A stretch of DNA of 64,000 nucleotides from Anthoceros angustus (GCA_010909165.1 MU008163.1:62001-126000), one strand, 5' to 3'; counted from the first letter of the stretch, positions 1-64,000 are shown. The notes: generated by a model from the sequence alone, not told the origin. Made by a program: numbers and translations.

Positions 1-59
1 CAGCAGACTTGATGACAAACCACAAATAGCACTATGAAACAAACTGAGAAGCCACTTAC

Positions 60-2088
60 AGATACAGTGAGTTTGTCATAAAGGTTGGCTCTGATTGCCC
101 AATCTTGTAATTCAGGATCAGAGACAGTGCTGCACAAACGGGAATCTCATTATTTGTATTCTAGCAAGCAAGCAGGGAACCATCATCCAGCTGATCAGAG
201 CCCATGCAAGCCAACGTGTGACGAAAAGCCAGGAGCTCACTTCAAATTCAGCTGCTTCAGTATTGATGAATGAGCTTTCTGATCCTGAAATAATTGACAG
301 AACCTGCTCATAAGGATAGAGTTGGAAACAGCCCTGGACAACTATGGTCACTTCAGGCAAAACAATCAGACAACGGGAATGGTCAATACCCGCAACAGCA
401 GAGGAACCTGCCAGATGTTGGAAACGTCATAGATATTGAGTATGTGTGAGGCCTGTATGGAGGACCAACAACAGCATGAACGTGTAAGATGAGGAAAGGA
501 GAAACAATCAGCAATGTGCAACCTCCCATGGGCAATCAATACCGGGAGAGCAGAAAAGACTTTCAAGCTCAAGCCTTACTGGCACATGACAAAACTGTGA
601 GAGCTTTTCCTTGGTAGCCTGCTCCAATTTCTGCCACCAGGAAATAAACTATAAGCTTGCCAAAAAGGCTAAAACAAATTGACAGCCAAGGGATCAGGAA
701 CCAGGCCAATACGCACACTGGCACTCCGGCAGGCCAGCAAGTGCGGAGTCAGACCCAGAGCTCTCAGTTCTCGGACACTGTGTTGAGTAGGCTTTGTTTT
801 CTACACAGGAAAAGAAAAATTGGGGGTTCAGAAACTCTAATCAGGGCAACCGCAGCATGATACAACGGCCTGCATGTTTCAAATTTAAAATACAACACCG
901 TGCAGCAAACGGGCAGCATATCACAGATAGCTACATAAAGGACTATCTACTAACCTGCTCGCCCACCACTCCAAGAACAGGTACCAGGCTCACATGCACG
1001 AGGCAGAAGTTCTCAGTCCCTACACGCACCAACATAAGATGAACTTAAACCCGAAACACGTGTTTCCCCACAATGCAACCCTTGCACGATCCTGCACTTA
1101 CCGACACGGAACTGGAATTGTCTGAGAGCTTCTATGAAAGGCATAGATTCGATGTCACCTGCCAAGAACGTAGCCAAGATTAGGTCAGTCGCTACTCAGA
1201 CTTAACATTTGGTCGGATTCAACCAACCCCGCTAAGAAGGCAACTCTACAAGAGAGGTAGTGCATTAACCAACAGTTCCGCCCAGCTCAATGACACACAC
1301 ATCGGGTGATCCGGGTAGCCCATCAACAGAGACCCTGGCAACCCTCTCAATCCAATCCTGAATCGCATCTGTGATGTGAGGAACCACCTGCCAGGTAAAC
1401 AAGCAATTAAATTCACTAACTCTTGCTTGCCACCTGAGGGACCGTCCATTCCAATACGCAGCAACTTGCCACACGAAATATTCAATTCCAAAACCTGCAC
1501 AGTCTTCCCAAGGAAATCTCCCCGCCGCTCCTTCTCAATGACAGACTGCATCAGCGACAACTCACATGAGAACCCCAAACAACGACTAAAAAACCTTCAC
1601 GCAGCCCAAACGTAACACCATCCACCAACCTGGTAGATTTTGCCGGTCGTAATGTTGTTGTCCGCCGTCAGAGTAATATCCAGAAACCTCTCGTAATTCC
1701 CAAGGTCCAAGTCAGCCTGCCCAAACAACACACCACAATACTAATCACCCCCCTGCACACAAAAATGCACAACACAACAAAATCCTCCACCACAAAATCA
1801 CCTCTCCGCCGTCATCCAGCACGAAAACCTCCCCGTGCTCAAAAGGCGACATCGTCCCCGCATCCGTGTTCAAATACGGATCTGCCACACACACTCATAA
1901 CTTCAAATTCTGCCTCGCTACTTCCTCCACTCCCCACTCCACCACGCGCCTGAACATAAAATCACCTCACCAATCTTAATCGAAGTAACACGAAGCCCGC
2001 ATCCTTTGAGAATGACTCCAATGCTGCTGGCCGTGACGCCCTTGCCGAGCCCGCTCACCACCCCGCCCGACACCAGCACGTACTTCAT
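60..2088 (-). CDS. CTPS: CTP synthase, multi-exon, 5' part only (gene continues beyond the left window edge)
   Basis: ATG at 2088. Spliced exons with GT-AG boundaries: 2088-1971 [24 protein letters not shown]; 1881-1802 [27 protein letters not shown]; then [77 protein letters not shown]; last visible exon ends at 60 ([15 protein letters not shown]). These are canonical CTPS synthetase-domain motifs. Confidence 0.97.
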
Positions 2089-2835
2089 CTTCCTCTCCTC
2101 CTCCGCGCCCCCGCCGTGCTCCTTCACCGACCCCGCCAGCGCGCCCCTCGCGTGCACACCCCTCGCCCACTGCAGCGCCGCAAATTGCACCTGACCCCGA
2201 GAACCCGCCTTCTGCCCCAGGAATTGGCGCGGGAGCGACTGGCACAGCGAGCCAAACCTACAGAAACTGCTCAGCGCCGAGCTTGCCGGCATTGCAGGGT
2301 CCTAAACCCGATCGCGCATTCCAGGGAAGGAAATCCTTCCTGGCGCCGAATTTTGGCAGGCAGCAAATTCCTCCAGTCCTAAATCAGCCAATGCGCAATC
2401 GGGGAGCTCTGATCAGGGGAGGCGAGCGCCGAATCCTGTGTCCAGCAATTCCCAGCCGGCGCACGACACGCTCTCAATTCGCACCGGCCTTTGCTGTTCC
2501 ACCGCCGCGCCAAGAATCTCAGCAGACATTCGCAACGGAACGCCTGCCAGACACTTCACGCGGCAGCGACTGTGGCGGGTCGTGAGCTTTTACATAAACC
2601 CTAAAGCCCTGGGGTACGTGACCGTGACAGGCTTAGACTTCCTGCCGTGCCGCGCCACAACAAAGGTCAAGTGTACGCACGGCTTGGCTGGTCCCCCACG
2701 CCGGCCGACCCTCTAAACTGACGCCGGTTACTCGCGCCTGTCGCCGTGATCGAGGACGGACCTAACCACTGACATCGACCCGCGTGCCACCCTGGGTCCC
2801 TTGGGCATTTCCAAAAAATACTCGGTAATAATAGA

Positions 2836-3351
2836 CTAGATATTGTTAGCGTTCCTCGGACTAATAGTGCCCACACTTAGGGCTAGACAAAGCTCATCTT
2901 CCCTCATCACTGTCGAGGAAGCTCCTTCAAGCTTAGAAGCATAAGATCTAAAAACACTTCTGTGTTTCTCGACCGAATCTCCTTCCTTCATTTTATAGTT
3001 TTGAAAATGTCGCATGGTCGCCATGGTCATATGACATCGACAATATTGGCTCCGCAGGTCCTCTAAGCTGGTCCAGTTTCGGTACGAATGAGCCTCACTA
3101 GTCTGCCTCAACTTCTCACATGTTAGGCCATTGCGTATAAGGTACATGGCAGCGTCATTTTTGACCGACCATGCTTTGCCTGCAGACCATAATTCAGGCT
3201 TTGGCTCTTCACTCTTGGTAAGTTTCCAAAGCTTCTTTTGCTGGAGAGCACCTTGCATCCTGATCACCCATATGTCGTAATCGGTTCTACTAAACCTGTC
3301 TTTTTCTCTAAATCCCTCACCAATGTTAGTTGAGCCTGATGGTTCTCCCAT
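2836..3351 (-). mobile_element. Ty1/Copia gag N-terminal fragment
   Basis: ORF has EKDRFSRTDYDIWVIRMQGALQQKKLW (Copia gag F.G..Y..W..RM...L...LW pattern) followed by a UBN2-like helical region. It resembles the gag start at 10888 (EKDRFDGTKFEIWSKRM). Confidence 0.75.
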
Positions 3352-3519
3352 CTCGAGATCTGACCTTTATTAGATCCGTGTCTAGAGGCTCTAGGGTTTC
3401 TGGTGGGTCATGATCTTAGAGACGGAGTTAGAAGTACAGACCGCGTTGGTTATGGTTATCTTAGCTTAACCCAGCGTGGTCATACCCTTTGGTATCTTGT
3501 ACCGAAGAGGTACAACTCT

Positions 3520-3629
3520 TCAGACACAGGCTATAAAAGCTCACCTCTTGTAATCAATTGTATCAATTAGAAAAGCACTAAACTTTGATCAAACCCTTCT
3601 GCAAAGCACCTTAAACTTGGTATCAAAGC
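3520..3629 (+). mobile_element. Probable LTR 3' end plus tRNA-iMet primer-binding site
   Basis: TATA-like ggctataaaag near 3529, then TGGTATCAAAGC at 3618-3629 (1 mismatch to the canonical TGGTATCAGAGC PBS). No matching 3' LTR was found. Confidence 0.45.
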
Positions 3630-4194
3630 ATAGTTTGATTACTAAGTTCATCATGCATTATGATCTGAATCTAGATGTTCTTCTAATATGCAACGTCTCT
3701 CTAATGCCTTTGGTATTTGTAATATGAAGCTATTTTATACTTATTCATAGTTTCTCTTATATTCAACCAAACATATTTTACTAATAAAATAGTTTAGCTT
3801 CTTCTATGATTAACCTTTATATTCATGGCTCATTGCCACTCTCTCATTCTTCATCTTATTCTTTCAACACTTCTAGCACTCTACTCATTCTTCCTTGCAC
3901 AAGACATTGTTCATTTATTGTTTCACATAAAGTTACAACATGGTAAGAAGAAACAATCACAAGAGTATTCATGCTAAGAGAACGAGAGAACTAGAGAGGG
4001 AAAGTAGAAGAATTGTGCACTCTCCTCGATCCTACAATCATAGTCGACTGAATTCTTCTCTTTTCAATAACCTAGGGAGCAAGATAGCCTACGTGCTATC
4101 CTGCTTCTTCCTAGAAAATAATTTGGTTTCATCATCATCAACAAGAGCTTTTAGCAAACAAACATCAGCAAGGCCTTGGTCCACCAGTGATGAT

Positions 4195-6630
4195 AACACG
4201 ATAATTTTTGAAGGGGGTTAATAATCTCGAAGGGGGTTTTCCGCAAATAATCTCTGAAGGGGGTTTTTGATGGGCCCTAAAACAGCGTTTTGAAGGCATT
4301 CGAGACTCGAAAAAGGGTGTCACCGGAAAAATTACTACTTTCCATCTAGCAATGTTTGTGGCCAATGGTGGTCGCAAACTCCAACCTAGGGAAATAATGC
4401 AAAGTAGGAACGGTGAGGAAGGCCGCTCGCCGCAAGAACGATCAGAACTCGCTTTTGGGATGGAAATGTGGTTTTGTTATGACACCACAAAAGCCACAGA
4501 CGGTATTTCCTAACACGTAAACATCAAGAACCGGACTTACAACATTAACTCGGGACCCCGGAAAACGAGATTTCGCCACTCATCCCGAGTTCAATCCATC
4601 GTCATCACTTGGTCCGACTTCTCCTCCATTGTCATCACTATCTTCATGACACTTTCACCGCAGTTGTATGAAGCCACGCAACTCAGAGCTTATCCCTTAT
4701 CGCTTTTTGTCCACATCTGAGATGTTTTCGTTCAACACAAACCCATAATCTGAGGATGTGTTTCATTCACAAATACCTCTGTATGTTTTTAGGTAATGGA
4801 TCTTATTCCCTTTTTCCTCGATTGGACCGATGGGTTACCACCGCGGACTATGTGTTCTCGCACATATCTCCCTTCATACGCATCTATGTGCTCGGTCCGA
4901 TACTAGTGGATAAGAAAGTGAGGTCGTGGTGCTTAGCTTCACGTCAATGACCTCCCAATCCGTAATGGCCTGTATGCATGTCCGTATTGCAGCCTTTGCG
5001 AAACATCCCTCTCGGATTTCCGTTATGTCCCCATTCATCCGTGCCATTTCCGCAGCTTGCCTTCCCGCATTTTGATATGCCCCAAATACATATCACTGTG
5101 GAGGTCCCTCAATAATGCCTCATCTAGCAAAGCTTCATCCGCACTTGAAGTGGTCAGTCAGTATGATCCACTGCACGTGAAAACCACTTCCAAGGACGTA
5201 GCACTAGCCCAATGTTATTCTCCACAACGATAGCAATCTCCTTCCGTCCAACAAAGGCTTCCCACCACTTATACTCTTCAATACCACCTATGGATGCAAA
5301 TCTTTTAACCCTTCACAAATGGGCCACACCTTCCATCGGTGATAGGATACACCGTTCCTTCTTGTCCCCCTAGCTTCACCCGTATGCACCGTAGGATGGT
5401 GCAGGAGGCGCCGGCCGGCCGGCGCCTCCCTAGCACACTGCCCATGGCGCCGGCCGGCGCCTCCCTAGCACACCGCCCATGGCGCCGGCCGGCCGGCGCC
5501 TCCCTAACACACCCTACCCATGGCGCCGGCCGCCTCCCTAGCACACCGCCCATGGGCGGCCGGCGCCTCCCTAGCACACCGCCCATGGGCGGCCGGCCGG
5601 CGCCTCCCTAGCACACTGCCCATGGCGCCGGCCGGCGCCTCCCTAGCACACACCGCCCATGGCGCCGGCCGGCGCCTCCCTAGCACACCGCCCATGGCGC
5701 CGGCCGGCGCCCCCAACACGCCATGCCTTGCCCATGGCGCCGGCCGGCGCCTCCCTAGCACACCTGCCCTACCCATGGCGCCGGCCGGCGCCTCCTCCTA
5801 GGCTGTCTTCCGAAAATAAATATTTAGCGCCTCAAGAGTAATTCAACCATGGACTGTTGGTCTAGTGTTTGGGAAATAAGTGTAGTAACGAATAGGTTTC
5901 GTGTTCAAACCTCGTGCCTCCTCAACAGTTCAATTTTGTTGATTTTAAGGATGCTTGCATGGGCGCATGGGCAACTAACTTTGTTCATTTTAAGGACGTT
6001 GGCATTGCCTTAAAGCCCAAGTGGTTGCATTGAGTGCCAGAAGGTTGAAGACCACGACTGGCGACCTTTTGGATGAGGGTCACCTAGATGTGTGGCGCCG
6101 ACACCGCCGGACCGGGCCCAAGAATGATACTATTGAAGACGAGCAAGCAATGGAGGAGAACGACAACTTCGAGGCGGAGGATATGGACCGCCTCGAATAT
6201 GGCGGTGGTACTCGATTTGGTAGGCATGGATGAGTCGCCAGCCGCACTCTTGAATGGCTATTGTCGATCTTGATGACCACTTCCTCCTTGATTGTTTGTT
6301 GCAATGTTCTCACGACCACTTAAATGAGACTCCGCTAATGCAGATTGTTTTCATTGTGTTCCACCACTTGAAAGTAAAAGTTTTCGGTTGTAATAAACAT
6401 ATGAAAATGGCAGCCCTCTATGCATTCTACTAAAAATAACCCTCATGCTCCGGTTCTCGGGTGTAGACTTGAAAGTGCATCTTTTATCAAAGATATGACC
6501 TCGTAAAGGGTGTGTGCATTATCAAAGTAGGGCACATATGCTGTTCTAGGTAAGGTGTTCTTCGTGACAAGGGGGTGCTGTCTCGGCCGAAGGGGGTCAG
6601 TATATCCCCCCCTTCAAAAATTATCGTGTT
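4195..6630. mobile_element. Non-autonomous TIR DNA element (23-bp TIR, 4-bp TGAT flanking duplication)
   Basis: AACACGATAATTTTTGAAGGGGG at 4195-4217 is the exact reverse complement of 6608-6630. TGAT lies directly before 4195 and directly after 6630. GAAGGGGGT subterminal repeats occur near both ends. Confidence 0.65.
5407..5796. repeat. GC-rich minisatellite, ~36-40-bp unit, about 10 copies
   Basis: Unit approximately CCATGGCGCCGGCCGGCGCCTCCCTAGCACACCGC, with the perfect 16-bp palindrome GGCGCCGGCCGGCGCC as its core. Confidence 0.95.
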
Positions 6631-9600
6631 TGATCCTGATCTGCTCCGATGTTGTGGAGATATTTTGAGTGATGAGAATTAGAAGTCCTCCTCCTATCAT
6701 ACATACAACAAGGAGACAAACTCACCATTTTATTCTTCAAGCACACCTGTTCAGAGTAATTCTTCGTCACACCTAATCGATCAGGTCAGCATCATTTTAC
6801 GGCTTCTGCTAAGAAACTCTATTATGCTGATGGACGGACGGCAATACCCTCAACAAACACTCAACAAGTTTCTCATAAGTACTTCATAATGCAAATTCAA
6901 GTAATCACGATTGTACATGTGGTTACGAGCGTGCGTATAAGGCGCAATGTTTTCAAAATAAGCTCCAACCTGATGACTCACTGGGCAATCTCCTACAGCC
7001 AACAAACCATGGAACAACCTATCATTAGGTGCAAGCAGAGATTTCTGCTGCTGCAGATATTCTTTCTCGATTCCGAAGAAATCAGCATGGTTTATCTCAG
7101 GAGATCTCACCAGCTACAACGCCTAGTGTACATGCCCCCATATCTGCCGTGTTCTCTTCAGATCTGCTCATAGCAAGGGGTCCGACAACTGAAATTCAAA
7201 AGAGATCACTTGCAGATCCTAGCAGCCATTCTTCTGCAAATCTCCGACTTGAATCCCCTCAATTCTGCTGCAATTGTGCTCCATATGGTGCACCCCTCAC
7301 CAGCGACCAGATCCCATCCAGCACGGCGGTTCCAATCACAGAATCGACTCAGATCAAGGCCAGTACTCTTCCTGTTTTCCAGGCTAATTCAGTTTCTGCT
7401 TATTGTTGCAAAGCTTGCGATCTTTGGGCAGTAGAGGCGACCTTCTCCGACGCCCCTTTTGCATCTGGCGCGACTGGAAATGGTGAACAGGGCCCCCGGA
7501 TCGATGGAGATGCGATCCGGGGCCACGGCCGCCGTTGCGACGTGTCCTCGCGCCGCTCAAACTCCCCGTTCGCGACGGTGCCCTAAAACATTTTTCGCGA
7601 ACGCTTCAAACGAATTTTCTGGCACCCGTCATGAACGGGGCCGCTGCAACAGGCGCTTCAAACGCCGCCCTTATGCATGTGATTGGCTCTTGGGGTTTCT
7701 AGTGGGCCCACCTGGCAACTTCTACTGGATCTCCTGGCGTACATGTTCAGCCTCGCCGCAACTCTTCGGAGCCTCGCCTCCTTATAAGCTTTCACGCTGA
7801 GTTGTCACTATTCGAGCTTCAAGAATCAAACAAGAGCCCTTGTCGCCTTCAATCGACATTGCTACCAAGATTATTTTTACGAGCAGGGCGCCATCGCTCA
7901 AGAGTTATTCAGCTTGGAGTGTCATCACCTTTGGGATCATCTTCACCGAGTCGGCAATCACCGCCTGTAGTTCAAAGAACTTGCACCTGCTCTATGCTCC
8001 TAGTGATCGCTCAATCGGGTTGTTTGATTTTTCATAACCACCATTGGCCTTCTGGACCTTTATCAAAGTAACACTTGATTTGCTCATATTCAAGCATTGC
8101 TATATATTTGAAGACTTCTTAGCTTCTTGTCATAACTTGAGTTGGCGCTTTTTCTATATATATCTATCTACTTCTATTTAACATTTTGCTTGATTCTATC
8201 ACAATGGCCACCGCCAAATGTGCCACCCATTCCCATAATCAATTATATGAATGTGACATCCGATTTTAAGGATGCTTGCATGGGCGCATGGGCAACTAAC
8301 TTTGTTCATTTTAAGGACGTTGGCATTGCCTTAAAGCCCAAGTGGTTGCATTGAGTGCCGAAGGTTGAAGACCACACGGCGACCTTTTGGATGAGGGTCG
8401 ACTAGATGTGGCGCGACAGACGCCCAAGAATGATACTATTGAAGACGAGCAAGCAATGGAGGAGAACGACAACTTCGAGGCGGAGGATATGGACCGCCTC
8501 AATATGGTGGTACTTGACTCGCCAAAGGCATGGATGAGTCGCCAGCCGCACTCTTGAATGGCTATTGTCGATGCCGATGACCACTTCCTCCTTCGAGCTT
8601 GTTTGTTGCAATGTTCTCACGACCACTTAAATGAGACTCGCTAGTACGTGATTGTTTTCATTGTGTTCCACCACTTGAAAGTAAAAGTTTTCGGTTGTAA
8701 TAAACATATGAAAATGGCAGCCCTCTATGCATTCTACTAAACGCAACGGGCCCACACCCTCATGCTCCGGTTCTCGGGTGTAGACTTGAAAGTGCATCTT
8801 TTATCAAAGATATGACCTCGGAAAGGGTGTGTGCATTATCAAAGTAGGGCACATATGCTTCTAGGTGACAAGACAGTGTCAAGGGGGTCAAGATATCCCC
8901 TTCAAAAATTATCGTGTTTGATCCCGATCGCTCCGATGTTGTGGAGATATTTTGAGTGATGAGAATTAGAAGTCCTCCTCCTATCATACATACAACAAGG
9001 AGACAAACTCACCATTTTATTCTTCAAGCACACTGCTCGTAGTAATTACACACACCTAATCGATCAGGTCAGCATCATTTTACGGCTTCTGCTAAGAAAC
9101 TCTATTATGCTGATGGACGGACGGCAATACCCTCAACAAACACTCAACAAGTTTCTCATAAAGTACTTCATAATGCAAATTCAAGTAATCCTGATTGTAC
9201 ATGTGGTTCTGAGCGTACGTATGGGCAGCAATGTTTTCAAAATAAGCTCCAACCTGATGACTCACTGGGCAATCTCCTACAGCCAACAAACCATGGAACA
9301 ACCTATCATTAGGTGCAAGGATTACAGTAGAATTATTCTTCTCCTCAAGAAATCAGCATGGTTTATCTCAGGAGATCTCACCAGCTACAACGCCTAGTGT
9401 ACATGCCCCCATATCTGCCGTGTTCTCTTCAGATCTGCTCATAGCAAGGGTCCATATAACTCCAAATTCAAAAGAGATCACTTGCAGATCCTAGCAGCCA
9501 TTCTTCTGCAAATCTCCGACTTGAATCCCCTCAATTATGCTGCAATTGTGCTCCATATGGTGCACCCCTCACCAGCGACGGATCCCATCCCAGTGTTCCA

Positions 9601-10515
9601 ATCACGAATCGCACGGTGCCATCGCATTTTCCTCGCCCTAGCGACTGCTTTCGCTATTGGCAAAGCTATCTGCAAGAGCTGCTCCGACGCCTTTTGCATC
9701 TGGCGCGACTGGAAATGGTGAAGGGCCCCGGATCGATGGAGATGCGATCCGGGGCCACGGGGCCCGCGTCCGCCCGCTCAAACTCGGCACCCGTTCGCGG
9801 ACGGTGCCCTAAAAACATTTTTTCGGTACACCCGACGGTGCCCTAAACGGTACCGGCACCGTTCGCAGCGTGCTTGTAAAGCATGCGTTTCAAACGTTTC
9901 GCTTATGCAGGATTGGCTCTTGGGGTTTCTAGTGGGGCCCACCTGGCAACTTCTACTGGATCTCCTGGCGTACATGTTCAGCCCTCGCCTGCAACTCTTC
10001 GGAGCTCGTCGCCTCCTTATAAGCAGCCTCTATCGGTTGAGTTGTCAGCTATTCGAGCTTCAGCAATCAAACAAGAGCCCTTGTCGCCTTCAATCTGACG
10101 ACATTGCTACTCAGCATTATTTTTACGAGCAAGCTGGCGCTACTGCTCAAGAGTTATTCCAGTTGGAGTGTCATCACCTTTGGGATCATCTTCATCGACT
10201 CTGATCGGTGCAATTTGCCAGTTCAAACTTGCTCGTCTATGCTCCTAGTGATCGCTCAATCGGGTTGTTTGATTTTCATAACTACCATTGGCCTTCTGGA
10301 CCTTTATCAAAGTAACACTTGATTTGCTCATATTCAAGCATTGCTATATATTTGAAGACTTCTTAGCTTCTTGTCATAACTTGGAGTTGGCGGTTCTTCT
10401 ATATATCTATCTACTTCTATTTAACACCTATTGCTTGATTCTATCACAATGGCCACCTCTCCAAATGTGCCACCCATTCCCATAATCAATTATATGAATG
10501 TGACATCGATTTTAA
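5941..10515. repeat. ~2.3-kb tandem duplication (5941-8262 / 8263-~10515), followed by a ~0.6-kb re-duplication near 10100-11160
   Basis: GATTTTAAGGATGCTTGCATGGGCGCATGG recurs at 5941 and 8263, and the downstream sequence is colinear. Copies differ mainly by 1-3-nt indels. Confidence 0.9.
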
Positions 10516-11612
10516 GGAGAAGGACCGCTTCGACACTAAGTTTGAAATATGGTCCAAGTGCTGCTCGTCTTCTTGAATAGTTGATGGAACTGCCCTCAAG
10601 CTCATTGGGCCCTCACCCGCCTCGACTCTTGAAACAAGACAAGCTTGCTATGCATATCCTTATCTGCATAGATGAAGTCACTCTTTATCTATGCTCCTAG
10701 TGATCGCGGCATCGTTCACTGGGTTGTTTGATTTCTCATAACCACCATTGGCCTTCTGGACCTTTATCAAAGTAACACTTGATTTGCTCATATTCAAGCA
10801 TTGCTATATATTTGAAGACTTCTTAGCTTCTTGTCATAACTTGGAGTTGGCAGTTTTTCTATATATATCTATCTACTTCTATTTAACAACTATTGCTTGA
10901 TTCTATTACGATGGCCACCTCCCCAAATGTGCCACCCATTCCCATCATCAATTATATGAATGTGACATCTGATTTTAAGGAGAAGGACCGTTTCGACGGC
11001 ACTAAGTTTGAAATATGGTCCAAACGTATGCGTTCTGTCTTGAATACCAGATGGAACTGTCCTCAAGCTCATTGGGCCCTCACCTGCCCTCGACTCCTGA
11101 TTGAAACAAGACAAGCTTGCTATGCATATCCTTATCTCGGGTATAGATGAAGTCACTCTTTATCATATAGATGGGGCTACTACTGCTGCAGAGGCTTGGC
11201 GGCAGCTAGTAGATATTTTTCAATCTACCAATGCCGCAAGACAGAAAATAAATAAATTGGCCTCTCATGTCTTCCAAGTTTCTATTACGTGACTTATGTC
11301 CGAAGCCGACTCTTGCCAATTGTTAGCTTTTAGACCTTTTAATGATCACATTTGTTTCAAGTTCATCGGCTCTCCCGCCAAGATCAAGCTTGCGGGTCCT
11401 CTGCAATTACTCCGGAAGATGGTCTTCTTTTAAGTGATGTGCTGCATGTTCCATAAATGGCGAAGAATCTTATCTCCGTCCGACACTTGGTGAAGGATGG
11501 TACTCGTGAGTGGTAGAAATGATTGATGTCCTAAAAGCTTGCAACGTTGATCAGGCTTTCGTTGAGCCAGATGACCTCTATGTCTTCTCCGCCACACCGG
11601 TGATCATGGCTT

Positions 11613-14600
11613 CCTCGACCCCAGCTCCCGCAATGGCCACTGCGGTCAACTGAGGGAGTTCTCGCAAAGGTGACTCCCTATTATGGCATTCTCGGCTTGG
11701 ACATATTAATCATGATAAGCTTTTAGAGATGTCTAGGCAGGATTTATTTAGGGATAAGCTACCACACTTTTCACAGACTCCGCCGTTAGGTGAACCTTGT
11801 ATACATGCTAAACAACGTAGCTTCCCCTATCCTACTCTTCCTGCCCATCGGGCTACTCAGCCCTTGGAGTTGGTCCATGTTGATCTTTGTGGTCCACTCC
11901 CAGTCCCTTCACTTGGCGGCTCACTGCACTTTATGACTATTGTTGATGACTATAGTCGCTATACCTTTGCTATTCCGCTCAAGTTGAAGAGTGATTCCTT
12001 CGGCTCTTTTACTCCTTTTGTCACTATGGGTACCAAACCGGTTGCAAGCTTGATTGCATTAGATCGACAATGCGGAGAGTTAAATAACCGCAATTAAGGA
12101 CTTACATCTTGAGAGGATTATCCATCGGTTCACGGTTCCCTATACTTCTCGAATGGCTCAAAAGGCATACTTCCGCGATTCGCCATGGCCCGCGCCATGC
12201 TAGCCTCGCTAGCTCCCCAAACCCTTCCGGGTTAATATCATCGGCGATTCACGCAACAGGTTCTTTCCTGTCAGCCTCCTACCGGACCCCTTCACCGCAT
12301 GGATATAAGCCTCTTATTACTCATCTTCGGACTTTTGGCTGCCCTACCAGTTAATTTTCCTCCTCAAACATGATTTCACGGCGTCGGTATTTGCTAAGGC
12401 AAGGCTTATAAATCGTTGACTTGGATACCCATGCTCTTGTATATGCTCGACTGTCACTTTTGATGAGGCTCTTAGCATCTCCTGCTCGAGTCCATGGATT
12501 CTCGCTTGGCTCCTTAAGACGACACTGCTTCTTCCGACCCAGGTGACCTTATGCCTCAGTTTTTGACTCAGCCCTCTATTTTCCTTGACTCCAGTCCAGC
12601 AACTTCTCCTCCATCCCTGGCCTCTTCACCTCAAGCAAAACCTATCCCTTTTATTCCGGCTTGAGAGGGGGACGATGAATAGGCCATTGTTGATCCTTTT
12701 GAAAACAGAGAAGACTTTGGTACACTTAATCCACAAGACCCAGAGACTGTTCCTGCTCCACCTTCTCCTGTTATACTTGACCCAGGCCTTGAGCAAAGAT
12801 ACCCTACTAGAAATGGCCGCCTATGTTACACTTTTTGTTAAGATTTGAACCCCCCCTTGTTGCAATTATGTTAAAATCTTGGTGTCTTGTTACACTTATT
12901 TGGCCCCGGTTACAGTTTTGGTAACCAACACTCCATCACTCATGTTTTGTATCCAGTTTTCTCGTACATTTCAACATATTTGCTAACAACCAAAGTGTTA
13001 CACCCTCTTTGTTAGCTTTTGAGGCTTGGTACCGAACCCTCCCCATGTGTGTTTGCTATTATTGCTTTCATTCTGTGGTTTTTCCCTACCATTATTGTTA
13101 TGCGGTACTAGACTATAAGTATATATGCCTTGGCTTCCAAGCAACGACGTCTGATGTCATTACTCAAATACATATACGATGCCTTTCAAATTAAGTATAA
13201 TTACAAGTGGTATCCAGATTTAGTAATCTGCTTTGCACACGGCGCGGCTTGCAAATTATACGCCGCTTTGTTTCCACCCTATTCCGCAAAGGCCTTCACA
13301 TCACTCAGATTTCGTGCCCTCAGAGGCCCCCGATACTTTGTTTTGGAAACCCCATACCACAAGAACAAGAAAAAGACGTTATTTAGGTAACTATGCCTAA
13401 GATGCTCTTTTGCGATCCACATCCAAAATTGCCTCCTCACACATGGATGAATCCACGCATCCACATCCGCTGTGTACGCGGCTGCCGCTACCGGGAGGAA
13501 TGAACCTCGACCCCGCCTCCCGCAATGGCCATCATGGCCAGAGGGAGTTCTCGCAAAGGTGACTCCCTATTATGGCATTCTCGGCTTGGACATATTAATC
13601 ATGATAAGCTTTTAGAGATGTCTAGGCGTGATTTATTTAGGGGATAAGCTACCACACTTTTCACAGACTCGCTATGTGAACCTTGTATATATGCTAAACA
13701 ACGTAGCTTCCCTATCCCCCGCCCATCGGGCTACTCAAATTTGGAGTTGGTCCATGTTGATCTTTGTGGTCCACTCCCGGTCCCTTCACTTGGCGGCATC
13801 GCACTTTATGACTATTGTTGATGACTATAGTCGCTATACCTTTGCTATTCCGCTCAAGTTGAAGAGTGATTCCTTCCTTTTTACTCCTTTTGTCACTATG
13901 GTCGAGCCGCAAACCGTTGCAAGCTTGATTGCATTAGATCCGACAATGCGGAGAGTTAAATAACCGCAATTTAAGGACTTACATCTTGAGAGGGGATTAT
14001 CCATCACACGGTTCCCTATACTTCTCGGCGAGAATGGGGTTCTTGAAAAGGCCAGCGATCGCTCGCCATGGCCCGCGCCATGCTAGCTCCCCAAACCCTT
14101 CCGGGCGGTTAATATCATGCACAGATTCACGCAACAGGTTCTTTCCAAGTCGGTTCCGGCGGACTCCTTTGAGTCTGGCATGGATATAAGCCTCTTATTA
14201 CTCATCTTCGGACTTTTGGCTGCCCGCTGTGCTAATTTTCCTCGCGACAAGCTTTCACGCGCCGTCGGTATTTGTTGGCGGACCGTAAGGCTTATAAATC
14301 GGTTGACTTGGATACCCATGCTCTTGTATATGCTCGCACTGTCACTTTTGATGAGGCTCGGTTAGCATCTCCTCGTTCTGAGTCCATGGATTCTGCTTCG
14401 GCTCCTTAAGACGACACTGCTTCTTCCGACCCAGGTGACCTTATGCCTCAGTTTTTGACTCAGCCCTCTGTTTTCCCTGACTCTAGTCCTGCAACTTCTG
14501 CTCCATCCCTGGCCTCTTCACCTCAAGCAGAACCTATCCCTTTTATTAGAGAGAGGGGACGATGAATAGGCCATTGTTGATCCTTTTGAAAACAGAGAAG

Positions 14601-15487
14601 ACTTTGGTACACTTAATCCACAAGACCCAGAGACTGTTCCTGCTCCACCTTCTCCTGTTATACTTGACCCAGGCCTTGAGCAAAGATACCCTACTAGAAA
14701 TGGCCGCCTATGTTACACTTTTTGTTAAGATTTGAACCCCCCCTTGTTGCAATTATGTTAAAATCTTGGTGTCTTGTTACACTTATTTGGCCCCTGGTTA
14801 CAGTCAGGCTTGGTAACCAACACTCCATCTTGTTACAGTCGTGTTACAGTCTTGTTGCAATTTTGTTGCAGTGTAGTGAGAGGTGGTATCTGCCCCTTTC
14901 AAAATTTCAACATATTTGCAACAACCAAAGTGTTACACCCTCTTTTGTTACAGTTTTGAGGCTTGGTACCGAACCTCCTCCCCATGTGTGTTTGCCATTA
15001 TTGCTTTCATTCCTGTGTTTTTCCCCTACCATTATTGTTATGCGTGTACTAGACTATAAGTATATAATATGCCTTGGCTTCCAAGTACGTATTGCCCGAT
15101 GTCATTACTCAAATACATATACGATGCCTTTTCAAATTAAGTATACGTACAAGTGGTATCCGTATTTGTGCACTCCGTTTTGCAATACGGTGCGGCCTGC
15201 AAATTATACGCGCGTTTGTTTCCACCCTATTCGCTGCAGTGCCTTTCACGTCACTCGTATTTCGTGCCCTTGTAGGCGTCCCCCGTATACGGTACTTGTT
15301 TTGGAAACCCTTACAGTCCACAAGAACAACAGAAGACGTTATTTCGTGCACCCTACAGCTAAGATGCCGGTTCTTTGCCGCATCCACATCCAAAATTGGG
15401 CGTCCTCCCTCAGCGCGCGGGATGAATCCACCGGCATCCACATCCGCGGTGTACCGTGCTCCCTCGTCGCGCCGGAGGAATGAACCG
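11613..15487. repeat. ~1.9-kb tandem duplication (Copia integrase plus left end of the CCCTA element)
   Basis: 11613-13507 repeats at 13506-15487. The left TIR CCCTACTAGAAATGG therefore also appears near 12800. Junction sequence AATGAACC|TCGACCCC. Confidence 0.88.
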
Positions 15488-18400
15488 GCATCTCCATCCG
15501 CGACCTACCGTGTTCCCTCCTCGCGCGGGAGGGGTGAATTTGGGGTTGTGGTTGGCATTTTCTGTTGCCCCGCCCGTTCTCGTTCGAGTGAAAGCCTACT
15601 CCTCGTCGTATGCAGCAGCTGGAAACTGCCCACCTCCCACACGGTTACCGATTTTGCCCTTCCCCTTCCTCAAGCGGTCTGCTGGTTTTTTCCTTCCGTC
15701 TTTGCGACTCCCGATTCCACATTTCACAGGATTTGCAAGAACAGATGACCACATGCCATTCCCATGGCCCTTGGCTGTAAGCATAAACGGTGGCGAGTGC
15801 GATTGCAATTTGCGAGCTTACCTTCGCGGCCTTCTCTTTGTTTTGTTTCCGCCCACTTCCTGCCTCCAGTTGCGTGCTTGTCACCGTCCCTTGGGATGCC
15901 ACAGCCCTCGACCGTGTAACTCTTCCTTCCCCATCTGCCTTACCGGGCATTCCCCTTCCTTTCCTCTTCCGGCCTCCTCCATCCTCCATAGGTTGCGTCA
16001 CCTTTTCTGGAGCCCCGCTGTGCAGGTCCATGCTCTCGGCATTTGACTCGGCCAGGTATGTGTCGGGTACAAAGTTCGGCACGGGCTCGTTCACATCTCC
16101 CTCCTCTTCCGCCACCTTCCTGTTCTCTTCCTCATCGTCACCATGTCGTGACGCCGTCAGTCTGTCCATTGGAGGCTGCTGGATTCCCCGTGACAGATGT
16201 CTCATTTCTGTCTCGCGCCTCCATTCCCTGCCTGCCCCCGCTGAGAGCAACGTTTTTTTTGCACCATTGCGCACACATGTCGTCACCCCACGGTCCCCCC
16301 CTGCTGCCCTCCATTGTCCATCCTGCCCATCCTGTTGCGCCACTACCAGCCTTGATGTCCGCTGCATACTGCCATTCCCTGGATGTGTACCTGGCCCCAT
16401 GTACAACTCACTTCGGTGACGCCCCTCTCCTACCATGTTCTTCGTTGCCCCGTTTTCCCGAGTCACCCATGCCCACCATGTCCCCCTCTACGATCATGAC
16501 CCGCTGCTGTGTTACGCCACAACCACGGCCGTTCGTGGTGTCAGCTGACCACCCAAATTCCGCCCGCCATTCCCTTTCTAGGGCCTCTGCACCGTCCGGC
16601 CCTTCCTTTGTCCTCCCTCCTCCGACCGTCCGGCTCGCACTACCTTCTGCATTCCCGCATTTTCGTCCTCCTCTCTTACATCCAACTCCTCAGAGTCGGA
16701 GCGTGACGGGTTGTTATCCTCTTCCCCGATAGTTCCCATTCCCCCTACTTGCCATCCATCGTCTTCGCACATCCAATCGCATTCACACAATGCACATGGA
16801 AATGACGCTCATCCCTGACACGGTCTATATGTCGAGACACCGTACAATGTGTTGCGTGGCGTCGCCACCGATATCATCTGTGCCACAACACACTAACTCG
16901 GTCCAAAGATTTCGCTTTCTTGGTCCATGTCCTGCAGGCTCGGCCTGCATTGCTCCAATTCCTCGTCCGTCGGGGATGGAAGGTGCCAAGTTTCGACGTC
17001 ATCGAACCTGAACCTACCTGTGCCCGCCATTGCGTGCTTCCCTCCACGCTCTGTTGCCTCGTTGGCGCCGCTGGCAGCCTCCTCCCACCGTGCTCGCCGA
17101 TTGAACGCCGGAAAGGTGGATGGGGCGGATGAGGAGGATAGGCAAGTCGTCCTACCCTCCTCATCCCCTCCACCTTCCTCGGTCTCTGCTGTGCCCGTCG
17201 TAAACGCCTCCGACGTGGTGGGTTCGTCGGCCGCACACGGCCGACATCCTTGGCCACCTCTATCCGCCTCACGCCATTTCGTGCATGCTCACTTCCTTCC
17301 CTGCAATTTTTGGCTCCCTCTGAGCAACCATTTCCTTGCCTTTGTCCCTCATGGTTGATCGCCTCGTGCCTCCTCGTACAAATGGCGGGCTGAGATTTGA
17401 AACATATGAGCCATCCATGGCGTCCTTCGAGGCAATTGCGAACATGACGCCGCCTCGCACTCATATCCCTTGGTCATTGACTTCGGCTAGCCTACCGCCA
17501 TGCAGGCGTCACCAATGTGCATTCGAGGCATTTAGTGTTCGCTGTGCTGGGTACTGACGTTTATTCGTTTCATATACCGTGGAAGATGAATATGGCTGGC
17601 AAGACGACCAGGCAGACGGGTTCGGGAAACGTACGACGACATTGCTCATGTGTGCCGGACAAAAGCATGGGATTCCTCCCCACCCCGTCCGCCTGTGATA
17701 TGTTACGCCTGTGATATGTTAGTGATCTGGGTCTCCCTACCTGCCTGCCCCATGCCTTCAATTTCGAGGACATCACGTTCCAACCCTAAACCTTGTAGCA
17801 TCTGGTAGGAATGCATCCTACTTCCGTGTAGCAATTGCGTGGGAGGCGCACGATGTTCTATGAACAGGTTGCTCAGGCAGAAGAGAGGTATGTATAAAGG
17901 AACCCAATTGTCCATGCACTTGGCGGTGGTGGAGTGGAGGAGGCAGATGGTGACGAATCAGTGGTCGCGTGTTCGAAACCGGTTGAGCCAAACGATTTTG
18001 CAACTGCAACAACAAGAGGCAACGGAGGGCTTCTACAGAAATACGCACACCACGCCGGAATGTGGTGTATAGGCGGTCACCAATGGGCAGTATAGCCGCC
18101 CAGCACCAGCAAGAGAACGATATCTGTGTACTGGAAATAAAAATACTATATAATCCAGTGTTCATGTACAAATCCGTATCTACAAGTAGGTACCTGTACG
18201 TATGAAGGTAATGTGTATTCTATCTCTACCTGTATATCAGGCAAAAGCCATAAACAATTAGTATACAAGCCAATAATAGCTATGGTAGGGAAAAAAGGTT
18301 GATATAGGAATTATGACCTTGTGAGGTGGAAGAGGAAGGTGACAATTAATGGGCATGTTACTGTGATATTCAGGTTTGGGTGCCATTAACAATAGTTGTG

Positions 18401-18741
18401 AAGCGAGAGTGCAATGAAGAGCACTAGGAAAAACATTAACTAATTGTACTTCCAATGGGGTGTAATAAAGAGGGGGATTGATAGAGAAGAGAGAGAGGGG
18501 TCATTGTTACAGTCATGTTGCAATTGCATGAGGGAATTCTTAAACAATGCGTATGAGAGAGGGGATGTAGTTAAGAGGGTGAAGTGGTAGGAGAGAGAGC
18601 CAGGTTCGTGTTAAGATTGTAGGCCCACTTGGAGAAAGAAATGACAAACTTAATACCAAGCCTCCAAATGATGTTGCAAGTTAGAAGTGTAACATAAAAT
18701 TGCAACAACGACTGTAACATAGGCTGCCATTTCTAGTAGGG
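14689..18741. mobile_element. CACTA/EnSpm-like TIR DNA transposon (CCCTA termini, 3-bp TSD ATA)
   Basis: Left end CCCTACTAGAAATGGCCGCCTATGTTACA (14689-14717) matches the reverse complement of 18713-18741 at 28/29 nt. ATA flanks both sides. TGTTACA/TTGCAA subterminal repeats at both ends. Removing the element restores the Copia frame caa aga tat cct tcg cgt (QRYPSR). Confidence 0.88.
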
Positions 18742-21339
18742 ATATCCTTCGCGTCATCGTCAACCAAGACACCTCTGGAATGAGATCCCCTTTGATTTAG
18801 AGTTCAATCAGTGCACACCACGCAGGTCATTTCAACGCCTTCAGTGTTGCCCTTCAGAGGGAGATCCTCTCACTCTACAAAAGGCATATTCGCGACCTGA
18901 TGCAGCTAAGTGGAAGTCGCTATTAATGATGAATATAATTCTCTTATCAAAAACAATACTTGAACTCTAGTAAACTTGCTTAAAGGCAGAACTACTGTCA
19001 TCAGCTTGATGTTTGTACTGCTTTCCTTTATGGTCAACTGCAAGAAGAAATCTATATGGATCAACTAGAAGACTATGAAGATGAGCAATACCCAAACAAG
19101 GTGTGTAAACTTATTCGTTCTATTTACGGACTAAAGCAAAGCCCGCGTTTATGGTATGAGAGAATGGACTCTTATCTCAAGAAGATAGGTTTTATCCAAC
19201 GTGAAGCAGACACCAATATCTATGTGCTCTGCAAGGAAAGCTCCCTTGTGCTGGTTGCACTATATGCTGATGACTTAGTTATTCCTGGCAACAATATTGA
19301 ACTAGTTAACAAGATTAAAACTGACCTTAGTAAAGAATTCGAGATGAAGGATCTCGGCAAAGTTAAATATATTCTTGGATGCATGTACATAGAGATACCA
19401 CTGGTGCTATCTATCTCAATGAAGGAAGATATGTAGGTGGTATGTTAAACGCTCAATTTGAGAGATGCGCGGCGGCGGCACCGCGCCGAGGTGTTAAGCT
19501 TTCATCGCTACTGCCCACAATCCGAACCTTAAAAGAAAGAGATGGAAAATATTCCTTATCGTATGGGAGTTGGTACTCTCATGTTCTTGAGTAATCAAAC
19601 CGCACTGATATCTCAACATCAGAAATGTTGTTGCTCAGTTCTCAGAGAATCCAAGAAAGGATCACTGGGTTGCTCTCAAGCGCATCATGCGGTACCTGAA
19701 GGGTACTCCAAATTATGGCCTCTGCTTCAAGCCTAGCGGAAAGAAGCATCTGCTACTGATAAGCTTTGTCGATGCTGATTGGGCTTGACGACACCGAAAA
19801 GTATCTCAAAGATATTGCTTTCTTGTCGGCTCCATCGTTGTTAATTGGTCTTGTAGAAAACAAGCGCAATATCACTTTCATCATCGCAATCGAGTACAAA
19901 GCACTCACCAAGCCACGAAAGAGGAATGGGAAAGAAAGCTATGTGAAGATTTGAATATGAAGCAGGAAGGGCCAACAGTGCTTAATTGTGACAATATGTC
20001 AGCCATTGCTCTTGTCGCTAATTCGGTCGGTAGTAATCACATAAGCTTTGAAATGAGAGTGCGCAAAAATATATGCTACTTGTAAAATTCCCTTGTTGAC
20101 CTCACTTGACAAGCTGCCTTGTTGTTATAAGGAAAGCATGGATAACACAAGTTGATATAGTCAAACTCGCATTTTTCTCAGCCATCATCTTCATCGTGGC
20201 GTTTCTCTTGACTAGGGTCTTCAGCTTAGCTTACGCATGCAAGCACTTCTTCTTGATCGTTGAAATGTAGAATAAGGTGGCGTGAAATCTCAATGTGCTT
20301 CGGTCTCGCATAGAAAACGGGGTTCCAAGATAAAGGAATTGCAAATTGATTATCACTTCACTCGCCAAGCAGCTGAGCTAAAAGAGATATATGTGGGGTT
20401 TATGTCAATAGGTGAGAATGTAGCTGACATACTCATATAAGCTTTGCCAAAGTCTGTTTATGAAAGATCCACTTTTGCCGCTGGTGTCCAACAGTTTCTA
20501 ACTGTCCAGAAGGTTGGAACTGCTCATTAAGTCCTAAAAACTTTTAAGTTTATGTAGCTCAATCCTCGAGAGGCTTTTTCTCCATTATTGCCATGATAGC
20601 TTGCTATTAAGCCTTCTCTCCAAGCTCCACTTCTTCCTCAGCAAATTTTCTCTACGTTCTCTCTCTCGCTCATGGCCACCACCCAACTGCCATTGCATCT
20701 TTCAGGCGAAGACAATAGGATTCTCCTATCCTAGTTTTCTTTAACTTTACCTCAAATAGAAAAAGGAGAGAAGACCTTGCAACATCTTGCTGATGCATTG
20801 CAGGATGAGAATTGTGTGGTTCTTCAGTTCAATAGCTATTTATTTGAACCTCATGTTTTAGCAATTGCTATTGATATGTATTTTGCACCAGGGCTAACTA
20901 AGAATGAGAGGCATTGGTGGCAAGCTTATGGCAATGATTGCCCTCAACTTTGTTAGGTATTTAAAAAATGATTGAACACACCACCCACAACAATAAGTTG
21001 TGAAGGAAATTGTTTGCTTGGAAACATGTTTGGATAGACAGCTGGGCCAAGACCAATGTGGAGAAAGTAGGTATGTGGGTATATATTTACTTAAATAATA
21101 CCGATGTGAAGAAAGTAAGTGTGAGGGTCTATATATACTAACAATAGAGTACTAAAAAGGTTTAATGTTCTCATGGCTGCAACACAATGCGAAGATTGTT
21201 TACACTTGTCTGGAGGAAGAGAAGTACGAGGAAGGAGGAGGACTCGAAGATCAGGATGGGTATGAGAATAATCTTAACTTAGATGCTGCTAAGGTGGAAC
21301 TATATAATTATATTAAATCAATGCCAAACTTTATAATTT

Positions 21340-23830
21340 TATGTTCTCAGACAGTGGCTTCAACACCAACTTTGTGTGAGGTACGTGGCCTCCTTCCTGC
21401 TTCACTCGTGCATGAGTGCTCTCTACCTTGAGCGCAATATCCTTTCTCCTGTCTCCCAGCAGAAATGTGTGTACCTCCTTGTTCACCTCAATGGTTGCCA
21501 TGGCAGGTTTCTTATGAGCTCCTGCTACCCTTCTGTGCTTTTCAATCCTATCTACATCGGTCCACCTACCTGCATCAGCATAGGCATTGGCCATGAGTAC
21601 GTATGCGAGCGCATCCTGAGGGTCCAACCTTACAATGCTTTTGAGACACCACATCGCCCTCTCTATGTCCCCGTGAATTTTGCACGCATTCAACTAAGAC
21701 CTCAAGCCCACAACATTACTTTGGCCCTCACATGATAAAAGCATCACCTCTGTCTCATCTAAATGGCCAGCACGCCCAAGAAGATCAATCATGCAGTTGT
21801 AATATTCAATAGTTGGTTCGATGCCATGCTGTTCAGACACGGAATCAAAGTGTTTGCGACCCTCGTGGACCAGTCTCTCATGACTGCATGCTATTAGAAG
21901 GCGAGTAAAAGTAGCATCATAAGGCTGAACACCGGCAACTAATATCTGCTCAAAACAAGCTAGTGCCTTGTGACCTGCATCACAAGCACCATACCCAGAT
22001 ATCAGGGCATTCTATGTCACCACATCCTTTGTAGCCAAGCTGTCAAAAACCTGGCGTGCATCTTCCAGTTCACCAAATTTTGCATACATGTCCACCAGGC
22101 AGGTGCCCACTACTACGTTATTCAGCAGTCCTTTTTCGACAAACTGTGAGTGCAGCTGCCTGCCCTTCTTGTAAGGCGCCAGTATTTCCACAGGCCTCAG
22201 AAGGCAAGCAAAAGTCACATGGTCAGCCAAAATAAGGCCTGCTTCCTCCATTTGTCCATACAGGAGAAGCGCCTCCCGGCCACGTCCTTGCTGTGCATAC
22301 CCAGCAATCAGGGCATTCCATGTCACCACATCCTTTGTGGCCATGCTGTCAAAAACCTGGCGGGCATCTTCCAGTTCACCACATTTCGCATACATGTCCA
22401 CCAGGCAGGTGCCCACCACTACATCGTCTAGCAGTCTTTTTCGACAATCTGTGAGTGCAGCTGCCTGCCCTTCTTGTAAGGCGCCAGTATTTCCACAGGC
22501 CTCAGAAGGCAAGCAAAAGTCACATGGTCAGCCAAAATAAGGCCTGCTTCCTCCATTTGTCCATACAGGAGAAGCGCCTCCCGGCCACGTCCTTGCTGTG
22601 CATACCCAGCAATCAGGGCATTCCATGTCACCACATCCTTTGTGGCCATGCTGTCAAAAACCTGGCGGGCATCTTCCAGTTCACCACATTTCGCATACAT
22701 GTCCACCAGGCAGGTGCCCACCACTACATCGTCTAGCAGTCTTTTTTCGACGATCTGCGAGTGCAGCTGCCTGCCCTTCTGTAAGGCGCAAGTGCTTGCA
22801 CAGGCCTTCAGAAGGCAAGCAAAAGTAAAATGATTAGCCAAAATGAGGCCCTCCTGCTCCATTCGTCCATACACCACAAGCGCCTCTTGGCCGAGTCGTT
22901 GCTGTGCATACCCAGCAATCAGAGCGTTGTCACCACATCCTTTTTGGCCATGCTTTCAAAAACCTGGCGTGCATCTTTTAGCTGGCCACATTTTGAATAC
23001 ATGTCCACCAGGCGGTTCCGAACAGACAAGTCAGTATGAGTGCCACTGTGCAACACGTCACAGTGCACTTTTCTGCCCGATTTCAAGTCTGCGGCAAGTG
23101 CGAAGGGCAGCTACAAAGACGTGACTATTCACCTTCACTCCTGACCTACGCATCTTATGGTAGAGTTGTATGGCCTCTTTAAGTTTCCCGTGCTTAGCAC
23201 CTTGTCGTACCCCTACGCCGAAAGTCAGGCGAACGGGAGCTCTTCTTCTCTCGTCTGTTATCCCACCACAAGGTAGGGTCCAGAAAAAATTGTTGCCACA
23301 AGTGCTCCTCCTCCTTGCGAGGACCATCGTTGAAAATCCCGTCCCCACCCACACATTTTTTCGGATGCGCACGTGCTGGGCTCCTTACACTGCTGCACCT
23401 GGAGCTCATGTCCGAACCCACCGGCATATCCAAGAAAACGAGGTGCTCATCAACCCAAGCTGGCTTAAACTGTTTAACCACAACACCTCACCAGACCTCT
23501 TACGCCAGAAGTCAGGCGAGAGGAGCTCTTCTTATCTCGTCTGTTGTCCCAACACACGGTCGGGTCCACAAAAAATTGTTGCCACAACTGCTCCTGCTCC
23601 TGCTCCTGGCAACGACCATCGCTGGAAAACCCGTCCCTACCCACACACTTTCTCGGAAGTGGATGTGCTGGGCTCCTTACACTGCTGCACCTGGAGGCTT
23701 TGCTGGCCAGGGGCCGACTCGCTACGATGAGGTTAGCAGGAGCTCCTGGTAGAATCCCTGTACACACACCAATTTGTTGGGTCCAAAAGGGATCCGGTTG
23801 CCATACTGTGGCCATCGTTCAGGGACCGCT
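21340..23830 (-). pseudogene. PLS-class PPR paralog A: frameshifted, two PDF motifs, DYW:KP domain truncated
   Basis: Repeats of VDMYAKCGELEDARQVFDSMATKDVVTWNALIAGYAQQG; E domain ...KKPAMATIEVNKEVHTF...; sequence breaks off after LVLKPLSE (~21340). The N-terminus is homologous to the genes at 26226 and 29571. Confidence 0.9.
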
Positions 23831-24389
23831 GTCGGAGGTGCATGGACAAGACTAGGCCGCTCACAAACGCGTCCTCTCCACGCGCACTAACCCACAGCCT
23901 TCACTGCAGCCAGGCCAGGGTTAGCGGACTGATCTGGACGGTGAATGGCAATCCCTACAAAGCTGCTGGACAGGGGCAGTTCAGCTGTGCTCAGGACCTG
24001 GCAATTTGCTGCAGCATAGCAGAGATGGACGTTCATCACGCGATGAACGTCCTCCGCGTCACATCACTATTTGTACATCACCATGCCTTACGTCTAACCG
24101 CAAGTGAACCTTTTTACAAACTGTGGTTCCCAAGTTTAGGTTGTGCCTACTCCTCAACGCACGAACGCGGAGACATTATATCAGAGAAAAACAGATGGGA
24201 AATTTCATCTATCCCACAACGAAGGGGGAACAACCCTATAGAGGGCACCAGGCCAAGGGGGACTAGCCCCTAAACGCAGTGGCGTGAGCATGCGGATGGC
24301 CAGTTCATTTGTATAAGTATCAATAAAAATATGGTATTATAATATTCCGTTCTTTTTGGTTCTCAATCTATTGATGTCCAATCCAATCA

Positions 24390-25340
24390 AGTTGATTGCA
24401 TTGGAGCCATGCATGTTCTAAAGATAAATGTTATGAAGAATGTGGATGATAAAGATGTTGTTATTAAAAATTTATAACATGTCCTTGAGAAGGCTAATAA
24501 CATGTATATCTTTCTTTTGGTTGGTATGGATGCAAAGGATGCTATGAATAATGAGTTGCAATCCTTCTTTAAGAATCTACTATTCGCCTTTGAGCCACAT
24601 TAATCGAGATTGAATTATCAAGAAACGAGCACGGAGTCTGAAGGTCAAGTATCATCTTATGATGGCGCTGGTAAATGCTTTAAAAGATGCAGTTGTTCTT
24701 GACCTTCCTTATGTGGTTGTCTCTAATAGTATCCTGTCTATGATAATGGGCAAGTCCCAGCATTATGAAAGTTTTTGGACAATTTATCGTCACTCGACAA
24801 CGGAATCTGTGTAGGCATATCCATGATAAATTGCAGGGCATCAACGAATGTTTAGACATGTGAATGATAAATTGCTGGATTGTGCCACTGTAGTTAAAAG
24901 TCTCACTGTAAAGTTACAAGAATAGAAAAACCATGCTTTCTCCTGGAAAATTGAAGAACAGGTAGTCGATTTGGAGTAGCTTTACCTATGTGCATGGAGA
25001 AACTTATGGTTTTCAAAGGAGTTTCTAGTCGTGGCTCTGATTGGACCCGCTTGATGCTGCAAAGGAGTTTTTGGGCCGTTGCAAGTGGATGTGGAAATTT
25101 AGCGTGCTTTCTGGCTTGAAGAGGATCCTACCAAGAGTGCAAAGTGATCATGACTTTCTGTTCTTTGGATCATCAGCTTCTAAGGTTTAAAGGCAAGGAC
25201 TCCTTTGCGAGAAAGAAGATTGTTCATTAACAAGGATCTCACTCCCTTGCAATGACAATATGTGAAGAAAAAGTTACTTGCTTTTAAGGTCGCTGGTACC
25301 ATGGGTCAAGTGGCCTTTTTCAGTGGAGATCAATTGCTTT
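24390..25340 (+). pseudogene. Diverged LINE-ORF1p-like remnant, homologous to 31928-33089
   Basis: Translates across stops and frameshifts to IMTFCSLD...LFINKDLTPLQ*...KKKLLAFKVAGTMGQVAFFSGDQLL, matching IMTFHSMD...LYINEDLAPLQW...EKLPAFRAARAAGQVAFFREDELV at 32850-33060. Confidence 0.6.
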
Positions 25341-25439
25341 TTTTAATCCTTGATTAATTCTTAGATTATTATTTTTTTATCGTGACTCCATTTTGAATTA
25401 TTTTTATTTTTATTTTTGTTAATTCCTCTAATTTTGATG

Positions 25440-25443
<4 letters not shown>

Positions 25444-25490
<47 letters not shown>
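25444..25490. repeat. (TA)n microsatellite followed by a short (CA)n
   Basis: About 19 TA units read directly from the sequence. Confidence 0.97.
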
Positions 25491-25491
<1 letters not shown>

Positions 25492-26225
25492 TACATCTTT
25501 TACATCATACCTTTTCGTTCCCATGGTCCTTCCAAATAAAGAAGTTGTTGTTGATGTGGAACGCCTGTTTTAGATACGGGAGGTAATGGGAGCGATGCCC
25601 CATTCTCCACTGACCAACCACTAGTGTTAACGTTGGTATTACTAAGGTCATTTTATAACACTTTAAATCTCTAAATCTCTACTATCCTAATTCGAGATTT
25701 TGGGAATCTGGAATGAAGAATGTAGAGCTCTATCTACAGGAATGCTTGAGGTATCAAATGGCTAAGGCCAAATGGACACACATTTATAAGAACGTCGTTA
25801 TGAAGTATCCTGCGCTTAGATCCTTGCGCTTAGATTAATACTTAGATGGGGTGCTTAAAGGGAGTGGATACCCTTGCACTTAGATCGATACTTAGATGGG
25901 GTGCCTAGAGGGAGTGGATGCCCTTGGTGCAAGGTGCAAGTAGCTTTGGCACACCATGGTACAAGTTGTGAAGTACCAAGTCCCATGACAGGAAAATTCC
26001 GTCCAGGTGGACTTAGAACATATTCTCTTCACTAGCTTGACACAGTTGACATCTGCGCTGGGTGATCGGGGGTCCTTGACAAGCTTTGTTCCGAGATGCT
26101 TGTTGCCAGTGACAAGAGACGGCAGGCGTGATCCGCCTCGCACTCAAATTCAGCGCTATGCGGCCCACCGGCTACGAATTCGGCGCTCGTCTTGGCAATT
26201 GGTTGAGCTCATTCGCAGCTTGGCC

Positions 26226-29180
26226 ATGGCTTCGGCAGCGCGACGGTTATGCTCCATGCTACGCCTTTCACCTGCTGCCTGCTCATCCTCTGCCTCTGCT
26301 GCCGTCCGGATCCGGCTGTGTTCACCAGGATGTCGCACCTGCAGCTGCCTCCCCCTTGCTCCGCCGCCCTATGGCTACATCCGAACACGTAGGTTGCCCT
26401 CACTTTTGCTAATCCCCTTGTGGACCCACCAAATTGGTGTGTGTACAGGGATTCTACCAGGAGCTCCCGCTCACCTTACTGTAGGGAGTGAACCCCTGGC
26501 AAAGAACGGTTCGAGGTGGAGCAGTGCAAGGAGCCCCGCACTTCCGCTTTCGAGAAAATGTGTGGGTGGAGACGGGTTTTCCAGCGATTGGCGTCGCCAG
26601 GAGCAGGAGTACTTGTGGCGACAATTTTTTGTGGACCCGACCATGTGGTGGGACAACAGACGAGATAAGCAGAGCTCCCGTTCGCCTGACTTCCGGCGTA
26701 AGAGGTCTGGTGAGGTGCTGTGGTTAAACAACGTGTTTAAGCCAGCTTGGGTTGACGAGCAGCTCGTTTCCTTGGATATGCAGATGGGTCATGGCGCCTC
26801 TCCTTCCGAGTCGAGCTCTCCGGTTAAGCCTGAAGCTGGCAGGCGTGCAGGATCGGAAATGGGCGTCGTTACGTCTGTAACCGTGAGCATGTTGTGTCAG
26901 CAGGGGAAGCTTTCTGAGGCCGTTGGAGCCCTGGAATCTCTGGCGCAGACAGACTTTGCTATTTCTCAGTCTCTGTTTTGCTCTGTGCTTAAACTGTGTA
27001 CAGCGAAGAAGGATTTGGTTGTGGGGCGACGAGTTCATGATCTCATTGTCAAACTTAGGTATGAGTCGAGTGCATACTTGGGGAACCATATCTTGCGCAT
27101 GTATGCATGTCAAGGCAAGCTAGAGGAGGCTATGGATGTGTTCACCAGGGTAGGCCAACCAGATGTTTTCACCTGGTCTTCCATCATCTCTGCACATGCC
27201 AAACATGGGAAACCCAATGAGGCAGTACAACTGTACAATGAGATGCGTAGGTCGGGATTGAAGGCGGATGCTCATATCTTTGTAGCTGCCCTTCAAGCTT
27301 GTGCGTTTGCCGCTGACTTGGAATCTGGCAGAACAGTGCACTGTGATGTGGTGCTGAGTGGCATTCCTCCTGACTTGTTTGTTGGCACCAGCCTGGTGGA
27401 CATGTATGCAAAATGTGGTCAACCGAAACAAGCACGACAGGTTTTTGACAGCATGGCCACAAAGAATGTGGTGACCTGGAATGCCCTAATAGCTGGGTAT
27501 GCAAAATGTGGTGAACTGAAAGATGCACGCCAGGCTTTTGACAGCATGGACAAAAAGGATGTGGTGACATGGAATGCCCTGATTGCTGGGTATGCACAAC
27601 AAGGACACGGCCAAGAGGCCCTTGTTCTGTATGGACAAATGCAGCGAGAAGGCCTGATTTTGGCTAATCATGTTACTTTTAGTTGCCTTCTGAATGCCTG
27701 TGCAATCACTGGGGCCTTACTGAAGGGCAGGCAGCTGCACTCGCAGATTGTGGAAAGAGGACTGCTGGATAATGTAGTGTTGGGCAACTGTCTGGTGGAC
27801 ATGTATGCAAAATGTGGTGAACTGGATGATGCACGCGAGGTTTTTGACAGCATGAGCACAAGGAATGTGGTGACATCGACGGTGCTGATTGCTGGGTATG
27901 TAAAATGTGGTGAACTGAAAGCTGCACGCCAGGTTTTTGACAGCATAACGACAAAGAATGTGGTAACATGGACTGCCCTGATAGCTGGGTATGCCCAGCA
28001 AGGACTTGGACATGAGGCGCTTGTTCTGTATGGACAAATGGAGCAGGAGGGCCTCATTTTGGCTGACCATGTTACTTTTGCTTGCCTTCTGAATGCCTGT
28101 GCAAGCAGCGGTGCCTTACAGAAGGGTAGGCAGCTGCACTCACAGATCGTGGGGAGAGGACTGCTGAATGACGTAATGCTTGGCAATTGCCTGGTGGACA
28201 TGTACGCAAAATGTGGTGAACTGGAAGATGCACGCCGGGTTTTTGACAGCATGAACACAAAGAGTGTGGTGACATGGAATGCCATGATATCTGGGTATGG
28301 TACTTGTGATGATGGTCAGACAGCACTAGCTTGTTTTCAGGAGATGTTAGTCGCTGGCATTCAGCCTGATAGGACTACTTTTACTTGCCTTCTAGCAGCA
28401 TGCAGTCATGAGGGACTGGTTCACGAGGGTCGCAACCACTTTGATTCCATGGCTGAACAGCATGGTATCACACCTACTCTTGAGCATTACAATTGCATGA
28501 TTGATCTTCTTGGGCGTGCCGGCCATTTAGATGAGGCTGAGAAGATTCTATTGTCATGTGAGGGCCAAAGTAATGTTGTGGGCTTGAGGTCTTTGTTGAG
28601 TGCCTGCAAAAGTCACGGGGATATAGAGAGGGCAATGTGGTGTTTTGAAAGCATTGTTAGGCTGGACCCCCAGGATGCGCCTGCATATGTGCTCATGGCC
28701 AATGCCTACGCAGATGCAGGTAGGTGGAGGGATGTAGACAAGATTGAATCGCAGAGAAGGGTAGCAGGAGCTAACAAGAAACCTGCAGTGGCGACCATTG
28801 AGGTGAATAAGGAGGTACATAGATTTCTGGTGGGAGAAAGGAGAGAGAATATTGCGCTTAAGTTGGAGAGCACAAATGCGCGGCTGAAGCAGGAGGGGGG
28901 ACACGTACCACAGACAAAGTTGGTGTTGAAGCCACTGTCTGAGAAGGAAAAGGAAGATCTGCTTTGTGGTCATGCTGAGAAGCTAGCTCTGGCGTTTGGC
29001 CTTTTGAACACTCCGAGTGGGACACCTCTGGTGGTAACGAAGAATCTACGCATGTGCAGTGACTGCCACAGTTCTACGGAAATCATGTCAAGGCTTGAAC
29101 ACAGATACATTGTTGTAAGGGATGGGTACCGTGTGCATCGATTCGCAAATGGCTGTTGCAGTTGTAAGGGTCGACCGTGA
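26226..29180 (+). CDS. Intact intronless PLS-class PPR protein with E1/E2 and DYW:KP (GRP-type) domain, N-terminal transit peptide and OSB-type PDF motif; probable organellar U-to-C RNA editing factor
   Basis: Likely start MASAARRLCSMLRLS at 26226 (Ser/Arg/Ala-rich, mitochondrial-like presequence). About 17 PLS motifs. KKPA replaces the PG box; LVLKPLSE, HAEKLA, LRMCSDCH and terminal CSCKGRP are present. PDF motif at 26613-26765. Confidence 0.93.
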   Translation: MASAARRLCSMLRLSPAACSSSASAAVRIRLCSPGCRTCSCLPLAPPPYGYIRTRRLPSLLLIPLWTHQIGVCTGILPGAPAHLTVGSEPLAKNGSRWSSARSPALPLSRKCVGGDGFSSDWRRQEQEYLWRQFFVDPTMWWDNRRDKQSSRSPDFRRKRSGEVLWLNNVFKPAWVDEQLVSLDMQMGHGASPSESSSPVKPEAGRRAGSEMGVVTSVTVSMLCQQGKLSEAVGALESLAQTDFAISQSLFCSVLKLCTAKKDLVVGRRVHDLIVKLRYESSAYLGNHILRMYACQGKLEEAMDVFTRVGQPDVFTWSSIISAHAKHGKPNEAVQLYNEMRRSGLKADAHIFVAALQACAFAADLESGRTVHCDVVLSGIPPDLFVGTSLVDMYAKCGQPKQARQVFDSMATKNVVTWNALIAGYAKCGELKDARQAFDSMDKKDVVTWNALIAGYAQQGHGQEALVLYGQMQREGLILANHVTFSCLLNACAITGALLKGRQLHSQIVERGLLDNVVLGNCLVDMYAKCGELDDAREVFDSMSTRNVVTSTVLIAGYVKCGELKAARQVFDSITTKNVVTWTALIAGYAQQGLGHEALVLYGQMEQEGLILADHVTFACLLNACASSGALQKGRQLHSQIVGRGLLNDVMLGNCLVDMYAKCGELEDARRVFDSMNTKSVVTWNAMISGYGTCDDGQTALACFQEMLVAGIQPDRTTFTCLLAACSHEGLVHEGRNHFDSMAEQHGITPTLEHYNCMIDLLGRAGHLDEAEKILLSCEGQSNVVGLRSLLSACKSHGDIERAMWCFESIVRLDPQDAPAYVLMANAYADAGRWRDVDKIESQRRVAGANKKPAVATIEVNKEVHRFLVGERRENIALKLESTNARLKQEGGHVPQTKLVLKPLSEKEKEDLLCGHAEKLALAFGLLNTPSGTPLVVTKNLRMCSDCHSSTEIMSRLEHRYIVVRDGYRVHRFANGCCSCKGRP

Positions 29181-29570
29181 GGATAACAAAGTGAGAACTA
29201 CTCAGTGCTTAAGTGTTCACGCCAGAGAGTATTCCTTGTTCTGTTGTTGTGGGTTGAATGTAACCCCATCCCTGTCCAACTTGGGACTTGGTCATGGATG
29301 GCCGTAACACTGATCCAGCTCTCATTGAAGAGCTTATGTTTGGGAAGTCTGCAGACAGGACACAGTTGTCGACACAGCTTTCTTTGTCTGTGACTGCACC
29401 TCTTGGTGGCACTTCCTTCTTCATCAGCTAACCTTAGCTGCCCGAAGTCATCAATGTCCATGCGTGGAAGAAGTAGGTGCCAATGCCCGTTTGGTGTGGT
29501 TATACACAGTACCTGGGCATTCTGCCATGGTGTTTTGCTAGACTCATCTTCCGTCAGTGGTCCCTGAACG

Positions 29571-31313
29571 ATGGCCACAGTATGGCAACCGGGCTTGTCG
29601 TGGACCCAACAAATTGGTGTGTGCACAGGGATTCTATCAGGAGTTCCCGCTCACCTCATCTTAGGGAGTGAAAGCCTGGCAAACCAAGCCTCCAGGTGCA
29701 GCAGTGCGAGGAGCCCAGCACTTCCACTTCCGAGAAAGTGTGTGGGTGGGGACGGGTTTTCTAGCAATGGTCGTTGCCAGAAGCAGGAGCCTACAATGTG
29801 GCCGTTGGAGCCCTGGAGTCTGTGGCGCAGACAGACTCTGTTGTTTGTCAGTCTCTGTTTTGCACTGTGCTAAAAATGTGTACAGCTAAGAAGGATTTGG
29901 TTGTGGGGCGACGAGTTCATGATCTCAGTATCAAACTTGGGAATGTGTTCACCATGTGCAAACCGAATGTCCTTATGTGGTTTTCCATAATCTCTGCTCA
30001 TGTTAAGCACGGGAAACCTGAGGAGGCCATACAACTCTCCTGTGAGATGAGTACGTCAGGAGTGAAGGCGGATGCTCACGCTTTGTAGCTGCCAACTTAG
30101 ATTCTGGCAGAAAAGTGCACCGTGATGTGGTGGTGCAGAGTGACATTTCTACTTGCTTGTTATTGTCAGCTCCCTGGTGGACATGTATGCAAAATGTGGT
30201 GAACTGAAAGATGCACGCCAGGTTTTTGACAGCATGACCACAAAAAATGTGGTGACATGGACTGCCCTGATAGCTGGGGATGCCCAGCTAGGGCTCTGAC
30301 ACGAGGCTCTTGTTCTGTATGGACAAATGGAGCAGGAAGGCCTCATTTTGGCTGACCATGTTACTTTTTCTTGCCTTCTGAAAGCCTGTGCAAGCTCTGG
30401 CGCTTGACAGAAGGGCAGTCAGCTGCACTTACAGATTGTCGAAAGAGGACTGCTGGATGACGTTCTTGTGGGCACCTGCCTTGTGGACATGTATACAAAA
30501 TGTCGTGAACTAGAAGATGCACGCCATGTTTTTGACAGCATGAACACAAAGAATGTGGTGACATGGAATGCCCTAATCCCTGGGTATGCACGGCAAGGGC
30601 TCAGACTTGATGCTCTTGTCGTGCATGCACAAATGGAGCAGCAGGGGCTGATTTCAGCTTACCATGTAACTTTTACTTGCCTTCTGAAGGCCTATGCAAG
30701 CAATGGTGCCCTACAGAAGGGCAGGCAGCTGCTCTTGTAGATTGTTGAAAGAGGACTCCTGGATCACATAGTGTTGGGCACCTGCTTGGTGGACATGTAT
30801 GCGAAATGTGGTGAACTGGAAGATGAACGCCAGGCTTTTGACAGCATGAACACAAAGGGTGTGGTGACATGGACCGCCTTGACATCTGGCTATGGTACTT
30901 GTGATGAAGGTCAGAAGGCACTAGCTTGTTTTGAGGAGTTGTTAGTTGAGGGTATTCAGCCTGATGATGCTACTTTTCCTTGCCTTTTAGTAGCATGCAG
31001 CCATGCGGGACTGGTTCATGAGGGTCGCAACCACTTTGATTCCATGGCTGAACAGCATGGCATCACACCTACTCTTGAGCATTACAATTGCCTGGTCGAT
31101 CTTCTTGGGCGTGCTGGCCATGCTGAGAAACTTGCTCTGGCGTTTGGTCTTCTAAATTCTCCGAGAGGGACACCTCTGGTGGTAACGAAGAATCTGCGCA
31201 TGTGCAGTGACTGCCACAGTTCCACGACATTGTCAAGGCTTGAAAAGAGAGACATTGTTGTAAGGGATGGGTACCAGGTGCATCGTTTCGCAGCTGGTTG
31301 TTGCAGTCGTTAA
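29571..31313 (+). pseudogene. PLS-class PPR paralog C with internal deletions (PDF motif lost; S2/E region fused directly to HAEKLA)
   Basis: Homologous N-terminus, in-frame stops and frameshifts. Junction LLGRAGH|AEKLALAFG near 31120 removes E1, E2 and the first half of DYW. Ends GCCSR*. Confidence 0.9.
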
Positions 31314-31789
31314 GGGAGAATAATGGAGGACTACCTGCGCCGAATTCAAGTGTGTATTGCAAAGAATATTCCATTTTCACTTTTTGGGGTGAATGTGCTT
31401 GGGTTACTCCATCCCTGTCCAAACGGAAACATCAGAATATACATAGATCGCTAATACTGGTCCACCTCTTCATGGTAACTCAGACCATCAGAATCGAGCT
31501 CCTCGCTTTTTGAGCGTTGAGCGCGTTCCTATGATCAATTCGTGTTGTGCCGCGTTTCTATGAATCATTCGAGGATGGACCGCTTTCCCCAAGCACATAA
31601 TAACAGAGGCCGCTGAATTGGTTCGCACAACCCTAATCTAGTTGACTTGTGAGCTCAAACCAAGCAAAATCCTTGGACATCATGGGGTTAACCCTCGTGG
31701 ACGAAGGGGCTCAAAATGAGCCTTTGAATTGCAGGAAACGGGGGTGTCATTTTTTTACCTCTTATGCATCCTCACATCCTGCATAATAT

Positions 31790-34700
31790 GATAATTTAAA
31801 AATATTATAAAAATACAGCGGAAATGGACTTCGATTACAACGACTAGTCCTAACCCACCTTAAACCATTACTTCTAAGTTAGTTTCTTGGGTTTGGTTGT
31901 TCGTCGCAAGGTTACTTAGCGGAAACCCATGGTAGCTGAGCAAACAGCAAACAAGAGAACATGTATGCTAGTTTTGCATACAGCACCCTGTCGGGCAGTG
32001 TCTATATGAAGACAACGCGGTATCTGCATTGGAGACTAGAGTATTTAATATTGAGGTGGAGAATATTTCCTTAAGGAAAAAATATGAGTCTCTTTTGGCT
32101 AAGCACCAATCTTTGGCATGGGACTCGGAGAACGAGGGGGGTGAGGAGGGCCAGGAGGACGAGGGGGATGAGTTCAATTCCGTAATGGATGATCTTATAG
32201 ATAAGAGATTTAATAGTCAGGATGTTATCATTAGAAAATTGCAACAGGATCTTGAATCGGCAAGCTCATGGGCTAAAGATTTTGAGGCGTCTTTCTAGTC
32301 AAGTTTGATTCATTGCTTTTGCAAGTCAATGCCTTGCAAATTCCTGTTCCTTGTGTGGGTTGCTTGTCGAAGGCAGATCTGGCACCTAGTTTGGAAGGCT
32401 ACAAGAACGTCATTCTCGAGTTTATTCATGCACAGAGGGAAGAAATGCACAATTATATGGCCAAAAAGTTGCAGGGTTTGGATGATTAGGTTGAAAGATG
32501 AAATGAAGTTTTTTCATGAACCATAGAGGAGAAAGCCATAAATTTGGAAAATCATTTCACTTCAACGAAACAAGTTTTATCTACATATTTCGAGAAGCTT
32601 ACTGGTAAAAACCTCCTGGGGATTACTGATCCCCCTGCTCCTTCTTGTCTTGGTGGCAGCACTGTATCGGAAGTTGTTTCCGAGACGACGGACCATGCTC
32701 GCCGTGCTTTGAACTTGAGAATTTCTGGTGTTGGTAATGACATTGTTGCACCACTTGTGGCTGCAAAGGAGTTTCTCAATAGGCTAGAGGTCGATGTGGT
32801 CGTTCCTCGAGCCTTCTGACTTGGAAAGGATTCTGGTAGGGAGCGCATATTGATTATGACTTTTCACTCTATGGATGGTCGCCTCCAGGTTATGAAGGCT
32901 AGGTCTATGTTACGGACAACTCAGTTATATATCAATGAGGATCTTGCACCATTGCAATGGAAGACTAAGAAGGAGAAGTTACCCGCTTTCAGAGCAGCTC
33001 GTGCTGCAGGTCAAGTGGCTTTCTTTCGTGAGGATGAATTGGTGGTGTTTGGCCCTCGTTCATGCAATTTCATTGACACTGTTGATTGATTGAAGATTAT
33101 TTTTCTTGTTTGAATTCTACCTATCTATTCATCCAGACCATTTTACCGCAATCTATGTAGTTATCATATTTCAGTCCCATGACGGAAATCCGTCCTTAAT
33201 AGACTTAAATAAAATTCTTCTTCTTCTTCTTCATGTGGACCTAAGGATACAACTTCATATAGATAGAGACTTTTCAATTGTGAACTGTTTTCTTATTTCA
33301 TTCTATTTTGGACAGTCTAAATATCCATGACATATATTACGCTTGAGATCATGGTGTAGCCCATTACCCTAAATTTATGAGATCATGGTGTAGCTCACTA
33401 TCCTAAGACCGTCAAAATGCCACATCTATTGCATGAGAAACATGAATCGACAAAACAACAATTTATGCATGTAAACACATTCAAAAACTTGTAGCCATTG
33501 TATTGCACAAACAACTTTATCATTCTTCCTACTGTTGATACGATCGGAAAGAATAGAGTGACAAGTACAAAATAATATTTGATTTATTTTTTTAATAAAA
33601 TACATCATTAAACATAAACAAGAAACAACAGAAACATTTCTTCTTAAAAACATGTTTATGAGAGGTTAACGGAAGAGTGAATTACAATCAAATATCCGAT
33701 AATATTCAAGATGATTTCACCTCGGATATTATCGATTAATATCGATATTACTAATCGATTAATATCTCCGGTGAGCCCCCGCAACAGAGGTTATAGCAAC
33801 GCCCGGCGAAACCGGACAAGCTGGCGGCCACGTCTATCTCGCCGGAGGGACAACTACGAGGAGTAGCAAGATAATTTAAAAATATTATAAAATACAGCGG
33901 AAATGGACTTCTGATTACGACTAGTCCTAACCCACCTTAAACCATTACTTCTAAGTTAGTTTTGGTTTGGTTGCGTCGCGAAGGTTACTTAGCTGAAACC
34001 CATGGTAGCCGAAAGCAAACAAGAAGAGAACATGTATAGTTTTGCATACAAAGACTGCTTCAAAAGGTCTATATGAAGACAACGCGCATCTCGCATTGGA
34101 GACTAGAGTATTTAATATTGAGGTGGAGAATATTTCCTTAAGGAAAAATATGAGTCTCTTTGGCTACACCAATTTGGCATGGGACCTGAGAACGAGGGGG
34201 TGAGGAGGGCTGAGGACGAGGGGATGAGTTCAATTCGTAATGGATGATCTTATAGATAAGAGATTTAATAGTCGTGATGTTATCATTAGAAAATTGCAAC
34301 ATGATCTTGAATCGGCAAGCTCATGGCCAAAGATTTTGAGGCGCCTTTCCGTGTCAAGTTTGATTCATTGCTTTTGCAAGTCAATGCCTTGCAAATTGCC
34401 TTGTGTGGGTTGCTTGTCAAGGCGATCCGCACCTAGTTTGGAAGGCTACAAGAACGCCATTCTCGAGTTTATTCATGCACGTAGGGAAGAAATGCACAAT
34501 TATATGGCCAAAAGTTGCAGGTTTGGATGATTAGGTTGAAAGATGAAATGAAGTTTTTCATGAACCATAGAGGAGAAAGCCATAAATTTGAAAATCATTT
34601 CACTTCAACGAAACAAGTTTATCTACATATTTGAGAAGCTTACCGGTAAAACCTCCGGGATCCGATCCTCGCCCTTCTTGTCTTGGTGACCGATCGGAAG

Positions 34701-35890
34701 TTGTTTAGACGAGACCATGCTCGCCGTGCTTTGAACTTGAGAATTTCGGTGTTGTAATGACATTGTTGCACCACTTGTCTGCAAAGGAGTTTCTCAATAG
34801 GCTAGAGGTCGGCGGTCGCTCCTCGAGCCTTGACTTGGAAGGATTACGGTAGGGAGCGCATATTGATTATGACTTTTCACTCTATGGATGGTCGCCTCTG
34901 TGAAGGCTAGGTCTATGTTACGACAACTTCTTATATATCAATGAGGATCTTGCACCATTGCAATGGAAGACTAAGAAGGAGAAGTTACCCGCTTTTCAGA
35001 GTCTGTACGCAGTCAAGTGGCTTTCTGTGTGAGGATGAATTGGTGGTGTTTGGCCCTCGCTCATGCAATTTCATCGATAATCTGATTGATTGAAGATTAT
35101 TTTTCTTGTTTGAATTCTACCTATCTATTCATCCGCACCATTTTACCGCAATCTATGTAGAGTTATCATATTTCATCCATGACGGAAACCGCCCCTTAAT
35201 AGACTTAAATAAAATTCTTCTTCTTCTTCTTCATGTGGACCTAAGGATACAACTTCATATAGATAGAGACTTTTCAATTGTGAACTGTTTTCTTATTTCA
35301 TTCTATTTTGGACAGTCTAAATATCCATGACATATTTACGTACTTGAGATCATGGTGTAGCCCATTACCCTAAATTTATGAGATCATGGTGTAGCTCACT
35401 ATCCTAAGACCGCTGTCAAAATGCCACATCTATTGCATGAGAAACATGAACTGACAAAACAACAATTTATGCATGTAAAAACACATTCAAAAACTTGTAG
35501 CCATTGTATTGCACAAACAACTTTATCATTCTTCCTACTGTTGATACGATCGGAAAGAATAGAGTGACAAGTACAAAATAATATTTGATTTATTTTTTTA
35601 ATAAAATACATCATTAAACATAAACAAGAAACAACAGAAACATTTCTTCTTAAAAACATGTTTATGAGAGGTTAACGGAAGAGTGAATTACAATCAAATA
35701 TCCGATAATATTCAAGATGATTTCACCTCGGATATTATCGATTAATATCGATATTACTAATCGATTAATATCCGATAATATCCGAGGTGAGCCCCTGCAA
35801 CTTGAAGGTTATAGCAACGCCGACTGAGCAGGAAACCCAGACAACAGGAAAAGCACAAGCAGCCACGTCTATCTGCTCAGAGGGACAACT
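31790..35890. repeat. ~2.08-kb tandem duplication (31790-33869 / 33870-~35890)
   Basis: GATAATTTAAAAATATTATAAAA recurs at ~31790 and 33870. The end of copy 1 and the start of copy 2 are deletion-rich. Confidence 0.9.
31928..33089 (+). pseudogene. LINE ORF1p-like protein (coiled coil plus RRM/CTD-like region) with stops and frameshifts; no ORF2 follows
   Basis: RRALNLRISGV...FLNRLEV...AF*LGK..GRERILIMTF.S...RLQVMKARSMLRTTQLYINEDL...AR..G..AFFRED.L.V matches the L1/L2/CR1-type ORF1 C-terminal pattern. Several stops are TAG/TGA at plausible former CAG/CGA codons. Confidence 0.65.
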
Positions 35891-36400
35891 ACGAGCTGGA
35901 GTAGCAAGAGACAACACGTGGTCGCACTCAGCTCAACAGAAGCTGAGTATTGCTCACATACTCATGCGTACAAAGACGGGCTTTGGCAGCTCTTAGAGCT
36001 AGCGGAACTTGGAGAAGCTCAGAAGATACCGAGACCATTATATTGTGATAACCAGAGTGCCATAGCACTCACCTATAACCCGAAGTTTCACGCGAGGACA
36101 AAGCATTTCGAAGTTCAGTTCCTTTTTATTAGACAAGTAGTAAGTGACAGCAAGTTTATAGTTCTATATCTGCCGACGGAGGAAATGACCGTGGATGTGC
36201 TCACCAAGGCACTCACCTCCGCCAAACACTATCAACATATAGCTAGAATGGGACTTAGAAGCCTGGCGCAAGTTATGTACAATAACTCAACAAAAACCAT
36301 GAAACCTAAGGTATAGGTGTTAAGTGGGAGTGTTAGAATAATAACATCCTAGCCCTTAGGGCACGTTTCACAGAACTTAGGCTAGATGCCGAAAGGCACT
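35790..36400 (+). mobile_element. Ty1/Copia RNase H, polypurine tract and start of the 3' LTR
   Basis: GYSNAD*AG...RKSTS...SWSSKRQHVVALSSTEAEY...LYCDNQSAIALTYNPKFHARTKHFEV...EMTVDVLTKAL; then AAGTGGGAG (36322-36330) followed by TGTTAGA at 36331. Confidence 0.9.
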
Positions 36401-36599
36401 TACGAACGGTTACGCACACAGTGTTTCACCTCTGTACATAACGTTCTATGCCCAATGCAAACACATTCTGCAAAATTCACATGTGCAGGGCTCTTAAAAA
36501 AAGTGGCTTGCAAATATGCTCAGTGTTTTTGCACCAGAAAATATTCACCGCTCAATTTTCTCTCGAGGCGATGTAGGCCATTCCACCAAGGCTTTTGGG

Positions 36600-37620
36600 G
36601 TTTCTACCGATGCTTCGCTCTTTTAAGAGTTGGACAATATTGTCATAGGACAGAATGGTTAGATGACCATAATGCTGAAGGCCCAAGATTTGGATACCAA
36701 AAGCAAGAGTCATGCAGAGGTTACCATCATGCCTTCTCGAAAGTGTTCGATAGGGACTTCAAACGGTTTTCACAGCTATAAGTCTGAGCCTTTTGAATTC
36801 CTTGTTGTATCGCACCAGGATAGGTAGCTGAAAAATATCAGCCTGTTGAGGTCGGTGTGAACATATATGCCACCTGTTCGGGCTCCTCACGAGGTATGCC
36901 ATCTGTATCTTCAATTCTTTTCTAGTTTGCTTTGCTGGACAAGCATATGCTGATGGCTGTTCCTGCATCTAACACACAACGAGGAAAATATGTTGTTCTC
37001 TTATTTGTTGCAAGGATTCCTTTCCTGTTGTTGTGTTAGATCGATACCTCTTGCTCAGACCGCTGCTTCACCAATGGAAAAGTAGAACAACTTCAAAATG
37101 CATGGGTCAAGCGTTTGTTGGTGGGTGTTCGTGGTACCCGAGACACAGACTTGGTATCAAGACCACCTAGAGGCCCTGGGTTCATTGAAGAGCGTGGGAG
37201 TAAAGTGATGGAGAGACTGGAACAACCATTGCTTGCTTTGCCATATCCGGTATTCGGCTCGTCTCCTCCTGTACAGAATTTTAACTTTGCAAAGATATAC
37301 TATCGGTGAGCAGTCGTATCAGCTCCCAAGGATTGTGGCTCTGCAAAAATTGTGTGTGACCAATCTGGCCCTTTCTATTACATCGGCAAACTAGGAGAAA
37401 CTTTGACATTGCTGACTGCCGGTGCCGGACTTTGGAAAACTCAATGCCTGGATGGCCTTTTGAAAAGGTTTCGTGCTGAAAACCACATGGTCCTTTTGTT
37501 TGCCCATATCGATTAATATCGCTATTGATTAATATCGATTAATATCGATATTGGTAATCGATGATAGTATCGATATTATCGGATATTACAATCAAATATC
37601 CGGTAATATCACAGGACAAG
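36600..37620 (-). mobile_element. Degraded hAT (DUF659-type) transposase remnant with ATCGAT/TAATATC motif array at one end
   Basis: Minus-strand fragments DMGKQ..., DVIERARLVT..., ISLQS and NRW....HRP......LP resemble the hAT motifs DIGK, FISLQSL and RW...LH.PLHAA.Y.LNP. Dense ATCGATTAATATCG repeats at 37503-37600, with similar arrays at 33720-33770 and 35730-35785. Confidence 0.45.
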
Positions 37621-38016
37621 CGATCGTAATTTCACCATCCGATCGCCCAATTACCTCGTTCATTGTCTACTTTGCAGTTAACATTAAGCCTAAGGCACAA
37701 AGGTGGAGTACGGCAGTTGCATCGTCTCTTCCATTCATTCGACGTAGTACTTGTACTTAACATGATACACCCGCGATTGTCAAATCACGGAATTACGACC
37801 AGCTGTCCAAGAGTGGATCTAGACAAGGACCGCTTATGGCAGGCACCGAGTCCTGACTTGGGCAGAGGCTTGGAGGTCCTAAAACCTATGCGACTATCCG
37901 TGCAGGCATTTCGTCATTCGCCTTATGGACTAAATCCTGAATTGAAACATGGCAGAGTCAAAAAAATTGGAAGGACAGTTACATACACCTGTGTACATTT
38001 GACGAGACAATAATTC

Positions 38017-41000
38017 CTACCTGTCCTCAGTTAGATGCTGGTGTACATCACCCTGGCTGTCCAACGGCATATACTGCGCCATGATTGCCCTTATCTCTGA
38101 ATCCATGTACGACTGCAGGGAAGACCACAAAACCCCGTCAGTGATGCTTCAGTAGACGCGCAGGCCACCAAGACGGCTAGACAGACATGCTTACCCGCAG
38201 CCTGTACTTGTAAACAACGTAGCCACTCACACCAACAACAGCCAAGGCACCCAATACTACCAGAGTCACCACCCAGCCAACTCTGGAGACCTGTTCCGAT
38301 TTACCTGGAACAAGCGCGAGAACCATGGTCAATGGCACTTGAAACCCGCTGGACTGTACAGGGACCGAACAACCCAATAGAAGGAGATACGCTACAGCTG
38401 CTTAAACTTACTTATGCACGTGTCATGCTCGCGGATATACAGGAGATCGGTAGACCCTAAGCATGAACAATCATAGCTACCCCAGGTGTTCTTGCATGAG
38501 CACTGTGGGCATGTGCACGCTGTTTTCTCCGAACACTCGTCAATATCTGATAACGCACCAGAGCAGGCAACACACGGATCTCGTTCAGCTCGTCACAATG
38601 GGTCATTGACAGGACGACTCCAAACGTCAAGTCAAGTAACGTCACGTCACGTCAAGTCAAGTCAAGTACCAACAAATACAAGCTTGACAATAACAGCCTT
38701 TCTTAAGGTAAGGGTCCATACGTACCAACACAGCTGTTGACCCCATCGCCCTTGAAGCCACTGGGACATTCGCATCCTTGCAGCTTCATATCCTGCAAAA
38801 CAGAGCTAAGAGTCAATAATGCAGAACAGATTAACCAGCCCTCATCCATCAGGAACGAAAGAGAAGAGCCCACTTACCGAACAAGCAGAAAAGGTCACAG
38901 CGTCCTTTGTCTCTTTCCAACAACCACCATTATCAATTGTGCATCGCCCAGTGCCAATTGCTGAAACAAAGACTCCAGTCAGTACACATTATTAAGTACT
39001 GAGTGCAGCACAACCGCTTGCTTCCCCTAATATTCTATCAACCAAACTTTTAACTTACGTTCGCAAGAGCTGTAGCCATCACCCTGAAATTGGACGCCTG
39101 CAACTGCAGGGCACTGACAAATCCGGCCGCGGAATGTGTCCTGCCCATTGCAGAAGGATATATCGATCAAAACCACAGATGTCATTGATTTTCTCAGGTG
39201 TAAAGGGTGTCAAAGTGGGTATAAAGTGGTGATACCTTGCATGCTGTAATATTCTGCTTTGTATTTTGCCAGCAGCCACCATTATTCGTCAGACATTCAT
39301 TTGTCTCCATGTCTGCCGAAAGGGTGCAAAATTAGTCCAGCACTTTATACAATCAGCGATGACACAGTTCACTTTGGCATGAAACTAATAAACACACCTT
39401 CATTCAAACAGATTGCGGGCTCAGTTGCTTCCTGGAAGCCTGAACAAATGGCCTTCAGGACTGCCGTCCTTTCCAACTTTCCTGAAGTCAACCTCGAATG
39501 AGATACACTGCTCCCGAAACAAGGAGATTGCACAAAGCACAGACAGACAACAAACCTCTGTATTGCCTCTGGTTGATGACAAGCGTGGGTAGTATTGTGA
39601 CATCTCCCCGCTCTCCTTGTCCAACCTAACCACATGTGTCGCAGAGATGCATCAATGCAAGGCGAATTTCCCACAAGGAAACACGATCTGAAGTCATGTA
39701 AGAAAGACTTTTGCTCAACCAGATCCGAATCAAGAGACCAAATGCTTCACCTGTGCATCTTGCTCCTTCTGCAGAACCTCATTGTCCAAATTGGCCTCAG
39801 GGTCGCCCATACATCGATTGATGTCATCCAGCGGAAGGCCTGGAAAAGTCAAACTAAGGACGTTATTCATGATACCTCTGCCTGCTGCACATTGGGCAGG
39901 CAAGCACCTAGGGTTGCTAGAATGAGAGATGGAACGGACCAAGCGACTTGATGACTTCTTCTGCACAGGCCTTGTTGTACTTCTGCTCTTTCATAGGGCA
40001 CCTGATCTGGAAGTCCGTTACATAATCCCACCACACCCATGGCTTTTGCAACTTCTCTTTTCCAACCTTGAACACACATAACTGCCTCAAATTCTCTGTC
40101 ACAACATCCTTGCCGTCATAGCCGATGGTGAAGTCCTGCTCAGGATCAGGAGCACAATATCTGCCATTGTTGATGCACTGGGCCTTGCACTGCTTGCTAA
40201 ACAAGAAAGCCTGAGGGCAATACCACGTTATATAATGAGGTGTGAATTCCACATAGGAACCTTGCTCAAGGATCTCCGCAGCACCTTTGAACTCCTTCAA
40301 AAACCCCATAATGTTGTCACACTTCGGCCCACATTGATCGTTACTGTTAGTCCACAACTCATATTCCACACGATTATCAGGATGGGGCAGCGACTCTCCA
40401 GTCCAAATTCAGGGTAACCATCTCGGTTTTGTCAGCCAGCCACTTTGAGCTCGTCGCCAAAGTTCTGCTCAATAAGAGCGGACGGATGGTGATATTTAGC
40501 AAATAAGTAAACGCATCTGCATCCGCATCCGGTTGATCCATAGTGATAAGCAGTTCACCTGTCATCAGCCACAAGGACAGCCGCCGCTCCAGCTTGCTGC
40601 GCATTCCACACCTTCTTCGCAAAGAAACAATCTGCACCAGCCGCCAAACCGAGATCCAGACTTCATTAGAATACTTCCTCCGACAATAACGCATGCAAGA
40701 CCAGAGCAGGAGGCTCGCCCGACGGCAAAACCGACTCAAAAACCCTGATCAAATGGCTCAAGACCAGGCATCCGACACTGGAATACATCAAGCTCACAAG
40801 TTTCAATCCAAACAAATTTCACACACACTCCGTCCACGCAGATCCACCAGATCCACATCCAATCACCAGCTACGGCGCGCCACCACCCCTGACAAATCAG
40901 ATCCAAAACGAACACTCCACACCGGCGTACTAACTCAAACAGCGTGCACCGGACAACAACCTCCGCGATCCGTGAGCAGAATAGTCGGCAACGCGCCGGG

Positions 41001-41257
41001 CGTGCTGCTCTTGAAGTTAGTGGAGAAGGGGACGCAGGCCCTGGAATTATCCCCGGTAGACCACGTTCCCGAGCATGGTCCCGCCGTAGTGCGGCACGCC
41101 GAAGTTCCCGATGGCGCTGTTGTAGCTCTTCTTGGCAGCGGAGCGGGGAGGCGACGGTGATGCTGTTCTCCTCCACGACAAACCTGGCCTGCACCACCGC
41201 CACACATCCCAACAGCAGCAGCAGCAGCAAGCCCGGCGCCATGCGATTCCGATCCAT
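38017..41257 (-). CDS. VSR: Vacuolar sorting receptor (BP-80/VSR family), multi-exon; a few indels in exons 1-2 of this copy
   Basis: Signal peptide then RFVVEENS; [13 protein letters not shown]; PA domain; [18 protein letters not shown]; [10 protein letters not shown]; [16 protein letters not shown]; EGF repeats; TM segment ([10 protein letters not shown]...YKYRLR); tail [19 protein letters not shown] with the YMPL sorting motif; stop at 38019-38017. Confidence 0.95.
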
Positions 41258-41499
41258 GGCCCCGGCGCTACCAAACCCTCCTTCACTCCCGCCTCGCTCC
41301 GCGCGGCCGCCGCTCCGATACCGCCTGCTCAGCTCCGCGGCATGCAGGTCTGCAATTCCGTCTGTCATGCAAATCCGCCTCCGTGCCGCAGCAATCCGCG
41401 ATTTTCTGGCCCAGCTGCCGCCCGCCGCAAATGGAGTGCCGCACTCAAGCGAGCCCGAGGGCGAGCCCGGATCCGCCACGCGGCGCGTAGGCCGCAAGC

Positions 41500-43302
41500 G
41501 ACTGCCGTCCTTTCCAACTTTCCTGAAGTCAACCTCGAATGAGATACACTGCTCCCGAAACAAGGAGATTGCACAAAGCACAGACAGACAACAACCTCTG
41601 TATTGCCTCTGGTTGATGACAAGCGTGGGTAGTATTGTGACATCTCCCGCCTCCTTGTCCAACCTAACCACATGTGTCGCAGAGATGCATCAATGCAAGG
41701 CGAATTTCCACAAGGAAACACGATCTGAAGTCATGTAAGAAAGACTTTTGCTCAACCAGATCCGAATCAAGAGACCAAATGCTTCACCTGTGCATCTTGC
41801 TCCTTCTGCAGAACCTCATTGTCCAAATTGGCCTCAGGGTCGCCCATACATCGATTGATGTCATCCAGCGGAAGGCCTGGAAAAGTCAAACTAAGGACGT
41901 TATTCATGATACCTCTGCCTGCTGCACATTGGGCAGGCAAGCACCTAGGGTTGCTAGAATGAGAGATGGAACGGACCAAGCGACTTGATGACTTCTTCTG
42001 CACAGGCCTTGTTGTACTTCTGCTCTTTCATAGGGCACCTGATCTGGAAGTCCGTTACATAATCCCACCACACCCATGGCTTTTGCAACTTCTCTTTCCA
42101 ACCTTGAACACACATAACTGCCTCAAATTCTCTGTCACAACATCCTTGCCGTCATAGCCGATGGTGAAGTCCTGCTCAGGATCAGGAGCACAATATCTGC
42201 CATTGTTGATGCACTGGGCCTTGCACTGCTTGCTAAACAAGAAAGCCTGAGGGCAATACCACGTTATATAATGAGGTGTGAATTCCACATAGGAACCTTG
42301 CTCAAGGATCTCCGCAGCACCTTTGAACTCCTTCAAAAACCCCATAATGTTGTCACACTTCGGCCCACATTGATCGTTACTGTTAGTCCACAACTCATAT
42401 TCCACACGATTATCAGGATGGGGCAGCGACTCTCTCCAGTCCAAATTCAGGGTAACCATCTCGGTTTTGTCAGCCAGCCACTTCTTGAGCTCGTCGCCAA
42501 AGTTCTGCTCAATAAGAGCGGACGGGATGGTGATATTTAGCAAATAAGTAAACGCATCTGCATCCGCATCCGGTTGATCCATAGTGATAAGCAGTTCGGG
42601 CCTGTCATCAGCCACAAGGACAGCCGCCTCCAGCTTGCTGCGCATTCCACACCTTCTTCGCAAAGAAACAATCTGCACCAGCCAGCCAAACCGAGATCCA
42701 GACTTCATTAGAATACTTCCTCCGACAATAACGCATGCAAGACCAGAGCAGGAGGCTCGCCCGACAGCAAAACCGACTCAAAAACCCTGATCAAATGGCT
42801 CAAGACCAGGCATCCGACACTGGAATACATCAAGCTCACAAGTTTCAATCCAAACAAATTTCACACACACTCCGTCCACGCAGATCCACCAGATCCACAT
42901 CCAATCACCAGCTACGGCGCGCCACCACCCCGACAAATCAGATCCAAAACGAACACTCCACACCGGCGTACTAACTCAAACAGCGTGCACCGGACAACAA
43001 CCTCCGCGATCCGTGAGCAGAATAGTCGGCAACGCGCCGGGCGTGCTGCTCTTGAAGTTAGTGGAGAAGGGGACGCAGGCCCTGGAATTATCCCCCGGGT
43101 AGACCACGTTCCCGAGCATGGTCCCGCCGTAGTGCGGCACGCCGAAGTTCCCGATGGCGCTGTTGTAGCTCTTCTTGGCAGCGGAGGCGGGGGAGGCGAC
43201 GGTGATGCTGTTCTCCTCCACGACAAACCTGGCCTGCACCACCGCCACACATCCCAACAGCAGCAGCAGCAGCAAGCCCGGCGCCATGCGATTCCGATCC
43301 AT
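41500..43302 (-). pseudogene. VSR: Partial tandem copy of VSR (first exons), or assembly-duplicated 5' end
   Basis: 39458-41500 repeats at 41500-43553 (period ~2.04 kb). Exon 1 (43302-43002) is intact here, while exon 2 has a 2-nt deletion near 42625 that copy 1 lacks. Confidence 0.8.
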
Positions 43303-44794
43303 GGCCCCGGCGCTACCAAACCCTCCTTCACTCCCGCCCTCGCCCGCTCCGCGGCCCGCCGCTCCGATACCGCCTGCTCAGCTCCGCGGCATGCAGGTCT
43401 GCAATTCCGTCTGTCATGCGCAAATCCGCCTCCGTGCCGCAGCAATCCGCGATTTTCTGGCCCAGCTGCCGCTCCGCCGCAAATGGAGTGCCGCACTCAA
43501 GCGAGCCCGAGGGCGAGCCCGGATCCGCCTCACGCGGCGCGTAGGCCGCAAGCGACCAGATTTCTGCCAGGTGCGGCGAGAGGGCGTGAAAGGAGGCAGG
43601 ACCCGGTCGGTGTGGTTTCCGCACCCGTGGACTCCTGCCACAGCCTTGGCCCGCCTCAGGTCCCTGTATCGGTATACATTTTTTTCAGTTTCTGTCCCCA
43701 ATTATTGCCTGCATCATCCCATCATCCTTTCCTCATGGGTCGCGGCCCGGACCGGGCCGGATCGCCCCACACCTACGCGGTCAGTTATTCCATACCACTC
43801 AAAAATATAGAATTTTCTCATCTTCTCCACGGACCCTTCGCTCCATAAAGCGCTTCTTCTCCTGACATGCATACAGTACATCTATTGATTTTGTCGACCC
43901 ACTCGTTCCACGTGGGAAGCCCTAAGTTCCACCCGTCGTATGCACATATGCAACATGCTGTGAATGTTTTCAATCATCCAATCTTGCTTTGGCTAGGATA
44001 AGCATAAACATGTGAATATTTTAAATTAAATTAAACATGTAAAAAAATATAAATATTATCTTCCAAGAGTGACATCTATACATGAGTTCATTAGAACTCT
44101 TACAATGGATCAGTATTTGGATGGGTGTTGTCCATCCCAATTATAAAAATATCATGCTTTTATATTCTTAAGGCGGATTAGTACTTGGATCGGGTGCTGT
44201 CCATTTCACTTATGCAAATATCATGTCCTCATCTCGGCATTCTATAGGGAGGGCCGTCCTGTGGTAATCCCCTTTGAGGTTTCTCCATATTATATTCGAG
44301 GTTCTCCATATCACATTCGACCACAAGACTTCGATGTATACTTTGAAATATCTATATAAAGTCTTTAAATTCATAAAATATCTAAATAAAATCTCTAAAA
44401 AAGAGTACAGATGCTGGTCGGGCTAGGAGTTTTCGTCCGCCGTCACTTGCAAGGTGAATACCTCTATGTACCAAGATTAAAATACGGTATCATCAACCAA
44501 AATTGTACCCTTGAAGTATCGTATTCATACTATCATGTGCCAGTGTCACCGCCCTGTGACTGGGACTAACTGTCTCAGTTACTAACCGAAATCAGTGCAA
44601 TCACGGACTTGTTCGTCGCAGATGGCGAGAGCCTCAGGGCGGCATCAGCCGGGGGCCAGGCTGCACAGCGGATTGCGCACGGCGTACACAGGAGGATGGT
44701 GGATTGAATCGAATTTCTGCGTTTTATTTCTTGTGTCCGCCGAGATTCTGTGAGCAGGCAAGGAGGAAGAAGCGAGATCTCACAATTCTGAGCT

Positions 44795-46120
44795 ATGGAG
44801 ATGAATTTGATTGCCATCTCTTTGCAGCAGGCGGAGCTCGGGGGCCTGCTGGATCGGCTGGGGCTGCTGGTGGAAGTTGTGTTTTCTATGTTGCTGCGGT
44901 TTACCGGCGTCATGATCTTCCTGCTGCCTAGTCCTTTCTCCGACCTCGTTTCCAATCCCTTCAGCTGCCCGGCCGGCGCCGAGACGCTTGGTATCAGCCA
45001 GAGATTGGCCGTCAAGTCCGGCAGCAGCGACAGCGTTGTGGTGCAGAGCCTGCCGCAGGGAGCAGGCCCGATCGGAAGGTCTCTGTTCCAGGTGCTGGCT
45101 CTGGTGAACGACATTCCGGCTTCCTCTAGCAAGTACGAGTTCGCCAAGACCCTGGCCGACAGGATTGTGAGGGACAACCAGCAGCACGGCGGCTACTTGC
45201 ACGACGTGAACAGAGCGGCTCTCAGCGCGGGGTTCACTCGGACTGTGAAGTTTCTGGCCCGATCCCTGAGCTGCTCACAGCGGCGGCAGCGAGGGAGCCA
45301 GGGCTGGGGATGGCTGTGGAGCTGGATTCCGTTGCTGAATGCTGGCCCGGGGAAGCTCTTCTTGCTGCCGGCTCCCGTGTCGGTTATCGTCGCTCGCCTC
45401 TTGAGCTTGTGCCAGTACGTTCTTCTAGGTCAGGCAGGCGGATGCCCCGGGCAGAGGACGGCGGAAAACATGTCTGCAAGCTTGGATTTCGCAGAGAAGT
45501 TGTCGCAGGAGCTGGTCTGGCTGAGCAAGAAGATGGTGGACAACTTTGCCGCGCATGATGCCATTGTTCAATGGTCATCGGCAAGCCCACTGGCCATGTT
45601 GTCTTTGACGGCGTCTCCAAGAGTGAAGCGTTCTCTTGTGAAGGTGTCCGGTAAGTTTTCTTTGCTGTAACTCGTTCGGAATGCGTCAATTTCGACAGAA
45701 ATTTCTAAGCTCGTGAGCTAACAATTGGATGTCCCCTGAGACCTAGCAGTGTTTCTATGCAAAGGACTCCTCAGAGAAGAAGTAAGGCTTCCAAAGGACG
45801 CTAAGGCGAATATACTGCTGCTATGGCTGCCTCTTTTATGTAATGCTACACACGGGGGAGATGGCCCCTTGTTCAGTTCTGGCGAGAAGGTTGTGCATGA
45901 GCGGATGTTGGGAGAGCTTGTCAGGAGTCTGCCAGCGGCTGAGCAGGAAGAGGTTCTCTCACTCTGGCTCCACGAGTTTGCCTTGTCAACTTCTGACTGG
46001 CCCAATCTTCTGGTTTGCTACGAGAACTGGTGCCATGCATCCCGGAAGCTAGGGTTGCCAGGTAATCCAACTCGGCAGATAACTTTCGACACACAAAGGC
46101 TGGCCATCGTGAGAGCATAA
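44795..46120 (+). CDS. Conserved plant protein of the At3g19920/At5g64230-like (BTB/POZ-related) family, 2 exons
   Basis: SSKYEFAKTLADRI...VNRAALSAGFTRT and C-terminal LLLWLPLLCNA...EQEEVLSLWLHEF...DWPNL..CYENWCHASRKL. Intron 45651-45746 (GTAAG...CTAG) keeps the frame (KVS-A-VFLC). True start may lie further upstream. Confidence 0.75.
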
Positions 46121-46633
46121 CCTCCAAGTGGACTGTGACGCCTCTCGACGCTGCGTACTACCACGATGCGGTTCTTAACATTGGAGCGTCAGCAGCTTTA
46201 GACTCAGATGGTGCGCTAAGAAATGTCCGTCATAGCGTCAGCTGCTTTCGTACCAGAGATATGGGATGTCCTCTTGATAGGCGGGCCGTGGTATGTGGTA
46301 CATATTTGGGTCTTTTTATACCTTATCCACTCTTGTGGTGGTGTACATGAAATGTGGAATGACATATACCTACACAAAATTTTTGTTATCCATGAGGTTT
46401 AATATTTTTAATTTTGAATTGTATTATATATATATTTCTTTTATAAATACTGGAATATAGCAGATAAAGTTATGTGCTATTTAATATAATTTAAAATTTG
46501 ATTTTTTAAAACTAGTGATTAAAAACTCATCTTTATGGTGCATAGAACTCTAAACACTACCTGTATAGAACTACCTATATAGGTTGAAGAGCTGCTAAGC
46601 AGCGGATCCAAACTTGGAATTGGTGAATCCGTG

Positions 46634-46786
46634 AATTACATCTGACATGTCTTCTATTCTGTGAGGCTAGCCAAATGCCCTTATAGTTAATTATTATAAA
46701 CTATATCCAAATTACATCCGACATGTCTTCTATTCTGTGAGGCTAGCCAAATGCCCTTATAGTTAATTATTATAAACTATATCCAA
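46634..46786. repeat. 2 x 76-bp tandem repeat
   Basis: AATTACATC(T/C)GACATGTCTTCTATTCTGTGAGGCTAGCC... at 46634 and 46710. Confidence 0.9.
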
Positions 46787-47002
46787 TGTAGCTTGGTTCA
46801 AAAGACGGGAAAAGAGAACAGCTACAAAGTTTCAAATAGGTGGATGAGGAAAGCATGGTTTCGTCCTCATCCTCGCCATCCTCTAACATATTATGGTGAT
46901 TCTAAAATTGTGAGAGGTTCTCACACAAGAACTTGATTTTTCTAACTTTATCGTCTGAGGTTTGAAACTTCTACACACTGTAGAAGAAAATTCAAGAAAA
47001 GA

Positions 47003-47425
47003 AGCTCAACAATGCCATAAAAGTCTATTGCCCTTGCCCAATAAGCTCAACAATGCCATAAAAGAATGGGGTTGGTCTCCCCCTGTGTGGTTTTCTTCAT
47101 AAAAGAATGGGGTTGGTCTCCCCCTGTGTGGTTTTCTTCTTCAAGGAACGGGCGTCGATCGCCCTTTAGAGAGCATTGGCCAACGCAATGTACAGGGGAT
47201 GTGGCATCTTCGGCACCAGTGATAGGTAGGCCTTTTCATATCCCAGACTATGATATTCTCAGAGCAGAAATTAGTTTCAAAATAGGTGTGATAGGTAGGC
47301 CTTTTCATATCCCAGACTATGATAACCTGTGATAGGTAGGCCTTTTCATATCCCAGACTATGATAACCAGTGATAGGTAGGCCTTTTCATATCCCAGACT
47401 ATGATAACCAGTGATAGGTAGGCCT
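47003..47425. repeat. Cluster of short tandem repeats (22-bp x2, ~39-bp x2, ~41-bp x4-5)
   Basis: AAGCTCAACAATGCCATAAAAG twice; AAAGAATGGGGTTGGTCTCCCCCTGTGTGGTTTTCTT twice; GTGATAGGTAGGCCTTTTCATATCCCAGACTATGATA repeated from 47218 to 47425. Confidence 0.9.
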
Positions 47426-50400
47426 TGACATGCGGCTCGGGTAGGAAGATGGGATATGGGTGATAGCATGAATACTTTAGAAGGCGATAGTGAGAGTTAC
47501 AATCACGCCCAAAACCCATGCATGTGTCTACATATATATTTAGCTGGTCAGTTAGGATAAACCCAACCACTATGCTAGTGGCCCAACGAGGGTAAGAACC
47601 CTAATAGTCAATGCTGTAACGAACGTGGCAGTCGCCCACACACGAAGCGTGGGCCTAACAGAGATCGATCATGGCGCGATGGCCAAGATAGACGGATGGC
47701 GTTGATAGGGTGACCAGCCTAACCAACCAAGAAGCTACCGATATATGAGGCGGCGACTAGCTTGATGAAGTTACGATGCACGGAAGACACATGCACTCTT
47801 TGTTTCGCTACATATTGCACACGATTTCTTCGGCGTATTCATACATACCGTGAGCCTCGATGTGGTGCTGCAGGATGGCGTGACTACTCTCAACTCCAAG
47901 CCTCGCCGCACGAGACCCAAGTGCTTCCCTCGATTGAAGGGTGCGGCGAATTTGTTACTTCATCAATCGTTTTCGATCTTCTCCACATGTGAGTGGAGGT
48001 GGTGGCGGCAGCGGAAGGGCTTCTCACCAGCCGCTATCATCACGATTGAAGTGATGTTGCATCAAGTTCGCATTTGAGCATACATAGCCTCGCCACCGGG
48101 TGGTTGCAAGCGGTACTTGCTAGTTGTTTTACTCACTATTTGAAACCGGCCTCTTTCCACGCTTGATTCCATGGGTGATGCATGAGCCGGAGCGGCCGAG
48201 GACAAGAGACATCCCGTTAGGGCTACGCCGAACGTGCTCACACCGGAGGAGGTGGGCGCGACGGCGGCGGTTTCTGAGTGAGGAAGCTGGCGAGGAGGAA
48301 CAGGAGGGTTTGCAGACACCTGCTACAGCTGAGGATAGTTGGTCACCTCTGAACAACTGGCCTGGTCTGATCAACACCACCAACAGCCAGCCAACAAGTG
48401 GCCAGTTCATACAATCGCATGGGTCTGTGGACCTAGGAGCTTGCAATCCAGGGTCAGGGCACGCAGAGTCTGACGCATCTGAGGAGTCAGATATCATGGA
48501 GGGAGGGCCACCAGCCTACAAGCAGGAGAAGTTCTCTGGGCGACCTGGAACTCAGACATTGAGGGACTTTAGGTTGTTCGTGAATGGCATGATCAGTCGT
48601 GTGAAATTCAAACACGGATCATCTTATACCTCCCTATATATGTTTGAGCAGTTGGCCGGTTCCATGGCGGATGAAGCTCTGGACTTGTATGAGGCTCACT
48701 TTGCTGACCTCACTGCAACAGTCCAGACTCCAAACCCACTTTTCCTGAGTGCCCTGCAACTGGCCTACAACGCCAAGTTGGCAACTGCGATCAACACGCA
48801 TCGTCGAATAGCGGTGACAATTGCTTCCACCGCCCTTCAGGTGAGCTGTGGGCGGGTGGCGACCACAGTGGTGTGAGTGAGTTCATCTATACCCCAAATC
48901 ACGCCAACCCAGTGGAGGTATTCATGGGGATATTAGAGAAGGCCTTCCCTCTCAAAACGCCGGAGAAGATTGCAGAATTGGCAGCCTTTGCACGCAAGAA
49001 GGAGGAAACGGTGCAAATGACTTTCCGCAGATTGCAGAAGCTGCGGGAGGGAACAGGGATGCTAACGGATCAAGAGGCGGCTGAGAAGTTTCTCACAGCT
49101 TTAGAGGGTGACCCTTTGTTCCATTTTCAACTCATCACCTCATTGGTGGATAAGTATGGGGACTCGTACACGCTGGAACAGGTTCACGAGGAGGCAGAGC
49201 GGAAGGAGATAGCATTCTCAGCTTATGCATCCAGGCACTCGAAGGCCTTCACACACTATCAGAGCATGTTCTCAAGTAAGGGAACATCGCCAGTGAGTAG
49301 TCCCAAGAGTCAGTAAGCCAAACTGCTCGAGCGCAGCAGGGTGGCCCCACTGCAATCATTGTGGCGGGCCCATCCCACCGGCATGGGTGCCCACCGACCG
49401 CACGCACGCCGCCAGTCGGGCATCTTGTTACGGTGTGCTTCGCACGGCGGAGATACCAAGAGCGGGATCGGGAGCCACGAGCGATGCACCGCCGATGCCG
49501 GGAGTATGACCGCACCACAAGCCTGGCAGTGGAGCGGTGCGGATAAAGCCAAGGCAAAGGCGTGAATCTTGCCGACGCTCCTTAGAAGCGCTTACGCCCT
49601 CACCACACGGTAGGGGCATTGGTGGCCAACATGGGCAATGGTTACTACCGCTCCGCTTATCAGACCCTGGCCTGGCACACAGTCTATGTTCGCAGATGCC
49701 GAGGAGGAAGATTATGGATTGCCACACCAAGCTTGCAACCACTTGCAAGTTGTTGTGAGACTGTGACTACCCGCATCGTGGTTGGGGCATGAGCTGAAGG
49801 CAGCAGTTGGAGGGGTGGTGATGGCTAATGCCACAAGACAGCCGAGGCCGGCCATTCCCGCCTTTTGCCACATTGCCATCCGGTGCACAACTCCAGTACG
49901 GGGACAAGATCATCTAGGTGACCCAGACGCACGGAATGCGTGCCATGACACTGCAAGGCAGCAGGAGGTCGATTCCGGGCAGATATATTTGCTACCCCGC
50001 ACCGTCACCCGTAGCCGTGACAAGGAAACCGGTAGACATGCCACGCTTTCCCTCGATGACTTGGGCATAGGGCTGGACGTTGCATCGAATCTTTGGAGCC
50101 AACCCGGCCGACGCAATGGCGCCGTTGGGTGACCAACCTTTACCCACCCATGCGGGATGGGTGTTACCCACGACTCATGAGGTTACCGCTAGGGAGTTTC
50201 GCAAGGCTGTGCCACTCAACGAGCGGATCGCAGAGAGCGGATAGCACCCACAAACCGGGCGAGTTCGGGTTAGCAATGCCATGGTTGACAATCTGCAGGC
50301 ACGCCATCACAATCGGTATGCCCCCAAATGGTACTCCTTGACACTGGGGCCCCTGGCCATCGGTGGCCGCAGACGGTTTCGCGGAGATGCTCTTAAGAGC

Positions 50401-53400
50401 TCCCATGGAACATCCGGATCGCATCAGGGGCCATAGAGCTGATGGGGAAATCACAAACCGGCGGCGCATCACATTGAAACTGGACGCCATGACATGACAT
50501 TAGCTGTCCATTGTTTAGTGACCATCGCTACCAATTATGATGTTGTTGGGGCAAGAATTTCTTCCCGCCATGTCGATTTACAATTGGATGACAGGCCTAC
50601 TACGCCGATTGGCAAACGTGGAGGACGAGGTGGCCCACTTTCCTTACATCCGCATGGAAGGAATGATGAGGATTTGTCTATGCGCCACATCCGACAACAA
50701 CCGCGCGCGACGCACCGATGGCAAGGGACACCACTCACGTGGGATGATGGTTGTCACCCGAGCTCGAGGATGAGCCTAATGAAGCATGGGCGGCAATAGC
50801 ATGTATCACGATGCCGCGGTTGTTTCGCGGGAAAAGATGCAACTATCATGTTGTGGGGGTCAAGGATCAAGTGGCCCGTGCCTGACTCCGAAAAGACCTA
50901 CACCGACCGCTCACCTGTGCACTATTGATCATCAACCCATCGGTGGACACCGTAGCAGGAATGACGGTGGTTGAACTCTTTGGGTTATGCACAGGCCTAG
51001 AAGCAATTCTCAAGGCCGGGCTCACTATCCACCGGTACATCTACTGTGACAACTGTGAGATCTCCCAAACATTGGCTGCCAGATCCAAGGGCTGCGCTTT
51101 CCTACCCCTCGGTGGCAGTACCTTCGACCATGCCACGGATGTACGGTACATCCAAGAGCGTCACATCCACGCATTGGCTCCCATGGACTTGGTCATTGCT
51201 GGATGGGAGTGCCAAGGGTTTTCGGCCGCCGTCACCGCAAGACCCACGGACGGGGCTTTTTCGAGACTTACAGAGATATCGGTGTGGGCACCAGATAGCC
51301 CTCATTGTGCACCGCTGGAAAACACACCCGCCGCTTTGACTACTGGCCCAGTGAAACAAGACATGATGCTCGTGCAACATCACAGGACCCCCTTCCTCAT
51401 GGATGCAAAGACAAGTGGGCGTTACGCGCACCGCCTACGCAACTATTGGACAAATTGGGTGCCAAGGGCGGTGCTGGAGATAGTGCTTAGCAACACTACA
51501 CGCGACCCGACGTTGGCCTTGCAGACCGTATTGAAACCTCACCACCAAGCCAGGCCTGTCAGGGCTGCCGAGAGAGCGCCCTGGTACCCCACCAACATTC
51601 CTGGGGCACCCAGAAGCACTCTCCCAACACTGGTCACTTTTCCCGCTTCACATGCTTACAGGGGACAAGGTGCTGGATTGCTCCTAAATACAACCACACA
51701 ACAATGGGAGGAGCCCTGCGTGGAAGAACGGGAAAGGCTAATGGGTTTCCAAACTCACTCCACCGCCGAAGCCCCCAAGCAAAGACTTGTGGCCATGGAC
51801 CTCAACGCCACATGGTTGGTTAGCTTGTGTTTGGCATTCCAGATCTTGACAGTGTCCAAGCAAAGATTCGCCACGACATGCCGCCCCATCGATGCGACAC
51901 TTTCCTTTCCGGATTTACCACCTCATCCTTCCGGCTCGATCCAGGGGGGGAGGAGCAGACCGTATGGACTGAGCAGGCAGATTCGAGGTCTACTTTTCTT
52001 GCATCAACCCTTCAGGATGCCGGGACAGATGGAGGGGGAGCGCAGCCAAGCCACCTTTAACGGCGGACACGTTCCTTTGGACCATGGGACCTGAGCTTAC
52101 TGATGACCAGCGTGAGCGGATCAGGACATTATTGCTTAGGTACAAGGATTGTTTTGCATTTTCAATGAAGGAGCTCAAGCGGTGCAACGTGACCATTTCG
52201 TATCAAGTCGACATCGAGGAGCCCATCTACCACGAGTACCGCTCAAGAATCGGAATGGGAAATGGTCGACGCCAGTGCAAGGAGCTCTTGGATGCCGGAC
52301 TCATCCGACCGTTCGATTTCGCCACCGCCATGCCACCAAAAAGAAAGATGCCGGGTGGATCGAGAAGAGGATGTGCGATTATCGCCCATCAATGCCGACC
52401 GCCAAGACCGTTACCCCATGCCAACTCAGGAGATTTTTGTGATTGGCGCCCCGTATTTACTTTTCTCCGGACTTGAGACAAGGTTTCAACGTGAGTGAGG
52501 AGGACATCAAAAGACCGCATTCCACGGTTCTCAGGAATGGCTAGTGATGCCTTTTGGGTTCGAACGCACTGTAACATTCCCGGTGATGGACCTAGTGTTG
52601 ACCGGTTGCGCTAATCTACTTTGTTACATAGACGATGTGCTTGTGCACAGTGCGACTTCGAATCACACTTGGTCCACCTTGAGGACTGCTCCGCCACGAA
52701 GGCCCAATTGACTTGTCACCCAGCAAAGTGCGAATTTGGGATGAACACTGTGGCATATTTGGGTCATAGGATTGTCCAGAATGGCATGATGCCACATGCG
52801 CCCAAGATTCAAGCCATCTTGCGGGTCAAGGAACCCACCAATGTCTCACCGTGAGGGCTGCCCGGCTTGTGCAACTATTATCGTGTATATCCAGAACTTC
52901 AGCAGAATTGCCAAGCCACTCAATGACATGTTGCGCAAGGACACTACATGGGCATGGACGCGGCTCAGCGTTGATGAGTCAAGTCACACATGCACCGATC
53001 ATGGCCAGACCAGACTTTGGGAAACCCTTTGTTGTCCATACCGACTGGAGCTGCTTAGGCTTGGGAGCTGTCTTGGCACAATTGGATGAGCATGGGCATG
53101 AGAGAGTCATAGCTTATGCTTCGCATAGCAACAACAGAGCTAAGGCAAATTACAGCAGCTATGAAGGCGAGTGTCTCGCCGCAGTATGGGCAGTTTGCCA
53201 TTTTAGACCCTACCTTTACGGCCAGCCTTTCACCCTAGTCACGGATCACCAGCCCTTGAAGTGGTTAATGGCCAACTCAAAGCTAAGTGGGAAACTCGCC
53301 AGGTGGGCGATGATTTTGCAAGACTACGAGTTCGTGGTGGTGCATCGGCCCGGAGTCAAGCATCAGAACGCAGATACCCTATCCAGGAACCCGGATGAGA

Positions 53401-55570
53401 GCTCTGAGGATAGCACGGAGGCACGGCAAGACGGGGAGCTACATGAGGCTTTCACGGTTGCCGCCTCGATGACATGCTTAGGGGGCGGTGTAAAATGCCG
53501 GCAGAAACTCGTCAAGGACATCGAAGACCGATACCCTCGTATGTGCAACAAAGCGTGTTGATGCCGCATTGATCGCAGATGAATCGACGAACGGCCGCCG
53601 TATCACCGGCATGATGGCTACCTTGTCGAGGTTGGGCAATGGCGTGGAACGGCTTGTGCCTCCACCGGCGAGGCGCCTTTATGCGTGTGACATGGGCCAT
53701 TTTGGTGTTAAGCGAACTTCTTGCTCACTCCCCACTTCTACTGGCACGGGATGTACCTGCAAGTGAAGCAACAGGTGGCATGTTGTGAACAATGCGATCG
53801 GGTGAAGACATCATTCACCATTCAGCATCCCCAGTTGCACCCGTTGCCCATTATGGGCCTATTTTTCAGGTGGTCATGTGACCTGATTGGGGAACTGCCG
53901 AGGACGCCCAGGGCAAACGTGTATGTGATGGTGATGATGGAACACTTCTCCAAGTGGGTGGAGGTAGTGGCTCTCCCCGATAAGAGTTCCCGTAGCACCG
54001 CACAAGCATTCTTGCATAATGTGTTGGGGAGATTTGGCGGCTGCGCGGAGTGCTTGACAGATCAAGGGTCAGAGTTCCGCGGGGAATTCCAAGATCTCCT
54101 GGATGCGGCCCTGATAGATCACCGCCTCACCGAGACCATCCGTGCCGATGGTCCGGCCGGATGGTGCAAACAATTAAGAAAGGGCTCCGCAAGCTATGCC
54201 TCCAAATGCCCAAGACGGATTGGGACTTGGCCTCCTTATATATGGGCTATCGATGAGCAAGCATGCGCCTTGGCCCATTTCTCGCCATATTTCTGTTGTT
54301 TGAAGAGAACCCATGCCCGCCATTGCCCGACAAATGCATGTGGACTTGGACAACCACCACATGGGCCCGAATTGTAGGCGAAAGGGCAGCCCTCTTCAAG
54401 CGATGCCCATGGCCATGGCAAATCGCATCGCAAAGACCGAGATACCTTACGATGCGACACCAATGAAGCTTCAGCCCAAGCTCAAGAAGTTCCGTGGGAT
54501 TTTGTGTATCTTGACAAGAATACCTTGGACACTAGCACCCAGACATGTGCTCGGTGAAGGAGATGCGGGGAATGGCGTTTTGCACATGGGTCGATGGGAG
54601 GACCATGACCGATCACATGAAGAATGCGCACCGCCACTCTGCCCAACTTGGATCCTAACATCGTGACAAGAGATTGGATCCCACCACCACTCAATCTGCA
54701 GAGGGTGGACGACGCAGTAGCTCATGCTCTGCAGCAGTTTATCACTTGTTCCTGTCACACCACCTCTCACCAAGTGCGGATCAACTATGGTATGGGTTCG
54801 CTAATTCCCCCCCGAGAGCGTCACTGCTAGTACGTTCTCCACCCACAACAACATTACATCGGAAACTGTGTCGATCATCTCCGGCAGGCTAACCGCCCAA
54901 ACGGGGAAGATGGATGCCAATAATCTAACATACCGTGAGCTTATACTTGCTGCCCAACCGAATGTGCTGTAAGGAAGGGAAGGTCGATCGAGCAGAGCAC
55001 CTTCACAAGATGCCACACCGAAATCTGAGAGCATCACGACACCGACATGCGGCTCGGGCGGGAAGATCGGATATGGGTGATAGCATGAATACTTTAGAAG
55101 GCGATAGTGAGAGTTACAATCACGCCCAAAACCCATGCATGTGTCTACATATATTTATGGGTTAGGATAAACCCAACCACTATGCTAGTGGCCCAACGGT
55201 AGCAGGTAAGAACCCCAGTCAATACCTGTAATCTAACGAGTAGTGCGTGCCACACACAGGCGTGGCCCAACAGATCGATCATGGCGCGATGGCGATAGGG
55301 TGACGGATGGCCAAAGATAGGGTGACGGCACCAACCAATAAGCAAGCCACCGAATATGAGGCGTCAAGACGCAGCTGATGAAGTTACGCCAGATGCACGG
55401 AAGACACTGCACTCTTTGTTTCGACATATCTGCTGTAATACGATTTCTTCGTACCATTCATACATACCGTGAGCCTCGATGTGGTGCCCGCAGACGGCGT
55501 GACTACTCTCAAGCCTCAAGCCTCGTTCGAGACCCGTGCTTCCCCTCGATTGAAGGGTGCGCGAATTTGT
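47426..55570 (+). mobile_element. Ty3/Gypsy LTR retrotransposon copy 1 (Gag - PR - DNMT3-like - RT - RH - IN - PHD)
   Basis: Gag 48150-49500 with two CCHC-like knuckles (CNHCGGP.H, GHLVTVCF); protease VLLDTGA ~50328; DNMT ~50961-51830; RT ~52090-52850; RNase H FVVHTDWS...IAYAS..N.....[33 protein letters not shown]; integrase GHFGVKR..., WSCDL.G..., EHFSKW, TDQGSEF. Left LTR-like repeat truncated. Confidence 0.93.
50961..51830 (+). other. C5-cytosine methyltransferase (DNMT3-like) domain inside Pol, copy 1
   Basis: VELFG(G)LCTGLEAILKAGLTIHRYIYCD; DVRYIQERHIHALAPMDLVIAGWECQGFS; LENTPA; PFLMDA...AHRLRNYWTN; EERERLMGF; AMDLNA.WL. Confidence 0.88.
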
Positions 55571-56250
55571 TGAAGATGGATGCCAATAATCTAACATACC
55601 GGTGAGCTTATACTTGCCGCTTTTTTGCGGTCCCAACCGAATGTGCTGTAAGGAAGGAAGGTCGGATCGAACAGGAGCACCTTCACAAAGATACTCACCG
55701 AAATCTCGACAAGATCACGACACCGACATGCGGCTCGGGCAGAAGATCGGATATGGGTGATAGCATGAATACTTTAGAAGGCGATAGAGAGTTACAATCA
55801 CGCCCAAAACCCATGCATGTGTCTACATATATATTTAGCTGGTCGGAGGATAAACCCAACCACTATGCTAGTGGCCCAACGAGTAGGTAAGAACCCTAAT
55901 TCAAGTGTAACGAACGGGTAGCGTGCACCACCGAAGGCGTGGCCATCAGATCGATCATGGCGCGATGGCCAAAGATAGGGTGACGGATGGCCGTTAGGGT
56001 GACGGCAGCTAACCAACCGCGAAGCTACCGACAAGGTGATATGAGGGCGCTGAAGACAGCTGATGAAGTTACTGGCGTATGCACGGAAGACACTGCACTC
56101 TTTGTTTGACATATACATTGTCGATTTCTTGGCGTATTCATACATACGTGTGAGCCTCGATGTGGTGCTGCGGGATGGCGTGACTACTCTCAACTCAAGC
56201 CTCGCAAGTTGCGAGACCCAAGTGCTTCCCCTCGATTGAAGTGCGGCGAA
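54906..56250. repeat. Two adjacent ~665-bp LTR-like units between the Gypsy copies
   Basis: Unit GAAGATGGATGCCAATAATC...GCGAATTTGTT at 54906-55570 and 55572-~56250. It recurs at 63255-63918 and again from 63920 to the window end; truncated copy at 47426-47955. Confidence 0.85.
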
Positions 56251-59200
56251 TTTGTTACTTCATCAATCGCTTGATCTTCTCCACATGTGAGTGGAGGTGG
56301 TGGCGGCGCGGAAGGGCTTCTCATTGCAGCTAGCCGTATCATCACGATTGAAGTGATCGGTGTTGCATCAAGTTCGGCATTTGAGGCATAGCCTCGCCAT
56401 CGGGTGGTTGCAAGCGGTACTTGCTCGTTGTTTTACTCACGGCGCTATTTGAGGGGCCTCTTTCCACGCTTGATTCCATGGGTGATGCAATCGATGAGCG
56501 AACTTGATCAGGAGGACAAGAGACATCCCAGGTTAGAACGTCGAGCGTGCTCACGCAGGAGGAGGTGGGCGCGCGGCGGTTTCTAGTGAGGTGGCGAGGA
56601 GGAGCAGGAGGGTTTGCGGACACATACGGTGAGGATAGTTGGTCACCTCGACAGGCGGCTGATATCAACACCACCAAGCGGCCGACAAGTGGCGGTTCAT
56701 ACTGTCGCATGGGTCGTGGACCTAGGAGCTTGCAATCCGGTCGAGAACGCCGACGGCCTTGTCGAGTCGAGATATCATGGAGGAGGGCCACCAGCCTACG
56801 GAGAAGTTCTGGGCGACTGGAACTCGGACATTGAGGGACTTTAGGTTGTTCGTGAATGGCATGATCGATCGTGAAATTCAAACACGGATCAGCTTATACC
56901 TCCCTATATATGTTTGAGCAGTTGGCGGTTCCATGGCGGATGAAGCTCGACTTGTATGAGGCTCACTTTGCGACCTCACCGCACGGACTCCAAACCCACT
57001 TTTCAGTGCCCGCAGGCGGCCTCGCCAAGTTGGCAGCGCGATCAACACGCCAATTTGGAATAGCGGTGGGACAATTGCTTCCACCGTCACACGGTTGTGA
57101 GCGCGGTGGCGGGTGGCGACCACAGTGTGAGTGAGTTCATCTATACCCCAAATCACGCCAACCCGATTAGGTTCATGGGGATATTGAGAAGGCCTTCCTC
57201 TCAAAACGCCGGAGAAGATTGCGGAATTGGCAGCCTTTGCACGCAAGAAGGAGGAAACGGTGCAAATGACTTTCCGCAGATTGCAGAAGCTGCGGGAGGG
57301 AACAGGGATGCTAACGGATCAAGAGGCGGCTGAGAAGTTTCTCACAGCTTTAGAGGGTGACCCTTTGTTCCATTTTCAACTCATCACCTCATTGGTGGAT
57401 AAGTATGGGGACTCGTACACGCTGGAACAGGTTCATGAGGAGGCAGAGCGGAAGGAGATAGCATTCTCAGCTTATGCATCCAGCACTCAAGGCCTTCACA
57501 CACTATCGAGCATGTTCTCAAGTAAGGGAACATCGCCAGTGAGTAGTCCCAAGAGCTGCAGCCAAAAGCCAAGCAAGCGGCAGCCGACCACTTGGCATGC
57601 AATCATTGTGGCGTCCGGAGCACATCACCGCATGTAAGTGCCACACGAGGGGCTCTCACCGCCGCCAGTCGGGCATTTGTTACGGTGTGCTTCAGCACAC
57701 AGCGGAGATACCAAGAGTGCGGGATCGGGAGCCAAAGAATGATCTTTGAGTATGACCCACAAGCCTGTGGCACTTCCAGGAGCGGTGCGTGATAAAGCCA
57801 AGGCAAAGGCGGTAGTCTTGACAAGGTCGGCTCCTTAGAAGCCGCTGCCCTCACCACCACGGTAGGGGCATTGGTGGCCAACATGGGCAATGGTTACTAC
57901 CGCTCCGCTTATCAGACCCTGGCCTGGCACACAGTCTATGTTCGTGATGCCGAGGAGGAAGATTATGGATTGCACACCAAGCACTTGACTTGCAAGTTGT
58001 TGATGAGACTCGAGACTACCCGTGGTTGGGGCATGAGCTGAAGGCAGCAGTTGGAGGGGTGGTGATGGCTAATGCATCCGGTTACAAGGCATGAGGCAGG
58101 CGGCCATTCCCGATCTTTTGCCACATTGCCATCTGGGTGCACAACTCCAGCACGGGGACAAGATCATCTAGGTGACCCAGACGCACGAATCGTGCGTGAC
58201 ACGCAAGCGGCAGGAGGTCGATTCCGAGAGATATATTTGCTACCGCATACCGTCACCCGAGGCCGTGTGAAACCGTAGACATGCCTTTCCCTCGATGACT
58301 TGGGCATAGGTGGGCGTTTACATCGAGATCTTGGAGCCAACGGTCGAGACGCAATGGCGTCGATTGGGGTGACCAACCTTTACCCACCCATGCGGGATGG
58401 GTGTTACCCACCACAAGACTCATGAGGTTACCGCTAGGGGCTCGGCAAGGCTGCCACTCAACGAGCCCGGATCACGAGAGAGCGGATAGCACCCACAAAC
58501 CGGGCGACGATTCGGGTTAGCAATGCCATGGTTGACAATCGCAGGCACGCGTCACCATCATGGTATGCCCCCAAAATGGTACTCCTTGACACCGGGGCCC
58601 AGCCCGTCATCACCGTAGTGCGGCCGCTTCGCGGGAGATGCTCTTAGAGCTCCCATGGAACATCCGGGCGCATCGGGGGCCATAGAGCCGTGTGGGCATC
58701 AAACCGGTGCATCACATTGAAACTGTGGACGCCGCGCCATGACATTAGCTGTCCATTGTTTAGTGACCACTGCTACCAATTATGATGTTCTGTTGGGGCA
58801 AGAATTTCTCTTCCCGCCAGGTGTCAGTATCGACAATTGGACAGAACAGGCCTACTACCGGCCAGATTGGCAACGTGGAGGACGAGAGGTGGCCCACTTT
58901 CCCTTACATCTGCATGGAAGGAATGATGAGGACGAAGCTTCGTTGGCTATGCGCCACATCCTGACAACAAACTGCTGCGCCAGCACTTCGCTGATGGCAA
59001 GGGACACCACTCACGTGGACAGATGGTTGTCACCGAGCTCGAGGATGAGCCTAATGAAGCATGGGCGGCAATAGCATGTATCACAGATGCCGTGCAGGTT
59101 GTTTCGGCGGGAAAAGATGCAACTATCATGTTGAAAGGGGTCAAGGATCAAGTGGCCCGTGCTCTGACTCTGCTGGACAGCACCTACACCGACCCTGCTC

Positions 59201-62200
59201 ACCCAGGCACTATTGATCATCAACCCATCGGTGGACCGCACTGGCGGGGAATGACTGGTTGAACTCTTTGGTGGGTTATGCACGAGCCTAGAAGCGATTC
59301 TCAAGGGGCTCACTATCCACGGTACATCTTGTGACAATGTGAGATCTCCCAAACATTGGCTGCCAGCATCCAAGGGCGCTGCTTTCCTAGTCGGATTCTC
59401 TGTGGCAGTACCTTCAACCATGCCACGGGATGTACGGTACATCCAGGCGTCACATCCATGCATTGGCTCCCATTGACTTGGTCATTCTTGGATGGGAGTG
59501 CCAAGGTTTTCTCAGGCTGGCGGCGCTGCAAGACCTGACGGGGCTTTTCGAGACTTCAGATATCTTGGTGTGGACGCAACGGTATAGCCCTCATTGTGCA
59601 TACCTGCTGGAAAACACACCTGCTCAGTTTGACTCACGGGCCCAGGTGAAAGAAGACATGATGCTCGTGCAACATCACCTGGGACCCCCCTTCCTCATGG
59701 ATGCAGCACAAGTGGGCAGCTACACGCACCGCTTACGCAACTATTGGACAAATTGGGTGCCAAGGGCGGTGCTGGAGATAGTGCTTAGCAACACTACACA
59801 CGACGTTGGCCTTGCACCGTGTGAACCTCACACCACCAAGCCGGGCTGTCGAGTGCCAGAAGCGCCTGGTACCCCACCAACATCCAAGGGCACCCGGAAG
59901 CACTCTCCCAACACTGGTCACTTTTCCCGCTCACATGCTTACAGGGGACAAGGTCTTTGGATTGCTCCTAAATACAACCACACAACAATGGGAGGAGCCC
60001 TGCGTGGAAGAACGGGAAAGGCTAATGGGTTTCCAAACTCACTCCACCTTGTAGTTACTAGCGTTGTGCAGCACTTGGCAGGGCCATGGACCTCAACGCC
60101 GTCACATGGTTGGTTAGCTTGTGTTTGGCATTCCAGATCTTGACAGGTCCAAGCAAAGATTCGCTCACGCACATGCCCCATGCGTACACTTTCCTTTCCG
60201 GATTTACCACCTCATCCTTGGCTCGATCCGGGGAGGAGACCGTATGGTGGCGGTCGAGGTCTACTTTTCTTGCATCAACCCTTGAGGATGCAGGACGAGA
60301 TGGAGGAGCGCCACCAAGCCACCTTTTGGCGGACACGTTCCTTTGGACCATGGGACTGAGCTTCTTGACCAGCGTGAGTGGATCGGACATTGCTTAGGTA
60401 CAAGGATTGTTTTGCATTTTCAATGAAGGAGCTCAAGCGGTGCAACGTGACCACATTTCGTATCAAGTTGACCACTGAGGAGCCCATCTACCGACGACGG
60501 TACCGGCTCAGCAAATCGGAATGGGAAATGGTCGACGCCAGGTGCAAGGAGCTCTTGGATGCCGGACTCATCCGACCGTCAAGTTTGGATTTCGCCGCTG
60601 CCACGGTCATGCCACCAAAGAAAGACAGCCAGGGGCTGTGGACTGAGAAGAGGATGTGCGGGGATTATCGCCCCATCAATGCCGTCACCGCTCAAGACCG
60701 TTACCCCATGCCAACTCCAGAGGAGATTTTTGACAGCATTGGGCAGTCCCGTTACTTTTCTACGCTGGACTTGAGACAAGGTTTCAACCAGGTACCGGTA
60801 GCAGAGGAGGACATCAAAAAGACCGCATTCCACGGTTCTCAACAGCTGTGGGAATGGCTAGTGATGCCTTTTGGGTTCAGGAACGCACCTGTAACATTCC
60901 AACGGGTGATGGACCTAGTGTTGACCGGGTCTGCTAATCTACTTTGTTACATAGACGATGTGCTTGTGCACAGTGCAGACTTCGAATCACACTTGGTCCA
61001 CCTTGAGGACCTGTTCCAGCGCCTACGCAAGGCCCAATTGACTTGTCACCCAGCAAAGTGCGAATTTGGGATGAACACTGTGGCATATTTGGGTCATAGG
61101 ATTGTCCGTGGCATGATGCCACATGCGACCAAGATTCAAGCCATCTTGCGGGTCAAGGAACCCACCAATGTCTCACCGTGAGGGCGTTCGGCTTGTGCAA
61201 CTATTATCGGTGTATATCCGAACTTGACAGGTGCCAAGCCACTCAATGACATGTTGCGCAAGGACACTACATGGGCATGGACAAGTGCGGCTCAGCAGGC
61301 GTTTGATGAGCTGAAGTCACAGCTCACATAGGCACCGATCATGGCCAGACCAGACTTTGGGAAACCCTTTGTTGTCCATACCGACTGGAGCTGCTTAGGC
61401 TTGGGAGCTGTCTTGGCACAATTGGATGAGCATGGGCATGAGAGAGTCATAGCTTATGCTTCTCGTAGCAACAACAGAGCTGAGGCAAATTACAGCAGCT
61501 ATGAAGGCGAGTGTCTCGCCGCAGTATGGGCAGTTTGCCATTTTAGACCCTACCTTACGTGACCTTTCACCCTAGTCACGGATCACCAGCCCTTGAAGTG
61601 GTTAATGGCCAACTCAAAGCTAAGTGGGAAACTCGCCAGGTGGGCGATGATTTTGCAAGACTACGAGTTCGTGGTGGTGCATCGCCGAGTCAAGCATCGA
61701 ACGAATACCTATCCGAACCCGGATGAGAGCTCGAGGATAGCGGAGGCACGGCAAGACGGGAGCTACATGAGGCTTTCACGGTTGCCCTTTGGTGACATGC
61801 ATGCCTAGGCGGGTGCGTGATGCGGAAACTCGTCAAGGACATGGGAAGACCAGCATACCCTCGGTATGTGCAACAGCAGTTGATCTTGCATTGTGCAGAT
61901 GAGCTGGAGACAGCAGCGCCGTATCAGCATGATGGCTACCTTGTCAGGAGGTTGGGCAATGGCGTGGAACGGCTTGTGCCTCCACCCGGCAGGCGCCTTA
62001 TCAAGCGTGTGCACATGGGCCATTTTGGTGTTAAGCGAACTTACAGTTTGCTCACTCCCCACTTCTACGGCACGGATGTACCAAGTGAAGCAACGGGTGG
62101 CTGTTGTGAACAATGCGATCGGGTGAAGACATCATTCACCATTGATCCCAGTTGCACCGTTGCCCATTATGGGCCTATTTTTGTGGTCATGTGACTGATT

Positions 62201-63918
62201 GGGAACCGCCGAGGGCGCCCAGGCAAGCGTGTATGTGATGGTGATGATGGAACACTTCTCAAGTGGGTGGAGGTGGCTCTCCCAGATAAGAGTTCCGTAG
62301 CACCGCACAAGCATTCTTGCATAATGTGTTGGGGAGATTTGGCGGCTGCGCGGAGTGCTTGACAGATCAAGGGTCAGAGTTCCGCGGGGAATTCCAAGAT
62401 CTCCTGGATGCGGCCCTGATAGATCACCGCCGAACCAGCCGAGACCATCCTCAGGCCGATGGTATGGCCGAGCGGATGGTGCAAACAATTAAGAAAGGGC
62501 TCCGCAAGCTATGCCTTCAAATGCCCAAGACGGATTGGGACTTGGCCCTCCCTTATATTGCTATGGGCTATCGCATGAGCAAGCATGCGCCAGCCCATTC
62601 TCGCCATATTTCTGTTGTTTGAAGAGAACCCATACTTATGCCATTGCGACAAATGCAGTCGTGGACTTGGACAGTCCACCACATGGGCCCGAATTGTAGG
62701 CGAAAGGGCAGCCCTCTTCACAAGCGATGCATATGGCCATGGCAAATCGCCCATAAGACCGAGATACCTTACGATATGCGCACACCCGCTGGAAGCTTGA
62801 GCCCAAGCTCGAAGTTCCAGTCGGGATTTGTTTATCTTGAGCCAGCAATACCTTGGACACTAGCACCGGACATGTGCTCGGGTGAAGGAGATGCGGGGAA
62901 TGCGTTTTCTTGCGGCCGGATGGGAGGACCATGACCGATCACATGAAGAATTGCGCACCCTGCCACTTGCCCAACTTGGATCCTAACATCGTGATAGATT
63001 GGATCCCACAGGACACCCACGATCTGCGGGGAGGGTGGGTGACGAGCTCATGCTCCCTGCGGCCAGTTTGCAGCAGGGGTTATCACTTGTTCAGTCTCAC
63101 ACCACCTCTCACCGAAGTGCCAGATCAACTATGGTGCCCCGTTACTTAATTCTCGAGAGGCGTGCAGTACTAAGCAGTTCTCCACCCACAACAATGCTAC
63201 ATCGTTAGGCCGTATGGATCTAGCTTGGCTTGCCAACCTACGCCCAAAGCTGGGGAAGATGGATGCCAATAATCTAACATACCGTGTGAGCTTATACTTG
63301 CTTTTTGCGGTCAAGAATGTCCAGTAAGGAAGGAAGGTCGATCGAACAGGAGCACCTTCACAAAGATGCACCATCCAAATCCGGACAAGATCACGACACC
63401 GACATGCGGTCGCAGAAGATCGGATATGGGTGATAGCATGAATACTTTAGAAGGCGATATGAGAGTTACAATCACGCCCAAAACCCATGCATGTCTACAT
63501 ATATATTTAGCTGTCGATTAGGATAAACCCAACCACTGCTAGTGGCCCAACGAGTAGGTAAGAACCCTAATAGTCAGCCCGAGTAGAGCGTGGTAGCCGT
63601 GCCACACACGTGGCCAGATCGATCATGGCGCGATGGCCAACATAGGGTGACGGATATGGACATAGGGGAACCAACCGCTGCAAGCCCGGTGATAAAGCGG
63701 GCGCTGAAAACGCGATTGATGAAGTTACGCGTATGCACGGAAGACACTGTGCACTCTTTGTTTCGAGACATATCTTTGCAATACGATTTCTTCGGCGTAT
63801 TCATACATACAGCCAGCCTCGATGTGGTGCTGCCGATGGCGTGACTACTCTCAACTCCAAGCCTCGCAAGTTGCGAGACCCAAGTGCTTCCCCTCGATTG
63901 AAGGTGCGGCGAATTTGT
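55572..63918 (+). mobile_element. Ty3/Gypsy LTR retrotransposon copy 2, same DNMT-bearing family
   Basis: Colinear with copy 1 (period ~8.3 kb): VLLDTGAQP ~58577; DNMT ~59251-60120; continuous RT ORF 60378-61181 (RMCGDYRPINA, YFSTLDLRQGFNQ, WLVMPFGFRNAP, YIDDVLV); RH 61340-61700; IN 62000-62720; PHD ~62990-63140. Confidence 0.93.
59251..60120 (+). other. DNMT3-like methyltransferase domain, copy 2
   Basis: ELFGGLC; IDLVILGWECQGF; YLLENTPAQFD; PFLMDAAQVGSYTHRLRNYWTNW; WEEPCVEERERLMGF; QRCAALGRAMDLNAVTWL. Confidence 0.88.
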
Positions 63919-64000
63919 TGAAGATGGATGCCAATAATCTAACAAGTGTGAGCTTATACTTCTTTGTTTTTTTCGGTCAATGAATGTGCCGGAGTAAGGA

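What the first reader, a model, noticed from the sequence alone, without database searches (positions are those of the whole stretch)
50961..60120. Ty3/Gypsy retrotransposon carrying a DNMT3-like cytosine methyltransferase within Pol, in a land-plant genome
Both copies place a complete C5-MTase domain between protease and RT. Motifs align in order with DNMT3: I VELFGGLCTGL (cf. VLSLFDGIATGL); DVRYIQERHI..LAPMDLVIAGWECQGFS (cf. DVRSVTQKHI..WGPFDLVIGGSPCNDLS; catalytic Cys kept, Pro replaced by Glu); VI LLENTPA; VIII FLMDAAQVGSYAHRLRNYWTN (cf. MIDAKEVSAAHRARYFWGN); IX EERERLMGF; X QRCAALGRAMD (cf. QRLLGRSWS). Retrotransposon-borne DNMTs were reported in dinoflagellates and charophyte algae (de Mendoza et al. 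2018). The flanking genes here are embryophyte (probably hornwort), so this may extend the system into land plants. A Pol-encoded enzyme would be packaged with RT and integrase and could methylate the new cDNA or the insertion site (inference). The frameshifts differ between copies and look like read noise, so the family may be intact and young.
Basis: partly seen in the sequence, partly recalled or inferred. Interest (0 to 1): 0.92.

Follow-up and report, generated by a model that had tools for sequence, protein, structure and literature searches.

The report
Methyltransferase-carrying Gypsy retrotransposon in a land plant
Two head-to-tail copies of a jumping gene (Ty3/Gypsy type) that carries its own DNMT3-like DNA-methylating enzyme sit next to ordinary land-plant genes; this design is published only for algae, so its host range appears to reach land plants, but both copies here are frame-broken.

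Summary
Window 47427-64000 contains two head-to-tail copies (period about 8.3 kb) of a Ty3/Gypsy element ordered gag-PR-DNMT-RT-RNaseH-INT-(PHD).

**DNMT domain.** The copy-1 domain (50952-51863) reads in one frame. It covers 336 of 358 positions of a family profile (E 1e-72). In copy 2 the domain is split over at least four frame pieces.

**Class.** It is DNMT3-type. A 29-sequence profile hits DNMT3A at 2e-25, DRM at 5e-15 and M.HhaI at 4e-10, and does not hit DNMT1. A model of an intact relative matches only DNMT3A/B/C structures.

**Family traits.** The Glu-for-Pro change before the catalytic Cys occurs across the family, not just in these copies.

**Relatives.** There are hundreds, mostly in metagenomes, forming two sister lineages:
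- DNMT before RT: this window and the streptophyte alga Closterium.
- DNMT between RNaseH and integrase: for example the chlorophyte Monoraphidium.

**Host.** The neighbouring PPR-DYW gene has named homologues only in land plants. Hornwort is plausible but not proven.

**Literature.** No paper I could search reports such an element in a land plant. Only Klebsormidium is published among streptophytes.

**Unresolved.**
- Whether the many frameshifts are assembly noise or real decay.
- Whether the enzyme is active.
- Whether the junction to the host flank is correct.

This scan had already noted the same family on other pieces of this genome.

The parts
47427..47956 (+). Left-most terminal repeat. 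Only the last ~530 bp of the ~670-bp repeat unit R is present. It is preceded by unrelated 41-bp tandem repeats.
   Evidence: blastn self-comparison and alignment A1. An Illumina contig of run X1 matches 47425-47549 with 1 mismatch.
48124..49316 (+). gag-like region of copy 1, made of two ORFs of 250 and 147 aa.
   Evidence: ORFs. tblastn of P0173 residues 190-304 onto 48903-49247. Related contigs in X1/X2 differ mainly at every third base here. No Pfam hit.
50334..50563 (+). Aspartic protease remnants of copy 1: LLDTGA at 50334-50351 and LLGQEFL at 50543-50563, in different frames.
   Evidence: Motif scan. The copy-2 equivalent 58754-58906 aligns to P0173 residues 741-791, just after its Asp_protease_2 hit.
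50952..51863 (+). DNMT3-like C5 cytosine methyltransferase domain of copy 1, in one open frame within ORF 50925-52094.
   Evidence: Family HMM positions 11-346 of 358, 234.7 bits, E 1.3e-72. PDB DNMT3A E 5e-7. Small local deletions in motif I, after motif IV and in motif X.
52039..52890 (+). Reverse transcriptase of copy 1, frame-broken, with YIDDVL at 52625-52642.
   Evidence: tblastn with P0173 and P0095. Motif scan.
52851..53561 (+). RNase H of copy 1.
   Evidence: Pfam RT_RNaseH 1e-37. 68% identity to metagenome locus L002.
53721..54377 (+). Integrase of copy 1 (H2C2 zinc finger plus rve core).
   Evidence: Pfam rve 3.6e-13 and Integrase_H2C2 4.2e-5.
54906..56256 (+). Two complete repeat units in direct tandem: R1 54906-55571 and R2 55572-56256. 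They lie between the two internal regions. The junction is precise and has no spacer.
58582..58906 (+). Protease remnants of copy 2: LLDTGA at 58582-58599 and LLGQEFL at 58790-58810.
59255..60172 (+). DNMT3-like domain of copy 2, split over at least four frame pieces: 59255-59308, 59427-59951, 59863-60048 and 60062-60172.
   Evidence: Family HMM on frame pieces. Motif coordinates. A stop codon lies just before RCAALGRAMD.
60378..61757 (+). RT and RNase H of copy 2. tblastn aligns them as one HSP in a single reading frame, but the open reading frame itself ends at 61181.
   Evidence: Pfam RVT_1 9.9e-32 on 60378-61181. tblastn of P0173 residues 1359-1823, 50% identity, E 2e-129. ORF 60378-61181 ends in a stop.
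61940..63146 (+). Integrase and C-terminal PHD-like tail of copy 2, frame-broken.
   Evidence: tblastn of P0173 residues 1908-2339. P0173 has a PHD finger at 2300-2344. Pfam does not detect PHD in the window pieces.
63255..64000 (+). Repeat unit R3 (63255-63919), followed directly by the start of a further unit R4 (63920-64000) that is cut by the window end.

Best explanation
Window 47427-64000 holds two head-to-tail copies of an LTR retrotransposon of the Ty3/Gypsy group. Its single gag-pol reading unit carries a DNMT3-type cytosine-5 DNA methyltransferase domain between the protease and the reverse transcriptase, and a PHD-like tail after the integrase.

**Shown.**
- It belongs to a large natural family of DNMT-bearing Gypsy elements of the green lineage.
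- Within that family it sits in the lineage with DNMT upstream of RT, which also occurs in the streptophyte alga Closterium.
- It lies in a genome whose neighbouring genes are embryophyte genes.

**Inferred mechanism.**
- The domain is translated as part of Pol.
- It is either freed by the protease or stays attached to RT.
- It travels with RT and integrase in the particle.
- It methylates cytosines of the element's newly made DNA or of its insertion site.
- The PHD finger on the integrase reads histone tails to choose or hold chromatin.

The two copies in this window are frame-broken. Whether by assembly noise or by real decay is open.

The confidence given is for the identity and placement of the element. 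For the inferred methylation mechanism I would give about 0.4.
For: **Domain order and identity.**
- Pfam gives RVT_1, RT_RNaseH, rve and Integrase_H2C2.
- The PR, DNMT and RT motifs occur in order in both copies.
- Both copies are collinear with intact P0173.

**DNMT3 class.**
- The window ORF hits only DNMT3A/B/C in PDB.
- Profile A2 scores DNMT3A 1.9e-25, DNMT3C 5e-23, DNMT3B 2e-22, DRM 5e-15 and M.HhaI 4e-10, with DNMT1 absent.
- The AF2 model of P0095:955-1325 has pLDDT 91.8. Its 50 best Foldseek PDB matches are all DNMT3A/B/C, TM by target 0.42-0.84, and 0.77-0.84 for catalytic-domain-only chains. DNMT3A is also top in the Atlas search.

**Catalytic residues.** These are invariant across 29 domains including the window: the Cys and the preceding Gly-Trp, E-N of motif VI, and R-x-R plus W and N of motif VIII.

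**Family.**
- 549 relatives.
- RT tree: the 13 DNMT-before-RT elements plus the window are split from 34 RNH-DNMT-INT elements by one branch, SH-aLRT 99.
- DNMT tree: the window pairs with P0007 from Logan run SRR33208241, support 96. The contig of P0007 also has DNMT followed by RT.
- Motif IV AGWECQG-x-S is shared with all 13 lineage-A proteins.

**Host.**
- PPR-DYW homologues are named only from land plants.
- The LTR contig in DNA run X1 has k-mer depth 16, against 5-7 for the unique flank.
- A 4.4-kb contig of X2 holds diverged gag, then DNMT motif IV, then motif VIII, in order.
- gag differences to those relatives fall on every third base.
Against: - Both copies need many frame changes.
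- No short-read contig bridges the flank-to-element junction at 47427.
- Pfam's own DNA_methylase model misses the window ORFs.
- The canonical Pro of the Pro-Cys motif is Glu here.
- The only tested homologue of this element type (KnitGypsy-Dnmt3) showed no methylation in yeast. Its authors call that result inconclusive.
- CpG observed/expected in the element (0.78) is no lower than in the flanks (0.75), so there is no deamination footprint of heavy CG self-methylation.
- The PHD finger is seen only by collinearity, not by Pfam.
- The organism name is coded, so 'hornwort' is not verified.
Confidence: 0.85

Rival explanations
1. The two copies are genuinely decayed, dead relics. The element once carried a working DNMT, but nothing here is expressed or active, and the array is inert repeat DNA.
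For: - Dozens of frame breaks in both copies.
- Between-copy differences show no codon-position bias (16/14/16), so there has been no selection since the duplication.
- Earlier notes of this scan call other copies in this genome decayed (unchecked AI notes).
- No run on record as RNA holds the stretch.
Against: - The difference spectrum is unlike natural decay: 316 indel events against 781 substitutions, ts/tv 1.25, and 70% of differing columns clustered.
- Damage is patchy and differs between copies. In copy 1 the 389-aa DNMT ORF is open. In copy 2, 1.37 kb of RT-RNH aligns in one frame, with its open frame ending at 61181.
- Elsewhere in the same window ORFs are clean, e.g. the 1057-aa PPR ORF.
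- The first 125 nt of the left repeat match an Illumina contig with 1 mismatch.
Confidence: 0.35
2. The array is not where the assembly puts it. It could be a raw long-read gap fill, a mis-join, or contaminant algal DNA that is not linked to the plant genes.
For: - Noise-like sequence begins inside the left repeat.
- No short-read contig crosses 47260-47427 (loose ends at 47260 and 47280).
- The closest named relatives are algae.
Against: - Run X1 is near-identical to the window in the flank. It also holds the LTR start at higher k-mer depth than the flank (16 against 5-7) and several diverged family members.
- The scan has noted the family on several other pieces of the same genome (unchecked).
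- The nearest algal DNMT is only about 35-45% identical, so this is not recent contamination from a sequenced alga.
Confidence: 0.08
3. The DNMT-like domain is not a DNA methyltransferase in practice. With Glu in place of the motif IV Pro it could be a DNMT3L-like regulatory or DNA-binding module that recruits or blocks host methyltransferases, or it could act on RNA.
For: - Glu replaces the near-universal Pro in 97 of 138 family members scored.
- KnitGypsy-Dnmt3 gave no methylation in yeast.
- There is no CpG depletion.
Against: - The catalytic Cys, the motif VI Glu-Asn, the motif VIII Arg-x-Arg and the motif I Gly residues are invariant or nearly so across 29 divergent members. DNMT3L-type dead paralogues lose these (own knowledge).
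- Pro and Glu variants coexist inside both lineages with otherwise identical motifs, which suggests they are interchangeable.
- The yeast assay also failed for human DNMT3B.
Confidence: 0.2

Closest known systems
KnitGypsy-Dnmt3 of Klebsormidium nitens (de Mendoza et al. 2018, PMC5890265)
   Same: - A Gypsy LTR retrotransposon with an intronless, non-rearranged DNMT3-type domain inside Pol, in a streptophyte host.
- The paper describes an unusual repeat layout, A-coding-B-A-B. The window's layout is compatible with it: partial repeat, internal region, then two tandem repeat units.
   Different: - The host here is an embryophyte, not an alga.
- I could not compare sequences directly, because no K. 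nitens copy was among the retrievable hits.
- The position of the DNMT in the K. nitens Pol is not stated in the text I could read.
- The PHD tail is not mentioned in that paper (0 occurrences).
Closterium sp. NIES-53/54 polyproteins (P0174, P0175, P0207)
   Same: - Same domain order, DNMT-RT-RNH-INT.
- Same side of the RT tree (99).
- Same motif IV type, AGWECQG-x-S.
   Different: - Only distantly related in the DNMT tree.
- Motif VI is ENV there and ENT here.
- The host is an alga.
RT-RNH-DNMT-INT-PHD Gypsy elements (e.g. Monoraphidium neglectum MNEG_11595 = P0195, and many metagenome proteins)
   Same: Homologous DNMT, RT, integrase and PHD modules. The Glu/Pro polymorphism in motif IV is also present.
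   Different: The DNMT sits between RNase H and integrase. These elements form the sister lineage in the RT tree. Motif IV is mostly CQD-LS.
Mammalian DNMT3A/3B/3C catalytic domain
   Same: Best sequence and structure match. Same linear motif order I-X. Short target-recognition region.
   Different: - About 21% identity.
- No PWWP or ADD domains.
- Glu instead of Pro before the catalytic Cys.
- ENT instead of ENV.
- Embedded in a retrotransposon polyprotein.
Plant DRM2 / NtDRM
   Same: A DNMT3-related plant de novo methyltransferase. It is hit by the profile at 5e-15 to 8e-12.
   Different: DRM motifs are circularly rearranged, and only profile positions 11-146 align. The window domain is not rearranged.
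SymbioDIRS-Dnmt3 and EpiLTRs (PMC5890265; bioRxiv 10.64898/2026.05.21.726589)
   Same: Retrotransposons that have captured a cytosine methyltransferase.
   Different: They have other backbones: DIRS with a tyrosine recombinase, or chromovirus-like elements with DAM plus a DNMT4-related domain. Their hosts are dinoflagellates, Cymbomonas and Euglena.

Membership tests
Ty3/Gypsy (Metaviridae) LTR retrotransposon | Pol order PR-RT-RNaseH-INT, with integrase after RT | tested here: met
   Pfam RVT_1, RT_RNaseH, rve and Integrase_H2C2 in that order. PR DTG and RT YIDD motifs.
Ty3/Gypsy (Metaviridae) LTR retrotransposon | Long terminal direct repeats flanking the internal region, with PBS and PPT | tested here: inconclusive
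   Direct repeats of ~670 bp are present but doubled between the copies, and the left-most one is partial. A purine run GGGGAAGA precedes the repeat. No recognisable tRNA primer-binding site or TG..CA termini were seen.
Ty3/Gypsy (Metaviridae) LTR retrotransposon | gag with CCHC zinc knuckle | tested here: inconclusive
   No Pfam hit in the window gag ORFs. Relative P0095 has zf-CCHC. The window gag aligns weakly to P0173.
C5 DNA methyltransferase, DNMT3 class | Motif I F-x-G-x-G (SAM binding) | tested here: met
   ELFGGLC in copy 2 at 59261. Copy 1 lacks one Gly. F27 and G29 are nearly invariant in A2.
C5 DNA methyltransferase, DNMT3 class | Motif IV Pro-Cys with the catalytic Cys | tested here: inconclusive
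   The Cys is present in both copies and invariant in the family. The Pro is replaced by Glu here and in 97 of 138 relatives scored, while 32 keep Pro.
C5 DNA methyltransferase, DNMT3 class | Motif VI E-N-V and motif VIII R-x-R | tested here: met
   ENT in both copies, with E and N invariant in the family. HRLRNYWTN in both copies, with R192 and R194 invariant.
C5 DNA methyltransferase, DNMT3 class | Closest to DNMT3 rather than DNMT1, DNMT2, DRM or bacterial enzymes, with linear motif order | tested here: met
   Profile against PDB and Foldseek. Alignment to DNMT3A residues 7-275 in motif order.
C5 DNA methyltransferase, DNMT3 class | Cytosine-5 methylation of DNA | not testable with these tools
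The published test of the Klebsormidium homologue was inconclusive.
Gypsy-DNMT3 retrotransposons (de Mendoza 2018) | DNMT3-type domain inside the Pol ORF of a Gypsy element, without introns | tested here: met
Gypsy-DNMT3 retrotransposons (de Mendoza 2018) | DIRS-like repeat layout A-coding-B-A-B | tested here: inconclusive
   The window reads A(47427-47956)-internal-B-A-B-A-internal-B-A-B. This fits either two abutting A-int-B-A-B elements or a tandem array of LTR elements. Relative L007 also has LTR-LTR junctions at both ends but does not fit the scheme cleanly.
Gypsy-DNMT3 retrotransposons (de Mendoza 2018) | Sequence kinship with the Klebsormidium copies | not tested
   No K. nitens sequence was returned by any search. 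Kinship is shown only to Closterium, Monoraphidium and metagenome members.
Gypsy-DNMT3 retrotransposons (de Mendoza 2018) | Purifying selection on the DNMT among copies | tested here: inconclusive
   The third-base pattern against diverged relatives was seen in gag only. The two window copies differ without codon bias. Catalytic residues are conserved across the wider family.

The most novel reading that the evidence does not exclude
The frameshifts are assembly noise, and this land plant harbours a young, transcribed Gypsy family. Its Pol-borne DNMT3-type enzyme, a natural Glu-Cys variant of the Pro-Cys catalytic loop, methylates the element's own new DNA, and an integrase PHD finger guides it to chromatin. 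The precise repeat-repeat junctions would then reflect a replication route through circular or concatemeric intermediates, as the DIRS-like repeat layout of the Klebsormidium element hints. That would make a tractable bryophyte a test bed for transposon-encoded DNA methylation.
Probability: 0.2. Interest if true: 0.8.

Novelty: new member of a known kind. Interest (0 to 1): 0.55.

Why it matters
Cytosine methylation is the host's main weapon against transposons. A transposon that brings its own de novo methyltransferase turns that logic around. So far this is documented for dinoflagellates and one charophyte alga, and activity has been shown only for the dinoflagellate DIRS type.

Three results widen the picture:
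- The Gypsy-DNMT3 design is present in an embryophyte genome.
- It belongs to a very large green-lineage family with two alternative domain orders.
- That family carries a conserved Glu/Pro polymorphism in the catalytic loop.

Together these give concrete natural sequences and hosts in which the function could be tested. Candidate functions are self-methylation of cDNA, mimicry of gene-body methylation and damping of copy number.

The finding also warns annotators. DNMT3-like hits in bryophyte genomes may be transposon-borne, and Pfam PF00145 alone misses them.

Tried and rejected
**Searches that gave little or nothing.**
- Pfam on the window's DNMT ORFs found nothing, even at E 10. Pfam also found nothing on the PR, PHD and gag pieces. 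This reflects model insensitivity and broken frames, not absence.
- The search for homologous proteins with the noisy 389-aa ORF returned one fragment only, because of the length window and word index.
- The look-up of sequencing runs found one DNA holder (share 0.20) and no run on record as RNA.
- Read laying covered the element only sparsely with fragmented Logan contigs. It could not settle whether the indels are noise or bridge the flank junction.
- The listing of cluster members on 20 relatives gave no organism names.

**Repeat layout.**
- Repeat searches in the short metagenome loci L002, L005 and L006 found no terminal repeats.
- L007 shows doubled LTRs but no clean A-int-B-A-B scheme.

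**Noise versus decay.** The homopolymer test is uninformative: 49-51% of 1-bp indels sit next to the same base, about the chance level.

**Untested lead.** No eukaryote genome collection is searchable here, and no paper found mentions it.

**Rejected readings.**
- A host DNMT3 gene interrupted by a transposon. Rejected because the domain sits at the same Pol position in both copies and in all 13 lineage-A relatives.
- A DRM-type enzyme. Rejected because the motif order is linear.
- An origin from DNMT1 or a bacterial enzyme. Rejected on the PDB ranking.

Full report
**1. What is in the sequence**

A self-comparison shows that 47427-55615 aligns with 55725-63961 at 85% identity. These are two head-to-tail copies with a period of about 8.3 kb.

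A repeat unit R of about 670 bp occurs at these places:
- 54906-55571 and, directly abutting it, 55572-56256.
- 63255-63919 and, directly abutting it, 63920 to the window end.

At the far left only the last ~530 bp of R are present (47427-47956). They are preceded by unrelated 41-bp tandem repeats.

Pfam finds RVT_1 (60378-61181), RT_RNaseH (52851-53561), and rve plus Integrase_H2C2 (53721-54377).

Short motifs fix the remaining parts in both copies:

| Part | Motif | Copy 1 | Copy 2 |
|---|---|---|---|
| Protease | LLDTGA | 50334 | 58582 |
| DNMT motif I | ELFG | 50973 | 59261 |
| DNMT motif IV | GWECQGF | 51201 | 59490 |
| DNMT motif VI | ENTPA | 51318 | 59610 |
| DNMT motif VIII | HRLRNYWTN | 51429 | 59727 |
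| DNMT motif IX | ERERLMGF | 51726 | 60010 |
| DNMT motif X | AMDLNA | 51792 | 60083 |
| RT | YIDDVL | 52625 | 60948 |

Both copies are collinear with an intact 2358-aa metagenome polyprotein, P0173. Its Pfam architecture is Asp protease, DNA_methylase, RVT_1, RNase H, integrase and PHD.

Pfam does not itself detect the PHD finger or the protease in the broken window pieces.

**2. Is the methyltransferase real, and of what kind**

Pfam's DNA_methylase model misses the window ORFs even at E 10. Other searches do not:
- phmmer of ORF 50925-52094 against PDB sequences hits only DNMT3A/B/C, best E 5e-7.
- The same ORF finds 549 proteins among 1.84 billion cluster representatives, 306 of them at E<=1e-10.
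- A profile of 28 relatives, built without the window row, scores copy 1 at 234.7 bits (E 1.3e-72). The match is in a single frame over profile positions 11-346 of 358.
- Copy 2 matches the same profile in at least four pieces in three frames.

A 29-row profile (A2) ranks PDB chains as follows:

| PDB family | E-value |
|---|---|
| DNMT3A | 1.9e-25 |
| DNMT3C | 5e-23 |
| DNMT3B | 2e-22 |
| DRM | 5e-15 to 8e-12 |
| M.HhaI | 4e-10 |
| DNMT2 | weaker |
| DNMT1 | not listed |

The alignment runs through DNMT3A residues 7-275 in linear motif order, so the domain is not DRM-like rearranged.

An AlphaFold2 model of the intact relative P0095:955-1325 has mean pLDDT 91.8 and pTM 0.89. Its 50 best Foldseek matches in the PDB are all DNMT3A/B/C. 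E reaches 3e-18. TM by target is 0.42-0.84, and 0.77-0.84 for the chains that hold the catalytic domain alone. The ESM Atlas shape search also puts DNMT3A first.

Across the 29 domains these residues are invariant or nearly so:
- the catalytic Cys and its Gly-Trp neighbours;
- the Glu-Asn of motif VI;
- Arg-x-Arg, Trp and Asn of motif VIII;
- the Phe and Gly of motif I.

**3. The Glu-for-Pro change is a family trait**

Among relatives with a recognisable motif IV (earlier count):
- All 13 proteins with the window's domain order read AGWECQG-x-S.
- In the other lineage 84 have Glu, 32 Pro, and a few Ser or Asp.
- Three ORF1-type relatives of the window's lineage (P0002, P0166, P0169) have Pro.

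So Glu and Pro alternate in otherwise identical motifs. This argues that the change is tolerated rather than a sign of decay. It does not prove activity.

Motif VI is ENV in lineage A generally. It is ENT in the window and in its closest relatives (P0001), and mostly ENT in lineage B.

**4. The wider family**

Domain mapping of 217 retrieved proteins gives two architectures:
- RT-RNH-DNMT-INT(-PHD): at least 76 complete proteins and many partial ones.
- DNMT-RT-RNH-INT: 13 proteins.

L002 and L004 also belong to the second architecture. In both, a DNMT ORF is followed by an RT ORF.

In an RT tree the two architectures are separated by a single branch with SH-aLRT 99. The window's RT falls among the DNMT-before-RT elements and is up to 55% identical to P0172.

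In the DNMT tree the RNH-DNMT-INT elements form essentially one clade. The DNMT-before-RT elements form a grade under midpoint rooting. The window pairs with P0007 (support 96). P0007 comes from Logan run SRR33208241, and its contig also has DNMT upstream of RT. This pattern is what one capture followed by one relocation would give, but the root is not known.

Named hosts among relatives:
- Closterium sp. NIES-53/54, a streptophyte alga, with the window's order.
- Monoraphidium neglectum, a chlorophyte, with the other order.

All other relatives come from metagenomes or unlabelled assemblies. The nearest ESM Atlas cluster by features has 57 eukaryotic members, most commonly Streptophyta (a lead only).

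**5. Host and linkage**

The intact PPR-DYW ORF at 26226-29180 has named homologues only from land plants. These are Diphasiastrum, Adiantum, Ceratopteris, Cryptomeria, Ginkgo, Sphagnum, Calypogeia and Ceratodon, at 46% identity or less. Its best matches (53%) are unnamed Logan assemblies.

That result fits an embryophyte lineage without a named proteome in the collection. A hornwort is plausible. The GRP-ending DYW variant is known from hornworts, lycophytes and ferns (my own knowledge). The run's organism name is coded, so I cannot confirm the species.

The one DNA run that holds the stretch (X1) is near-identical to the window in the flank:
- It carries the first 125 nt of the left repeat with one mismatch, at k-mer depth 16 against 5-7 for the flank.
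- It carries several diverged family members.
- A 4374-nt contig of the sister run X2 holds, in order, gag, DNMT motif IV and DNMT motif VIII of a diverged relative.
- The gag differences fall on every third base, the signature of purifying selection during family diversification.

No contig bridges the junction at about 47427, so the linkage rests on the assembly alone.

**6. Noise or decay**

The two copies differ by 781 substitutions (ts/tv 1.25) and 316 indel events, spread evenly over repeats and coding parts. The differences show:
- no codon-position bias (16/14/16 in the RNase H ORF);
- no homopolymer bias;
- strong clustering.

The damage is patchy and differs between the copies:
- The DNMT is open in copy 1 and shattered in copy 2.
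- The RT is broken in copy 1. In copy 2, RT-RNH aligns to P0173 in one frame over 1.37 kb. The open reading frame there ends at 61181.

Elsewhere in the window long ORFs are clean.

This spectrum fits unpolished long-read sequence in a repeat better than natural decay. The reads tool did not give enough coverage to prove it. I put about 60% on noise being a major contributor.

I did not build a consensus or a repaired frame. That step is referred.

**7. The repeat layout**

The precise R-R junctions have no spacer. The left-most repeat starts exactly where the long copy-to-copy alignment starts. Two readings are possible:
- A tandem array of ordinary LTR elements whose left LTR is truncated.
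- Two abutting elements with the split-repeat layout A-coding-B-A-B. De Mendoza et al. describe this layout for KnitGypsy-Dnmt3.

On the second reading the parts would be:

| Part | Coordinates |
|---|---|
| A1 | 47427-47956 |
| B1 | 54906-55043 |
| A2 | 55044-55571 |
| B2 | 55572-55724 |

A metagenome relative with the same domain order (L007) also has LTR-LTR junctions on both sides of its internal region, but it does not fit the scheme cleanly. This stays open.

I saw no tRNA-type primer-binding site and no TG..CA termini. A purine run precedes the repeat.

**8. Mechanism**

*Shown.* A DNMT3-type domain with conserved catalytic residues is encoded inside Pol of a Gypsy lineage. It has been inherited with the RT through deep divergence.

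*Inferred.* It is made with Pol, packaged with RT and integrase, and methylates the element's new DNA or insertion site. The PHD tail of the integrase reads histone tails.

*Published tests.* De novo CG methylation in yeast was shown for the dinoflagellate DIRS-type enzymes. The Klebsormidium Gypsy enzyme gave none, but so did human DNMT3B in that assay, so the result is inconclusive.

*No footprint here.* CpG observed/expected in the element (0.78) equals the flanks (0.75), so there is no footprint of heavy CG self-methylation.

**9. Comparison with the literature, and novelty**

The papers I could search mention retrotransposon DNMT3 only for dinoflagellates and 'streptophytes', meaning K. 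nitens. A 2026 preprint adds DNMT4-like EpiLTRs in Cymbomonas and Euglena. Hornwort and Marchantia chromatin papers and the plant DNMT3 paper do not mention such elements.

The element is therefore a new member of a known kind, Gypsy-DNMT3, in a new host group.

Earlier notes of this same scan had already flagged the family on several other pieces of this genome. One follow-up claims intact copies in Marchantia. I could not test that claim.

**10. Verdict**

- Observation: confirmed.
- Interpretation: supported in its core. The claims about youth, activity and 'hornwort' are unproven.
- Interest: moderate to fairly high for transposon and epigenetics specialists. It is tempered by the broken state of these two copies and by the prior description in a streptophyte alga.

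Noticed in passing
window 47215-47431 and 46634-46785: 41-bp tandem repeats (4-5 units, 95-100% alike) directly abut the left end of the element array. A 76-bp two-copy tandem repeat lies 500 bp further left. These repeats are clean, unlike the noisy element sequence beside them.
   Followed up: partly
window 39917-40369 and 42055-42708 (- strand); also 40736-41671 vs 42912-43496: Near-identical exon-like ORFs occur twice about 2.2 kb apart, which suggests a local tandem duplication of part of a host gene. By my own recollection the product resembles a vacuolar sorting receptor. This was not tested.
   Followed up: no
window 22012-22877 (-), 26226-29180 (+), 30771-31313 (+): A cluster of PPR-DYW sequences: one intact 984-aa gene ending in GRP, plus two fragments with repeated PPR units. 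Named homologues of the intact gene are all from land plants.
   Followed up: partly
window 2836-3351 (-) and 35918-36316 (+): ORFs that look like Copia-type gag and Copia RNase H / C-terminal Pol fragments (my own recognition, not searched). Other retrotransposon debris therefore lies in the window.
   Followed up: no
P0209: A 1974-aa RT-RNH-DNMT-INT-PHD polyprotein is named in NCBI as coming from a 'Minisyncoccia bacterium' MAG. It groups with the Monoraphidium element (support 100). It is almost certainly eukaryotic algal DNA binned into a bacterial MAG.
   Followed up: partly
L007 5595-6940 and 14146-16184: In this metagenome relative, with the same domain order, the 893-bp LTRs (91% alike) are each abutted by a further partial LTR copy. 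The outer pair is 97.8% alike, higher than the inner pair. An inverted LTR fragment follows at 15798-16184. This is unexplained.
   Followed up: partly
L002 2858-3043: A 93-nt tandem duplication (94% alike) lies inside the long N-terminal part of P0002, the 1775-aa gag-PR-DNMT ORF. Its first 1286 residues have no Pfam hit.
   Followed up: no
run X2, contig of 4374 nt laid at window 48986-51456: A contig at depth 40, in a run guessed to be RNA, carries a diverged family member with gag and DNMT motifs. It has 2250 letters between them where the window has 1908. If the run is RNA, a relative of this element is transcribed.
   Followed up: no
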